From positions 1 through 26,662 of the forward strand of contig JAHLWS010000086.1 of NCBI GenBank assembly GCA_019057795.1: a DNA stretch of 26,662 nucleotides, given 5' to 3'. How positions within the stretch are numbered: the first letter of the stretch is position 1; the number at the start of each line of letters is the position of its first letter. Both the position numbers and the translations under genes were made by a program. The stretch is from Promethearchaeota archaeon. GTDB lineage: Archaea; Asgardarchaeota; Lokiarchaeia; Sigyniarchaeales; SOKP01. The notes under the pieces were generated by a model that was not told where the DNA came from, ran no database searches, and saw nothing but the letters and a program-made list of their open reading frames with translations. Of the stretch, positions 1 to 26,662 are shown piece by piece.

Positions 1-189
1 ATTATAAATAATATGGATGATTTATATAAAGATTCTGCTAATATGTATATCTCTATGATAGATATGGGCTTTCTTTCTTATTATAAAATTAAGCCTGAAC
101 CCGTAGAACTATTGTTAAAAGTGATGAGAGAAAGAGGAGAGTCTATCGAATCATTATTAAAAGAATTAAGAGAAAGATTTTGGGAATAA
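1..189 (+). CDS. hypothetical protein, 5'-truncated by window edge
   Basis: Open frame from base 1 (IIINMDDLYKDS...LRERFWE) to TAA at 187-189. Confidence 0.55.
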   Translation: MINNMDDLYKDSANMYISMIDMGFLSYYKIKPEPVELLLKVMRERGESIESLLKELRERFWE

Positions 190-326
190 AAAATATTATT
201 TTAGGTTATAAACGTGGGCAAGCAATATAAGGGTTATAAATGTATCCGGGGAGCTGTAGAATCAAAAATAGAGGATATTTTGGCCTATTCTGAGTGAGTT
301 ATTTAATCAATAAGAGGGTATTAAAA

Positions 327-545
327 ATGAATAAAATTCAAAAGATAATTTTAGCAATTTTTGTTCCAAGTATACTTTACGTGATTGCTCTAGCTATCGC
401 AGAACCTATAACCTGGAGACCTGGAAAGTTCCGTCTTTATAGTTCCAGCGTGATTTTCTACTATGGTTGGCCTGTTTGGCTTGTTTTTTTAATCATCGTT
501 TGTATTTTTGAGTATAAACTATTTAAGGATAAAAAAGAGAAATAA
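327..545 (+). CDS. small two-TM membrane protein
   Basis: ORF 294-545; ATG at 327 follows a GAGGG RBS; two hydrophobic stretches and a basic C-tail. Confidence 0.65.
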   Translation: MNKIQKIILAIFVPSILYVIALAIAEPITWRPGKFRLYSSSVIFYYGWPVWLVFLIIVCIFEYKLFKDKKEK

Positions 546-570
546 AGAGGATTAGAGGAGGGCTAAGAAA

Positions 571-949
571 ATGAAAGCATTTGAAAGAATCTTTCTTTAT
601 ACAATATTAGCAATATTAGTGTTTTATGTGTTCTTGGTAGATGGAAATGTTGAAAGCCAGGGGGTTATTCAGGAGGAAATCAGGGCCAGGAGCATATTAA
701 TTGTGAACGATGCGGGCCAAACCAGTCATTATGTTATGGGCTAGTGAAGACGGTGGGACAATCGGCGTTAGTAATAACAATAATCCCGGCACTCCTGTTG
801 CTCTTATAGGAGCCGATAAAGACGGGGGGTCAATCGGCGTTAGTAATAAAGCTGGCAACCCTGTTGCTGTTTTGACGGTTTACGAAGATGATGATGGACT
901 AATAGAGGTTTAAAACAAGTATGGCGAAAGGACTGGTTTTCTACCCTAG
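571..949 (+). pseudogene. secreted or membrane-anchored beta-repeat protein, frameshifted with a premature stop
   Basis: GAGGAGG RBS then ATG 571 (MKAFERIFLYTILAILVFYVFLVDG...VNDAG). Frame switches near 717 into ORF 710-913 (KPVIMLWASEDGG...). TAA at 911 is followed in frame by NKYGERTGFLP-TAG 949. Internal 72-bp-period repeat CAATCGGCGTTAGTAATAA at 759 and 831. Confidence 0.7.
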
Positions 950-998
950 AACTATAAATGAATGATTTGGTTATTAAATAAAGAAAGGAGGAAATAAA

Positions 999-1199
999 AT
1001 GAGCGAAGCAATTAAAAAAAGAATGGAGAAACTTAAGGGAGAGAAAAATTTGTCCGGTTTTCAACACACACAATTATTATGCTTAGATACTATAATGGAC
1101 AGTTTAGTCAGTATAGCTGATAGCCTTAAAACTATTAACTATGGTATAAGCAAGACAATTAATAAAAAATGGACCGATGATAAAAAAGAAGAAGATTAG
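999..1199 (+). CDS. hypothetical protein
   Basis: AAGGAGG RBS, 66-aa ORF. Confidence 0.65.
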   Translation: MSEAIKKRMEKLKGEKNLSGFQHTQLLCLDTIMDSLVSIADSLKTINYGISKTINKKWTDDKKEED

Positions 1200-1256
1200 A
1201 TAACGGCACACATTAATTATTACAAACAATACAAGCATATAACAGGGGGGCTTAAA

Positions 1257-1625
1257 ATGAAAAATAAAATAATACTCTTTTTAATTTTACTGTTGTTATT
1301 TTCGATTTTTTTAATTAATTATAGTTATCTCCAAGAGGAAGAAAAAGAAGGAATTGATTATTATATATTGGCAAATGACTATTTAGAATTATCTGAAGAA
1401 AATAAATTATTTTATGTTATGGGGTTAATAGATATGGTTTTTTTCCAAATATATTCCTATGATTTCGAATTATATTCTGATATTACTAAAGCAACTGATG
1501 GTATGAATGCAAAACAAATAAAGGCGATTTTTGATAAATACATAGAAGAACATCCGAAAAAATGGCACTTTCCTGCTTCTTTAATTTTTAATGATGTAAT
1601 AATGGAAATCGTTTATGAAAAATAA
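1257..1625 (+). CDS. hypothetical exported protein (signal peptide, helical Rap1a-like motif)
   Basis: N-terminal MKNK plus hydrophobic signal; YVMGLID...YIEEHPKKWHFPAS motif; AGGGGG RBS. Confidence 0.65.
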   Translation: MKNKIILFLILLLLFSIFLINYSYLQEEEKEGIDYYILANDYLELSEENKLFYVMGLIDMVFFQIYSYDFELYSDITKATDGMNAKQIKAIFDKYIEEHPKKWHFPASLIFNDVIMEIVYEK

Positions 1626-2187
1626 AGAAATTATAAAAAACGATATTATATTTATTGAAGCCTGTGTAAATTCTTATGTAGAATTCTTGGGAGACGCCTA
1701 CACATTGGCAAGCTATGAGGTTCACCCTTGGAATTATTGTGGTTATAGGACCATAGACCGATAACAGCAAAGAGGGGAAAAATAATAAAAGATTGGATTA
1801 AGTCCGGAAGGATTAAAGATATAAATAATAAACAAAAAATAATATCATGAACCATAAAAATATTATTTAAAAATGTATTTCCCCCATAGCAGAGCTGCGG
1901 AGTATCTATTTCCCCTAAAACATACTAATTTACTGATAGTGTAACTTTTTATATTCTTTTTTCAATTCTTTGATTTATTACATATTTACTTATTATATCT
2001 TCACTACTAAACTTGCTTACATTATTTACAAAGAATCCATCTGCCCAAAATTCTCTGCCCCCATAGCTGTTTTTTTACTTAGGAAGTTTTTCAAATATCT
2101 TTTTGGTAGTTATACTTTTTATTTGATCGTAGCAGAGTTGCGGGGGAGGGAGGGGGATTAAACCCCAAGAGATTAAAGGGTTTTAAA

Positions 2188-2307
2188 ATGGTAAAGTGTA
2201 AATGTCGAAAGTGAAGAAAAATATGTCACGAATGGGCTCATTCGGATATTTGCCTGAATTGTGGTGGTAAACTAGAAAAGGGTAAACAGAAAAAAATGCT
2301 AGTGTAA
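2188..2307 (+). pseudogene. small zinc-ribbon protein with in-frame TGA at a Cys position
   Basis: MVKCKCRK*RKICHEWAHSDICLNCGGKLEKGKQKKMLV: CxxX and CxxC pairs, TGA at 2212-2214. Confidence 0.55.
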
Positions 2308-2342
2308 ACTTTATTGGGGTAGTTAGAAAAAAATAAATAATT

Positions 2343-2371
2343 TTGACTTTTCTCAAAAAAATGTTTATTAT
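2343..2371 (+). promoter_or_regulatory. sigma70-type promoter
   Basis: TTGACT-N17-TATTAT upstream of ORF 2443. Confidence 0.55.
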
Positions 2372-2442
2372 AATACTACGTACAATTTTTTATTAAGTAT
2401 TACAATGTTTTAGTAAACAATATAATATCTGCAGGAGCTTAT

Positions 2443-2770
2443 ATGGATTCTTATAAAAAAAACAATCCTGAATTAGAGAAATATATCCCGCTAGTTAAAA
2501 CTATCGCTGAAATGTTTGGTAATAACTGCGAAGTCTTAATCCATGATTTTAGTCATCCTCAACATTCTATTGTGGCAATAGAGAATGGCCACGTAACAGG
2601 AAGAAAAATAGGTGACCCCATTACCGATCTTGCCTTATCCGTCTGGAAGAAAAATGGTTATGAGAATAAAAAAACAGACAGAATTGTTAATTACAAAACT
2701 AAATCAAAAGATGGAAAAATATTAAAATCTTCCACGGTTTTTATTAGGAATAATCAAAAAAAGATAAAGG
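2443..2770 (+). pseudogene. YheO-like PAS-domain transcriptional regulator, C-terminal HTH deleted
   Basis: FGNNCEVLIHD...ENGHVTGRKIGDPITD...DGKILKSSTVFIRN is the YheO PAS_6 signature; similarity stops after NQKKI. Confidence 0.85.
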
Positions 2771-2771
2771 G

Positions 2772-3845
2772 TTGGTGGCCGCTGCAGCTTTTGGATTTAT
2801 CGCAGGAGATGCCAAAAGAAGCCTTAGAGTTATAGAAGGTTTAACAGAAGAAGATATAATAGAAGCCAGACTATTAATCAAGCAGAAAAGGATAGAATTA
2901 AGTTTAAAAAGAGATTGTACAGGATTGAATATTGAAGTCACCATATTGACGGATAGAGAAAAAGTGAGAGTTATCATTTTAAACACCCATCTCAATATAA
3001 TAAGTATTGAAAAGATCGATCTAAATAGCCAGTTCAAACCATTTGTTAGAAAAGAACAAAAAGCCAATACCTTCAAGTATCAGATTCAAAAATATACCTT
3101 GGAAGATTTTCTTCGTTTTAGTGACCAAATACCGCTTGAGAAATTATCATTCTTGGAAGATGGAGTCAATATGAACCGGAAGATCGCTCAGGAAGGTATG
3201 ACCATCAAGTTGGGTGTAGGAGTCAAATTAAATGAAATGATCCATGAGGGAATAATGTCGGATAATATTATTACTCGAGCCCAGGTCTTGTGTGCTGCTG
3301 CCGCCGAAGCAAGGATGTCCGGTAGCAAGCTTCCGGTTATGAGTACAGCAGGAAGTGGAAATCATGGTATTACTGTATTTTTAACTGATTTTGCAGTAGC
3401 AGAGAAGAAAAATTTATCTAAAGAAAAATTGATAAGATCTCTTGCTTTATCTAATCTAATTACTTTCTTTATAAAATCATATACTGATACCCTATCAGCG
3501 ATGTGTGGTTGTGGGGTAGCGGCGGGAATAGGAGCAAGTGCCGGGGTAGTATATTTATTAGGCGGAAATAAAGGACAAATTTTAGGGTCCCTATATAATA
3601 TGGTAGGTTCGATTTCTGGCATGATTTGCGATGGGGCTAAAAACGGTTGTGCTTATAAATTAGCTCTTGCCTCAGGATGGGCAGTGCAATCTGCATTGCT
3701 TGCCCTAAAAGGTGCAATCATTAATAATACCGATGGCATTATAGATCCTGATTTTAAGCAATTATTTAAAAATCTGGGTTATGTCTGTGATCCCGGGATG
3801 GTGCCTACAGACCAGGCAATACTAGACGTAATGCTAAAAAAATAA
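2772..3845 (+). pseudogene. L-cysteine desulfidase / serine dehydratase alpha-like protein (YhaM/CyuA, UPF0597), N-terminally truncated
   Basis: Motifs EARMSG..LPVMSTAGSGNHG, LSAMCGC, GMICDGAK.GCA.K; lacks the N-terminal ALGCTEP segment and an RBS. Confidence 0.85.
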
Positions 3846-3924
3846 ATAGAGCACAAAATTGTCTTTATAGGAAAATTTTATACTTGCTTGATGATAAAAT
3901 ATAATAATTAAGGAATGAAAATAT

Positions 3925-4047
3925 ATGGATTACAGAATTGAAAGAGATAGTTTGGGAGAAATTGAGGTTCCTAAAGATAAATTATAGGGAGCGCAAACTC
4001 AGAGAAGTTTCCAAAATTTTAAGATTGGAAAAGGTCGTATGCCTGTT
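3925..4047 (+). pseudogene. fumC: class II fumarate hydratase N-terminal fragment with nonsense codon
   Basis: [39 protein letters not shown]; TAG at 3985 replaces the Trp of WGAQTQRS. Confidence 0.8.
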
Positions 4048-4099
4048 GGTGGGTGGCTGTTTTTTGCTTTGCGGGGGTTGCTGGGTGGGTTGGCACGAA

Positions 4100-4198
4100 A
4101 ATTGCTTGGTGGTGTGGTTGGCGGGTTGTGTGTGGTGTGACCAGACCTGGTACGAGTTCTTCGCCACCCTGAAACAGAGAGGACTCAAAGGAGTGTGA
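4100..4198 (+). mobile_element. IS256-family transposase internal fragment
   Basis: DQTWYEFFATLKQRGLKGV matches the IS256 W..F...LK.RGL.GV motif. Confidence 0.7.
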
Positions 4199-4257
4199 TT
4201 TATATAAAACAAAGATTCACTAAAATAGTTAATTATTTTTAAGGAGGTGTTTCGATA

Positions 4258-5325
4258 ATGAAACAGAGAAGTCTAGTTGCAATGGTAATGGTCTTGGTAG
4301 TTACCGTAAGTATTGTGGTTCTTGGTTGTATTTCGCCTGCCATGGCTCAGGAAGACAAGGTTTACAAATGGAAATTCCAGAGCCATCATACGCCTGGATC
4401 TCTTGCAATTGAATCCGTCATCAAACCCTTTATCGAAAGGGTAGAGAAGATGTCCGGAGGCAGGTTGGAAATTAGTCTGCATTATGCCGGGGAGCTGGTA
4501 GGTTATGCGGAAGTAGACGCAGCCCTACAGGCAAACGTGATCCAGATAGCTAATACCACCTCATTATTCTTTAGAGGAGCTATCCCTATGGGTTGGCTAG
4601 CGGCACCCAATATGCCGCCCCTTATTACCCGAAGCAATGATGAATTTAACGAATTATTCCATCATAGGGGAATTGATGAACTGTTGGGAGAGGCCCTGGA
4701 AGAGCGAGGTATTAAGTTCCTTGGCAGCCATAGCGTGGGCAATACCTATTTCTGGAGCAAAAAACCAATAAGGTCGCTGGAGGAACTGAAAGGATTTAAG
4801 GTGAGGTTCTTCGGGTCCATGTCAGATTTTGTGAAACACTTTGGTGCAGCACCGGTAATGCTTCCACATCCGGAGACCTATATGGCCATCTCCATGGGTA
4901 CTCTTGATGGCAGTGGTACCGCCTGGTGGCTGTACCGGGATCTCAAGCTCTATGAGGTGTGTCCGTATTTTATCGGTCCGGCCGTGCAGGTACCTCAGGG
5001 AATGGAACTCTGGGCATCCAAGAAGGCATGGGATGAGTTGCCCGAAGATCTCCAGGAGATCGTTGAGACAGCGGCTCGCGCTTTTAACACGGATTATATG
5101 GATGCCGTGACCATACAGGAACGTGAGATGTTCAACAAATCCTTCGAAGAGTGGGGAACCACTTACATCGAATTTAGCGATGAGGACGTAAAAAGGATAG
5201 TCAATGAGTTCTCCTTGCCCTATCTTGACAAGATCGCTGCCGAGGAAGGGCCGAAGGATGAAAGAGTTATCAAGGCGATCGAGATCATTAAGCAGTTCAT
5301 GAGGGACTACGGATACACAGATTAA
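4258..5325 (+). CDS. dctP: TRAP transporter substrate-binding protein
   Basis: Signal peptide; WKFQS, VEKMSGGRLEI, PIRSLEELKGFKVR, WDELPEDLQ motifs; AAGGAGGT RBS. Confidence 0.93.
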   Translation: MKQRSLVAMVMVLVVTVSIVVLGCISPAMAQEDKVYKWKFQSHHTPGSLAIESVIKPFIERVEKMSGGRLEISLHYAGELVGYAEVDAALQANVIQIANTTSLFFRGAIPMGWLAAPNMPPLITRSNDEFNELFHHRGIDELLGEALEERGIKFLGSHSVGNTYFWSKKPIRSLEELKGFKVRFFGSMSDFVKHFGAAPVMLPHPETYMAISMGTLDGSGTAWWLYRDLKLYEVCPYFIGPAVQVPQGMELWASKKAWDELPEDLQEIVETAARAFNTDYMDAVTIQEREMFNKSFEEWGTTYIEFSDEDVKRIVNEFSLPYLDKIAAEEGPKDERVIKAIEIIKQFMRDYGYTD

Positions 5326-5333
5326 GGGAATGG

Positions 5334-5376
5334 TCAACAAGAACCCCCCTTCTCTTTTCAGGGGGGTTCTTGTTGA
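5334..5376 (+). terminator. long hairpin between dctP and dctQ
   Basis: TCAACAAGAACCCCCC / GGGGGGTTCTTGTTGA perfect inverted repeat. Confidence 0.75.
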
Positions 5377-5412
5377 TAAGGTTTTTCAGCGGCCAAAGAA
5401 CTTCCGAATGAG

Positions 5413-5958
5413 GTGAGGAGAGTGCACTTTTTAACTGGTTTTATTAGATTTGTTGACACAATGAACGATCGGATGGGTAAAATTATTAGCTTTCTTATTT
5501 ATCCGATAATGCTCGTACTGGTTTACGAGGTGGGAATGAGGTATTTATTTACCAAACCGACCATCTGGGCTCATGAGACTTCCTGTATGCTTTACGGAGC
5601 ACACTTTATGCTGGGAGGGGCCTATGCCCTTCGACACGATGCCTTCGTAAACGTTGAGGTTTTTTATAATCGATTTTCTAAACGCACAAAAGCAATTATT
5701 GACCTTATTACCTGGACCATGTTTTATATCTTTGTGGGGGTTCTGCTCTGGGAAAGCGTGCCCTGGGCACTGACAAGTCTTTCACTGCTTGAATACTCCG
5801 AGAGTACTTGGGGTCCTTCTATCTGGCCTGTCAAGTTCACCATACCCTTTGGGGTTTTTTTCATGCTGCTTCAGGGAATGACTAAAACCATCAAAGATGC
5901 CTACCTGGCCGTTACCGGACGTGAGATCGTTACTGTGGTGGATACAAAGCCACTATAG
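5413..5958 (+). CDS. dctQ: TRAP transporter small permease
   Basis: 4 TM; YEV..RY.F..PTIWAHE, GGAYAL....V.V motifs. Confidence 0.92.
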   Translation: MRRVHFLTGFIRFVDTMNDRMGKIISFLIYPIMLVLVYEVGMRYLFTKPTIWAHETSCMLYGAHFMLGGAYALRHDAFVNVEVFYNRFSKRTKAIIDLITWTMFYIFVGVLLWESVPWALTSLSLLEYSESTWGPSIWPVKFTIPFGVFFMLLQGMTKTIKDAYLAVTGREIVTVVDTKPL

Positions 5959-5975
5959 GAGATGGAGGTGTTCTT

Positions 5976-7289
5976 ATCAATATAGTATTTATTTCAATTT
6001 TACTTTTTGGCAGCATGTTCCTTTTGTTGTTCTCAGGCCTTCCCGTTGCTTTTGTCCTGGGAGGTCTGGCTACTGTTTTTACCGCTATCTTCTGGGGTCC
6101 CGATTCTCTCTTTATCATTGTTGCCAGAACCTTTTCTATGATGTCCACCACGACTATGGTGGCCTGTCCCCTTTTCGTACTGATGGCAACTGCGTTGGAA
6201 CGTTCCGGTGTAGCGGAGGGCATGTACGAGACGATGTACCGCTGGTCGGGGGGTGTAAAGGGGGGATTGGCAGTTGGTACTGTCATAGCCTGTACACTGA
6301 TAGCCGCCATGTCAGGAATTGCTTCGACCGGTGTAGTGGTAATGGGTCTTATGGCCATTCCGGCAATGCTCAAGAGGGGATATGACAAGAGACTTGCGAC
6401 CGGATCTGTCCTTGCTGGAGGAGTTCTTGGTCCCCTTATCCCTCCCAGCATCACATTGGTGCTTTACGGAACTTTCGCTCGGGTATCCATAGGCGAACTT
6501 TTTGCCGGAGGAATGGCTGCCGGACTTCTCTGCTCTATTCTGATCATGGGCTACATATTGATCAGATGCTATTTGAATCCAAAATTAGGTCCACCTATTC
6601 CTGCGGAAGAGAGAGCTAACCAGAAGGCCAAAATTGCTTCCCTTAAGGGAATAATTCTCCCACTTGCCCTTATAATTGCTGTTCTGGGTTCGATCTTCAC
6701 AGGTATTGCCACCCCAACAGAGGCAGCTGCCGTAGGGGCTTTTGGCGCTTTTGTGTGTACCGCTATTCATAGACGGTTGAACTGGAAAATGATCAAAAGC
6801 GCAGCCTACACTACCATACAGGTGCAGGGTTTTATGATGTGGATCCTCTTTTCCGCCCAGGCATTTGCGTCCGTATACATGGGTCTGGGAGCCAAAAGGA
6901 TGGTCGTCAGCTTTTTAGAGACCCACGAGATAGGTTGGTGGACGATGCTTATAGCCATTCAGTTACTTTGGTTTCTGCTGGGTTTTGTGATCGATGCTTG
7001 GAGTATTCTTATGATAACCCTTCCCGTCCTTCTGCCTATATTTTCGATATATGGATTTGATCCTCTGTGGATGGGAGTCCTTTACGCGATCAATACACAG
7101 ACTGGTTACCTTACTCCGCCCTTTGGGACAATGCTTTTCATGATGAAGGGTATTGCTCCAAAGGAGATAACCATGACGGACATTTATCTTTCTGTCTGGC
7201 CCTTCGTGATGATCCAATTAGTTAGCCTGGCACTGTGTATAGCGTTCCCCAAACTGGTTACCTGGCTACCTTATCTTCTTTTCAGATAG
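5976..7289 (+). CDS. dctM: TRAP transporter large permease
   Basis: GLPVAF, GGVLGPLIPPS, TPTEAAAVG, GYLTPPFG motifs. Frame extends upstream of ATG 6015 to an ATC at 5976 after GGAGGTG. Confidence 0.92.
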   Translation: MNIVFISILLFGSMFLLLFSGLPVAFVLGGLATVFTAIFWGPDSLFIIVARTFSMMSTTTMVACPLFVLMATALERSGVAEGMYETMYRWSGGVKGGLAVGTVIACTLIAAMSGIASTGVVVMGLMAIPAMLKRGYDKRLATGSVLAGGVLGPLIPPSITLVLYGTFARVSIGELFAGGMAAGLLCSILIMGYILIRCYLNPKLGPPIPAEERANQKAKIASLKGIILPLALIIAVLGSIFTGIATPTEAAAVGAFGAFVCTAIHRRLNWKMIKSAAYTTIQVQGFMMWILFSAQAFASVYMGLGAKRMVVSFLETHEIGWWTMLIAIQLLWFLLGFVIDAWSILMITLPVLLPIFSIYGFDPLWMGVLYAINTQTGYLTPPFGTMLFMMKGIAPKEITMTDIYLSVWPFVMIQLVSLALCIAFPKLVTWLPYLLFR

Positions 7290-7352
7290 AAAAAGTGCAG
7301 TGCTTCCGGATCCTTTCTCTGCTGACGTGGAGAAAATTGGAAGCACTTTTTA

Positions 7353-7474
7353 TATTAAGCCGCATAAAACTCCAGACTCCTGTCTGGAGATGTAGCGGCA
7401 GCCCGAAGGGCTCAAGCTCGTTTTTCGCTTGTAGCCAAAAGATGCCCCCAGCTCCTGCTGGGGGAGTTTCACTA
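7353..7474 (+). mobile_element. non-autonomous IS200/IS605-type miniature element (PATE-like), copy 1
   Basis: 122 bp identical to 12013-12134; subterminal hairpins CTCCAGAC-TCCT-GTCTGGAG and CCCCAGC-TCCT-GCTGGGG; ends ...GTTTCAC. Confidence 0.8.
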
Positions 7475-7476
7475 GT

Positions 7477-7974
7477 TTGGGTACTTTTTCTAAGATATTA
7501 TGTCCCGGCTTACGACTGGCCTGGATATTATGCAACGAAGAAATAATAAGAAAGATTGCTATACTGAAACAGGCAACCGATTTATGTACCAGTATCTTAA
7601 ACCAGTTAATTGCTTCCGAGTATTGCAAATTAGGTAAATTAGAAGAAAACATCGAGTCTAATGTTCAAATTTATAAGAGAAAAAGAGATGTAATGTTAAA
7701 TGCTTTAGATAAATACTTTCCAAAAGAAGTTTCCTGGACTAAACCTCAAGGTGGGTTTTTTGTAGTTGCTACTTTACCTGATTACATGGATACCGGAGAA
7801 ATGTTCAAAGAGGCAATCAAAGAGAATGTAGCTTATGTGCCTGGTGCTCCATTTTATGCTGACGGAAAAGGCCAAAATACTATGCGGCTGTCTTTCTGTT
7901 ATCCGAGCGAGGGAGATATTGAAGAAGGCATTGAGAGAATAGGTAGTTTAATCAAGAAGAAAACAAAAAAATAA
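7477..7974 (+). pseudogene. PLP-dependent aminotransferase (class I/II, LysN-like), C-terminal part only
   Basis: Begins at LGTFSKILCPGLRLAW (PLP lysine); WTKPQGGFF and MRLSF motifs; N-terminal part replaced by the miniature element. Confidence 0.88.
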
Positions 7975-8166
7975 ATTAGTATATTAGCGTAGAGTTAGGT
8001 AAAAAGAATTAGAATTAAGTGCTCTAAGAAGAGAGAAGTGATTATAAATATAGAAAAATTAGAGAACAATTTTAAGATATTTATAAATTTTAGTTTGGCT
8101 TACTAATTTAGAATTTACAACATTATTAAGGTTTAAAGGGCTGATTAAAAAAGAAGGAAATTAATA

Positions 8167-9360
8167 ATGAGTTTAATTGTTGCTTTTATAATAGTAGCAG
8201 GATCAATGGCCATAGGAGATATTGTATCTACAAAGACAAAGGCATTTATACCTTCTGTGTTCGTAACAGCTGTCCTTTTTCTTATAGGTTTTTGGACTTT
8301 TTTCCCTAAAGATATCATTGTTACAGCGGGAATTCCAATAGGTCTTGTATTAATGTCAATCTATTTGTTACTGGTTCACATGGGCACAATGATGAGTCTT
8401 AAAGAACTGGCAGCAGAATGGAGGACAATAGTCATTGCTATAAGTGGTATTATTGGATTGTGTGCTGTACTTTTAACTGTAGGGATATTATTGGTAGGAC
8501 GAGAAACAATAATAATTGCAACTCCGCCTTTAGCAGGAGGAATTGTTGCGGCATTGATGATGAGTGAGGCTGCGACAGCGAAAGGATTAACCAGCTTGGC
8601 AGTTCTTGCGATAGTTATGTATGTAATTCAAGGATTTGTCGGCTACCCTCTTACAGCACTTAGTTTAAAAAAAGAAGGATTAAGGTTATTAGATATTTAC
8701 AGAAATAATAAGGAAGAATTGGCAAAACTAAATTCGAAACAGGTTTCTAATGGGAAAGGTCAGGAAAAAAGTAAATTGCAGTTTATTCCCCCTTTAGGTA
8801 AAAAATATCAAACTACTTTTGTATTATTAACCAAGACAGCCTTAGTAGCGGGGGCAGCATTAGCATTCGCAGGTTTGATGAATAATATTGTTTCTGCATA
8901 TATTATTTGTTTGCTATTTGGAGTTGTAGCTGCTGAAATAGGTTTTCTAGAAAGAAAACCTATAACTAAATCAAATTCCTTTGGGTACTTATCCTTAGCA
9001 ATTATGGCATATATATTTAGCCAACTCGCAAAAGCTACTCCAGAGATGTTAAAGGGAATTGCCGGACCCTTATTATTGGTTATCATCATTGGTGTAATAG
9101 GACTGGGACTAATATCTATGATTGTAGGAAAATTATTAGGCTATAGCAAAGAAATGTCCTTCGCCCTTTCTTTAACTGCCCTTTATGGTTTCCCGCCTAA
9201 TTACATACTAACAGAAGAAGCGGCGAAAAGTTTAGCTGAAACCCCGGAAGAAAATGAATTTTTAATGAACCAAATGCTTCCTAAAATGTTAGTGGGCGGG
9301 TTTACTACTGTAACTATCGTATCCGTTATACTAGCAGGAATATTTATAAAATTGTTATAA
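8167..9360 (+). CDS. multi-pass membrane protein, probable amino-acid or peptide secondary transporter
   Basis: Many TM helices; PPLAGGIVA, LYGFPPNY, PKMLVGGF motifs; operon with two M20 hydrolases. Confidence 0.75.
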   Translation: MSLIVAFIIVAGSMAIGDIVSTKTKAFIPSVFVTAVLFLIGFWTFFPKDIIVTAGIPIGLVLMSIYLLLVHMGTMMSLKELAAEWRTIVIAISGIIGLCAVLLTVGILLVGRETIIIATPPLAGGIVAALMMSEAATAKGLTSLAVLAIVMYVIQGFVGYPLTALSLKKEGLRLLDIYRNNKEELAKLNSKQVSNGKGQEKSKLQFIPPLGKKYQTTFVLLTKTALVAGAALAFAGLMNNIVSAYIICLLFGVVAAEIGFLERKPITKSNSFGYLSLAIMAYIFSQLAKATPEMLKGIAGPLLLVIIIGVIGLGLISMIVGKLLGYSKEMSFALSLTALYGFPPNYILTEEAAKSLAETPEENEFLMNQMLPKMLVGGFTTVTIVSVILAGIFIKLL

Positions 9361-9434
9361 AATAAATATATAAGACTTTATTAGCCCTTTAAACCTTAAT
9401 TTTTAATATATTTTTAATGGGAAGGAGGGTAGAT

Positions 9435-10682
9435 ATGTTTACCAGCAAAGAAAGAATAAAAAATGATATAGAGAAATTATCTAAATTTAATGCTAGCCCA
9501 TGGGAAGGTCTTACCAGACTTTCTTTTTCAAAAGAAGATAAAAAAGCAAGGGAATACATAAAGAGAAAGATGGAAGAAGCAAGGCTGGAAATTTATGAGG
9601 ATGCTGCAGGGACGATAATAGGGCGAAGGATGGGGATTGATAACCATTTACCGGTAGTAATGATAGGGTCTCATTTTGATTCTGTTAAAAATGGTGGTAA
9701 TTTTGACGGTCCGGCAGGAGTAATCACTGGTTTAGAGATTGCCAGAGTTTTAAATGAGAGAAATATAAAAACAAAATATCCTTTAGAATTCATAGCTATG
9801 ATTGAAGAAGAAGGAGCAAGGTTTGGCAGTGGTCTCTTTGGCAGTAGGTCTATGGTAGGTAAAGTTGGTAAGGATGACCTGGAAAAGTATTGTGATGAAA
9901 ACGGAACTACAATAGCTAAAGCTATGCGGGATTTTGGTTTTAATCCTGATAATATTACTAAGGCAAAAAGAGATCCTAAAACTATAAAAGCTTTTTTTGA
10001 GTTACATATAGAACAGGGACCGGTATTGGAAACAGAACATAAAGATATAGGAATAGTAGATACGATAGTAGGGATAGACCAATATAATATAGAAGTCACT
10101 GGAATTTCCGGTCATGCAGGTACTACTCCTATGAATATGAGAAATGATGCTTTAGTTTTAGCCAGTGATATTGTTAAACAAATAAACTTGATGGCTAAAA
10201 AAGCCGGAGAGGGAACAGTAGCTACTGTAGGTAATTTAAAAGTTTATCCGGGTGGGGCGAATATTATACCGAAAAAAGTTTGGTTTAGTGTAGACGTTAG
10301 GTCACGAGATAAAAATAAAATAGAAACTATCGCGAAAGAAATTGATGAATTATTAAAACACGAGTGTAAAAAACAAAAAGCGTTTTACAAGATGGAAAAA
10401 AAAATATCTGTAGATCCTGTTAGACTTCCCAGGAATATCAGTGAAGTTTTAAAACGAAAATGCGAAAAGTTAGGCTTTAGTTATAAAGAGATGATAAGCG
10501 GGGCAGGTCATGATGCTATGATTTTGGCTGGAATTACGGATGTAGGTTTAGTTTTTGTGCCTAGTAAATATGGTAAAAGTCATTGTCCTGAAGAATGGAC
10601 TGATTACGATCAATTACAAAAAGGAATAGAAGTAGTCTTAGAGGCGGTTTTAGTTATTGCTGAGAAGGAGGAGAAAAAATGA
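9435..10682 (+). CDS. M20 Zn-dependent amidohydrolase (allantoate / N-carbamoyl-L-amino acid hydrolase family)
   Basis: GSHFDSV.NGG.FDGPAG, EEEGARF, ELHIEQGP, GHAGTTPM, SGAGHDA, SHCPEE motifs; ATG 9435 after GGAGG. Confidence 0.93.
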   Translation: MFTSKERIKNDIEKLSKFNASPWEGLTRLSFSKEDKKAREYIKRKMEEARLEIYEDAAGTIIGRRMGIDNHLPVVMIGSHFDSVKNGGNFDGPAGVITGLEIARVLNERNIKTKYPLEFIAMIEEEGARFGSGLFGSRSMVGKVGKDDLEKYCDENGTTIAKAMRDFGFNPDNITKAKRDPKTIKAFFELHIEQGPVLETEHKDIGIVDTIVGIDQYNIEVTGISGHAGTTPMNMRNDALVLASDIVKQINLMAKKAGEGTVATVGNLKVYPGGANIIPKKVWFSVDVRSRDKNKIETIAKEIDELLKHECKKQKAFYKMEKKISVDPVRLPRNISEVLKRKCEKLGFSYKEMISGAGHDAMILAGITDVGLVFVPSKYGKSHCPEEWTDYDQLQKGIEVVLEAVLVIAEKEEKK

Positions 10683-11842
10683 AAATTAGGAAATTAGTAG
10701 AAAAATATGAAGATCAAATTATCACTTGGAGAAGGGAATTTCATGAAAATCCTGAGCTTTCCGGTGAAGAGATAAGAACAAGTGAAAGAGTTTGTGAAGA
10801 ATTAAAAAAAGTAAATATTGAAGTAAAAAGAATAGGCAAAACAGGGGTTTTAGGAATTCTGGAAGGGAACAAACCTGGTAAAACTGTTGCCCTAAGAGCT
10901 GACATGGATGCTCTACCTGTACAGGAGGCAAATAATATTCCATACAAATCGAAGAGTAAGGGGATAATGCATGCTTGCGGACATGATGGTCATACTGCCA
11001 TGCTTTTAGGGGCAGCTAAGTTATTAAGCCAGATGAGAGATAAAATAAAAGGAAGAGTAAAATTTATATTCCAACCAGCAGAGGAGAGCGCTCAAGGTGC
11101 TTCAATGATGATCAAAGGAGGCGTAATAGAAGGAGTAGATGCAATTTTGGGAATTCATCTCTGGGCAGATTTAGCAGTAGGGAAAGTATCTGTGGACCCA
11201 GGCCCTCGAATGGCTTCTACAGATATGTTTAAAATTACCATTAAGGGAAAAGGAGGACATGGCTCTATGCCTCACCAGGGAGTAGATGCTATTTTAGCAG
11301 GTTCTGCAGTTGCAATAGATCTTCAATCGATAGTAAGCAGAGAAATTAATCCTCTGGATCCAGCAGTATTAAGCATAGGTAAATTTTGTGGTGGAGAAGG
11401 ATGGAATATACTCTGTGATAAAGTTTTAATGGAAGGCACTACCCGTTGTTTTAATCCTCAAATAAGAGATAAATTTCCCTCTATGATTGAAAGGATAATT
11501 AAAAAAACGGCAGAAGCTTATCGAGCGGAGGGAACATTGGAATATATTTTATTAATTCCTCCGTTAATTAATAATCCTGAGATGTCCAAAATGGCTCTAC
11601 AATCAGTAATTAAAAATTTTGGAGAAGAGAGTGTCGTAAAATTTGAGAAGGTAACCGCTGGGGAAGATTTTGCTTTCTATGCGCAAGAAGCTCCAAGTGT
11701 ATTTGCTTTTGTGGGAGCTAGAAATGAAAAAAAAGGTGCAAATTATCCTCAGCATCATAGAAAATTTAATATTGATGAAGATGCATTAGTTATAGCTACC
11801 TCTTTATACAGCCAATTTGCTTTAGATTTTTTAGGTGAGTGA
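10679..11842 (+). CDS. M20D amidohydrolase (aminoacylase/carboxypeptidase family)
   Basis: RREFHENPELS, LRADMDALP, MHACGHDGH, FQPAEE, GGHGSMPH, GEDF motifs; ATGA overlap with upstream gene. Confidence 0.93.
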   Translation: MKIRKLVEKYEDQIITWRREFHENPELSGEEIRTSERVCEELKKVNIEVKRIGKTGVLGILEGNKPGKTVALRADMDALPVQEANNIPYKSKSKGIMHACGHDGHTAMLLGAAKLLSQMRDKIKGRVKFIFQPAEESAQGASMMIKGGVIEGVDAILGIHLWADLAVGKVSVDPGPRMASTDMFKITIKGKGGHGSMPHQGVDAILAGSAVAIDLQSIVSREINPLDPAVLSIGKFCGGEGWNILCDKVLMEGTTRCFNPQIRDKFPSMIERIIKKTAEAYRAEGTLEYILLIPPLINNPEMSKMALQSVIKNFGEESVVKFEKVTAGEDFAFYAQEAPSVFAFVGARNEKKGANYPQHHRKFNIDEDALVIATSLYSQFALDFLGE

Positions 11843-12012
11843 AGAATGAAATTGTTATTAGACAGCCATCGTTCAATTGGTAAGAAGAGTATTATAATAT
11901 ATGTAATATAAAATAGAAAGGAAGGATTAAAGAATGTCAGTGTCAACCTTTTTGGGGTAGTTTCTTTTGGTGAAAAAAATTATTCCGGTTTTGGGTAGAC
12001 CTACCCTTGTTT

Positions 12013-12134
12013 TATTAAGCCGCATAAAACTCCAGACTCCTGTCTGGAGATGTAGCGGCAGCCCGAAGGGCTCAAGCTCGTTTTTCGCTTGTAGCCAAAA
12101 GATGCCCCCAGCTCCTGCTGGGGGAGTTTCACTA
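12013..12134 (+). mobile_element. non-autonomous IS200/IS605-type miniature element, copy 2
   Basis: Identical direct repeat of 7353-7474. Confidence 0.8.
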
Positions 12135-12436
12135 CCACTTAATAAAGTTCGAATTATATATGGCTTATTTAAGTATAAAAAGTAAAATGCTTAGTGAGGA
12201 ATTGTACCTATCAAGGTTCAAGAGTATTTAATGTTCCAGAGGAGAAAAGAAGCGATGTGAATATTGCAGTTCATAAGGTAGCTTATTAACCTAAAGAAAA
12301 TTTAGAATTGGGTCCATAGATTGAGAGAGGGTTAAAAGGTGTAAAATAAATCAATAGTGTTTAAAATTAATATTTAGAGGTTTTATAAAATAAGCTAAAA
12401 ATTATTGTTATTTTCTCTCGATATTTCTTTTTTTAA

Positions 12437-12545
12437 TGTTATAATAATAAGTACAAAAGGGAGTGCGATTTGCCAAAATTACGCTCCCTTTTTATGGCTA
12501 TACCGAAAGATTTAACTTCCGTTTTCCTTTCGGTTTTTTATTTTA
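12437..12545 (+). promoter_or_regulatory. extended -10 promoter followed by two terminator-like hairpins (leader or small RNA upstream of rep gene)
   Basis: TGTTATAAT at 12437-12445; AAAAGGGAGTG...CGCTCCCTTTT (12455-12493); ACCGAAAG...CTTTCGGT plus T-run (12502-12545). Confidence 0.55.
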
Positions 12546-12685
12546 TTAGACTTAAATATATTCTCCGGAAATTATAAAAATACTGCAAAAATCAGTAAAT
12601 CATACTCATCTTAAAACTATTCAGGCCTGGAGGTGATATATAGCGGTTAAACCCTTAATTCATACCACGCCAAAAAAGGGTTTAA

Positions 12686-13735
12686 ATTATATTTAAAAGT
12701 ATAAATGAGTACATAAAATACGAGTATAGTCTAATACCAATTGATAGGGAAAAGAAACCTTATATATATTGGAAGTCCTACCAATATAAAAAAGCAAACA
12801 TAGAAGATATTTTTGGTTGGTATAATAAATTTCGTGATGTAAATATTGGAATAGTTACCGGGAATATAAGTAAGTTAGCGGTTATTGATGTTGACGATCC
12901 TAATCTCTTGCCGGAGTTAAAAGAATATTTACCGGAGATAAAAGAAACAACCAGGGTTAGAACGAGAAGGGGGTATCATTACTATTTCTCTCTCAGTGGC
13001 GAATACGTTAAAAGCACCAACAACTTATTCGGCAAAAGACTTGAATTAAAAAGTAATGGAACCTATGTTGTGGCTCCCCCATCGATAATAAAAGCCCATC
13101 GATATGTTTTTGAAATTCCTCTTAGTGAGATGCTTCCCATACCAAAATTATTAATCAAAAAAGAAAGGGAACTGGCTTTTTGTGTAGAGGATAGAGAGCA
13201 TAAAGTTTTTAAAATACCAAAATATCACGGTCAAAAAGTTGACTGCATACGCCAGATATTAAGTAGGGATTTAGAGGAAGGAGAGAGAAACAACAGCTTA
13301 TTTATTCTCTATAATCTCTTACTCCAAAATAAGAATACGGAAGAATATTCAAAAAAGTTAGTTATTAATAAAAACAAATCATTATCAAAACCCTTAACTG
13401 AATTGGATTTAAAAAAGTTCTGCCGGAAAGCTTATAAGTATGGGTGTAGTGGTATCAGAGATAAGCTTGCTTATATAAAATGTGAGGCTTGCGGGTATAG
13501 GTTTAAGGATGGTAAATTAAAAGATAGTAATATTTTGATTAAAAATATAAGAATTTTGCCGGAATTAAGTAATGCTCAACGCGGAGTAGCTTGTCTTTTG
13601 GGAACCGTTTTTGAGGGTGAATATCCTTCGATAAACAAGATAGCAGAAACAGCGAATATGAATTTTGGAACTGTTAAGCATGCAATTAAAATATTAAAAG
13701 AAATGCTGGTTATCGATGAGGCTTTGTATAACTAA
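12686..13735 (+). CDS. bifunctional DNA primase/polymerase (Prim-Pol, AEP superfamily) with PriCT-like domain, Cys cluster and C-terminal HTH
   Basis: Frame open from 12686: SLIPI..EKKPYIYW, NIGIVTG.ISKLAVIDVD, TRRGYHYYF, YVVAPPS, EGERNNSLF, C...CEAC and terminal HTH. The TTG start at 12908 would omit catalytic motif I. Confidence 0.88.
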   Translation: MIFKSINEYIKYEYSLIPIDREKKPYIYWKSYQYKKANIEDIFGWYNKFRDVNIGIVTGNISKLAVIDVDDPNLLPELKEYLPEIKETTRVRTRRGYHYYFSLSGEYVKSTNNLFGKRLELKSNGTYVVAPPSIIKAHRYVFEIPLSEMLPIPKLLIKKERELAFCVEDREHKVFKIPKYHGQKVDCIRQILSRDLEEGERNNSLFILYNLLLQNKNTEEYSKKLVINKNKSLSKPLTELDLKKFCRKAYKYGCSGIRDKLAYIKCEACGYRFKDGKLKDSNILIKNIRILPELSNAQRGVACLLGTVFEGEYPSINKIAETANMNFGTVKHAIKILKEMLVIDEALYN

Positions 13736-13744
13736 GATTATAAA

Positions 13745-13766
13745 ACCCCTTCAGTTTTTAAGGGGT
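13745..13766 (+). terminator. hairpin after Prim-Pol gene
   Basis: ACCCCTT...AAGGGGT. Confidence 0.45.
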
Positions 13767-14119
13767 GATTTCTATATTTTTCAAGGGTTTTAGCGTAAAA
13801 ATGCGGACTAATATACTAAGGTTTTAGGAATTTATCTCTTTCTTCTATTCTTTTATTTATTGTCTCATTTTTTATCTCTTGTCTTTATGGTATAAACGAA
13901 ATATCCAAAGAAGGATTTTAGAAAGTGATAGAAGCTTTAAAAAATTGAGGTCCCACTCTTTCTCTCTCCTTATAAATTATTACCAGGCCAGGACTCATGC
14001 TTAATTTAGATCTAATTTAATTCACTTTATCTAATCCTGATTTATCAATTCTGGCCACTCTGACTAATCTAATTTACCAGGTAAATTTAATCCACTCCGG
14101 CTATCCCTAATTTTACGAC

Positions 14120-16102
14120 TCAACCACGCGCGGGGCGGGTAGCTTTCCTTCCCCCTTAAATCCCCCCTAAAACCCCCCTCTTATCCCCCTTCTTTTTATT
14201 ATTGCTCCTTGCTTCAAGAGCTACGCCCGCGGGAACGCTCTCAAGCTTAAATGTAGGCTATGTCGCTCTGACGGTCCCGCTTATGCTCCGCTCTGTTCAG
14301 CACCGCAACAAAAAAAAGGTTAGGCTATGATTCATTAGGGGGGAAGCATTAAGGGGGAAGGAAAAACTACGGTCGATTCACCCCCTACTCTACAAGCATA
14401 AGCGCAGGTATTATCGAGACCCTCTCTCCCTTGCCCCGCCCCTGTTTGCGAACCTTTTCGTGCATCTGTCATCGTTTGTGATTTAGTCTTATCCCCTACA
14501 AAAAAGAGATAAAAAAAATAAATGAAAAAAACAAGAGCGGGGATTTTTTTATCTCCCTTTTTCGGTGGCTCTATTTATCGGATTCCATGCAGTTAAGCGA
14601 TAAGTAAAAACATCCAACTAATAAAAAGTTAAAAGAATTGCCTTTTATATATAAACTTTTTATTGTTGTATTTTTTACCTATCGCCAGGAGAAGAGGAGA
14701 GGCAATTCCCTCTCCTGGTAAACAGTAATTTACCAGGAGAAGAATTTGCCAGGAAAAAGCCAAAAGCAATAAGAATAATCACACTCAAAAAAAATAACTA
14801 TATTTTGAGAAAAAGAAAAATATAATTATTTTTTATTGTGTCATTAAAAATCACGAAGGTTAAATATTATGTGATAAGGGAAAATCACCCCCTATCACAT
14901 AATATTATTTTTTTAAAAAAGGGTTTCCGTCTAACTACCAGACAGAAGAACGGGTAATCCCAGGCAATAAGAGAAAAAAATTATTTAAGGTATATATTCT
15001 GGTTTTTTTCTCCTATTGCCTGAAACATTATTTATCGGATTCTTTGCGTTTACGCGATAAGTAAAAAAGACCTCAAAACAAAAAGAAAAACCCTTTTTGG
15101 TTTAAGATTTTTTTACCTATCGCGGGCCCTGTTAAGTGAGTATCTACTGAGCAGGGCAGGGAGAAGACGAACGCTTAAAAGATATATAAGAAGGGAAAAT
15201 CACCCCCTCTTATATATCTTTATTCTGATATAAAATGTGTAATGGTTAGCGAACAGTGGATTAGTCCTATCCCCGGAAAAACAAGATAAAAAGTAAATGA
15301 AGGAATAATTGCAGGAACTTTTTACCTTCATTTTCAGTGGCTAATGTTATCGGATTCTTAATGGTTGGCGATAAGTAAAAACATCCATAAATAAAATATT
15401 AAAAGACCTGTCTGCGTGCGGACACGCACAGGCAGAAGAGAAACATTTTATTTATGTAGTTTTCACCTATCGCCAGGGAAGGATCATCTTTTTTTCTTCT
15501 CTTTGCAATTTCTTCTCCTGGCGTTTGTAGAAGCCAGTGCCGCAAAAAATTCTCCTGCTTAAATTGTTTGCCTGCATTTTTTTGCGGTGCCTGAGTCTTC
15601 TATAAACGCCATCGGTGCCGCACATATAATCTCTTAGGATAGTTTTAGTTTTTTTTATCTGCTCTACCTGGAGTGTACACACGCAGGCAGATAAAAAATA
15701 TTTAAACGTAGAAGTATAGTGAACAGGAACAGGGAGGGAAGGTGGGGAAGCCATCCGATGACTAGAAATAGAGATTTTTCCCTACGATAAGAAGTATCTA
15801 ATTTAGCCCGCCTTTATATTTTTAACCAGGCTAAAAAAGCTTTTTGTTGGTTAAAAATATAATGCTTTTTTTGCTATACATAACAAAGCTTTATCGGATA
15901 AGATATGCATGAAATTATTTCTTGTAGAATGTCCGATAGAGTCTTGTTATGTATTGGCAGACTTTCAAATAAGCTTCTTAGCAAAAAAGCTCTTGGCGGG
16001 CGGTCGTGGGGGTGAGATGACCAGAAGTTATTTACCAAGAAGTCAATAAAAGCAGGTTAACAGATCATTTTAATAAAATACCGAGGGAGAGAGAAAAAGA
16101 GG
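14120..16102 (+). ncRNA. putative large structured non-coding RNA or folded ssDNA region with repeated hairpin modules
   Basis: No credible ORF; dense array of long inverted repeats; three TTATCGGATTC...GCGATAAGTAAAAA...ACCTATCGC modules; two GGGAAAATCACCCC-capped hairpins with different stems. Confidence 0.6.
15981..16102. repeat. cargo-slot left repeat L1
   Basis: About 122-bp imperfect direct repeat of 17152-17273 (TGGCGGGCGGTCGTGG...AGGTTAACAGATCATTT...GAGAGAAAAAGAGG). Confidence 0.9.
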
Positions 16103-16147
16103 CCATCTACAATCGATTTCAATAATTTTCCTAATGATTATTATATT

Positions 16148-16813
16148 CTAAGTGGGGTTACTATTTTTAAATCTCATACCGGATGCAATCATTAATTGCA
16201 ATGTTCTCGATAGATGAGTGTTTTCAACATAAGGAGTATCTTTTTTATTCATAATCTTTAAAATCTTAGCAATCATTTCATCTATTGTGATAACTTTAAG
16301 TTTTATATTTACTTTCTTTTCTTTGAAATAATTCTTAATATCTTTAGAATTCTCAAAATCGCTTTTATCCTTTAATGATCCTTTTGTTATTTTGGTACAT
16401 AATATTACATATTCTAGTTCTATTTCTTTAGTATCAACAACATTTAATTCTTTTCTTAATATTTTCAAGAATGAATTAGTCCATCTATGTATACAAAGTT
16501 CTCTGAATGCACACCAATCATCTTTTCTTCCAGTAGTTTTAGTAGGTTGGTTATTTAAAGCATTCTCCAATGTATTTTTGAATTTTGATATGTTAAAACC
16601 GCCCTGCCACGATTTGCAGCTAACAGTAATAATTTTATTTCTTTCATTAGTATCAATAGTTATTAAATCTATATCAGAATGTACAGAATCATATTTGGCT
16701 ATATATGTTGGTTCTTCTTTTGATGGTCTAAATTTAATATTATGTTTTGTAAAGCAACCAACTTTTTTAGAATAAAAATCTTCTGCAATTTGTTCTAATA
16801 TATCTTCTTTCAT
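16148..16813 (-). CDS. putative PD-(D/E)xK-fold nuclease (restriction-endonuclease-like cargo)
   Basis: MKEDILEQ...HSDIDL...VSCKSWQGG (E..D..SxK variant); ATG at 16813 after GAGGT RBS. Confidence 0.7.
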   Translation of the reverse strand: MKEDILEQIAEDFYSKKVGCFTKHNIKFRPSKEEPTYIAKYDSVHSDIDLITIDTNERNKIITVSCKSWQGGFNISKFKNTLENALNNQPTKTTGRKDDWCAFRELCIHRWTNSFLKILRKELNVVDTKEIELEYVILCTKITKGSLKDKSDFENSKDIKNYFKEKKVNIKLKVITIDEMIAKILKIMNKKDTPYVENTHLSRTLQLMIASGMRFKNSNPT

Positions 16814-16897
16814 TATTACCTCACTTGAAATAATCGAACTACTTCGTTTATGCACGACTCTAGGTGAAATTTCGAAAATTAACCACCAATATTCCTT

Positions 16898-16960
16898 GTG
16901 GCGTATTTTTGTAGATTCTTAGCTTATCATAAACCTATTTTTATAATTCTACAAATAATA
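16898..16960 (-). promoter_or_regulatory. cargo-slot right repeat R1 containing a sigma70 promoter
   Basis: Repeat of 18124-18186; minus strand TTGTAG-N17-TATGAT. Confidence 0.75.
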
Positions 16961-17011
16961 GGGCTGTGATCATAAAATTATAACCGTATAAATCGGTAAA
17001 AATCGGTTAAC

Positions 17012-17090
17012 AAAAAGGGGAATGCTATAAAAATAACATTCCCCGAAAAGATATAAAGAAAAGGAATGCACTACTAAACCTTTTCCCTGC
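17012..17090 (-). ncRNA. putative small RNA of about 80 nt
   Basis: Minus-strand TTGATG-N17-TATATT with extended TG (17125-17097) and intrinsic terminator GGGGAATG...CATTCCCC-TTTTT (17044-17012); no convincing ORF. Confidence 0.5.
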
Positions 17091-17151
17091 ATATCAAATA
17101 TATCACGGGTTTAAGAAAACATCAAACGTTAATTACAATATTCCACGCCTG

Positions 17152-17273
17152 GCAAAAAATGCTCCTGGCGGGCGGTCGTGGTAGAAGCAGATGAGCATAA
17201 GTTTTTACCAGGAAGGCAATCAAAGTAGGTTAACAGATCATTTAATAAAATACTGGGGGGAGAGAAAAAGAGG
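17152..17273. repeat. cargo-slot left repeat L2
   Basis: Imperfect direct repeat of 15981-16102. Confidence 0.9.
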
Positions 17274-17390
17274 TTTCGAAAATAAGGATATCCCCCCAAC
17301 TCTCAAAATAATCATGCCTATAAATAATAATGAGGTTAGTCTGTATGGGCTTCTTCAATTTTTGTATATTTTTTCAAAAGGAATACCTCT

Positions 17391-18029
17391 TCAGTCTTCC
17401 TGCACCCACTTAAGGCTTTCCACGCTTTTCTGGGTGTTATTATAAAGAAGTTCCAATTCGTTACCTTGGGGATACAATTGAGTATCTCGAATTTGAACGC
17501 TAAAAAATGTATCAGTACTCATGGGACCAGAAGGGGAATAGCTGACAAAGCTTACCTGCGTTCTATTATCCTTTTTCCAAGTAAAAACCCGTCCCCCCGG
17601 GTAATCTTGTTGGATTCGTCCGTTGAGATAAAGTTTTTCCAGCGAGACAAGAAATGCCCTCAGCACCGACTTCTCTGACGAATAGTGTTCAAGATTAAAA
17701 GGTCGATCTAAATTGATCACACATTCAACAGCAGTACCATTTATAAAATTGATAGACACAAAAGAAGACGCTTGGTAGTCATGGAGCTCAAAATTGCAAT
17801 TGAAAGAGACCTTATTAGTGAATGGTTTCAGAACCTTAAGAAACTCAGGAGGAATTGCCTGGTTAGATTTCATATCGTCTCTGAAAGCACGAATGTCTTC
17901 AGCAGTAAATAACTCTGCGCCAAAGTCTTTACATTTCTCCAAAACTTGGGCAGTCGATTTCTGCATCAGTTCGCACGCAAAAGGTATATGAAAGAAGTTG
18001 GTTCCTTTTCTATCTATAGATTTATTCAT
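17391..18029 (-). CDS. hypothetical protein (cargo)
   Basis: 212-aa ORF, AGGAG RBS, promoter in repeat R2. Confidence 0.75.
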   Translation of the reverse strand: MNKSIDRKGTNFFHIPFACELMQKSTAQVLEKCKDFGAELFTAEDIRAFRDDMKSNQAIPPEFLKVLKPFTNKVSFNCNFELHDYQASSFVSINFINGTAVECVINLDRPFNLEHYSSEKSVLRAFLVSLEKLYLNGRIQQDYPGGRVFTWKKDNRTQVSFVSYSPSGPMSTDTFFSVQIRDTQLYPQGNELELLYNNTQKSVESLKWVQED

Positions 18030-18123
18030 TTGCTTATTAACTCCTATTTCTGATTATATTTTTTTATTTTTAAGCATAAAATTACCAAATAAAATGGCTT
18101 ATAACTTAAAATAATCTAACTAC

Positions 18124-18186
18124 GTGGTATGTTTTTATAAATTCTTAGATTATCATAAACTAATTATATTAATTCTGCAAATAATA
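18124..18186 (-). promoter_or_regulatory. cargo-slot right repeat R2 containing a sigma70 promoter
   Basis: Repeat of 16898-16960; minus strand TTGCAG-N17-TATGAT. Confidence 0.75.
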
Positions 18187-18337
18187 TTTTTATATTAGTT
18201 AGAACTATTTTTGGCGGGGAAGGGGCCGCTTGTATCGAGGGGGCTCCTTTTTTAGTTTTATAAAATAAGGAGTATTTATAAGGAAATCAAAGGAATAGGA
18301 AGCTTTATACATTATAAAGGGCGATAATGTTCTAATA

Positions 18338-18366
18338 TTGACTATTATATTAAAATATGATAATAT
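18338..18366 (+). promoter_or_regulatory. sigma70 promoter of the DUF1659-DUF2922-lysis operon
   Basis: TTGACT-N17-TAATAT with extended TG. Confidence 0.6.
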
Positions 18367-18449
18367 GAACATATATAACATTTAGCTTTGCTTGATTTAA
18401 AACCCGTCCTCGACCTGATCGGGGATTCTAAAAAAGGAGGTGAAAAATA

Positions 18450-18677
18450 ATGGCAATAGTAGTAACCGTTCCTCGTGATTCATCCTTACAGTTTAGACTG
18501 GTAGTAGGTAGTAATCCGGAAACCGGAGCACCTATCATCAACAGCAAGACCTTTACTAAGATCAAATCAGCTGCTTTAGACCAAGACGTCTATGATACAG
18601 CTAATGCTTTAGTAGGTCTGCAGAAGTACCCTTTAGATGAAATCAGACTTGAAAGAGAATCCCAACTTACTGAATAA
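18450..18677 (+). CDS. DUF1659-family protein
   Basis: SSLQFRLVVG...G.PIINSKTFTKIKSAALDQDVYDTANALVGLQKYPL matches my recollection of the family; AAGGAGGTGA RBS. Confidence 0.8.
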   Translation: MAIVVTVPRDSSLQFRLVVGSNPETGAPIINSKTFTKIKSAALDQDVYDTANALVGLQKYPLDEIRLERESQLTE

Positions 18678-18724
18678 TCACTAATAATTGTAAAACCATA
18701 AACAAAAAAGGAGGTGAAAAATAA

Positions 18725-19000
18725 ATGGCAACCGAATTAGGAGAAGTAACCAGTTATAAAAGACTCTATATGCAGTTTAGGGATAGTGCTGCAAAAACTA
18801 TCAACATCACTTTGAATAATCCTAAAAATTTGGAGGATGGCGATTACGTCGACTTTGCGGCACAAGATGCAGCTATTGAAGGAGTTATGGATACTATAAT
18901 CGCCAAGAATATCTTCCATAATAATGGTAATGACTTAGTGGCTAAGGTCAATGCTCGGATACTTGATTACAAGTCTACTGATGTTATGGATGTTGGCTAG
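18725..19000 (+). CDS. DUF2922-family protein
   Basis: KRLYMQFRD...KTINITLNNPK...IEGVMDTIIAKNIF...LVAKVNARI; AAGGAGGTGA RBS. Confidence 0.8.
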   Translation: MATELGEVTSYKRLYMQFRDSAAKTINITLNNPKNLEDGDYVDFAAQDAAIEGVMDTIIAKNIFHNNGNDLVAKVNARILDYKSTDVMDVG

Positions 19001-19140
19001 TCGTTAGTGAATAGTGAATAGTCGTTAGCCGGAAAAGCGAGAAAGCAAAGAAGTGGGCTAATAGCTAGGAAATAAATTAATATAATATTCTTCCTTGGAG
19101 GGCTCCGCGGACCTTCCCGGGGAGAGAGAAGGAGTAATAC

Positions 19141-19503
19141 ATGTTAGAAGTATTTGTCACTAAATATTTATTAGATTTCGCTCTTGTTTTTCTTGTTGGT
19201 TTGGCCTCTAAATTTATTATCAATAAGTTTGGCCAGGACAGGGCAGACAAAATAAAAGAGGCTATTCTGGCAGCTATGCTTTGGGCAGAAGAAGAGTTGG
19301 GAATAGGGAATGGTGAGGAAAAATGGAAAATTGCCTGGGTCAAATTAATTGAAATATTAAGGAAACAGAAAGTTAGCTTAAAAGAGGGCGAGATTTCCTA
19401 TGTAAAGGATCTTATGAAAGCTACTGTTCCGGAGGTGAACGAAATTATCTATAAGGCTATGCCGGATGTAGTAAGGAACGGTAGGACTTTAAAGTATAAA
19501 TAA
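19141..19503 (+). CDS. phage holin, LL-H-like
   Basis: Single N-terminal TM then A..WAEE...G.G.EK motif; directly upstream of endolysin. Confidence 0.7.
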   Translation: MLEVFVTKYLLDFALVFLVGLASKFIINKFGQDRADKIKEAILAAMLWAEEELGIGNGEEKWKIAWVKLIEILRKQKVSLKEGEISYVKDLMKATVPEVNEIIYKAMPDVVRNGRTLKYK

Positions 19504-19506
19504 ATT

Positions 19507-19884
19507 ATGGATATGATTAATGACATAGAATTAACTGAATATTTTTCTTTATATGAGTTTGATTGCCCCTGCTGCAGGCGGGTTATGTTGTCTCCGGACC
19601 TTTTGGCCAGACTGAATCATTTAAGAAGGGTTATAAATAGGCCGGTATATGTAAATTCCGGTTACCGGTGCAAAGAAGAAAATCATAAGGTCGGGGGAGC
19701 TCCCGGTTCTTATCATCTCCTGGGTATGGCGGTAGATATTCACGCAGGCGATTTTTTACTTTATGATCTTCTCACTTTTGCTCATGAAATGGGATTTAAT
19801 GGTATTGGATATTACGAAAAGAAAAATTTCTTACATCTCGATATTAGGCCTGGACCAAAGCACACTTGGAAAGGAAATAAGTGA
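19507..19884 (+). CDS. peptidase M15A (Zn D-Ala-D-Ala peptidase fold) endolysin
   Basis: FSLYEFDCPC, VNSGYRC..N..VGGA..SYHLLGMAVD, GIGYY...FLHLDIR motifs. Confidence 0.9.
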   Translation: MDMINDIELTEYFSLYEFDCPCCRRVMLSPDLLARLNHLRRVINRPVYVNSGYRCKEENHKVGGAPGSYHLLGMAVDIHAGDFLLYDLLTFAHEMGFNGIGYYEKKNFLHLDIRPGPKHTWKGNK

Positions 19885-19885
19885 A

Positions 19886-20089
19886 TTGGATATTGAATAT
19901 GTACTAAAATTAATAGCAAATAACGGCTTTCCCCTGGTGCTTTCTGTATATTTAGTATGGAAATTAGATTTTTTTATTGCTGAAATAATTAAAAATCAAA
20001 AGGAATTTTCCCATAATGTTACTGCTGAAATCAAAGAAATTAAGGGGGCAATCAATGAATTACGGGTTGATTTTGCTAAAAATCAATAA
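19886..20089 (+). CDS. YvrJ-family small membrane protein (holin-like)
   Basis: IANNGFPLVLSVYLVWKLD plus coiled coil; TTG start at 19886 after AAGGA. Confidence 0.75.
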   Translation: MDIEYVLKLIANNGFPLVLSVYLVWKLDFFIAEIIKNQKEFSHNVTAEIKEIKGAINELRVDFAKNQ

Positions 20090-20389
20090 GCATGTCCTCG
20101 TGAAAACGGGGAACCATTGAAATATAAGGTTTTTGGCGTTTTTGAAAAAAGCTTCTAATTTGGCGTATACGAGGCGTATTTATCCGAACTTAATGAATCA
20201 TACCAGCCACCTTAAAATAAGCGCTAAAAACACGCTTAAATTAGATATTGTTTTTCGTGGTTCCTGGAAATCACTGCTTTTAGCCTTCTTTTCTCTTATA
20301 TACTCTCTATTACTACTATATTCTCCTATTCTCTTCTATATTTACCATATTAACAAAGAAATCCTTAGGATTTAAGGGCTTATATTTAA

Positions 20390-20553
20390 CTACACATTAT
20401 TTAGAACACTAACAGGAAGATTAATTAACTCCTTTAGTTTATAGGTGTTTCGTAATTCTGCTATAATTTCACCCCAGCATAAAGTTCCAAATGTTTCCAA
20501 TAGTGGAAGCCAGACAATAACCAGCTCTTTGGCAATCAAGCCAAAGGACTTTT
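20390..20553. repeat. att-like scar A: antisense recombinase-like tail, tRNA 3'-end-like GGAAGCCA, terminator
   Basis: Minus strand WLPLLETFGTLCWGEIIAELRNTYKLKELINLPVSVLNNV*; homologous to 24508-24630; hairpin CTTTGGC/GCCAAAG. Confidence 0.75.
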
Positions 20554-20740
20554 ATAGTTTTTTATATTTTTTTATAGAAAAGAAGGATTTTTAAAACTTT
20601 TGTCGTAATGTCTAGTTAGAAGTAATTTGATTTTATTATTTTATAATAATTAAAAAATAAGTTTCTTTTAAGTAATTAGTTATGTCAAATGTTGAAACCC
20701 GATTCGCATTACTTGGAACAGCAGGAGGTAGAAAAAGAAA

Positions 20741-21985
20741 GTGGCAAGAACACCCCTTCAAAAGCTTTGTGTTGAATTACAGCGGTTGAAAGGTATGTAT
20801 TTTACTGCAAGATTTTCGTTTGAAGAAACTGGTAAATTGGTTAAAAGCCAGATACACAAAAGTGAAATTAATCCAAAAGATCCTATACACATAAAAATAG
20901 ATGATAAAAATTATATTATAGCGCAAGATGGATATACTTTTTTACGACAAACTAAATGGCAATTTCCAAGATATCTTCGGGAAACCATCTTAGTACGTCT
21001 TATTTCCGCTCTGGAAGTATTTTTGATAGAAGTTGCCCGTGAACTTTTTTTACATAGGAGAGATATATTTTTTTCTGATCGACAAATAATATTTCCTCAA
21101 CGTGAGATTTTATCTATGAATTCTATCACCGAAATTTGGTCAAAAGTACTTAAGTTTGAACTTCGCAAACTTCAAAATCAGGGATTCAAAGAGTTTGTTA
21201 AATTTTATGATCGGAGATTAGGAATCGATGTTGGTCGTTCACCAGTGAGCATCAAATTAATTCAAGAGATGCACGACCGTAGACATCTTTTAATTCATCG
21301 ACTTGGTAATACCGACGAAAAGTATAGACGCGATTATAGCGAAAGAAAAAAGCGTATTAGTGTACCAGAAAATTATCTTTTAAATTCCATTTCTTCAATC
21401 AATGATTTTGCAGAATTTCTTTGGAAACAGTCACTAAATGTATTACAAGGAGTTCAAATTAAAAAGGAATGTGAAGACTTGCGTATAGAGGAAATTGTTA
21501 TTGAAATATTATCAGAAGGAGATTCAACATTAATTAATCCAAGTTACCATTTTTACGTAGAGGATTATATTATCTCTCTATCGGATATTCTTGAATCCAA
21601 GGATGTGGAAACTGAAAAATCTACAATTAAACTTAAAATATCAGGTCCGTCGCCATTTATCAAGGAATATATGAAGCGTATCAAGAATGCTGCAAAGATA
21701 GGTGAATTAATTCTTCATAGTAGACGAGCAATTAAATTTCCTCAAAAAAAAGTTCGATGTCGTTTAGAGGATTCAGAAATTGAGTCAATTGCACGTAAAT
21801 TACCACCGCAACCATGGCAAAAAGGAATACATAAGGAAATTGCGGCAATTAAAGGTATAAGTAATCGTCAGGCTAATGCAGCAATTTCAAAAATTCTCGA
21901 TGATCCGAAATTAAAATCACTAATAAGTAAAAAATATGTGCCTAACAACAATATTCACTTAGACAAGCAGGGTGGTGGCATTTAG
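20741..21985 (+). CDS. HEPN-domain protein with C-terminal HTH (candidate defence RNase)
   Basis: ISALEVFL...RRHLLIH (RxxxxH) HEPN motifs; LPPQPWQKGIHKEIA HTH tail; GGAGGT RBS and GTG start. Confidence 0.7.
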   Translation: MARTPLQKLCVELQRLKGMYFTARFSFEETGKLVKSQIHKSEINPKDPIHIKIDDKNYIIAQDGYTFLRQTKWQFPRYLRETILVRLISALEVFLIEVARELFLHRRDIFFSDRQIIFPQREILSMNSITEIWSKVLKFELRKLQNQGFKEFVKFYDRRLGIDVGRSPVSIKLIQEMHDRRHLLIHRLGNTDEKYRRDYSERKKRISVPENYLLNSISSINDFAEFLWKQSLNVLQGVQIKKECEDLRIEEIVIEILSEGDSTLINPSYHFYVEDYIISLSDILESKDVETEKSTIKLKISGPSPFIKEYMKRIKNAAKIGELILHSRRAIKFPQKKVRCRLEDSEIESIARKLPPQPWQKGIHKEIAAIKGISNRQANAAISKILDDPKLKSLISKKYVPNNNIHLDKQGGGI

Positions 21986-22294
21986 AAGCTTTAACATTTT
22001 ACTCAAAGGATCGTAGGGCTACTCCTTCCGGATTCTGAGTTCGTATATAACAGAAGATACAGGCAATTTCAAGTCCTTTGTTTTACGAAGGGCTTTTTAA
22101 TAAAAAAAGGATTTTTAAAAGATTTGTCGTATAATAAATGTAGAAATTATATTAATGCAACGAAGCACTTCACAAAACATAGTAATTTAGGAGCATAAAC
22201 AAGGTAGCTCGGCTAGTACAATACTGTATTTAAAAAGGAAGAATTGATTTTGTGAAAACTTGCTACGAAATGAGAAAAGCTCAAGGAGAATAAA

Positions 22295-24190
22295 ATGGAC
22301 GAAAAAGAATGGTTTAAAAAAGGTGTTGACCTTGCAAAACTCAAAAGATATGAAGAGGCAATAAAGGCTTTTGAGAAAGCCATCGAGTTAAATCCACAGA
22401 ATGATAAAGCTTGGTTTAAAAAAGGTTTTAACCTTGGTGAGCTCAAAAGATATGAAGAGGCACTAAAGGCTTTTGAGAAAGCCATCGAGTTAAATCCACA
22501 GAATGATCCAGCTTGGTATAATAAAGGTTTTAACCTTGGTGAACTCAAAAGATATGAAGAGGCACTAAAGGCCTACAAGAAAGCCATCGAGTTAAATCCA
22601 CAGAATGATGGAGCCTGGTATAATAAAGGTTTTAACCTTGGTAAACTCAAAAGATATGAAGAGGCAATAAAGGCTTTTGAGAAAGCCATCGAGTTAAATC
22701 CACAGAATGATGGTGCTTGGAATAATAAAGGTTTTTGCCTTAGTGAGCTCAAAAGATATGAAGAGGCAATAAAGGCTTTTGAGAAAGCCATCGAGTTAAA
22801 TCCACAGAATGATGGTGCTTGGAATAATAAAGGTTATTATCTTAGTGAACTCAAAAGATACGAAGAGGCAATGAAGGCCTATGAGAGAGCCATTGAAATA
22901 AACCCGAAGAATGATAAAGCCTGGGTAAATAAAGGTGTCTACCTTACTCAGAGCAAAAGATACGAAGAGGCAATGAAGGCCTATGAGAGAGCTATTGAAA
23001 TAAATCCGAAGAATGATAGAGCTTGGCATAATATAGGTTTCTGCCTTGGTGAACTCAAAAGACATGAAGAGGCAATAAAGGCTTTTGAGAAAGCCATTGA
23101 GTTAAATCCACAGAATGATAGCGCCTGGTATAATAAAGGTTATTATCTTGGTGAACTCAAAAGATACGAAGATATGATAAATGCCTATGATAAAGCCATT
23201 GTAATAGACCCTATGAATGATAAAGCCTGGGTAAATAAAGGTGTCTACCTTGCTAAACACAAAAGATATAAAGAGGCAATAAAAGCTTATGAGAAAGCCA
23301 TTGTAATAAATCCAGAGGAAGCTTTAGTATACAGCAACTTAGGAGAACTTTACTTAGATCTTGGAAATCTTGAAGATGCTTCTACAAGAACTAAAGAGGC
23401 ACTTAAGAGAAATGAGAATCTTGCTTTTACATTAAGCCTACAAGGGAGAATCAATATTGAAGAAAAAAAATATGACGCTGCAAGTAAGTTCTTTAAAAGA
23501 GCGATTTCTTTGGATATAGGTAATCCAAAACATTTCCTTTGGGAGGCTTATGCAAACTATCTAAAGGCAAAATTTTCTTTCGGCTCAAAAAGTGAAAAGT
23601 ACCAAGAAGAGCTGATAGGAATCATAAGAAACCTGGAAAGGGCAGATTCAATAAGTAAAAAACATGGAGAGGAAATGAGGCCTTATATCCTATATTTTTT
23701 AGGCTGTTTCTATCTTAAGAGTGAGGATATTTTTACAGCAAAGGAAAAATTTGAAGAGTGTATCAAATTAGAATCAAAATCTCCAATAGAAACCTCTGCC
23801 CGTGAAAAGCTCAGAAATATATGGAACTATAAAATTAAACCACCCTGGTTGCACTGGTGGTTAAATTCACCTTTTTGTCTCTGGCCTAAGAGGATTGGAT
23901 TTATTATTCTTGCAATGTTTATTCTTGTTATTTTTGCATCGTTATCGCTTCACCCATTTATTCCTGGGTGGTTTCCTTCTCTACAAGTAAACTGGACCTT
24001 ATATGGATTTCTTATTACAATTTTGATTATTATACTCATTTCACCGAGCATAGAACATATAAAGGTAAGAGATGTTGAAGTAGTAATGTGTTCACCTCCC
24101 CCCTTCGGACCCGTTCTATCTCCTATGGTAATGGAAGAAAAAATAAAAGAGATAGAAAAAAAATATCCGGAGTTGGAATCACTAAGCTGA
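22295..24190 (+). CDS. TPR-repeat protein with two C-terminal TM helices
   Basis: Tandem 34-aa repeats AWxNKGxxLxELKRYEEAIKAFEKAIELNP; AAGGAG RBS. Confidence 0.92.
   Translation: MDEKEWFKKGVDLAKLKRYEEAIKAFEKAIELNPQNDKAWFKKGFNLGELKRYEEALKAFEKAIELNPQNDPAWYNKGFNLGELKRYEEALKAYKKAIELNPQNDGAWYNKGFNLGKLKRYEEAIKAFEKAIELNPQNDGAWNNKGFCLSELKRYEEAIKAFEKAIELNPQNDGAWNNKGYYLSELKRYEEAMKAYERAIEINPKNDKAWVNKGVYLTQSKRYEEAMKAYERAIEINPKNDRAWHNIGFCLGELKRHEEAIKAFEKAIELNPQNDSAWYNKGYYLGELKRYEDMINAYDKAIVIDPMNDKAWVNKGVYLAKHKRYKEAIKAYEKAIVINPEEALVYSNLGELYLDLGNLEDASTRTKEALKRNENLAFTLSLQGRINIEEKKYDAASKFFKRAISLDIGNPKHFLWEAYANYLKAKFSFGSKSEKYQEELIGIIRNLERADSISKKHGEEMRPYILYFLGCFYLKSEDIFTAKEKFEECIKLESKSPIETSAREKLRNIWNYKIKPPWLHWWLNSPFCLWPKRIGFIILAMFILVIFASLSLHPFIPGWFPSLQVNWTLYGFLITILIIILISPSIEHIKVRDVEVVMCSPPPFGPVLSPMVMEEKIKEIEKKYPELESLS
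22304..23330 (+). repeat. 102-bp intragenic tandem repeats (TPR units)
   Basis: About ten units, near-identical at DNA level (GAGAAAGCCATCGAGTTAAATCCACAGAATGAT). Confidence 0.9.
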
Positions 24191-24507
24191 AAAAACTTTA
24201 AACTATGTTTTCGAAATTAATAATAGAAGTGGGAGAAAAAAAGTCATTCTTTTGATATAACGGAGGATAAAAGAGAAGACAAAGATTTCTCTGAATTGCC
24301 CTGGGCAACTTCTTTTATCCAAAAAATCAGGGGATGATTATTTGATTCACAATATCTATTATTAAAAGAATATATATTGAGAAATTTGATTATAAAATAA
24401 AAAGAGTGAACTAAAGAAGATGACTTTCTTTATAACTTACCCTTATAATATATGGTTAGAATGAGAGTAGGGAATATACTTATCTATGAATAGGTAATGA
24501 GAAGAGG

Positions 24508-24673
24508 TCAAATAGGATTCATAGTGCTTGCCGGAATGCTAATTAACTCCTTTAGTTTATTGATATTCTGCAATTCCTCTAAAATCTCACCCCAACAAAA
24601 AGTTCTAAACGTGTCCAATAGGGGGAGCCAGACAATTCCATAGGCAGAACTTCTTTATCGGAGGTTCTGTCTA
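24508..24673. repeat. att-like scar B plus hairpin
   Basis: Minus strand WLPLLDTFRTFCWGEILEELQNINKLKELISIPASTMNPI*; plus strand GGGGGAGCCA-GACAAT; hairpin TAGGCAGAACTTC/GAGGTTCTGTCTA. Confidence 0.8.
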
Positions 24674-24681
24674 TTTAATTT

Positions 24682-24875
24682 CTAACAGATGCCAATTACT
24701 TCTTCCAACTTTTGATACACATTTTCAGTTTCATTATTCATACAAAAGTTGCGAAACTCGTCCTGTCTGAGGAGCCTGACATTTCCAGCCCTTTGGCATT
24801 TTGCTGAAGGGCTTTTTTGTTTTTTATAAATTATTTTTCAGAAAAAGAAGGATTTAGGGAAAATTTGTTGTAGAT
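24682..24875. repeat. att-like scar C plus terminator and promoter
   Basis: Minus strand RLLRQDEFRNFCMNNETENVYQKLEEVIGIC*; plus strand TCCTGTCTGAGGAGCC; homologous to 26397-26591. Confidence 0.8.
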
Positions 24876-25085
24876 ATATACAAGATGGTTTAGAAGAATA
24901 AGCAAAAGTCCATTGAACAATTTTGTATTAAGAGTGACTAACTATAGTAAGAAATATCCGTAAAACTGTGAATAATAAATCTTTTGGTAGGATAAACCCA
25001 GTAAACGTCTATCCGTAGTTAGAAACAATGCGGTCCTATATAGAAATGTTAATCATACAAAGTTAATTAAAAAGGAGGTGCCGAT

Positions 25086-25424
25086 ATGGCAACTATTTTT
25101 GCTGTATACAATCTAAAAAGGAACCAAAGAACTGAGGAATTCGACAACTATCTCATCAAAACAAAAATCCCAGGGATTAGGGGTGCACCTTGGTGCACAG
25201 ACTTTAAAACCTGGAAGATAGACAAAGTTTTTGGCCCTGCCGTTTCTGAACCAGAGGGAGAATTACCTGCAGAACCTCCCTATATGTATGTGGCCAAGAT
25301 TGAGGTATCTAATTTGGATGCGATGGTGAGTTTTCTCGGGACTGATGCAGGCAAGGAATTTGTCAAGTCCTGGAGCGTGTATATCGATCCAACAGCGATC
25401 TTTACCATGGGGCATGAGGTATAG
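25086..25424 (+). CDS. dimeric alpha-beta barrel protein (EthD/HapK-like)
   Basis: YNLK...EEFDNY...KIP, PPYMYVAKIEV pattern; AAGGAGGTG RBS. Confidence 0.65.
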   Translation: MATIFAVYNLKRNQRTEEFDNYLIKTKIPGIRGAPWCTDFKTWKIDKVFGPAVSEPEGELPAEPPYMYVAKIEVSNLDAMVSFLGTDAGKEFVKSWSVYIDPTAIFTMGHEV

Positions 25425-25619
25425 TAATATATTCAAAAGTTATTAACAAGAAAAGGGCCGCACTGCTTCTAACAGGGAATACAAGCTGCTGCACTCAATG
25501 CCCAATTGTGTTCTGGGGTAGCATTAGAGAATTTTAAAATAAATAATAAGTGTGGATATAAAGAGTTAGACGCGATTTCAGCCCGTTTATACTAGTAAGA
25601 AAAAAGGAGGTAACATATC

Positions 25620-26018
25620 ATGGCTCAGAATGATGATGTTAAAGTGTTGAAAGTCACCTTGATAATTTTCGCGGTTATAGCGTTTGTCTATGGGTTCGGT
25701 TTGTTGTTTGTTCCTGGCCTATTGGCAAGCTTATCAGGGGGAAACCCTGTTGAATTCAGCTGGTTACGATGGTCTGGAGGTCTGATCATCGGACTTGGAA
25801 TAGGTTGCTTAATGGTTTCTAGTAAACCTGAAAAACAGGGTATCTTTGTAACATCGATGGCATTGGCTACTTTATTTGCCGGTCTAGGGATGCTATACGC
25901 TTGGATTATGCAGGAATATAGCGGAGCAACCTGGTTTATTGCATTACCAACTTGTCTTCTTTTGGTACTATCCGCTCTATTCTGGTGGGCTCGTGGACAG
26001 GCTAAAGGGATTCTCTGA
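25620..26018 (+). CDS. four-TM membrane protein
   Basis: Four hydrophobic segments; AAGGAGGT RBS. Confidence 0.8.
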   Translation: MAQNDDVKVLKVTLIIFAVIAFVYGFGLLFVPGLLASLSGGNPVEFSWLRWSGGLIIGLGIGCLMVSSKPEKQGIFVTSMALATLFAGLGMLYAWIMQEYSGATWFIALPTCLLLVLSALFWWARGQAKGIL

Positions 26019-26240
26019 TCAGGACACATAGTGATGTATTCAAGTATCGAGCAGGATATTAGGATATCTTTCTCTCTATCCCATATTTTCTTATAATTTC
26101 ATAGTTATACTCAGTGATTAGAAGAAATCATAAAAGACGAGCTGAAACAGCGTCTAACCTTGAAATTTTATTCTAGGTAAGTTTTCCTAAATATGAGTAT
26201 AAAATAAGTAAAGAACCTCAGTTTCCTTTAAGGTAATTAT

Positions 26241-26390
26241 TTAAGTAGTCAAGTAAATTCCTATATGCCCAGCACTGACTCTTTTCATCTTAAGACTTAT
26301 CTTATCCCATAAAAGCACGCTTTCAGACATCAACCTGGGGAGACAAGATAATCAAAAGGCAGGACTTCTTAATTAAAGTTTCTGCTTTTT
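26241..26390. repeat. att-like scar D (degenerate) plus hairpin
   Basis: CCTGGGGAGACAAGATAATC then GGCAGGACTT...AAGTTTCTGCTT hairpin like scar B; minus strand CLPRLMSESVLLWDKISLKMKRVSAGHIGIYLTT*. Confidence 0.55.
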
Positions 26391-26396
26391 TAATTC

Positions 26397-26591
26397 TTAA
26401 CAAATGCTAATTAATTCTTCTAACTTCCGATATACTTTTTCCGTTTCATCCCTCATACAAAAGTTGCGAAAATCGTCCTGTCTGGGGAGCTCGTCAATTT
26501 CCAGCCCTTTGGCCTTTGCTAAAGGGCTTTTTCATTTTTTTTAAATTATTTTTATAAAAATGAAGGATTTTTAAAAGTTATGTCGTATACT
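26397..26591. repeat. att-like scar E plus terminator and promoter
   Basis: Minus strand ELPRQDDFRNFCMRDETEKVYRKLEELISIC*; plus strand TCCTGTCTGGGGAGC; AGCCCTTTGGC/GCTAAAGGGCT-T run; AGGA-N14-GTCGTA. Confidence 0.8.
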
Positions 26592-26662
26592 TGATATATA
26601 ATACGTGAAATATTTCACTTAAATAAATATTTTATATTTTATAATTTTGAATAAACTTAATA

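Follow-up and report, generated by a model that had tools for sequence, protein, structure and literature searches.

Organization of the locus

The window analysed here (26,662 nt) is an entire contig (JAHLWS010000086.1; 26.7 kb) of the Asgard MAG GCA_019057795.1. A conserved unit spans from about 12345 to about 20440 of this window, in which a promoter with its leader is followed by a Prim-Pol gene, a tract of ~2.2 kb, minus-strand cargo genes and an operon. Its features are the following:

12345–12565, plus strand: Block L, left edge of the conserved unit; 82–88% identity in L041, L042, L044, L066, L104 and L105, the DNA to the left being unrelated
12686–13738, plus strand: Prim-Pol replicase; Pfam Prim-Pol profile 3–146 of 158, E 1.1e-21
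13942–14640, plus strand: Block A of the tract; 79–83% identity in eight or more copies
14640–15160, plus strand: Block B, variable repeated hairpin modules with a period of ~315–457 nt; repeat families D6–D8, D11 and D13
15161–16125, plus strand: Block C; 10 copies, 78–90% identity
15400–15437, no strand: small palindromic (REP-like) insertion in this copy only, missing in 9 other aligned copies
16148–16855, minus strand: cargo gene 1, 235 aa, not assigned to a family (nothing matched in Pfam, PHROG or PADLOC)
17391–18029, minus strand: cargo gene 2, 212 aa, not assigned to a family; flanked by T2 (17152–17273) and P2 (18124–18195)
18338–18449, plus strand: operon promoter TTGACT-17-TG-TAATAT and ~80-nt leader, with a leader hairpin before the Shine-Dalgarno box
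18450–18677, plus strand: DUF1659, 75 aa, soluble; Pfam 69.8 bits (cut-off 24.1)
18725–19000, plus strand: DUF2922, 91 aa, soluble; Pfam 59.9 bits (cut-off 25.5)
19141–19503, plus strand: holin-like, 120 aa, one N-terminal TM (~residues 9–27); phrog_6918 holin, 2.9e-7
19507–19884, plus strand: M15 zinc peptidase, 125 aa; Peptidase_M15_3 2.8e-19, phrog_894 endolysin 2.9e-29
19886–20089, plus strand: YvrJ-like, 67 aa, one TM, helical C-terminal tail; begins with TTG two bases past the M15 stop
20090–20440, plus strand: conserved downstream segment, right edge of the unit; 75–90% identity over ~200–330 nt in 14 other copies, unrelated beyond

All the components named in the first-pass annotation (the Prim-Pol, an ORF-free tract, two cargo slots, the DUF pair and the holin-like, M15 and YvrJ genes) are present. 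It had recognized no terminase, portal, capsid, tail or integrase, and family searches agree, none of these families matching any ORF of the window. Likewise, no helicase, recombinase, relaxase or packaging gene was found in the copies and contexts of the unit examined. ARAGORN and Rfam detected no tRNA-like feature at the right end, which had been described as att-like, and neither terminal repeats nor target duplications were found at the edges of the unit.

Host assignment of the contig

By composition and homology the contig almost certainly belongs to JS1-type Atribacterota and was mis-binned into the Asgard MAG, the 16S of whose assembly is archaeal. The operon and tract DNA is 80–91% identical to Atribacterota contigs, including the single-cell genome SCGC AAA255-G05. 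The tetranucleotide usage of the contig correlates at 0.964 with the MAG mean versus 0.989 with Atribacterota flanks, in a test in which 20-kb pieces of the MAG itself correlate with its mean at 0.987 or above, and every segment of the contig is nearer to Atribacterota than to the MAG. It is highly improbable that the contig is truly Asgard, as a large fragment acquired from Atribacterota whose peptidase cassette could be an antibacterial weapon. This would accord with its binning with an archaeal genome of similar G+C, with a shared habitat (sediment and cold-seep samples yielded the related sequences) and with the known acquisition of bacterial wall hydrolases by archaea; however, besides the tetranucleotide usage, no part of the contig, flanks included, resembles any of 41 genus relatives of the MAG, its right-end repeats match only two tiny MAG contigs, and the estimated contamination of the MAG is 7.5%. 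Moreover, the cassette also occurs on short contigs in MAGs from other, unrelated phyla, which is the pattern expected of mis-binning. A residual caveat on the host assignment is that the archaeon might have taken up all 26.7 kb by horizontal transfer.

A modular island with separable components

The interval from 12.3 to 20.4 kb represents a single copy of a chromosomal island that belongs to JS1-type Atribacterota, uncultivated bacteria of sediments, and is built from three separable modules: the operon, the structured tract and accessory genes with or without the Prim-Pol. The five operon genes recur at 80–97% amino-acid identity in ~30 Atribacterota loci, with 5 copies of the operon in each of two genomes; the unit is thus a recurring one and not a chance neighbourhood. 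It is multi-copy and its flanks differ between copies, comprising housekeeping or defence genes but never phage structural genes; in none of ~20 contexts did a phage gene lie within 10 kb of the cassette. The island copies are old paralogues (dS 0.3–1.0) that do not group by genome, and to the left of two copies in the single-cell genome lie similar host genes, one GRAM-like and one HD-GYP, suggestive of a segmental duplication.

The linkage of the DUF pair to replication, lysis and tract, anticipated in the first-pass annotation, holds only in part. Its link to the holin-like and hydrolase genes is tight, and a co-oriented operon is found in 20 of the 30 hairpin-anchored metagenome loci that extend 4.5 kb or more downstream. 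However, the modules come apart: one locus has the tract and the Prim-Pol without the operon, the operon is also found where there is no tract, and of 20 tract loci whose flanks are long enough, only 4 have the Prim-Pol. Upstream of the operon, the 16 loci with at least 6 kb of upstream sequence have the tract in 8 cases, a split sigma factor (SigO/RsoA-like) in 7 and neither in 1, but never both. Since the tract fills the position taken by the split sigma factor in the other half of the loci, it is probably a functional partner of the operon. More widely, DUF1659-DUF2922(-YvrJ) is found in 45 of 81 Atribacterota genomes as well as in Firmicutes and Caldisericota, in most cases with no tract, Prim-Pol or holin beside it; to judge from gene neighbourhoods, DUF1659-DUF2922 is an ancient cellular operon tied to the split sigma factor.

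The structured non-coding tract

The tract (13736–16147) has no ORF longer than 95 aa. Block A holds a GC-rich domain of nested helices (~330 nt, 14122–14450) whose consensus fold (−85 kcal/mol) has 90 pairs; compensatory changes are seen at 5 of these, and 96% of pairs are canonical in 25 HMM-aligned copies. Block B is found at full length only in L048 (91%), with partial matches elsewhere, and is missing from one contig of a DNA sequencing run, in which 14462 is joined to 15256. Block C has a near-invariant core (15746–16010) with two hairpins inside a helix of GCCCGCC (15807) and GGCGGGC (15996), a long hairpin (~15868–15962) with invariant stems and a variable loop, and additional hairpins at 15521–15611 and 15644–15712. 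Across 84–118 copies 95–97% of its pairs are canonical, and compensation is seen, for instance, at 15542:15585 (GC 62, AU 12) and 15827:15849 (CG 95, AU 15).

Three-base periodicity is absent from Block C (163/157/151) and its indels are mostly of 1–2 nt, which argues that the tract is non-coding. In the same copy pairs, Block C has an identity of 0.83–0.90 versus 0.71–0.85 at the four-fold sites of the operon, and the plus strand of the tract folds better (−72 versus −59 and −42 versus −27 kcal/mol). Block C is present on 120 or more metagenome contigs and in 13 of 81 Atribacterota genomes, and no Rfam family matches the tract. Between 12200 and 20800 there are 13 terminator-like hairpins against 6.0 ± 2.4 expected. 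Judged by its sequence conservation and pairing, the tract is a conserved and functional, uncatalogued structured non-coding element. The REP-like insertion in Block C has matches of ~30 nt scattered over two genomes (G054 and G055).

Left edge, Prim-Pol and cargo genes

Block L bears the best promoter-like site of the scan, with an extended −10 (TCGATA-16-TGTTATAAT, 12418–12445), and a leader of ~95 nt (~12452–12545) that forms two hairpins and has a T-run after the second; the block is retained in copies without the Prim-Pol (L041 and L044). The terminator lying ~95 nt after this promoter speaks against reading the tract as an RNA locus. The Prim-Pol ORF as first listed, from 12908, is the 3′ part only; the frame is open from 12686, which brings in the entire Prim-Pol domain but where there is no ATG, GTG or TTG start, and translation likely begins at an ATT or ATA after an AAGGG box. 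A hairpin covers the putative ribosome site, possibly akin to the control of plasmid rep genes. The C-terminal part, which matches no family, could by eye be a PriCT-like region and an HTH. The frame is open for ~345–350 codons in 5 copies and is under purifying selection (dN/dS 0.12–0.24), and the Prim-Pol directly precedes the tract in all 5 intact-frame copies. Its distant matches (22–34% identity) are plasmid Prim-Pol genes, including those of small Sulfolobus/Saccharolobus and Thermococcus plasmids.

The contents of the two cargo slots vary between copies, consistent with their initial description as such. Cargo gene 1 is framed by a terminator-side repeat T1 (15975–16160) and a promoter-side repeat P1 (16820–16960), with repeats D9, D10 and D19, and its slot in L041 holds an 82% identical protein. 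The slot of cargo gene 2 holds an 85% identical protein in L045 and elsewhere a PDC-S45-like protease, an HNH protein, a methyltransferase or a flavodoxin; in contigs of DNA sequencing runs it is bypassed, with the sequence joined across. The cargo amounts to one or two interchangeable genes on the minus strand, which in other copies often resemble defence genes.

The operon and the DUF1659–DUF2922 pair

The operon promoter reads as a near-consensus sigma-70 promoter; its region is conserved in the tract-linked copies but differs in the sigma-linked ones, which have a palindrome-bearing upstream region. A strong, constitutive-looking promoter calls for some control step when the genes behind it encode a holin and a wall hydrolase; none was identified, a point against interpreting the operon as a release cassette (see below). 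The operon genes are under purifying selection (dN/dS 0.04–0.35), ranging from 0.20–0.35 for DUF1659 to 0.04–0.12 for the holin-like gene and 0.04–0.07 for DUF2922. Among the 843 homologues of DUF1659, the best 120 are 81–97% identical and come mostly from sediment metagenomes or Atribacterota. The near-identical initiation regions ascribed to the two DUF genes are real (18430–18454 and 18704–18728).

The M15 peptidase has the motifs H70-x6-D77 and H110 and no signal peptide or hydrophobic leader. The holin-like protein scores 20.7 bits with Pfam Holin_LLH, under the cut-off of 24.9, and the YvrJ-like protein, which is 83–95% identical in related operons and matches the third gene of DUF1659-DUF2922 operons elsewhere, scores 18.1 bits with Pfam YvrJ (cut-off 29.5). 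That both calls rest on sub-threshold family scores also counts against the release-cassette interpretation.

Multimer prediction for the DUF pair, suggested along with the first-pass annotation, gave a complex score of 0.83 against 0.01 for the best of 3 controls, the complex mark being attained by 2 of 110 mismatched pairs as against 58 of 80 solved complexes (approximate counts, own alignments used). Between runs, at least 96% of contacts are the same and the partner pLDDT is 85 or higher, and the single models have a pLDDT of 75 (DUF1659) and 90 (DUF2922); DUF1659 and DUF2922 are thus predicted probably to form a heterodimer. The accompanying fold search found no coat-like fold, a missing match being no proof. 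The best structural row, a weak one, is protein p6 of phi29, a histone-like protein that binds DNA (Z 4.4, rmsd 3.5 over 67 residues), and a BFVD search also gave weak p6-type rows.

Comparison with known systems

Non-phage holin/endopeptidase cassettes are known from type 10 secretion, as in Serratia ChiW/ChiX and C. difficile TcdE/TcdL with the sigma factor TcdR (PMC9527704, PMC6200909). Like these, the island has a holin-like gene and a signal-less M15-type peptidase outside a prophage, beside small signal-less proteins, and half of its relatives lie behind a dedicated sigma factor. Unlike these, it has no recognized cargo (chitinase or toxin) and no spanin, and it has an additional YvrJ-like protein, exists in multiple copies and, in the copy studied here, has a sigma-70-type promoter and a large structured non-coding partner. 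The SigO-RsoA regulon of B. subtilis includes yvrJ (PMC8103513), and SroA and SroB of S. aureus, which are SigS-induced, are reported regulators of sigS mRNA (bioRxiv 10.1101/2022.10.19.512975). DUF1659 is the SroA family and DUF2922 the SroB family, the last gene of the operon is YvrJ-like, and separate Sigma70_r2 and Sigma70_r4 genes lie directly upstream in L030, L097, L098 and L080, resembling SigO-RsoA with its two subunits; however, the copy studied here lacks sigma genes, has a different promoter and has the holin-like and M15 genes inserted between DUF2922 and YvrJ.

Phage lysis cassettes share the gene order, the phrog_6918 and phrog_894 matches and a signal-less hydrolase needing a membrane lesion, but the island copies are old and under purifying selection, with no phage gene within 10 kb in the ~20 contexts, and the queries used against INPHARED and IMG/VR retrieved no relative. 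As in pRN1-type Prim-Pol replicons and the pri-rep-ori modules of phage-inducible islands, a non-coding region rich in hairpins and repeats lies behind a Prim-Pol domain, and there is variable accessory cargo; unlike in these, no helicase domain, integrase, packaging gene or circular form was found, and the tract is far longer (2.2 kb) and usually without a replicase. GOLLD and ROOL RNAs are often phage-associated. Like OLE, GOLLD, ROOL, HEARO and raiA, the tract is long, conserved, strand-specific in its fold, confined to one lineage, abundant in metagenomes and adjoined by lysis-type genes; unlike them, it matches no Rfam family, has a modular build whose middle varies, and may function as DNA.

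Proposed function and alternatives

Tentatively, and with slightly less than even confidence, we read the locus as a non-viral release or lysis cassette with a structured non-coding partner, in a modular Atribacterota island on a mis-binned contig. The operon would be a cellular, type-10-secretion-like holin/endopeptidase cassette, in which the holin-like and YvrJ-like proteins would give the M15 peptidase access to the wall. Local opening of the wall could then release cytoplasmic material or bring about controlled lysis, with the DUF1659/DUF2922 pair as a regulator or cargo of the cassette. The tract would be the partner of the operon, most likely as an expressed structured RNA locus, and the accessory module would supply one or two exchangeable self-contained genes, in a minority of copies with a Prim-Pol under its own promoter and leader. 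The invariant stems and iteron-like repeats of the tract would be just as expected of a DNA site, for instance an origin, and the constant position of the Prim-Pol directly before the tract, together with its purifying selection, fits a replicon better than an RNA locus.

These same features invite a rather unlikely alternative, an integrated plasmid- or satellite-like mobile element with the Prim-Pol and its leader as replicase and the tract as origin and copy control, working as folded single-stranded DNA or as primer RNA. Copies without the Prim-Pol would be non-autonomous and served in trans, and the cargo and the lysis-like operon would be passengers that promote its spread, for instance through lysis or vesicles and perhaps aided by a helper phage. 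The distant relatives of the Prim-Pol on small plasmids of archaea and bacteria, the conserved promoter, terminated leader and ribosome-site hairpin (if these act as in plasmid rep control), the orientation-specific folding, the many copies with differing flanks and the partly defence-like cargo, typical of satellites and islands, all point this way. Against it, the Prim-Pol is found in 4 of 20 tract loci and the operon in 20 of 30; the mobility genes and edge repeats sought were not found, no fetched contig was circular, and PLSDB and IMG/VR gave no match; and the copies are old, do not group by genome and include the apparent segmental duplication.

The undescribed virus or satellite class first proposed, capsid-less or with a novel coat, in which the DUF pair would coat or condense a folded nucleic acid made from the tract and the holin and M15 peptidase would release the product, is very unlikely. 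The co-oriented linkage of tract and operon, the very strong ribosome sites of DUF1659 and DUF2922, their constraint, the strongest in the unit as seen in DUF2922, their predicted mutual binding and the weak p6 rows are all compatible with it. However, among the operon loci surveyed the tract lies upstream in half of the copies and the split sigma factor in most of the rest; the DUF pair belongs to an old cellular operon with SroA and SroB as reported regulators in its families; the tract and the Prim-Pol occur without the operon; and there is no sign of excision or particles, recombinase, circular contig or viral-collection match. Returning to the favoured reading of a cellular release cassette, in Caldisericales the gene after DUF1659-DUF2922-YvrJ encodes an unrelated amidase, which provides an independent link of these three genes to wall hydrolysis.

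Anatomy and recurrence of the unit

Scans with Pfam and PHROG profiles recovered the features that the first-pass annotation had read from this region, namely DUF1659, DUF2922, a holin-like protein, an M15 peptidase, a YvrJ-like protein, the cargo genes and a Prim-Pol. Together with conserved non-coding DNA, these make up a unit at about 12345–20440.

Genes and conserved non-coding parts of the unit beside Prim-Pol
12345–12565: block L, conserved non-coding
13942–14640: block A, conserved non-coding
15161–16125: block C, conserved non-coding
16148–16855, minus strand: cargo gene, no family
17391–18029, minus strand: cargo gene, no family
18450–18677, plus strand: DUF1659 (Pfam 69.8 bits, above cut-off)
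18725–19000, plus strand: DUF2922, adjoining DUF1659 (Pfam 59.9 bits, above cut-off)
19141–19503, plus strand: holin-like protein with TM (phrog_6918 holin, 2.9e-7)
19507–19884, plus strand: M15 peptidase with zinc motifs (phrog_894 endolysin, 2.9e-29; Peptidase_M15_3, 2.8e-19)
from a TTG start at 19886, plus strand: YvrJ-like protein (Pfam YvrJ 18.1 bits, below the cut-off of 29.5)

The sub-cut-off YvrJ-like protein resembles the third operon gene of the related loci L073, L078 and L081 in both sequence and position. The Prim-Pol gene is present as annotated, except that the ORF start given for it (12908) is too late: the frame is open from 12686 and spans the whole domain. This domain is intact (profile positions 3–146 of 158, E 1.1e-21) with its DxD and GYHYYF motifs; the frame has no canonical start codon, in this contig as in locus L042, and the start is likely an ATT or ATA behind an AAGGG box. 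The interval reported as free of ORFs indeed has none longer than 95 aa (13736–16147). Also confirmed were the pair of near-identical ribosome-binding regions, the repeats on either side of the cargo genes, and the lack of any phage structural, packaging or integration family in the window.

Searches against fetched related loci revealed the five-gene operon in about 30 of them at 80–97% amino-acid identity (tblastn and blastn) and, unexpectedly, tract DNA that is 78–91% identical in many of the operon-bearing loci (blastn). On the left the unit starts with a conserved extended -10 promoter, TGTTATAAT (12437–12445), followed by a leader of about 95 nt with two hairpins and a T-run, and the DNA left of block L is unrelated among copies; on the right it ends about 200–330 nt past the YvrJ-like gene. 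The genes in the interval between tract and operon vary by copy (a PDC-S45-like protease, an HNH nuclease, methyltransferases, a flavodoxin and orphans), and the promoter-side and terminator-side repeats are kept although these cargo genes change. Prim-Pol is cleanly missing in loci L041 and L044, where block L directly abuts block A. An exact-sequence look-up of the M15 protein gave no record, and a literature search found no paper linking Atribacteria with YvrJ and none describing the island.

The genes of the unit are alive and old. The dN/dS values, from which the rows of L042 are left out, are 0.12–0.24 for Prim-Pol, 0.04–0.07 for DUF2922, 0.04–0.12 for the holin-like protein, 0.11–0.15 for the YvrJ-like protein, 0.18–0.22 for the peptidase and 0.20–0.35 for DUF1659. 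Synonymous divergence among copies is 0.3–1.0, and copies from the same genome are not grouped in the tree, which is poorly resolved.

Source of the contig

The window spans one complete contig, C86, of 26,662 nt. The archaeal-labelled assembly to which it belongs (87 contigs, 4.95 Mb, estimated contamination 7.5%) has an archaeal 16S rRNA gene on its contig C53 (SSU_rRNA_archaea, 1457.9 bits). Across 41 genomes of the archaeal genus there is no counterpart of DUF1659, the M15 peptidase, the 6.3 kb at 12150–18440 or the left flank, and the flanking M20 peptidase finds partial matches of 24–37% in that genus as against full-length matches of 44–45% in Atribacterota genomes. DUF1659 has 843 homologues, of which the 120 listed are 81–97% identical and come from sediment metagenomes, where named mostly Atribacterota. 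Close relatives in species-representative genomes belong overwhelmingly to Atribacterota and include five contigs of SCGC AAA255-G05, which is a single-cell genome and hence no binning artefact. By tetranucleotide use the contig is the least typical of those of at least 20 kb in its assembly (r 0.964, with control pieces at 0.987 or more), and all of its parts are nearer to Atribacterota flanks (whole contig: 0.989). No second copy of the unit exists elsewhere in the assembly, where only the right-end repeats match, on two tiny contigs. From the missing counterparts in the archaeal genus, the Atribacterota homology, the tetranucleotide use and the lack of another copy, we conclude that this is an Atribacterota contig mis-binned into an archaeal MAG; transfer of its DNA into the archaeon itself is a remote alternative.

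Short contigs with the cassette have also been assigned to Asgard, Actinomycetota, Thermotogota, Aerophobetes and further MAGs, and bacterial genes claimed for such MAGs need checking. Five other contigs of the assembly (C12, C2, C6, C7 and C72) are also composition outliers, with a higher correlation to Atribacterota (for C12, 0.989) than to the archaeal mean (for C12, 0.967), and are likely further contamination.

The structured non-coding tract

The tract comprises blocks A, B (14640–15160) and C. In ten aligned copies block C has no three-base periodicity (163, 157 and 151 variable columns) and most of its indels span one or two bases; its identity is 0.83–0.90, versus 0.71–0.85 at the four-fold degenerate sites of the operon in the same copy pairs. 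The lack of codon periodicity and the conservation above synonymous sites rule out a decaying pseudogene. The consensus folds of three tract segments reach -72, -42 and -85 kcal/mol, with the plus strand folding better than the other strand by about 13–14 kcal/mol. A core at 15746–16010 is near invariant and holds a long hairpin of invariant stems and a hypervariable loop; the core hairpin pattern matches at least 120 metagenome contigs. When 84–118 distinct copies were aligned by a sequence-only HMM, predicted pairs were canonical in 95–97% of cells, versus 41–61% with the partner slid, and compensatory pairs were seen at 15542:15585 (GC 62, AU 12), 15827:15849 (CG 95, AU 15) and 15660:15689 (UA 51, CG 16). 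Covariation support is moderate because the count of compensated pairs in the core segment is not clearly above that of slid controls. Judged from sequence comparison, the tract is functional, non-coding and strand-specific.

Rfam 15 gave no gathering-score match over the window and only chance-level rows (E up to 1) over 11900–18500. Of 81 sampled Atribacterota genomes, 13 have the tract core and 45 have DUF1659. Most of the stretch, 14940–15547 and the operon included, is covered by contigs of a metatranscriptome (X20) and of two runs that are labelled RNA-Seq and are probably DNA, a contig depth that cannot show transcription, strand or ends; no circle-type junction was established in these contigs, and their joints fit copies without block B or a cargo slot.

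An antisense promoter at 12599–12571, in the style of plasmid copy control, was rejected, as it is not kept in other copies. Pairing of tract RNA with the operon leader (-38.7 and -45.7) is no better than shuffled (-42.4 ± 4.5). In one copy, locus L104 on contig C35 of the single-cell genome, a toxin-antitoxin-like HEPN/nucleotidyltransferase pair (about 5856–6816) is inserted within the tract, and fragments of an IS3-type transposase lie behind it.

Linkage and modularity

Of 30 hairpin-anchored loci whose downstream flank extends 4.5 kb or more, 20 have a co-oriented operon 1.2–9.5 kb from the hairpin, and Prim-Pol is found in only 4 of 20 hairpin-anchored loci with at least 3.5 kb upstream. 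Anchoring instead on DUF1659 (16 loci, each with 6 kb or more upstream), we found the tract in eight, a split sigma factor (separate Sigma70_r2 and Sigma70_r4 genes immediately upstream of the operon) in seven, neither in one and both in none. The single-cell contig C35 (locus L104) has Prim-Pol and the tract without the operon. The alternation of tract and sigma, the minority occurrence of Prim-Pol and the operon-less C35 locus establish that tract, Prim-Pol and operon are separable modules. The steadiest partner of the tract is the operon, not the replicase; tract and operon belong together, and the tract and the split sigma exclude each other.

The two kinds of loci also differ in front of the operon. 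In tract-linked copies the operon is preceded by a near-consensus promoter, TTGACT-17-TG-TAATAT, and by a leader hairpin, and no dedicated sigma factor adjoins the operon in the present copy; sigma-linked copies have a palindrome, CAATTAAC-N6-GTTAATTG, immediately before the ribosome site, and some of them additionally encode a helicase–Trans_reg_C fusion and an HTH_36 protein. The idea of one sigma-linked master copy driving all others is ruled out, since the tract-linked promoter is of the sigma-70 type and the upstream regions differ. The palindrome lies within 60 nt before DUF1659 in loci L097, L098, L030, L060, L062 and L043, with GTCAAT variants; sigma-linked copies also carry repeated ATTACTTATCAC boxes, and palindrome and boxes are likely the operator and a sigma-specific promoter.

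The DUF1659/DUF2922 pair

DUF1659 and DUF2922 are soluble, without signal peptides, and are modeled by AlphaFold as similar small beta-beta-alpha-beta proteins (pLDDT 75 and 90). Prediction of their complex scored 0.83, against 0.01 for the best of three controls; 58 of 80 solved complexes reach this mark, as do 2 of 110 mismatched pairs, a rough calibration as our own alignments were used. Runs share at least 96% of their contacts, with partner pLDDT of at least 85, and place at the interface an invariant QDVYD helix of DUF1659 and a VMDxIIxKNIF helix of DUF2922. These models support a predicted heterodimer.

The proposal that the pair forms a coat found no backing in fold searches that included viral structures: Foldseek against PDB (both models) and BFVD (DUF2922) and VIA-align wide (DUF2922) returned no row at E<=0.001 or Z>=5 and nothing coat-like, a missing match that is no proof against such a fold. 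The ESM Atlas returned only its own family for DUF2922, and searching PDB by sequence yielded no hit under E 0.06. P0140, a 4244-aa protein with a TrbL/VirB6 conjugation domain, contains 12 stretches of weak similarity to DUF2922 (E 5e-5, 26% identity), and the DUF2922 fold may thus serve as a repeat in a transfer apparatus.

Functional data on these families were found in the literature only for Staphylococcus aureus SroA (DUF1659) and SroB (DUF2922), which are induced about 1000-fold by the ECF sigma factor SigS and have opposing effects on sigS mRNA (bioRxiv 10.1101/2022.10.19.512975). In Bacillus subtilis the two-subunit sigma factor SigO-RsoA targets yvrJ (PMC8103513). The DUF1659-DUF2922-YvrJ operon also occurs in other phyla (Clostridia, Romboutsia); in a Caldisericota locus (L080) a split sigma lies upstream of it, and in a Caldisericales locus (L081) an unrelated amidase lies downstream.

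Virus, replicon or cellular cassette

The first-pass annotation took the unit for a capsid-less virus or satellite. The holin-like and endolysin genes (phrog_6918, phrog_894, Peptidase_M15_3) are indeed common to phage lysis cassettes, from which the unit differs in having no linked phage structural, packaging or integration genes in the window or in the 10-kb flanks of relatives; about 20 contexts likewise lack a recombinase, and hold sugar transporters, glycosidases, PPDK, IclR with KDPG aldolase, BREX/restriction genes and large Ig-domain proteins. INPHARED gave no relative of DUF2922, IMG/VR no match to DUF1659, Prim-Pol or two motifs of the GC-rich module of the tract (14122–14450), and PLSDB none to this module. 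An intact Prim-Pol catalytic domain is shared with plasmid or satellite replicons; the unit differs from them in that no helicase, integrase or packaging family was found. No circular contig turned up among about 200 loci, none with a terminal overlap. In an integron-like array the cargo would be framed by one junction site; here repeated promoter and terminator blocks frame it, and no recombinase was found in the window or in surveyed relatives. The supposedly att-like right end was not recognised as tRNA-like: ARAGORN called no tRNA there, and Rfam had no row up to E 1. Within its assembly, motif TGGCGGGCGGTCGTGG is confined to this contig; such confinement was the ground for rejecting the C-rich box behind the cargo genes as the Asgard cassette-junction repeat. 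Beyond linkage and strong expression signals the virus and coat hypothesis has no positive support, and three things count against it: the DUF pair has a cellular pedigree, the modules are separable, and a mobility signature is lacking.

The operon is best read, by analogy, as a cellular holin/endopeptidase cassette. A holin-like protein with a peptidoglycan endopeptidase outside a prophage is also the arrangement of the type 10 secretion system. With SroAB/SigO-RsoA-type operons the unit shares adjacent DUF genes above Pfam cut-offs, and it differs in lacking the adjoining split sigma, which 7 of 16 relatives possess, then without the tract. The cassette would have been grafted onto an old sigma-controlled DUF1659-DUF2922-YvrJ operon and would act in the manner of type 10 secretion or programmed lysis (PMC9527704, PMC6200909), with the DUF heterodimer as regulator or cargo; being soluble and signal-less, the two proteins could be candidate secreted cargo.

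The tract is a selected non-coding partner, structured on the plus strand, that replaces the sigma module, and we favor a putative expressed RNA locus. Its serious rival is an origin-like DNA element tied to Prim-Pol, an enzyme that is intact here and accompanies a minority of the hairpin-anchored loci. Far less probable is a reading in which the tract encodes a structured RNA of very large size, or is a single-stranded replicon in folded form, with the DUF heterodimer binding it and the holin/M15 cassette letting it out of the cell; if true, a dominant phylum of the subsurface would release nucleic acid in a vehicle that has few proteins and no capsid and is either domesticated or selfish.

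The Atribacterota (JS1), hardly cultivated so far, count among the most abundant bacteria in sediments of the marine subsurface. A conserved multi-copy operon that resembles a phage lysis module and lies outside any phage is a candidate route by which their cells release material or die, and matters for carbon turnover and for the exchange of DNA in the deep biosphere. The alternation of split sigma and tract gives a testable context to the DUF1659, DUF2922 and YvrJ families, which are widespread in Firmicutes with their function covered by one preprint, and the tract points to an uncatalogued large structured element abundant in metagenomes.

Other features of the contig

Direct repeats of 129 nt, 98% identical and 4.66 kb apart (7346–7474 and 12006–12134), flank the M20 peptidase block; a truncated aminotransferase (7477–7974, C-terminal part only) begins just past the first, and a 39-nt piece also matches locus L061. 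At 3900–7400 the TRAP transporter genes DctP, DctQ and DctM have 45–50% G+C versus about 33% around them and a tetranucleotide correlation of 0.56–0.66 to either reference, and are probably a recent foreign insert. A repeat family of 60–250 nt separates the genes right of the unit (20415–20518, 24533–24872, 26337–26587); it recurs on the tiny contigs C72 and C25 of the assembly, is found in two further MAGs of the archaeal genus, there on small contigs, and also adjoins the operon in other Atribacterota loci. A gene for a 631-aa TPR protein contains ten 102-nt tandem units, 62–92% identical (22208–23425). The motif AGGA-N14-GTYGTA has four plus-strand sites, versus 0.04 expected (20584–20607, 22108–22131, 24849–24872 and 26564–26587), each preceding a downstream gene, with the same placement in loci L028 and L044, and looks like an alternative-sigma promoter.

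What the first reader, a model, noticed from the sequence alone, without database searches (positions are those of the whole stretch)
14480..15480. Three-copy structured module array with conserved junctions and variable, covarying stems
Seen: three modules of the form ATCCC-[long variable hairpin]-TTATCGGATTC-N11/12-GCGATAAGTAAAAA-[variable hairpin]-TTTT(T/C)ACCTATCGC. TTATCGGATTC lies at 14575, 15032 and 15347, GCGATAAG at 14597, 15054 and 15368, and CCTATCGC at 14678, 15116 and 15466. Modules 1 and 3 also share TTAGTCYTATCCCC (14483, 15261) and TTTCRGTGGCT. The inserts differ in sequence yet stay self-complementary, so structure rather than sequence is conserved. TTATCG can pair with CGATAA as an alternative to the GCGATAAG/CCTATCGC stem, which would be a two-state switch. 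Inference: a modular large ncRNA or ssDNA scaffold with repeated protein-binding or processing units. I cannot match it to a known RNA family.
Basis: partly seen in the sequence, partly recalled or inferred. Interest (0 to 1): 0.85.

Follow-up and report, generated by a model that had tools for sequence, protein, structure and literature searches.

The report
Repeated hairpin RNA modules, Atribacterota island
The three repeats are real copies of a conserved two-hairpin module found in over 100 environmental DNA pieces next to a cell-lysis gene cluster of Atribacterota bacteria. They most likely act as parts of an undescribed non-coding RNA read from the strand opposite to the one first described.

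Summary
Three paralogous modules lie at 14474-14689, 14939-15127 and 15252-15477. Each has a P0/P1 hairpin, a linker and a long P2 hairpin closed by GCGATAAG/CCTATCGC. They occur nowhere else in the 4.95-Mb assembly and match no Rfam family.

I found 193 copies in 108 metagenomic, MAG and single-cell loci, the named ones from Atribacterota. Copies almost always share one orientation and lie upstream of a DUF1659-DUF2922-holin-M15 endolysin cassette. P1 covaries (10 of 16 pairs have changes on both sides; 0 of 500 shuffles reach the observed values).

The base of P2 has a near-invariant A.C on the + strand, which is G.U on the minus strand. The helices are 97% canonical on the minus strand and 80-91% on the plus strand. 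Strand preference flips near 15475, and the conserved 540 nt to the right folds better on the + strand.

Metatranscriptome contigs from two studies cover the region, but the strand is not known. The proposed TTATCG/CGATAA switch is not conserved (23 of 103 copies).

Best reading: these are domains of a new, modular, expressed non-coding RNA locus of a multi-copy island. An ssDNA or cis-terminator role is not excluded. Earlier notes from this scan cover only this same window, not other DNA.

The parts
14474..14689 (-). Module 1 (P0/P1 hairpin, linker, P2 hairpin)
   Evidence: Covariance model R1 scores 158.6 bits, E 1e-30. It folds to -90.6 kcal/mol on the minus strand and -74.4 on the plus strand, with the flank included.
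14939..15127 (-). Module 2. P1 is replaced by an unrelated 20-bp hairpin (CAGGCAATAAGAG.../...CTCCTATTGCCTG).
   Evidence: R1 scores 126.1 bits. The replacement hairpin is inverted repeat I9, 95% complementary. The same subtype occurs in L021, L091 and L113.
15252..15477 (-). Module 3, the canonical copy that directly adjoins the D region
   Evidence: R1 scores 199 bits. With T2 included it folds to -98.6 kcal/mol on the minus strand (z -7.3) and -82.5 on the plus strand (z -4.9).
15272..15337 (-). P1 helix of module 3. Its equivalents are 14500-14561 in module 1 and 14961-15022 in module 2.
   Evidence: 10 of 16 pairs show changes on both sides, for example AU 51 / GC 34 and GC 48 / AU 40.
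15368..15473 (-). P2 helix of module 3. Its equivalents are 14597-14685 and 15054-15123. The lower stem is GCGATAAG/CCTATCGC.
   Evidence: The lower stem is invariant, with A.C on the + strand (G.U on the minus strand) in 102 of 103 copies and in 62 of 68 pattern-independent copies. All 4 counted pairs of the upper stem covary. One copy shows a compensatory pair, GCAATAAG with CCTATTGC.
15347..15367 (-). Linker between P1 and P2 (TTATCGGATTC-N). Its equivalents are 14575-14596 and 15032-15053.
   Evidence: GATTC is conserved in all subtypes. TCGG/TTATCG is not conserved.
14863..14906 (-). T1 hairpin with the apical sequence GGGAAAATCACCCC
   Evidence: Inverted repeat I20. The same A.C position occurs as in T2. 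126 hairpins of this type occur in the loci, with at least three different stem sequences.
15178..15221 (-). T2 hairpin, paralogue of T1, which begins the most conserved unit
   Evidence: Inverted repeat I22. It is more stable on the minus strand in 37 of 37 homologues, by 4.5 kcal/mol.
14701..14750 (.). H1 hairpin after module 1
   Evidence: Inverted repeat I8, 86% complementary. It is conserved in only about 8 loci.
15407..15435 (.). GC-rich palindrome inserted in the apical loop of P2 of module 3
   Evidence: It is absent from 101 of 103 copies and present in the window and L044. Metagenome contigs carry it with other flanks (table 7). It occurs once in this assembly.
15474..16010 (+). D region, about 540 nt of conserved hairpins that fold better on the + strand
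   Evidence: It is 80-90% identical in 38 full units. D1 is more stable on the + strand in 38 of 39 homologues and D5 in 39 of 39. D5 has z -8.0 on the plus strand and -4.3 on the minus strand.
14084..14446 (-). A segment, a GC-rich conserved non-coding block
   Evidence: It is conserved in 50-59 loci, has 46% GC against about 31% around it, and is favoured on the minus strand in sliding windows.
15981..16102 (-). L repeat after the cargo gene, which looks like a terminator on the minus strand (stem CTTGG...CCAAG followed by AGCTTTTTTG)
   Evidence: Direct repeats D4 and D7, with a second copy at 17152-17273. Read from the sequence.
12701..13735 (+). Prim-Pol gene. The listed ORF starts at 12908, but the domain continues upstream in frame.
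   Evidence: Pfam PF09250, E 2.3e-9, covering only profile positions 82-146. The N-terminal motifs can be read in frame from 12701.
18450..19884 (+). DUF1659, DUF2922, holin and M15 endolysin cassette, linked to the modules
   Evidence: Pfam and PHROGs matches. The cassette lies downstream on the same strand wherever contigs are long enough.

Best explanation
The three modules are paralogous copies of a roughly 200-nt structured element. Each has a short closing helix P0 around hairpin P1, then a linker with a conserved GAUUC, then a long hairpin P2. The base of P2 (GCGAUAAG/CCUAUCGC on the + strand) is almost invariant.

The modules belong to a 2.4-kb tract (13735-16148) that is rich in hairpins and has no real ORF. 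The tract lies inside a multi-copy island of Atribacterota, always upstream of a DUF1659-DUF2922-holin-endolysin cassette and often downstream of a Prim-Pol replicase.

I propose that they work as RNA, transcribed from the minus strand. Each module would then read 5'-CU-rich tract-GCGAUAGGU...ACUUAUCGC (P2 with a conserved G.U)-linker-P1-3', followed by a T hairpin. The adjacent D region would be a separate + strand RNA that diverges from about 15475.

The invariant lower P2 stem with its G.U wobble and the linker would be the recognition surface. The variable apical parts are spacers that tolerate insertions. Repetition (1-4 copies, usually about 545 nt apart) suggests a multivalent binding platform for a protein of the island or of the host. 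That protein would regulate the island's replication, cargo or lysis genes.

Shown: the structure, its covariation, its conservation, the strand asymmetry, the genetic linkage and its presence in RNA libraries.

Inferred: that the RNA is the functional form, the transcribed strand, the transcript ends, and any binding partner.
For: Family size and fixed orientation:
- 193 copies occur in 108 loci.
- Orientation is uniform in 63 of 67 multi-copy loci.
- Copies share the orientation of the D unit 136 times against 3.

Covariation:
- 15 pairs have changes on both sides, against 7.8 in shuffles (0 of 500 reach it).
- The covariation score is 0.142, against 0.084 or less for slid partners.
- In P1, 10 of 16 pairs show such changes.

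Strand:
- The helices are 97.7% canonical on the minus strand and 91.2% on the plus strand.
- In 68 copies not chosen by the search pattern, the figures are 97.3% and 80.4%.
- T2, P1 and P2 are more stable on the minus strand in 37-39 of 39 homologues, by 4-10 kcal/mol.
- Composition does not explain this. Shuffle means differ by less than 2 kcal/mol, while the real folds differ by 16.

Not coding:
- No ORF of 50 aa or more lies between 13735 and 15467.
- 1-nt indels occur inside P2.
- The 95-aa ORF at 15467-15754(-) changes frame among homologues.

Expression:
- Contigs of three metatranscriptome runs from two studies cover 14036-14620 and 15128-16135.
- Depth is very uneven, 40 to 3999 within one unit in X3 and 3 to 530 in X4. 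It is flatter in the probable DNA run X1.

Linkage:
- DUF1659 lies 1.6-8.5 kb downstream on the same strand in the long loci.
- It does so in 8 of 8 contigs that carry both a module and DUF1659, across four genomes.
- DUF1659/DUF2922 homologues (SroA/SroB) alter mRNA stability in S. aureus (bioRxiv 10.1101/2022.10.19.512975).
Against: - No strand-specific data exist. All laid runs are contigs, so neither transcription of the minus strand nor transcript ends are shown, and DNA carry-over in the RNA libraries was not controlled with a silent stretch.
- No convincing sigma-70 promoter or canonical intrinsic terminator bounds the modules on either strand.
- At one P2 position, 33 of 103 copies carry the variant that is U.G on the plus strand and A.C on the minus strand.
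- All homologues are 70-90% identical, so many 'independent' changes are inherited, and the lower P2 stem never varies.
- G.T is also the least bad mismatch in DNA, so the asymmetry fits ssDNA as well.
- The binding partner is a guess.
Confidence: 0.5

Rival explanations
1. The modules act at the DNA level. They are hairpins that form on transiently single-stranded DNA, serving as single-strand initiation or priming signals or as origin-associated structures for the island's Prim-Pol replicase. An origin near 15475 would expose the minus strand to the left and the plus strand to the right.
For: - A Prim-Pol gene with a C-terminal Zn-finger-like and DNA-binding-like tail ends at 13735, just upstream.
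- The strand preference flips at about 15475, as the lagging-strand templates of two diverging forks would.
- A conserved mismatch inside a long imperfect hairpin is typical of ssDNA signals. This rests on my own knowledge of ssoA, ssi and attC sites.
Against: - Eight long loci carry the module-D unit with no Prim-Pol within 7-14 kb upstream. Defence-like and other genes sit there instead.
- Iteron-like short repeats next to the rep gene (about 13975-14120) are a more ordinary origin candidate. Forks leaving there would expose the wrong strand over 14100-15475.
- The minus-strand preference ends at about 13900, where the Prim-Pol gene begins. This fits a transcript better than a fork.
- RNA libraries hold the region with uneven depth.
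Confidence: 0.2
2. The tract is transcribed, but the modules act only in cis. They would be stabilising, terminating or insulating hairpins of long untranslated regions between the convergent Prim-Pol gene and the cargo or lysis genes, not a trans-acting RNA.
For: - T1 is followed by a run of seven T on the + strand, and the L repeat is a good minus-strand terminator.
- Terminator-like sites are enriched in the region, 11 against 4.3 expected.
- Modules are followed by different downstream blocks (D, A or another repeat family), as portable cis elements would be.
Against: - Simple terminators do not need a 200-nt two-hairpin architecture with an invariant wobble, a conserved linker and covarying stems kept in 193 copies.
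- Most T-type hairpins lack a U tract on either strand.
- The non-coding tract is conserved at least as well as the flanking genes: 86-91% against 83-85% in L021.
Confidence: 0.13
3. The modules are + strand RNA, as the first reader wrote them. Each would be a leader or riboswitch-like unit with alternative TTATCG/CGATAA pairing that controls the next terminator (T1, T2).
For: - On the + strand the order is T hairpin, module, downstream block.
- T1 looks like a + strand terminator.
- The D region next door does favour the + strand.
- In about a third of copies one P2 position is U.G on the plus strand.
Against: - The alternative pairing is not conserved. TTATCG occurs in 23 of 103 copies, and TTTGATTC replaces it in copies outside the pattern.
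- A near-invariant A.C would sit in the middle of the best-conserved helix.
- The + strand folds are 4-16 kcal/mol weaker in 37-39 of 39 homologues.
Confidence: 0.1
4. The modules are recombination sites, analogous to folded attC sites, that shuffle blocks and cargo within the island.
For: - Structure is conserved more than sequence.
- The order of module and A segment is swapped between the window and L049, L078 and L100.
- P1 subtypes and downstream blocks combine freely.
- Cargo slots lie nearby.
Against: - No recombinase lies in the 8-kb island.
- The stem bases do not carry the R''/R' core (RYYYAAC / GTTRRRY).
- The cargo genes are flanked by the L and promoter repeats, not by modules.
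- Homologous recombination between direct repeats explains the shuffling.
Confidence: 0.05

Closest known systems
Large ornate ncRNAs of phages and prophages (GOLLD, ROOL; also OLE)
   Same: These are long, highly structured non-coding RNAs without a known enzyme activity, carried by mobile elements or prophage-like regions and abundant in environmental RNA. Like them, this locus was found by comparative analysis only.
   Different: No match to any of these Rfam models, even at E 10. Here the architecture is a string of repeated, exchangeable hairpin modules with variable copy number, not one fixed multi-junction fold. The host phylum is Atribacterota, and the two halves prefer opposite strands.
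ToxI-type RNA antitoxins (type III toxin-antitoxin)
   Same: Both are repeated RNA units encoded beside genes that can kill the cell, in loci that sit among defence genes. In ToxI, repetition gives several binding units for one protein.
   Different: ToxI units are about 36-nt near-identical tandem repeats, processed by the adjacent ToxN endoribonuclease. Here the units are about 200 nt, 63-86% alike and 315-457 nt apart. No short tandem array is present and no ToxN-like gene was found.
Single-strand origins and initiation signals (ssoA/ssoU of rolling-circle plasmids, ssi sites)
   Same: Both are 150-200-nt imperfect hairpins with conserved unpaired motifs. Both are active on one strand only and lie near a replication gene.
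   Different: Those belong to rolling-circle replicons with HUH Rep proteins and occur once per replicon. Here the replicase is a Prim-Pol, which is often absent. The modules are repeated, and the ssoA CS-6 motif TAGCG(T/A) is missing from all three window copies.
Phage P4 CI RNA with seqA/seqC, and ColE1 RNA I / RNA II
   Same: Both are structured regulatory RNAs of a primase-encoding satellite or plasmid, with repeated related sequence blocks near the replication region.
   Different: Those act by antisense pairing between defined short blocks. No conserved complementarity between modules and other parts of the island was found. The sizes and folds are unrelated.
REP / MITE-type repeated palindromes
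   Same: Both are repeated hairpin-forming non-coding sequences present in several copies per genome.
   Different: The modules are not dispersed. All three copies in this assembly lie in one locus. In other genomes the copies sit in the same island context, in fixed orientation next to the DUF1659 cassette.

Membership tests
Rfam large ncRNAs (GOLLD, ROOL, OLE, HEARO) and all other Rfam 15 families | Score at or above the family's gathering threshold against its covariance model | tested here: not met
   cmscan of the whole window gives 0 matches at gathering scores. For 13700-16200 at E up to 10, only sub-threshold generic hairpin hits appear (miRNA precursors, leaders), and none of these families.
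REP / MITE dispersed repeats | Many copies scattered over unrelated sites in the genome | tested here: not met
   There are 3 copies, all at 14474-15477 of one contig of the 4.95-Mb assembly. In four other genomes the 1-9 full-length copies each lie on contigs that also carry the DUF1659 cassette wherever the contigs are long enough.
Integron attC sites | R''/R' core sites (RYYYAAC ... GTTRRRY) at the base of the hairpin | tested here: not met
   The stem bases read GCGATAAG and CCTATCGC. Neither core consensus is present.
Integron attC sites | An adjacent IntI-type tyrosine recombinase and gene-attC cassette order | tested here: not met
   No recombinase domain is found in 12350-20375. No ORF of 50 aa or more lies between the modules.
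ssoA-type single-strand origins | Conserved CS-6 motif TAGCG(T/A) and a rolling-circle Rep gene | tested here: not met
   The window copies read TTAAGCGA, TTACGCGA and TTGGCGA. TAGCGA is common in other copies, but at the base of the stem rather than in a terminal loop. The replicase is Prim-Pol.
ssoA-type single-strand origins | Function on single-stranded DNA of one strand | not testable with these tools
   Strand asymmetry is shown, but it cannot separate RNA from ssDNA.
Type III toxin-antitoxin RNA (ToxI-like) | Short (about 34-52 nt) near-identical tandem repeats next to a ToxN/AbiQ-type endoribonuclease | tested here: not met
   Tandem Repeats Finder reports only periods of 11-14 nt with 2-3 copies. 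The modules are 315-457 nt apart and 63-86% alike. No such Pfam or PHROG hit was found.
   GCGATAAG/CCTATCGC is kept. The TTATCG partner is present in 23 of 103 copies and replaced by TTTTCG or TTTGATTC elsewhere, with no change in CGATAA.
Protein-coding gene or small peptide | An open frame kept among homologues | tested here: not met
   The 24-codon frame in module 1 is closed in modules 2 and 3 and in the consensus. 1-nt indels occur within P2. The 95-aa ORF 15467-15754(-) aligns in shifting frames.

The most novel reading that the evidence does not exclude
The 2-4-kb module array, together with the A and D blocks, could be a new class of giant modular regulatory RNA of Atribacterota islands that holds a holin-endolysin cassette in check, in effect an RNA antitoxin to a lysis module. 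Each minus-strand module would display a CU-rich tract next to P2. That tract could mask the purine-rich ribosome-binding region of the holin gene (GGGGAGAGAGAAGGAG), or the modules could titrate the DUF1659/DUF2922 (SroA/SroB-like) RNA-stability proteins. Phage attack or stress that lowers the RNA would then trigger lysis.
Probability: 0.1. Interest if true: 0.85.

Novelty: new variant of a known kind. Interest (0 to 1): 0.68.

Why it matters
Atribacterota are abundant in anoxic sediments and the deep biosphere and are almost uncultured. Nothing is known of their regulatory RNAs or mobile elements.

This locus is a conserved, multi-kilobase, ORF-free, hairpin-rich tract. It is present in several copies per cell, is found in RNA libraries from marine sediment and groundwater, and is tied to a lysis cassette and variable, partly defence-like cargo.

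If the RNA reading holds, it adds a new family to the short list of very large bacterial ncRNAs. Its architecture is unusual: repeated, exchangeable modules, with two halves that prefer opposite strands. It also gives a concrete candidate RNA partner for the DUF1659/DUF2922 protein pair, whose mechanism is unknown. If the ssDNA reading holds, it would instead define the replication signals of a Prim-Pol replicon family.

Tried and rejected
- Rfam at gathering scores and at E up to 10 gave nothing.
- BLASTN of the region against 40 relatives gave only chance low-complexity hits.
- The strict motif in genome contigs gave 19 hits, about the number expected by chance. Only L021 and L027 were true.
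- Viral-contig scans with three patterns gave two chance hits and no true copy, so the island is not in IMG/VR.
- The exact pattern in 399 genomes of the assembly's phylum and model R1 in 134 genomes of its family found none. This says more about the contig's binning than about the element.
- The M20 peptidase neighbour was used to name the host. It was uninformative, with a best hit of 59% to Gudongella.
- The promoter scan found no enrichment and no conserved sigma-70 promoter at the junction. A TGnTATAAA box at 15226-15234 is not conserved, since position 15233 is G in most homologues.
- A pseudoknot between the CCCC flank and the G runs of the P1 loop was rejected, because module 3 itself lacks the G runs.
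- T hairpins as terminators was rejected: most lack a U tract.
- Fixed paralogue identity by position was rejected: P1 subtypes 1-3 all occur next to D.
- A small-peptide reading was rejected.
- An adapter read-through at 16087 in one X4 contig could hint at a + strand RNA 3' end, but the library's strandedness is unknown, so I did not use it.
- Bins without cover in the laid runs (14708-14959) coincide with sequence that is poorly conserved among relatives. They say nothing about expression.
- Literature searches for Atribacteria ncRNA or this element found nothing relevant.
Full report
**Observation.** The window is a whole 26.7-kb contig (C86) of a 4.95-Mb, 87-contig assembly.
- The combined motif TTATCGGATTC-N(8-16)-GCGATAAGTAAAAA occurs three times in the assembly, all here. 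The reversed control gives none.
- GCGATAAGTAAAAA with up to one mismatch gives five hits against 0.04 in shuffles. Two of these are the 3' arms read on the other strand, which shows the P2 inverted repeat directly.
- Each module folds much better than shuffled sequence.
- Rfam has no match at gathering scores. At E up to 10 only generic hairpin hits appear.

**Context in the window.** The modules lie in a 2.4-kb tract (13735-16148) with no ORF of 50 aa or more, apart from a spurious one.
- To the left is a Prim-Pol gene. Its N-terminal motifs continue in frame upstream of the listed start.
- To the right are two non-conserved minus-strand cargo ORFs.
- Beyond them come DUF1659, DUF2922, a holin, an M15 endolysin and a YvrJ-like ORF.
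- BLAST against relatives puts the conserved island at about 12350-20375.

**Relatives.**
- A 20-base pattern scan of metagenome contigs returned more than 120 stretches, where roughly 13 were expected by chance by my estimate. 105 of the loci held carry true copies.
- An HMM of the modules finds 193 copies in 108 loci, with 1-4 copies per locus. Orientation is the same in 63 of 67 multi-copy loci, and matches that of the neighbouring D unit 136 times against 3. The usual spacing is about 545 nt.
- Named carriers are an Atribacteria single-cell genome (SCGC AAA255-G05) and Atribacterota MAGs including Ca. Phoenicimicrobium. Two short contigs binned as Aerophobetes and Patescibacteria also carry copies.
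- In those genomes full-length copies lie on up to six contigs. DUF1659 is present 2-5 times per genome. In all 8 contigs that carry both, DUF1659 lies 1.9-7.5 kb downstream of a module on the same strand. The same holds in the long metagenomic loci.
- Prim-Pol is not obligatory. Eight long loci have other genes upstream, including AbiU2, a Schlafen/AlbA_2 ATPase, a type III restriction subunit and a transposase.
- None of 134 genomes of the assembly's family and none of 399 of its phylum carries the module.
- Two small repeats on this contig occur nowhere else in the assembly.
- The contig is therefore probably an Atribacterota contig binned into the wrong genome.

**Anatomy and conservation.**
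- The most conserved unit is 15161-16010: T2 hairpin, module 3 and the D region. It is 80-90% identical in 38 full copies.
- The second conserved block is the GC-rich A segment, 14084-14446.
- The non-coding tract is conserved at least as well as the flanking genes: 86-91% against 83-85% in L021.
- Other islands carry, between A and T2, a further family of roughly 500-nt repeated non-coding units that this window lacks.
- The order of A and a module is swapped in L049, L078 and L100, and P1 subtypes combine freely with downstream blocks. The tract is therefore a mosaic of exchangeable structured blocks.

**Structure.** On the 103-copy alignment A1, the model is a two-pair closing helix P0, hairpin P1 and the lower and upper parts of P2.
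- 15 pairs have changes on both sides, against 7.8 in shuffles (0 of 500 reach it).
- The covariation score is 0.142, against 0.084 or less for slid partners.
- In P1, 10 of 16 pairs covary. P0 shows C-G 47, U-A 16 and U-G 13.
- The lower P2 stem does not vary. Part of that invariance is forced by my search pattern.
- I therefore examined 68 distinct copies the pattern had not selected. There GCGATAAG/CCTATCGC is still kept, with one compensatory pair (GCAATAAG with CCTATTGC) and a divergent subtype with a fully different upper stem. TCGG of the linker is not kept, but GATTC is.
- 1-nt indels within P2 and closed frames rule out a peptide.
- An apical GC-rich palindrome is inserted in P2 of module 3 and of L044 only, so the tip of P2 tolerates insertions.

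**The switch.** The hexamer that could pair with CGATAA is TTATCG in 23 of 103 copies and TTTTCG in 52. Copies outside the pattern mostly have TTTGATTC. CGATAA never changes. The alternative pairing is therefore not maintained.

**Strand.** P2 has an A.C at its seventh pair in 102 of 103 copies. P1 and the T hairpins have similar A.C positions. On the minus strand these are G.U.
- The same helices are 97.7% canonical on the minus strand and 91.2% on the plus strand. In the pattern-independent set the figures are 97.3% and 80.4%, with G.U in 62 of 68 copies and G-C in 5 at that pair.
- T2, P1 and P2 are more stable on the minus strand in 37-39 of 39 homologues, by 4, 4 and 10 kcal/mol.
- Everything from 15474 to 16050 is more stable on the plus strand, in 26-39 of the 34-39 homologues that could be scored.
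- Composition does not explain this. Shuffle means differ by less than 2 kcal/mol, while the real folds differ by 13-16.
- In the window the minus-strand preference runs from about 13920 to 15420.
- One P2 position goes the other way in a third of copies.

**Expression.** Logan contigs of three metatranscriptome runs cover 14036-14620 and 15128-16135. Two runs are from one marine-sediment study and one is from groundwater.
- Depth is uneven: 40 to 3999 within one unit in X3, and 3 to 530 in X4.
- A run that is probably DNA is flatter.
- One 2.8-kb RNA-library contig appears to span the A segment, a module and part of D, judged from matching depth in two tables.
- Contigs show neither strand nor ends, and I could not lay a silent control. 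This is support, not proof.

**Interpretation.** Several observations together fit best with domains of non-coding RNA:
- covarying and conserved helices;
- fixed orientation;
- a strand asymmetry that switches at one point;
- absence of any coding frame;
- presence in RNA libraries;
- tight linkage to one gene cassette.

On this reading the modules are read from the minus strand, next to a divergent plus-strand D RNA.

A repeated unit with an invariant wobble-bearing stem, a conserved linker and free apical parts looks like a multivalent protein-binding platform. The linked DUF1659/DUF2922 pair is a candidate partner, because its S. aureus homologues SroA/SroB change mRNA stability. That is inference only.

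The same polarity flip would also be produced by hairpins on the lagging-strand templates of two forks leaving an origin near 15475. Three points weigh against this:
- Prim-Pol is frequently absent;
- iteron-like repeats lie elsewhere;
- the minus-strand preference ends where the Prim-Pol gene begins.

It remains the main rival. A purely cis role as UTR hairpins, a plus-strand leader and an attC-like role are less likely, for the reasons given under Rival explanations.

**Comparison and novelty.** The locus works most like the large structured RNAs of mobile elements (GOLLD, ROOL), but it is not a member of any Rfam family. It differs in being built from repeated, exchangeable modules. It fails the defining features of REP/MITE, attC, ssoA and ToxI (see Membership tests). 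I found no paper on it. I rate it a new variant of a known kind, with function unproven.

Noticed in passing
window 1-26662 (contig C86): The contig is probably binned into the wrong genome. Relatives of the island are in Atribacterota single-cell and MAG genomes. None of 134 family or 399 phylum relatives of the assembly has the module. Two small repeats on the contig occur nowhere else in the 4.95-Mb assembly, which has 7.5% contamination.
   Followed up: partly
window 12005-12135 and 7346-7474: A repeat of about 130 bp with two hairpins occurs twice on this contig (98% identical) and at 98% next to the island in metagenome locus L100 (11523-11646), on the other side of the island. It looks like a miniature mobile element and is not part of the island.
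   Followed up: partly
window 15407-15435: A GC-rich palindrome (CCTGTCTGCGTGCGGACACGCACAGGCAG) is inserted in the apical loop of P2 of module 3 and of L044 only. In a cold-seep metagenome run it occurs with several different flanks and a depth of about 1700, so it is a separate small repeat. It occurs once in this assembly.
   Followed up: partly
window 15474-16010: The D region is about 540 nt of very well conserved hairpins (D1 15516-15610, D5 15864-15990) that fold better on the + strand in nearly all homologues, opposite to the modules. After D1, GGTGCCGCA repeats the 5' arm of D1 and could pair with its 3' arm as an alternative structure.
   Followed up: partly
window 14084-14446: The A segment is a GC-rich (46%) conserved non-coding block with C runs that pair with G runs. 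It is present in 50-59 loci, is favoured on the minus strand and has no Rfam match. In L049, L078 and L100 it lies after a module rather than before one.
   Followed up: partly
L045:950-2520, L049:2650-3750, L078:10880-11950, L088:300-850, L105:4620-5620: Other islands carry, between the A segment and T2, one to three copies of a further repeated non-coding unit of about 500 nt (78-94% identical between loci, with no conserved ORF). The window lacks it.
   Followed up: partly
window 15981-16102 and 17152-17273: A repeat follows each minus-strand cargo gene. On the minus strand it forms a stem (CTTGG...CCAAG, or CCTGG...CCAGG in the second copy) followed by AGCTTTTTTG, so it is a likely terminator. 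It would stop cargo transcripts before they enter the D region.
   Followed up: partly
window 12701-12910: The Prim-Pol reading frame is open, and encodes the N-terminal Prim-Pol motifs, for about 70 codons upstream of the first ATG/GTG/TTG. Either the gene uses an unusual start or this copy has lost its start.
   Followed up: no
window 15467-15754 (minus): This 95-aa ORF is not a gene. Its translation is low in complexity and rich in Cys and Arg, and homologous loci align to it in shifting frames.
   Followed up: yes
L076:7938-8618, L130:5845-7155, L139:1066-3972, L045:4799-6508: In islands without Prim-Pol, the genes upstream of the non-coding unit include AbiU2 (HEPN), a Schlafen/AlbA_2 ATPase, a type III restriction subunit and a DDE transposase. 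The neighbourhood is rich in defence genes.
   Followed up: partly
genomes G400-G403 (Atribacterota SAG and MAGs): DUF1659 cassettes occur 2-5 times per partial genome of 1.7-2.2 Mb, so a single cell carries several related copies of this island.
   Followed up: partly
window 13975-14120: Several short direct repeats of the type (A)TCTAAT(T/C)(T/C)A lie between the Prim-Pol gene and the A segment. This is a more ordinary iteron-type origin candidate than the modules.
   Followed up: no

Follow-up and report, generated by a model that had tools for sequence, protein, structure and literature searches.

The window analysed here, a stretch of 26,662 nucleotides, carries a series of hairpins with a recurrent internal mismatch behind a gene for a Prim-Pol–PriCT-1–HTH protein, which raises the question of which strand folds, which parts of the fold are maintained and what might read them. 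The hairpins lie in a modular non-coding tract of ~2.3 kb on the 3' side of this gene; the element that carries both resembles a plasmid and belongs to uncultured sediment bacteria. The gene and the parts of the tract are as follows (coordinates, strand, description; paired values are folding energies of the two strands):

12686–13735, plus: Prim-Pol / PriCT-1 / HTH_36 gene, open from 12686, first ATG/GTG/TTG at 12908
14084–14507, minus: GC-rich long-range nested domain M2, conserved in ~20 loci
14478–14700, minus: unit A (covariance model R1, 73 bits)
14701–14750, minus: hairpin of 23 bp behind unit A, with three G·U pairs on the minus strand (-34.2 minus, -26.5 plus)
14789–14834, minus: AT-rich 18-bp hairpin (repeat pair I10)
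14863–14906, minus: apex hairpin 1, gamma stem, apex GGGAAAATCACCCCC (I11; -25.3 minus, -20.8 plus)
14925–14947, minus: terminator-like hairpin with T6 run, facing the plus-strand T7 after apex hairpin 1
14961–15022, minus: diverged fourth unit hairpin (repeats I5 and D1; E 0.0015)
15030–15127, minus: unit B, with short type-2 hairpin at 15053–15124 (76 bits; -33.8 minus, -23.4 plus)
15126–15157, plus: hairpin favouring the plus strand (-17.2 plus, -11.4 minus)
15178–15221, minus: apex hairpin 2, alpha stem, same apex as hairpin 1 (I12)
15255–15480, minus: unit C, with small hairpin 15283–15328 and main hairpin 15366–15475 (82 bits; -51.4 minus, -38.9 plus)
15484–16009, no strand assigned: conserved module M5, found after C-type units, with hairpin 15876–15954 (-34.3 plus, -22.5 minus)

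Unit A comprises, in this order, a small hairpin (14500–14561), a GGATTC linker, the main hairpin (14596–14686; foot GCGATAAG/CCTATCGC) and a purine tract, and the loop of the main hairpin of unit C contains an inserted 30-nt GC mini-hairpin (15407–15436). The nested M2 domain spans 330 nt and includes perfect 16-bp arms at 14144 and 14349 (pair I14). In relatives of the tract, apex hairpin 2 is followed by a cargo slot. A switch pairing of TTATCGGATTC with GCGATAAG was considered and rejected; the upstream TTATCG is present in the three units of the window and in only 2 other loci.

The first-pass annotation had reported five ATAAG/CCTAT pairs with an A·C mismatch on the plus strand and G·U on the minus strand. 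All five were recovered by direct reading and a repeat search of the window:

14597 with 14678: GCGATAAG with CCTATCGC
14871 with 14891: GTGATAAG with CCTAT (apex hairpin 1)
14964 with 15012: GCAATAAG with CCTAT
15054 with 15116: GCGATAAG at the 5' position
15368 with 15466: GCGATAAG at the 5' position

Each pair sits in a hairpin in which A opposite C on the plus strand corresponds to G opposite U on the minus strand. Between 14480 and 15480, the pattern ATAAG-N(8-110)-CCTAT occurs six times on the plus strand and not at all on the minus strand, compared with a mean of 0.22 and a maximum of 4 in 2000 dinucleotide shuffles (five or more in 0/2000), and is thus above chance. The window hairpins are also much more stable than their dinucleotide shuffles (200), the main ones having z values of -5.8 to -9.4. 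The five motif hairpins, which had been counted as separate occurrences, are real but not independent: a single ~220-nt unit is clearly repeated in three of them, the hairpin at 14964/15012 is a diverged fourth copy (placed by repeat family D1 and the covariance model), and the pair in apex hairpin 1 stems from the apex's own wobble beside a GGG/CCC clamp. Apex hairpin 2 shows the same wobble in the sequence AGAAG/CCTCT. The identical apex described for hairpins 14863–14906 and 15178–15221 was likewise seen (AGGGAAAATCACCCCCT; repeat pairs I11 and I12, 18-nt arms).

Conservation was assessed in loci gathered via the Prim-Pol gene. Motif counts refer to the window and 22 related metagenome or genome loci, and the survey of neighbouring genes to 84 sources, with 80 fetched of the >564 Prim-Pol stretches in metagenome contigs. 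The annotation's proposal of repeated recognition sites hinged on the motif being kept in homologues, and kept it is: on the gene strand, A occupies the 5' arm and C the 3' arm in 39/39 unit copies, and the wobble is repaired to a Watson-Crick pair in none of the 39. The 8-bp foot GCGAUAGG/CUUAUCGC is identical across 37 distinct unit sequences, with G·U in 37/37. A second pair alternates between G·U (23 of them) and A·U (13). A compensatory foot change with retention of the wobble was found at 14961–15022 in the window (foot GCAATAAG/CCTATTGC, G-C to A-T) and at L036:1665. In the upper stem, double (compensatory) changes occur at eight pairs, and 95.7% of the cells are paired as opposed to 53–59% in slid controls. 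What reads as a mismatch is a G·U (or G·T) wobble, strictly conserved, in the foot of minus-strand hairpins.

The unit hairpins measure 70–110 nt and are present in 3–4 copies per element, on one strand only. They were located 0.4–4 kb downstream of Prim-Pol in 23 sources. Among loci whose Prim-Pol is at least 70% identical and whose downstream flank reaches 1.5 kb or more, 13/21 contain units, compared with 0/8 loci of a more distant Prim-Pol clade. Scans of both strands detected no units in 202 kb upstream of Prim-Pol, and no inverted units were found in 137 kb downstream. These data bear on the idea that the HTH domain binds a double-stranded operator or iteron, possibly extruded as a cruciform, with GCGATAAG and GCGATAGG as its half-sites. 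The adjacent protein does contain an HTH, and the half-sites are invariant, but compensatory changes keep the 50–90 bp between them complementary, something that a duplex site would not require, and the consistent strand asymmetry of the wobble speaks against a symmetric duplex or cruciform role. We regard an operator as very improbable.

The apex motif GGGAAAATCACCCC is found on three unrelated stems in 17 sources, with all copies downstream of Prim-Pol and in uniform orientation. As many as 28/29 distinct apex hairpins are more stable as minus strand, and G·U accounts for 68/634 pairs in the minus-strand folds versus 13/554 in the plus-strand folds. On the minus strand, the loop reads GGGG-GTG-AUUUU-CCC; its GTG is kept in 29/29 clear apex copies, and the adjoining loop bases vary. 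A kissing interaction between the apex loop and the GTGATTT found where the units start was dismissed, since this partner is not conserved.

The hairpins could also be ordinary transcription terminators or insulators between convergent and cassette genes, and the shared motifs would then be a product of duplication. The tract sits between convergent genes, apex hairpin 1 is succeeded by a plus-strand T7 run, and U-rich tails occur on apex hairpins of the alpha and gamma types, in the alpha type on both strands. The unit hairpins, however, lack a U tail on either strand, termination calls for neither an unvarying foot and wobble nor a conserved loop or set orientation, and a plus-strand terminator would leave the conserved A·C mismatch unexplained. 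We consider this explanation unlikely.

The strand that folds is the minus strand, opposite the Prim-Pol coding strand, a conclusion that the first-pass annotation did not reach although it had recorded the minus-strand G·U. Eight of eight window hairpins are more stable on this strand; 15126–15157, an exception to the polarity, and 15876–15954 in M5 fold better on the plus strand. M2 follows the same polarity (RNAalifold with 13 sequences: -81.5 kcal/mol minus versus -64.0 kcal/mol plus). Feet and apex loops are thus under sequence-specific selection and upper stems under structural selection, in hairpin elements that are orientation-locked and best folded as minus strand. Given the conserved foot, the covarying stems, the fixed orientation and the minus-strand stability, the hairpins are sequence-specific, strand-specific folded elements, and the folded-form core of the recognition-site proposal survives the conservation test.

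Whether the folded strand is RNA or DNA is a matter of weighing. A minus-strand transcript, made from own promoters or by read-through from the minus-strand cargo genes to the right of the tract, is a serious but less probable candidate than the DNA signals discussed below; its hairpins could act as small RNAs, as a 3'-UTR stabiliser or as processing sites, and an RNA-binding protein or a nuclease might bind their G·U foot and apex loop. The strictly kept G·U, the G·U/A·U alternation and the ~10% of G·U pairs constitute a classic RNA signature, and the energy gain from the wobbles is much greater with RNA parameters (4.5–12.5 kcal/mol) than with DNA parameters (1.0–4.3 kcal/mol). The better minus-strand fold of the long-range nested M2 points in the same direction, as do the minus-strand genes that converge on the tract (seen in L027, L047 and the window itself), the terminator-like minus-strand hairpin 14925–14947 and the U runs after the alpha apex hairpins.

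Against a transcript, a consensus scan and a reading of the tract yielded no convincing or conserved minus-strand promoter and no promoter excess. The best promoter-like pair, GCGATA-N17-TAAAAT, lies in the minus-strand 5' arm of type-1 units and is not retained in type-2 units. Cargo next to the tract lies on the plus strand in L026 and L035, and near-perfect duplexes of 19–33 bp would be substrates of RNase III. On the side of a transcript, relatives of the tract are covered by contigs of two marine-sediment metatranscriptomes (presence only, since these contigs have neither strand nor ends), and one depth spike was seen at 15177–15313 in RNA run X20; yet the depth of the tract relative to the Prim-Pol gene in RNA-run data is about equal to that in a DNA run. 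The stretches at 14629–15039 left uncovered by RNA-run contigs represent window-specific sequence and are without meaning. There is also no constant RNA-binding-protein neighbour and no Rfam family: the whole window gave nothing at gathering thresholds, and 13400–16200 gave, at permissive thresholds, only chance-level matches far below threshold. No tRNA or tmRNA was found in the window. We also dismissed an antisense action of the loops on the start region of Prim-Pol, for which the only match was 7 nt long and AT-rich.

Searching 135 genomes of the assembly's family for the tract with blastn returned AT-rich noise only, covariance model R1 retrieved from them solely the window's own copies, and unit copies in the 4.95-Mb assembly are confined to this tract. 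Across the phylum of the assembly, the Prim-Pol protein was detected at E <= 1e-30 in 0/399 other genomes. A search found 398 relatives of the protein. Relatives bear the name Atribacterota. Pfam Prim-Pol covers residues 8–143 (E 1e-21), and among 22 relatives PriCT_1 matches 14 and HTH_36 13. The AlphaFold model of the protein has a pLDDT of 55, and a PDB sequence search gave weak wHTH matches only.

As to possible readers of the hairpins, Prim-Pol is the sole constant neighbour of the tract, an association built into the data set by collecting loci through this gene. The binding partners suggested by the first-pass annotation fared worse than its recognition sites. DUF1659/DUF2922 is present in 4/84 sources only, one of which (L088) belongs to a clade without the motif. 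Coat-protein packaging signals are not supported, with no recurrent capsid or coat gene within ~5 kb in the 84 sources and no relative found in viral contigs; three pattern scans of viral contigs gave, among the matches listed, chance hits only (a giant-virus-like contig and GC-rich coding DNA) and hence no sign of a virus. HUH or recombinase hairpin sites likewise lack an enzyme, as neither HUH nor recombinase genes recur within ~5 kb in the 84 sources. Helicase, relaxase and rolling-circle Rep genes were not seen. Nine loci have a RepA-like initiator (PF10134) upstream, and PADLOC and PHROGs assigned among the neighbours only 'primase' and a type I methylase in L038.

The cargo itself invites the suggestion that the hairpins are folded single-strand recombination sites, comparable to integron attC sites or HUH-transposase ends, that bound exchangeable cassettes. 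Their anatomy is attC-like, with an inverted foot core bearing an obligatory imperfection, a variable central stem of 68–104 nt and one folding strand. In addition, modules are reshuffled between loci, with cargo of differing content and orientation between them: L038 has a type I methylase-specificity fusion, while both L026/L035 and L027/L048/L051 have two-gene cassettes behind the alpha apex hairpin. Nevertheless, the surroundings of the 84 sources show no recurrent recombinase, tyrosine or serine, and no recurrent HUH gene, cargo junctions lie 25–55 nt from the hairpins or within the small hairpin H1 and not at the foot, the R''/R' core (GTTRRRY) is absent and many cargo slots are empty. 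Recombination is thus an improbable function of the hairpins.

The reading we favour, with a probability of roughly 40%, is that the hairpins serve the neighbouring Prim-Pol–PriCT-1–HTH protein as priming or origin signals in single-stranded DNA. The minus strand, when unwound or displaced, would fold into the hairpins as single-stranded DNA; the folded hairpins would mark the place at which the element's primase-polymerase, and possibly host enzymes, bind; and synthesis of the complementary strand would start there. The wobble would be what sets the minus-strand fold apart from both the duplex and the plus-strand fold. Such action as folded single-stranded DNA is likened to that of RSF1010 ssiA/ssiB, the pRN1 stem-loop and plasmid sso/ssi sites. 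It is consistent with the Prim-Pol, PriCT-1 and HTH_36 architecture beside the hairpins, with the RepA-like initiator upstream in some loci and with the promoter scan, and long, near-perfect, AT-rich stems of 19–33 bp are usual for DNA hairpin signals. Several points weigh against these priming signals: the element gives no sign of a single-stranded stage, no helicase, relaxase or rolling-circle Rep gene was seen, all units point one way whereas RSF1010 has a site per strand, the tract is very long and modular for an origin, and the wobble energy gain is large only under RNA parameters. The G·U content with few other mismatches and the nested M2 are also more RNA-like.

We tentatively suggest, at a lower level of confidence, a widespread Atribacterota-type plasmid-like replicon that would use wobble-foot and GTG-loop hairpins as loading and start sites for its own primase-polymerase and whose exchangeable cargo slots would be flanked by the same hairpins. 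If so, the element would have a leading-region-like, single-strand-programmed architecture; if the hairpins are RNA, they would form a new modular family of structured RNAs that Rfam does not contain. In many subseafloor and cold-seep sediments Atribacterota are the dominant group, and to our knowledge their mobile elements and replication signals are essentially uncharacterised, with no characterised plasmids or phages in the phylum. The previously undescribed tract defines two motifs, GCGAUAGG/CUUAUCGC with its obligatory wobble and the loop GGGG-GUG-AUUUU-CCC, both of which recur beside a primase-polymerase in dozens of metagenome contigs. They offer a handle on template choice by a bacterial Prim-Pol/PriCT-1/HTH protein and can serve as markers for locating and delimiting such elements and their cargo slots in metagenomes.

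Several known systems share parts of this arrangement. Intrinsic terminators have a GC-rich stem that runs directly into a U tail, which the unit hairpins do not have. IS200/IS605 or REP/RAYT ends are short subterminal hairpins of 20–40 nt that occur with an HUH transposase and in many genomic copies, unlike the longer hairpins described here, which are restricted to the tract and have no HUH gene. Integron attC sites also combine an inverted, obligatorily imperfect core with a variable central stem, a single folding strand and adjoining variable cassettes; here, the foot GCGATAAG ... CCTATCGC replaces R''/R' (RYYYAAC ... GTTRRRY), no integrase is present and the junctions are off the foot. 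The ssoA-type origins of rolling-circle plasmids are orientation-specific folded single-stranded DNA with RSB at the foot, CS-6 in the loop and divergent stems. The tract, by comparison, has no rolling-circle Rep gene and no RSB/CS-6, and its foot and loop motifs are on separate hairpins.

Frpo/ssi promoters resemble the tract in having several same-orientation, strand-specific hairpin modules among variable cargo that includes methyltransferases, and stem imperfections are functional in them (PMC11541004); the tract differs in having no oriT or transfer genes nearby and cargo in both orientations. Of the -35 and -10 hexamers, 17±1 bp apart, that such promoters form inside the stem, the best candidate here is the GCGATA-N17-TAAAAT pair of type-1 units, which is not convincing. 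In RSF1010 (IncQ), single-stranded hairpins of the replication region, ssiA and ssiB, are read by the element's own AEP-fold primase with a helix-bundle domain: RepB' recognises them by a specificity determinant in the foot sequence and initiates synthesis in a GTG (PMC8567376). These sites are 40 nt long (hairpin at nt 7–27), are present as single copies on opposite oriV strands and are accompanied by RepA/RepB'/RepC genes, whereas the units are larger, share one orientation in 39/39 copies, have no sequence similarity to ssiA/ssiB and were not seen with the IncQ partners RepA helicase or RepC beside the tract. The archaeal plasmid pRN1 depends on a 100-nt stem-loop directly downstream of its Prim-Pol replication gene orf904, the stem integrity of which matters (PMC4234260), and its primase requires a GTG in the template (PMC2965215). 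It has a single stem-loop, and ORF904 also contains a helicase; the tract instead pairs a bacterial-type PriCT-1 and HTH protein with hairpin arrays and an invariant wobble. As in pRN1, a stem-loop lies downstream of the prim-pol gene in the 23 sources, here with stems kept by compensation, and a GTG is retained in the apex loop on the folding strand; the parallel to priming by RepB' and the pRN1 enzyme is an analogy.

The left part of the window, a 26.7-kb contig, holds metabolic genes (including a TRAP transporter and M20 peptidases), and the hairpins of interest sit in the middle of a gene-free tract that adjoins a primase-polymerase (Prim-Pol) gene:

12686-13735, plus strand: Prim-Pol gene
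13736 to about 16147: gene-free tract, directly 3' of the Prim-Pol gene

To the right of the tract follow two minus-strand genes of unknown function and a DUF1659/DUF2922/holin/M15 peptidase group. The Prim-Pol protein is composed of Prim-Pol, PriCT-1 and HTH_36 domains. Its reading frame is open and conserved from 12686; since the first ATG/GTG/TTG is only found at 12908, past the catalytic DVDD motif, and about 25 relatives are annotated at 275 aa, likewise short, translation may begin at a non-canonical codon (ATT or ATA) or involve recoding. Upstream of the gene, 12418-12545 contains a good match to a promoter (TCGATA-N16-TATAAT with TG) and, behind it, two terminator hairpins on the plus strand. 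In RNA run X19 the depth over this segment was about 10x that of the next bin; the segment may be a leader or a small RNA that controls Prim-Pol. Iteron-like short direct repeats (TTATCTCTT, twice, CTAATTTA and TAATC) are located at 13830-14120, in AT-rich sequence that separates the Prim-Pol terminator from the GC-rich M2 domain.

Five ATAAG/CCTAT pairs and two hairpins with an identical 17-nt apex were identified at the positions reported in the first-pass annotation. Between 14480 and 15480, six plus-strand and no minus-strand occurrences of ATAAG-N(8-110)-CCTAT were counted, compared with a mean of 0.22 in 2000 shuffles of the same span, none of which had as many as five. Every motif hairpin folds much better than its dinucleotide shuffles. 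While the existence of the five hairpins was borne out, their independence was not, as the tract contains three copies of a ~220-nt unit and a diverged fourth. Within each of the three copies, a small hairpin is joined by a GGATTC-containing linker to a main hairpin, whose foot is GCGATAAG...CCTATCGC and which is followed by a purine tract; 14962-15021 was recognized as the diverged fourth copy of the unit hairpin using a covariance model built from relatives. In apex hairpin 1 (14863-14906), the ATAAG motif comes from the A·C opposition that belongs to the apex itself, beside a GGG/CCC clamp, joined to ATA of the stem, and apex hairpin 2 (15178-15221) has the same opposition in another sequence context. 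The loop of unit C has an insertion of a 30-nt GC-rich mini-hairpin (15407-15436), which the related locus L048 shares. This piece is single-copy within the assembly, has many different flanks in run X18 and is found inside the Prim-Pol gene of relatives (joints in RNA runs); it may be a tiny mobile palindrome.

Searches of public protein sets (E ≤ 1e-5) yielded 398 relatives of the Prim-Pol protein, few of which carry names, the named ones being Atribacterota. Related loci were obtained from genome contigs (3; an Atribacteria single-cell genome and a MAG) and metagenome contigs (80). A regular expression admitting all four base combinations (CGATA[AG]G...C[CT]TATCG) retrieved 39 hairpins from the window and 22 loci, all of them downstream of Prim-Pol and in one orientation; the upstream flanks, 202 kb in total, were free of unit copies, and inverted copies were absent. 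The motif is conserved in homologues, as the proposal of repeated recognition sites demanded, with A and C on the gene strand in 39/39 copies. Among 37 distinct minus-strand copies that were aligned, none departs from the 8-bp foot GCGAUAGG/CUUAUCGC or from its G·U, and the next variable pair above it is G·U in 23 and A·U in 13, so that pairing is kept only on the minus strand. The upper stem shows double compensatory changes at eight pairs. In the unit alignment (mean column identity of the unit hairpin, 59%), 95.7% of cells are paired, compared with 53-59% when partners are slid, and the observed covariation was reached by 0 shuffles. The foot is GCAAUAGG/CUUAUUGC in two diverged copies, where a compensatory change has left the wobble intact; one copy in L035 has a bulge where the wobble would be. 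Seventeen sources yielded 29 distinct hairpins with the apex GGGAAAATCACCCC (≤2 changes), which is borne by three unrelated stems; on the minus strand its loop begins with GUG in every copy, followed by variable bases. Neither chance nor tolerance of a defect accounts for the motif. The stems are maintained as structure and, because A and C are never repaired despite the diverged rest of the hairpin, both the wobble-bearing foot and the apex loop are read sequence-specifically. That the hairpins are plain terminators is improbable, and that they constitute a duplex operator even more so.

Units and apex hairpins are present in 13 of the 21 loci with a Prim-Pol at least 70% identical and a downstream flank of at least 1.5 kb, and in 0/8 loci of a clade with 58-66% identity. 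This clade (L073-L101) has other downstream hairpins, mostly best on the minus strand, including a conserved 95-nt hairpin about 200 nt past the gene, one with the apex GGGGG..UUUUCC and one with a UUAUCG/CGAUAG duplex near its tip.

Wherever present, the plus-strand A opposite C corresponds to G opposite U on the minus strand. With RNA parameters, the minus strand gives the more stable fold for 8/8 hairpins in 14497-15475, the difference being 1.8 to 12.5 kcal/mol; with DNA parameters, this strand is favoured in 4/4 hairpins tested, by a smaller gap (1.0-4.3 kcal/mol). Among the apex hairpins, the minus strand is more stable in 28/29, with G·U making up 68/634 pairs in minus-strand folds versus 13/554 in plus-strand folds. 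A census of helices of at least 10 pairs revealed that minus-strand wobbles dominate from about 14100 to 15480 and that the polarity flips past about 15500 (15480-16050); in contrast to the remainder of the tract, the plus-strand fold is the more stable one for hairpins 15126-15157 and 15876-15954. The element functions in one orientation, with the minus strand folding.

We rank first, at a probability of roughly 0.4, the reading that the hairpins would act as single-stranded DNA signals for the adjacent primase-polymerase. In its favour, the tract comes immediately after the gene for a primase-polymerase that has a DNA-binding domain, and the context is plasmid-like; the stems are long and near-perfect, and the tract has no credible minus-strand promoter. 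A close functional precedent is provided by sso elements. Further precedents are RepB' with ssiA/ssiB (PMC8567376), the pRN1 stem-loop (PMC4234260) with its GTG requirement (PMC2965215) and Frpo/ssi modules amid leading-region cargo (PMC11541004). Ranked second, and somewhat less likely, is that the tract gives rise to minus-strand RNA structures. The wobble pattern is RNA-like, the energy gain is far greater with RNA parameters, the M2 domain is a 330-nt nested fold, minus-strand genes converge on the tract, and two sediment metatranscriptomes contain relatives, the depth showing a single spike at 15177-15313. However, the metatranscriptome data are contigs without strand, and, when scaled to the Prim-Pol gene, the depth across most of the tract is close to that in a DNA run.

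As to what reads the hairpins, their only constant neighbour is the Prim-Pol protein, but the loci were gathered through it. One to four tandem PAS/GAF/HD-GYP genes directly adjoin Prim-Pol upstream in 24 loci of both clades (L026-L108), with a RepA-like initiator (PF10134) farther upstream in 9 loci. Defence and phage profile libraries added nothing on the neighbours. DUF1659/DUF2922, initially proposed as partner, occurs only in four sources (the window, L027, L035 and L088), one of which (L088) lacks the motif, and is therefore not an obligate partner; a staphylococcal DUF1659/DUF2922 pair has been linked to mRNA stability in a preprint (doi 10.1101/2022.10.19.512975). The suggested coat-protein packaging, HUH or recombinase sites likewise found no counterpart, as no such gene recurs near the loci.

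The modules are reshuffled from locus to locus, usually in the order Prim-Pol, unit, M2 domain, type-2 unit, beta apex, alpha apex, slot, unit and M5 (a conserved module). The cargo slot, after the alpha apex and before the next unit, is empty in the window (15222-15282). In relatives it is occupied by a pair of genes, on the minus strand in L027, L048 and L051 and on the plus strand in L026 and L035. The cassettes of relatives are unrelated two-gene sets in either orientation. L038 carries a type I methylase-specificity fusion and transposase fragments after the first unit. Cargo junctions lie 25-55 nt from hairpins or within a small hairpin, none of them at the foot. It is unlikely that the hairpins are attC-like recombination sites; they have neither the attC cores nor the integrase of integrons.

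No copy of the unit hairpin was detected elsewhere among 135 genomes of the assembly's own family, and the window's Prim-Pol was found in 0/399 other genomes of a 400-genome phylum sample. With a GC content of 35.8%, versus 31.4% for the genome, the contig is one of the most GC-rich in its bin, and may be mis-binned or a rarely binned mobile element. By tetranucleotide distance, it (G000:C86) ranks 9th of 82 contigs. The runs holding the stretch are cold-seep and marine-sediment metagenomes.

The hairpins belong to no named family, and Rfam returned no match for them. They differ from ssiA/ssiB in size, number and strand layout, lack a convincing Frpo-type -35/-10 pair and are not REP or IS200-type ends. 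Their closest functional analogues would be primase-specific sites of single-strand initiation or origin stem-loops of the pRN type.

Follow-up and report, generated by a model that had tools for sequence, protein, structure and literature searches.

Tandem junctions in an Atribacterota contig as probable scars of a large serine recombinase that integrates at a tRNA-Asn gene

Tandem accretion of the ICESt1/ICESt3 and CIME type (Pavlovic 2004; Bellanger 2011; reviewed in PMC5704250) yields att-bounded units devoid of an integrase that lie in tandem at one chromosomal target, together with related autonomous elements of the same specificity, and growth, loss and gene capture depend on the choice among several att copies. 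The array described here, found in a contig of 26,662 nt (JAHLWS010000086.1, referred to as a whole as the window), is alike in these respects. Those systems, however, use tyrosine recombinases with long segments of identity and usually target a protein-coding gene at its 3′ terminus, whereas the window array is attributed to a large serine recombinase (LSR), has a core of 7–10 nt and a tRNA end as target, and every unit also has a copy of the tRNA terminator as well as a promoter. The islands that tycheposons build in Prochlorococcus (Hackl et al., bioRxiv 10.1101/2020.12.28.424599) are likewise adjacent to tRNA genes, with cargo modules split by partial tRNA/att copies; newcomers displace older elements inward, and both decayed elements and flanking DNA transferred along with others are present. 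A large serine recombinase is used there by a minority, 27 of the 937 elements that carry an integrase. They belong, however, to another phylum, their hallmarks are a tyrosine recombinase and a primase-helicase, and their scars are partial tRNAs, whereas in the window only ~8 nt of the tRNA are repeated and the scar is a C-terminal coding tail of the recombinase.

The canonical LSRs of phiC31, Bxb1 and A118/LI (PMC3556126, PMC1470463) have the same Resolvase, Recombinase and Zn-ribbon domains with a coiled coil, and a short common core at which attP and attB give attL and attR, the four forms also seen here. What differs here is the position of attP, in the 3′-terminal part of the integrase's own gene, and the target, which is the 3′ end of a tRNA. 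In phage R4, attP is reported to fall within the coding region of sre. The Int-S phages covered by a review of mycobacteriophages do not use tRNA genes (PMC9262239). In archaeal viruses with split tyrosine integrases of the SSV1 type (PMC8371274), attP is also located in the recombinase gene, a tRNA is the target and the gene is partitioned; the enzyme, however, belongs to another superfamily and the partition inactivates the gene, whereas here the exchange is confined to a C-terminal extension of 25–40 aa, and after integration the 493-aa ORF retains all domains. In the integration-dependent immunity of mycobacteriophages BPs and Brujita (Broussard 2013, in PMC9262239), a phage gene again harbours attP for a tRNA target, and integration replaces the C-terminus, with the adjoining host base making the stop, but there it is the repressor gene that is truncated, with loss of an ssrA-like degron, and a tyrosine integrase is at work. 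Finally, integrons, including archaeal ones and CALIN arrays, resemble the window array in their small co-oriented cassettes at one anchor site; the latter, unlike integrons, has neither IntI nor the folded R/L-box attC sites, and it lacks a single Pc promoter, promoter-like boxes and terminators being supplied cassette by cassette.

The contig had been binned with an Asgard genome; it is Atribacterota DNA, mis-binned in a MAG of Loki type. Junction units of the kind described below were found mostly in Atribacterota MAGs and in one single-cell genome, and the DctM encoded in the window is 96% identical to its counterpart in a Caldatribacteriota MAG. One incomplete MAG (G042) has at least seven units with the HP1 hairpin, and an LSR was not detected in this incomplete assembly.

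Four junction units are interspersed with unrelated cargo genes between 20.4 and 26.66 kb of the window. In each unit, a short ORF tail on the minus strand is followed by a core (G)GGGAGC(C), a plus-strand terminator hairpin and a promoter-like box; common to all sites is the 7–10 nt core GGGGAGC(C) followed by a GACAAT-like spacer, hairpin and box, the core being degenerate at 20504–20513 and 26337–26345. A repeat search recovered a 104-nt repeat (20415–20518 and 24533–24636, 81% identity), a 251-nt repeat (24622–24872 and 26337–26587, 75%) and four copies of a hairpin and promoter block at 20550, 22074, 24815 and 26530. To the left of the array lies a plus-strand cargo block (12430–20389) with an undefined left boundary and host genes further to the left; with Pfam assignments, it contains a Prim-Pol gene, an ORF-poor structured tract, two minus-strand genes and genes for a holin-like protein, an M15 peptidase and a YvrJ-like protein. 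The block is collinear with locus L305, and collinearity with L254, L285 and L298 covers its 3′ portion, after which an A tail and HP1 come there as well; at its left end in the window, core, HP1 and tRNA are all absent.

Junction 1 opens with an A-type LSR tail, or P arm, on the minus strand (20390–20515; VWLPLLETFGTLCWGEII...NNV, then stop; 40-aa ORF at 20393–20512), which is the 20415–20518 partner of the 81% repeat, followed by the core TGGAAGCCAG (20504–20513, plus), a degenerate form of GGGGAGCCAG by comparison with attB, attL and attP, and by the B′ arm (20514–20610, plus) with the GACAAT spacer, a variant HP1 terminator (20526–20547) and a promoter-like box (20580–20607). The first cargo gene (20741–21985, plus) encodes a 414-aa protein of no assigned family with an RRHLLIH motif, and has no copy among the other loci compared. 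Junction 2 (22060–22135, plus) is degenerate: its tail and core have been lost or replaced, the sequence to its left has no match elsewhere, and what is left is a spacer CAGGCAATTT, an HP1-like hairpin (22070–22098) and a promoter-like box (22104–22135). It precedes a gene (22295–24190, plus) for a 631-aa TPR protein with ten 102-nt repeats and a C-terminal membrane segment, whose C-terminal part shows 85% identity in L195. Junction 3 is composite, with an A-type tail (24508–24633, minus; VWLPLLDTFRTFCWGEIL...NPI, then stop; 40-aa ORF at 24511–24630), a core GGGGAGCCAG (24622–24631, plus) identical to those of attB, attL and attP, and a different hairpin as right arm, HP2 (24640–24674, plus, 15 pairs), which is also found 3′ of 23 cores in other loci; next come a B-type tail (24682–24777, minus; RLLRQDEFRNFCMNNETENVYQKLEEVIGIC, then stop; 31-aa ORF at 24685–24777) and a right part (24769–24880, plus) with the core GAGGAGCCTG, spacer, HP1 terminator (24787–24813) and promoter-like box (24840–24880). 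Two plus-strand genes follow, one for a 112-aa protein of no family (25086–25424), which is missing from the other copies of the cassette of the gene after it, and one for a 132-aa DUF4345-like membrane protein (25620–26018), a weak match under the Pfam cut-off (E 7e-5). Junction 4 starts with an F-type tail (26238–26345, minus; CLPRLMSESVLLWDKISL...TT, then stop; 35-aa ORF at 26241–26345), which accompanies the DUF4345-like cassette in other loci too, and with the core GGGGAG (26337–26342), at which homology to L023 and L239 stops; a second HP2 hairpin (26358–26386, plus), located by the 251-nt repeat, leads to another B-type tail (26397–26492, minus; ELPRQDDFRNFCMRDETEKVYRKLEELISIC, then stop; 31-aa ORF at 26400–26492) and a right part (26484–26590, plus) with the core GGGGAGC, spacer, HP1 terminator (26503–26528) and promoter-like box (26560–26590). 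The contig ends 72 nt past this last unit, within the leader of the next cassette, and the array goes on in contigs C25 and C72.

Repeat search and minus-strand tails thus place the five sites and the degenerate unit where the sequence-only reading had put them, and its three tail types, two of A, two of B and one other, are the same. Its 17-mer consensus held for only two of the five sites at ≤3 mismatches (0.02 expected by chance); common to all is the short core with the spacer, hairpin and box behind it. Of its shared terminator and promoter, the terminator part is borne out by the hairpins of junctions 1, 3 (HP2 and HP1) and 4 (HP1), which score as plus-strand intrinsic terminators (12 terminator-like sites in all against 3.8 expected), but the hairpins are of two types. 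TPR and membrane-protein cargos were recovered as it had described, while neither Pfam nor PADLOC confirmed HEPN for the 414-aa protein. As it had also stated, the window holds no intact tRNA or recombinase; in fact no tRNA of any kind was found in it, and neither it nor the other contigs of its bin contain an LSR, attL or tRNA-Asn.

The anchor of these arrays is seen in other genomes. ARAGORN finds tRNA-Asn(GTT) in six loci: in L014, L041, L062 and L068 it is directly followed by core, HP1 and promoter-like box, and in L313 and L314 by an LSR gene (attL); in L033 and L037 core, HP1 and box also stand behind the tRNA, which is cut off by the locus end, and all eight loci lie downstream of dnaG-rpoD. 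From their position directly behind an intact tRNA-Asn it follows that this site is attB, in which the core is the acceptor end of the tRNA and the hairpin serves as the terminator of its gene. The Atribacterota tRNA-Asn(GTT) ends ...CCTACCCGGGGAGCCA, followed by GACAAT spacer, hairpin and promoter box as in the window, and it is through this homology that the window array would be tied to a tRNA-Asn. Four att forms, with GGGGAGCCAG common to all, were found: attB (L062; CCTACCCGGGGAGCCAGACAATTTCCAGCCC); attL (L313, L314), in which that tRNA end continues into GTTTTTAGTTTGGCCACATTTGGC, from the 3′ coding region of the LSR; attP (L261, L315, with GTCCAATAGGGGGAGCCAGTTTT..., and L319), within the 3′-terminal part of the LSR gene; and attR, made of tail, core and HP1, which comprises the window units and ~250 other junctions. 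The tRNA-bearing L037 and the A-tail-bearing L028 have >150 nt of right flank in common, beginning exactly at the core. Left arms (tRNA-Asn or tails A–F) and right arms (HP1, HP2 or LSR body) occur in many combinations, always joined at the core, and the counts of these combinations are biased because an HP1 or A-tail pattern was the criterion for selecting loci.

The tails are recombinase C-termini: in L261, L315/P0016 and L319/P0100 the recombinase genes continue straight into WLPLLD.FRTF... tails, and a D.FRTF.W tail is retained in P0026, P0046, P0074 and other more distant relatives. Among 99 LSR relatives with Resolvase, Recombinase and Zn_ribbon_recom domains, this tail, which aligns with those of the window, is present in 8, the C-terminus is WLPG or WLPV in 9 and an antisense-tRNA peptide in 46; integrated copies end NWLPG, then stop, within the antisense tRNA-Asn. 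A search for intact LSRs bearing the tails of the window itself (40-aa A, 31-aa B) found none, the closest intact genes having a 29-aa A′ tail or a truncated form of the tail. The L319 element has an intact 562-aa LSR and carries HP1/promoter cassettes, with a scar of B tail, core and HP1 adjoining its own LSR tail, so that arrays travel with elements. Cassettes, for their part, are found in varying company: those of the window recur with other neighbours in >100 environmental contigs, and both content and order vary among relatives. The DUF4345-like gene forms a single-gene cassette in at least seven other loci, with different neighbours, and the cassettes that come after the lysis block and its A tail differ between L305, L254 and L285. 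The sequence-only reading had staked itself on a matching host tRNA-Asn, on tails derived from recombinases and on gene content that varies between scars; all three were found, and its interpretation is supported overall.

The repeats are in all likelihood leftover mobile-element junctions of an LSR that inserts at the end of the Atribacterota tRNA-Asn gene, and an accreted array of attR scars and cassettes is, with good confidence, the best reading of the region from 20.4 to 26.66 kb. We propose that this array is part of an accretion island that would grow behind the tRNA-Asn(GTT) gene located after dnaG-rpoD. Elements of this family have an LSR gene that holds attP in its own last 25–40 codons, in which TGG-CTC-CCC (W-L-P) is the antisense of the GGGGAGCCA end of the tRNA, and insertion at the tRNA 3′ end splits it: the LSR body remains at attL, with a new ...NWLPG end in the antisense tRNA, and the native tail (WLPLLD.FRTF.W...) at attR, fused at the core GGGGAGC(C) to the DNA downstream of the tRNA, i.e., GACAAT spacer, HP1 and next promoter. 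Every junction unit of the window would be such an attR (P arm, core and host B′ arm), the scar of a whole-element integration, and the DNA between units the cargo of elements that have since lost their recombinase module. Arrays may grow and shrink as an integrated element excises using any of several attR copies, either leaving distal cassettes behind and restoring attB at the tRNA, or taking up resident cassettes by cis-mobilisation, in the manner of CIMEs; homologous recombination between the 100–250 nt units may add further shuffling. Against this reading counts that nearly all internal junctions own an HP1, although a single LSR integration cannot produce additional B′ arms; the reading does not account for how HP1 and its flank were captured in the first place. 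The negative results given above, for an LSR, attL or tRNA-Asn in the window and its bin, for an intact LSR with the window tails and for an LSR in the incomplete G042, also speak against it. Canonical LSRs require a directionality factor for attL × attR recombination; none was identified here, where only a small HTH_3 gene lies beside the LSR.

In a plausible alternative, to which we nevertheless give a low probability, single cassettes of HP1, promoter, cargo and tail move independently, as in integrons, as non-autonomous circles served by an LSR in trans. The tail-core-HP1 site of the cassette would recombine with the tRNA-proximal site and, the right arm of the cassette being the host B′ arm, an attB-like site would be regenerated, with the newest cassette beside the tRNA. 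The perfect tRNA-core-HP1 site at the start of arrays with cassettes after it (L014, L033) fits this, as do the pairing of cargo and F tail, which travel together behind different upstream units, and the resemblance of the minus-strand reading of HP1 to LSR P′ coding sequence (KPFSKIAKGL vs SPFYMIAKCG). Also in its favour, most tail ORFs are intact (at least 23 codons in 175 of the 182 unique A-type tails) and the A′ class has a dN/dS of 0.34, against 0.77–0.89 in the other frames; this last signal, however, may predate the separation of tails from LSR genes and is absent in the 40-aa A class. Against this alternative, a P-type left arm with a B-type right arm is an attR, which LSRs lacking a directionality factor do not join to attB; no cassette circles were seen, viral contigs giving no hits, and the L319 arrays ride on a whole element. 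It is unlikely that, after a few ancient integrations, the array was shaped in essence by homologous recombination, including with DNA taken up from relatives, the 100–250 nt units of hairpin, promoter and tail acting as portable homology and site-specific activity having ceased. Units 75–90% identical over that length, mosaic tails that begin as A and finish as B (L197, L201), 2.9 kb of extra cargo inside a cassette of L254 with no junction there, and the rarity of intact LSRs (one pseudogene among ~140 A-tail sites in the metagenome sample) would all suit it, but switches between left and right arm types, with HP1, HP2 and LSR body among the latter, fall at one 7–10 nt core in many combinations, a position to which homologous recombination would not bring them, and intact integrated LSR elements are present at tRNA-Asn (L313, L314).

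Two further explanations founder on the recombinase genes themselves. Tails that are conserved, lie between cargo stop codon and terminator and are on the transcribed strand might be small genes, or structured RNA or REP-like repeats of cargo 3′ UTRs, rather than gene remnants; they lack a start codon, however, have the Arg codons AGA and CGC swapped between A and B types, and are contradicted in this role by their continuity with LSR ORFs in L261, L315 and L319 and their alignment to intact LSR C-termini, which makes the idea very improbable. The SSV1-type elements given as an example by the sequence-only reading would, taken literally, mean tyrosine integrases that are split, perhaps of archaeal origin; they would follow the same logic, with attP inside a recombinase gene and a tail left at one end, and would suit a contig binned with an Asgard genome. 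The host, however, is bacterial, the split takes off only the last 25–40 residues, and the tail-bearing genes, with a catalytic-serine N-terminus (MKAIILARVS) and Resolvase, Recombinase and Zn_ribbon_recom domains, are LSRs, by which this origin is refuted and its probability practically nil.

That the exchanged LSR tail has a regulatory role is a hypothesis. The junctions stacked behind the tRNA-Asn gene of Atribacterota very probably form an island of swappable gene cassettes.

The metabolic genes of the contig (a YheO-like PAS protein, a serine dehydratase, the TRAP transporter DctPQM and M20 peptidases) occupy 1-11.9 kb and are followed, at about 12.4-20.4 kb, by a Prim-Pol gene, a tract with few ORFs, two genes on the minus strand and a cluster of holin-like, M15 peptidase and YvrJ-like genes. 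The rest of the contig, beginning at 20.39 kb, has four junction units between unrelated plus-strand cargo. These units are the repeat families D2 (251 nt, 75%), D3 (four copies) and D4 (104 nt, 81%) of the repeat search. A full unit, read on the plus strand, consists of a reverse-complemented ORF tail, the core (G)GGGAGC(C), a GACAAT-like spacer, a G+C-rich hairpin, a T run and a promoter-like box (AGAAAAAGAAGGATTTTTAAAA..TTGT(C/A)GTAT in the window units). The hairpin is of two types, HP1 (AGCCCTTTGGC...GCTGAAGGGCT) and HP2, both of which score as plus-strand terminators in terminator prediction, and the window tails comprise two of A type (40 aa), two of B type (31 aa) and one of a third type, F (35 aa). 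As more units are found on the short contigs C25 and C72 of the same bin, the array runs past the contig end. The sequence-only reading had described these sites by a 17-nt consensus: the sites are indeed repeated, their common core is 7-10 nt, and only two of them fit the full 17-mer. It had also noted the lack of a tRNA and of an integrase, and in fact ARAGORN and Rfam detect no tRNA in the window, no integrase or recombinase is found on the contig, and neither attL nor a tRNA-Asn is present on it; the assignment of cargo to HEPN or other defence functions found no support in Pfam or PADLOC. A 122-nt hairpin-rich miniature repeat at 12013-12134 separates the host genes from the Prim-Pol block; it may be the trace of a rearrangement or of a join made in assembly, which would explain the missing tRNA-Asn to the left of the array.

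The bin as a whole (its size, 31% G+C, intron-rich tRNAs) is consistent with a Loki-type Asgard MAG. The contig is instead bacterial, from Atribacterota (Caldatribacteriota), because its DctM matches that of a Caldatribacteriota MAG (96% identity) and its junction repeats occur mainly in Atribacterota genomes: a scan for the exact HP1 pattern, covering one genome per species, gave 60 loci, mostly in Atribacterota MAGs and in the single-cell genome SCGC AAA255-G05, the remainder being short contigs in assorted bins. C86, the contig under study, is an Atribacterota contaminant of the MAG; C25 and C72 are likely, and the same-bin contigs C7 and C50 probably, the same contaminant. No Asn tRNA of the matching type was found by ARAGORN among the 14-18 tRNAs of the whole bin, tails were detected in one genome only, on short contigs, among 40 relatives of the bin, and A and B tails were absent from the viral contigs searched. 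ORFs of 440-470 aa giving weak tail matches in the bin relatives turned out to be unrelated proteins (an aminotransferase N-terminus and others). The window should not be read as Asgard biology.

The anchor of the units was identified in Atribacterota loci in which core, spacer, HP1 and box stand directly 3' of an intact tRNA-Asn(GTT) (L014, L041, L062, L068); two more loci, L033 and L037, have the same arrangement, with the tRNA cut by the locus end. This tRNA ends ...GTAGGTTCGAATCCTACCCGGGGAGCCA and is located after dnaG-rpoD, and the expected match between a host tRNA-Asn and the end of the scars was thus borne out. It follows that the right half of each unit is native tRNA downstream DNA, namely the terminator of tRNA-Asn and, in most species, the next promoter, with the core corresponding to the acceptor 3' end of the tRNA. 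The 3' half of tRNA-Asn, tried as a scan query, was too generic, being conserved across bacteria. L037, with the tRNA, and L028, with an A tail, have more than 150 nt of flank in common, starting exactly at GGAGC, and are an empty-site/occupied-site (attB/attR) pair. In L313 (an Atribacteria single-cell assembly) and L314, dnaG-rpoD-tRNA-Asn is directly followed by a reverse-strand gene for a large serine recombinase (LSR), which overlaps the tRNA by 15 nt; an HTH_3 gene is located behind the LSR in both, and the cargo of L313 includes a type IIG restriction-modification enzyme.

All four attachment forms were found: attB (CCTACCCGGGGAGCCAGACAATTTCCAGCCC, in L062), attL (CCTACCCGGGGAGCCAGTTTTTAGTTTGGCC, in L313), attP (GTCCAATAGGGGGAGCCAGTTTTTAGTTTGGCC, in L261 and also L315) and attR (GTCCAATAGGGGGAGCCAGACAATTTCCAGCCC, in the arrays). 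They have the sequence GGGGAGCCAG in common, consistent with a single crossover in a short core. Across 192 loci, left arms (tRNA-Asn or tails A-F) and right arms (HP1, HP2 or LSR body) occur in many combinations, the counts of which are biased by the ascertainment of these loci by pattern, and the arms are always joined at the same core; since the 3 nt that follow GAG differ from one right (B') arm to another, the crossover is placed within GGGGAG(C). In five junctions (L195:3221, L236, L243, L304 and L248) an A or E tail and core are present, the hairpin is replaced, and the core precedes a reverse-complemented (inverted) tRNA T-arm (GG.TAGGATTCGAACC); these are possibly products of recombination in the wrong orientation, or reflect a second target on the other strand.

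The origin of the tails was revealed by L261, in which the tail runs on from a long LSR ORF, 5'-truncated and with one in-frame stop, that ends ...RSPFYMIAKCGQTKNWLPLLDAFRTFKGNITTENVRLNQLILQY*. This gene came from the DNA pattern scan and not from the protein search with the 42-aa A tail, which, for longer ORFs carrying that tail, returned two read-through ORFs only. A search with the L261 ORF gave 99 relatives, which are 404-562 aa long and in nearly every case combine Resolvase, Recombinase and Zn_ribbon_recom domains; the LSR domain set is found beside an att site in L313, L314, L315, L319, L261 and the relatives P0003-P0101 only, and not in the window. The nine closest relatives (493 aa, 83-94% identity) end in ...NWLPG or NWLPV, the antisense reading of CCCGGGGAGCCA, then stop, and another 46 continue into peptides typical of antisense tRNA (..DSNLRP..), so that at least 55 of the 99 end in peptides of this kind. 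A native tail with D.FRTF.W is kept in eight (P0016, P0022, P0026, P0046, P0074, P0080, P0084 and P0100), and the A and B tails of the window align with these native tails, in agreement with the earlier proposal that they come from the C-termini of recombinases. For P0074, the AF2 model is that of a standard LSR, with a catalytic domain, a zinc ribbon and a long coiled coil; the stretch after D.FRTF.W is predicted to be helical, and the tail forms two helices, at moderate confidence.

A DNA scan of metagenomes for the A tail gave 120 loci with 140 tail sites, followed by HP1 in 115 cases and by HP2 in about 10, and 175 of the 182 unique A-type tails have at least 23 codons. The dN/dS ratio is 0.34 in the A' class and 0.25 in the 24-aa class, compared with 0.77-0.89 when the frame is shifted, and the value of the 40-aa A class (0.47, with 0.45 in the control frame) is uninformative. 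At the same position, the A type encodes Arg by AGA and the B type by CGC, a protein-level signature. The conservation of the tail ORFs shows a coding past of the tails; it possibly reflects their continued use as well, which is not separable from that past. In L197 and L201 the tail is a mosaic that begins as A type (LPLLETFRTFC) and ends as B type (MSDETEKVYQKLEEVISIC), which indicates that the two types recombined inside the FRTFC codons.

Cassette content and order between the scars vary among relatives, as the sequence-only reading had anticipated. A 132-aa DUF4345-like gene is a single-gene cassette, with differing neighbours, in L258, L043, L303, L035, L239, L210 and L226; the same F tail comes after it in three loci, and the window copy has one extra gene in front. 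The lysis block, together with its A tail, HP1 and box, is conserved in L305, L254, L285 and L298, where different cassettes come next. Arrays without an LSR are those of the window, C25, C72, L033 and L254, the last with at least seven units in 14 kb. In the element L319, both the 562-aa LSR and attP are intact, and L319 carries HP1/box cassettes as well as a tailB-core-HP1 scar that directly adjoins its own tail on the 3' side; elements thus carry arrays with them, too. The B-then-A' order of L319 recurs on C25, C72 and L261. Besides its small cassette array, L319 (1-12531) has genes for one AAA_25 and one SpoVG-like protein and a 191-aa ORF with a Phage_integrase domain.

The box common to the units is missed by a sigma-70 consensus scan. 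Counted in G042 and G043, the genomes of L033 and L054, the motif AAGAAGGATTTTT-N8-12-GT(A/C)GTAT is present in 22 strict copies on ~17 contigs of one 2.4-Mb Atribacterota MAG, with none in the reversed control, compared with 7 copies of HP1 on 2 contigs. The box is thus dispersed over many contigs of Atribacterota genomes and HP1 is confined to arrays; the box is probably a common host promoter type, a cassette-specific role being less likely, and with its unusual upstream element it is a candidate general promoter motif of Atribacterota.

The compared junctions show, at the level of sequence, that LSR elements integrate at the 3' end of tRNA-Asn and that integration cuts the LSR gene about 25-40 codons before its stop, leaving the tail at attR. 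Units without an LSR would be leftovers of such integrations. With several attR copies present, excision may use any of them; it would deposit distal cassettes, restoring the tRNA-core-HP1 order as in L014 and L033, or, alternatively, would pick up resident ones, which is the accretion and cis-mobilisation logic of cis-mobilisable elements, or CIMEs (PMC5704250), and of tycheposon islands (10.1101/2020.12.28.424599). Against simple accretion by the LSR, one integration cannot multiply the B' arm, yet the internal junctions each carry HP1. Homologous recombination among units, to which the mosaic A/B tails and the cargo differences inside cassettes point, probably contributes too. The minus-strand reading of HP1 (spacer and hairpin), ..KPFSKIAKGLEIVW.., resembles the ..SPFYMIAKCGQTKNW.. 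of the LSR just before the crossover (P0001/P0002), with such stretches at 20514-20552, 24779-24823 and 26493-26535 in the window: the enzyme and HP1 may have binding motifs in common, or the tRNA terminator may be a fossil LSR 3' end. A bolder alternative, that restackable cassettes and a C-terminal switch of the LSR jointly make up a serine-recombinase counterpart of the integron, seems to us rather unlikely. In it, each insertion would restore an attB-like site, because the cassette right arm is the tRNA downstream arm, and cassettes (promoter, gene and tail) would be stacked, shed and picked up with the LSR in trans or in cis. Integration and excision would, in addition, swap the C-terminal 25-40 residues of the LSR, whose tail is two-helix (D.FRTF.W...) and often has a hydrophobic LVA-, IAC- or FAL-like terminus, and the stability or directionality of the LSR would depend on its integration state and on the last-used scar.

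In the strict sense, the array, described as integron-like in the sequence-only reading, is not an integron: IntI and attI, expected in an integron, are lacking, the window has no tyrosine recombinase, and the anchor is the 3' end of tRNA-Asn. Nor are there attC sites (imperfect palindromes with R''/L''-L'/R' boxes) or promoterless cassettes; unlike in integrons, the boundaries consist of LSR tail, core and simple terminator hairpin, and each cassette has its own promoter-like box. The comparison with SSV1-type split integrases does not apply either, as the partitioned gene, judged by the domains of the L261 relatives, encodes a serine recombinase and not the tyrosine recombinase fold with catalytic Tyr. 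The tandem units are att-bounded and recombinase-less and have autonomous relatives (L313, L314) at the same tRNA, as in CIMEs and tandem accretion; for excision or transfer of such a composite through its outer att sites, L319 with its internal scars gives indirect support. The array, most likely an accretion island of attR scars behind the Atribacterota tRNA-Asn, is a new form of tRNA-anchored island accretion, distinguished by the LSR, by attP in its own 3' end, by the very short tRNA-derived core and by the recombinase-tail scars. The sre gene of phage R4 is reported to have attP within its coding region, and tRNA genes are, to our knowledge, not the targets of the best-studied serine integrases. 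Among the publications searched, none describes a tRNA-targeting LSR whose own 3' end holds attP, and the serine-integrase phages covered in a mycobacteriophage review do not use tRNA genes (PMC9262239).

No cognate LSR is present in the window, C25 or C72, in a bin that lacks the Atribacterota genome itself. C50 carries at 12767-14316 an intact 512-aa LSR, 43% identical to the L261 gene, whose last 21 codons are the antisense of a minus-strand tRNA-Gln(TTG) gene at 14243-14316; it marks an element of this LSR clade that is integrated at another tRNA and whose far end was not found on C50. The scan with the 3' half of tRNA-Asn also brought up LSR genes abutting tRNA-Asn in antisense in Sandaracinobacter, Sphingopyxis, Paceibacteria and Saccharibacteria loci (L111, L118, L121 and L131), and the tRNA-end-targeting clade is therefore not confined to Atribacterota.

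Atribacterota are an uncultured sediment phylum without genetics, for which these elements offer a concrete, testable recombination module, with attP and attB of about 50 bp and an LSR of 493-562 aa. Islands of this kind can be detected sensitively by their leftover tails, and accretion explains the assembly breaks in these regions and their scatter into wrong bins. More generally, a large clade of serine integrases emerges that target tRNA 3' ends and have attP inside their own gene. Genome engineering makes wide use of serine integrases. Integration-dependent immunity (PMC9262239) comes closest in its logic to a C-terminal swap on integration. If tail swapping regulates the LSR, this would be a new means of controlling in which direction a serine integrase works.
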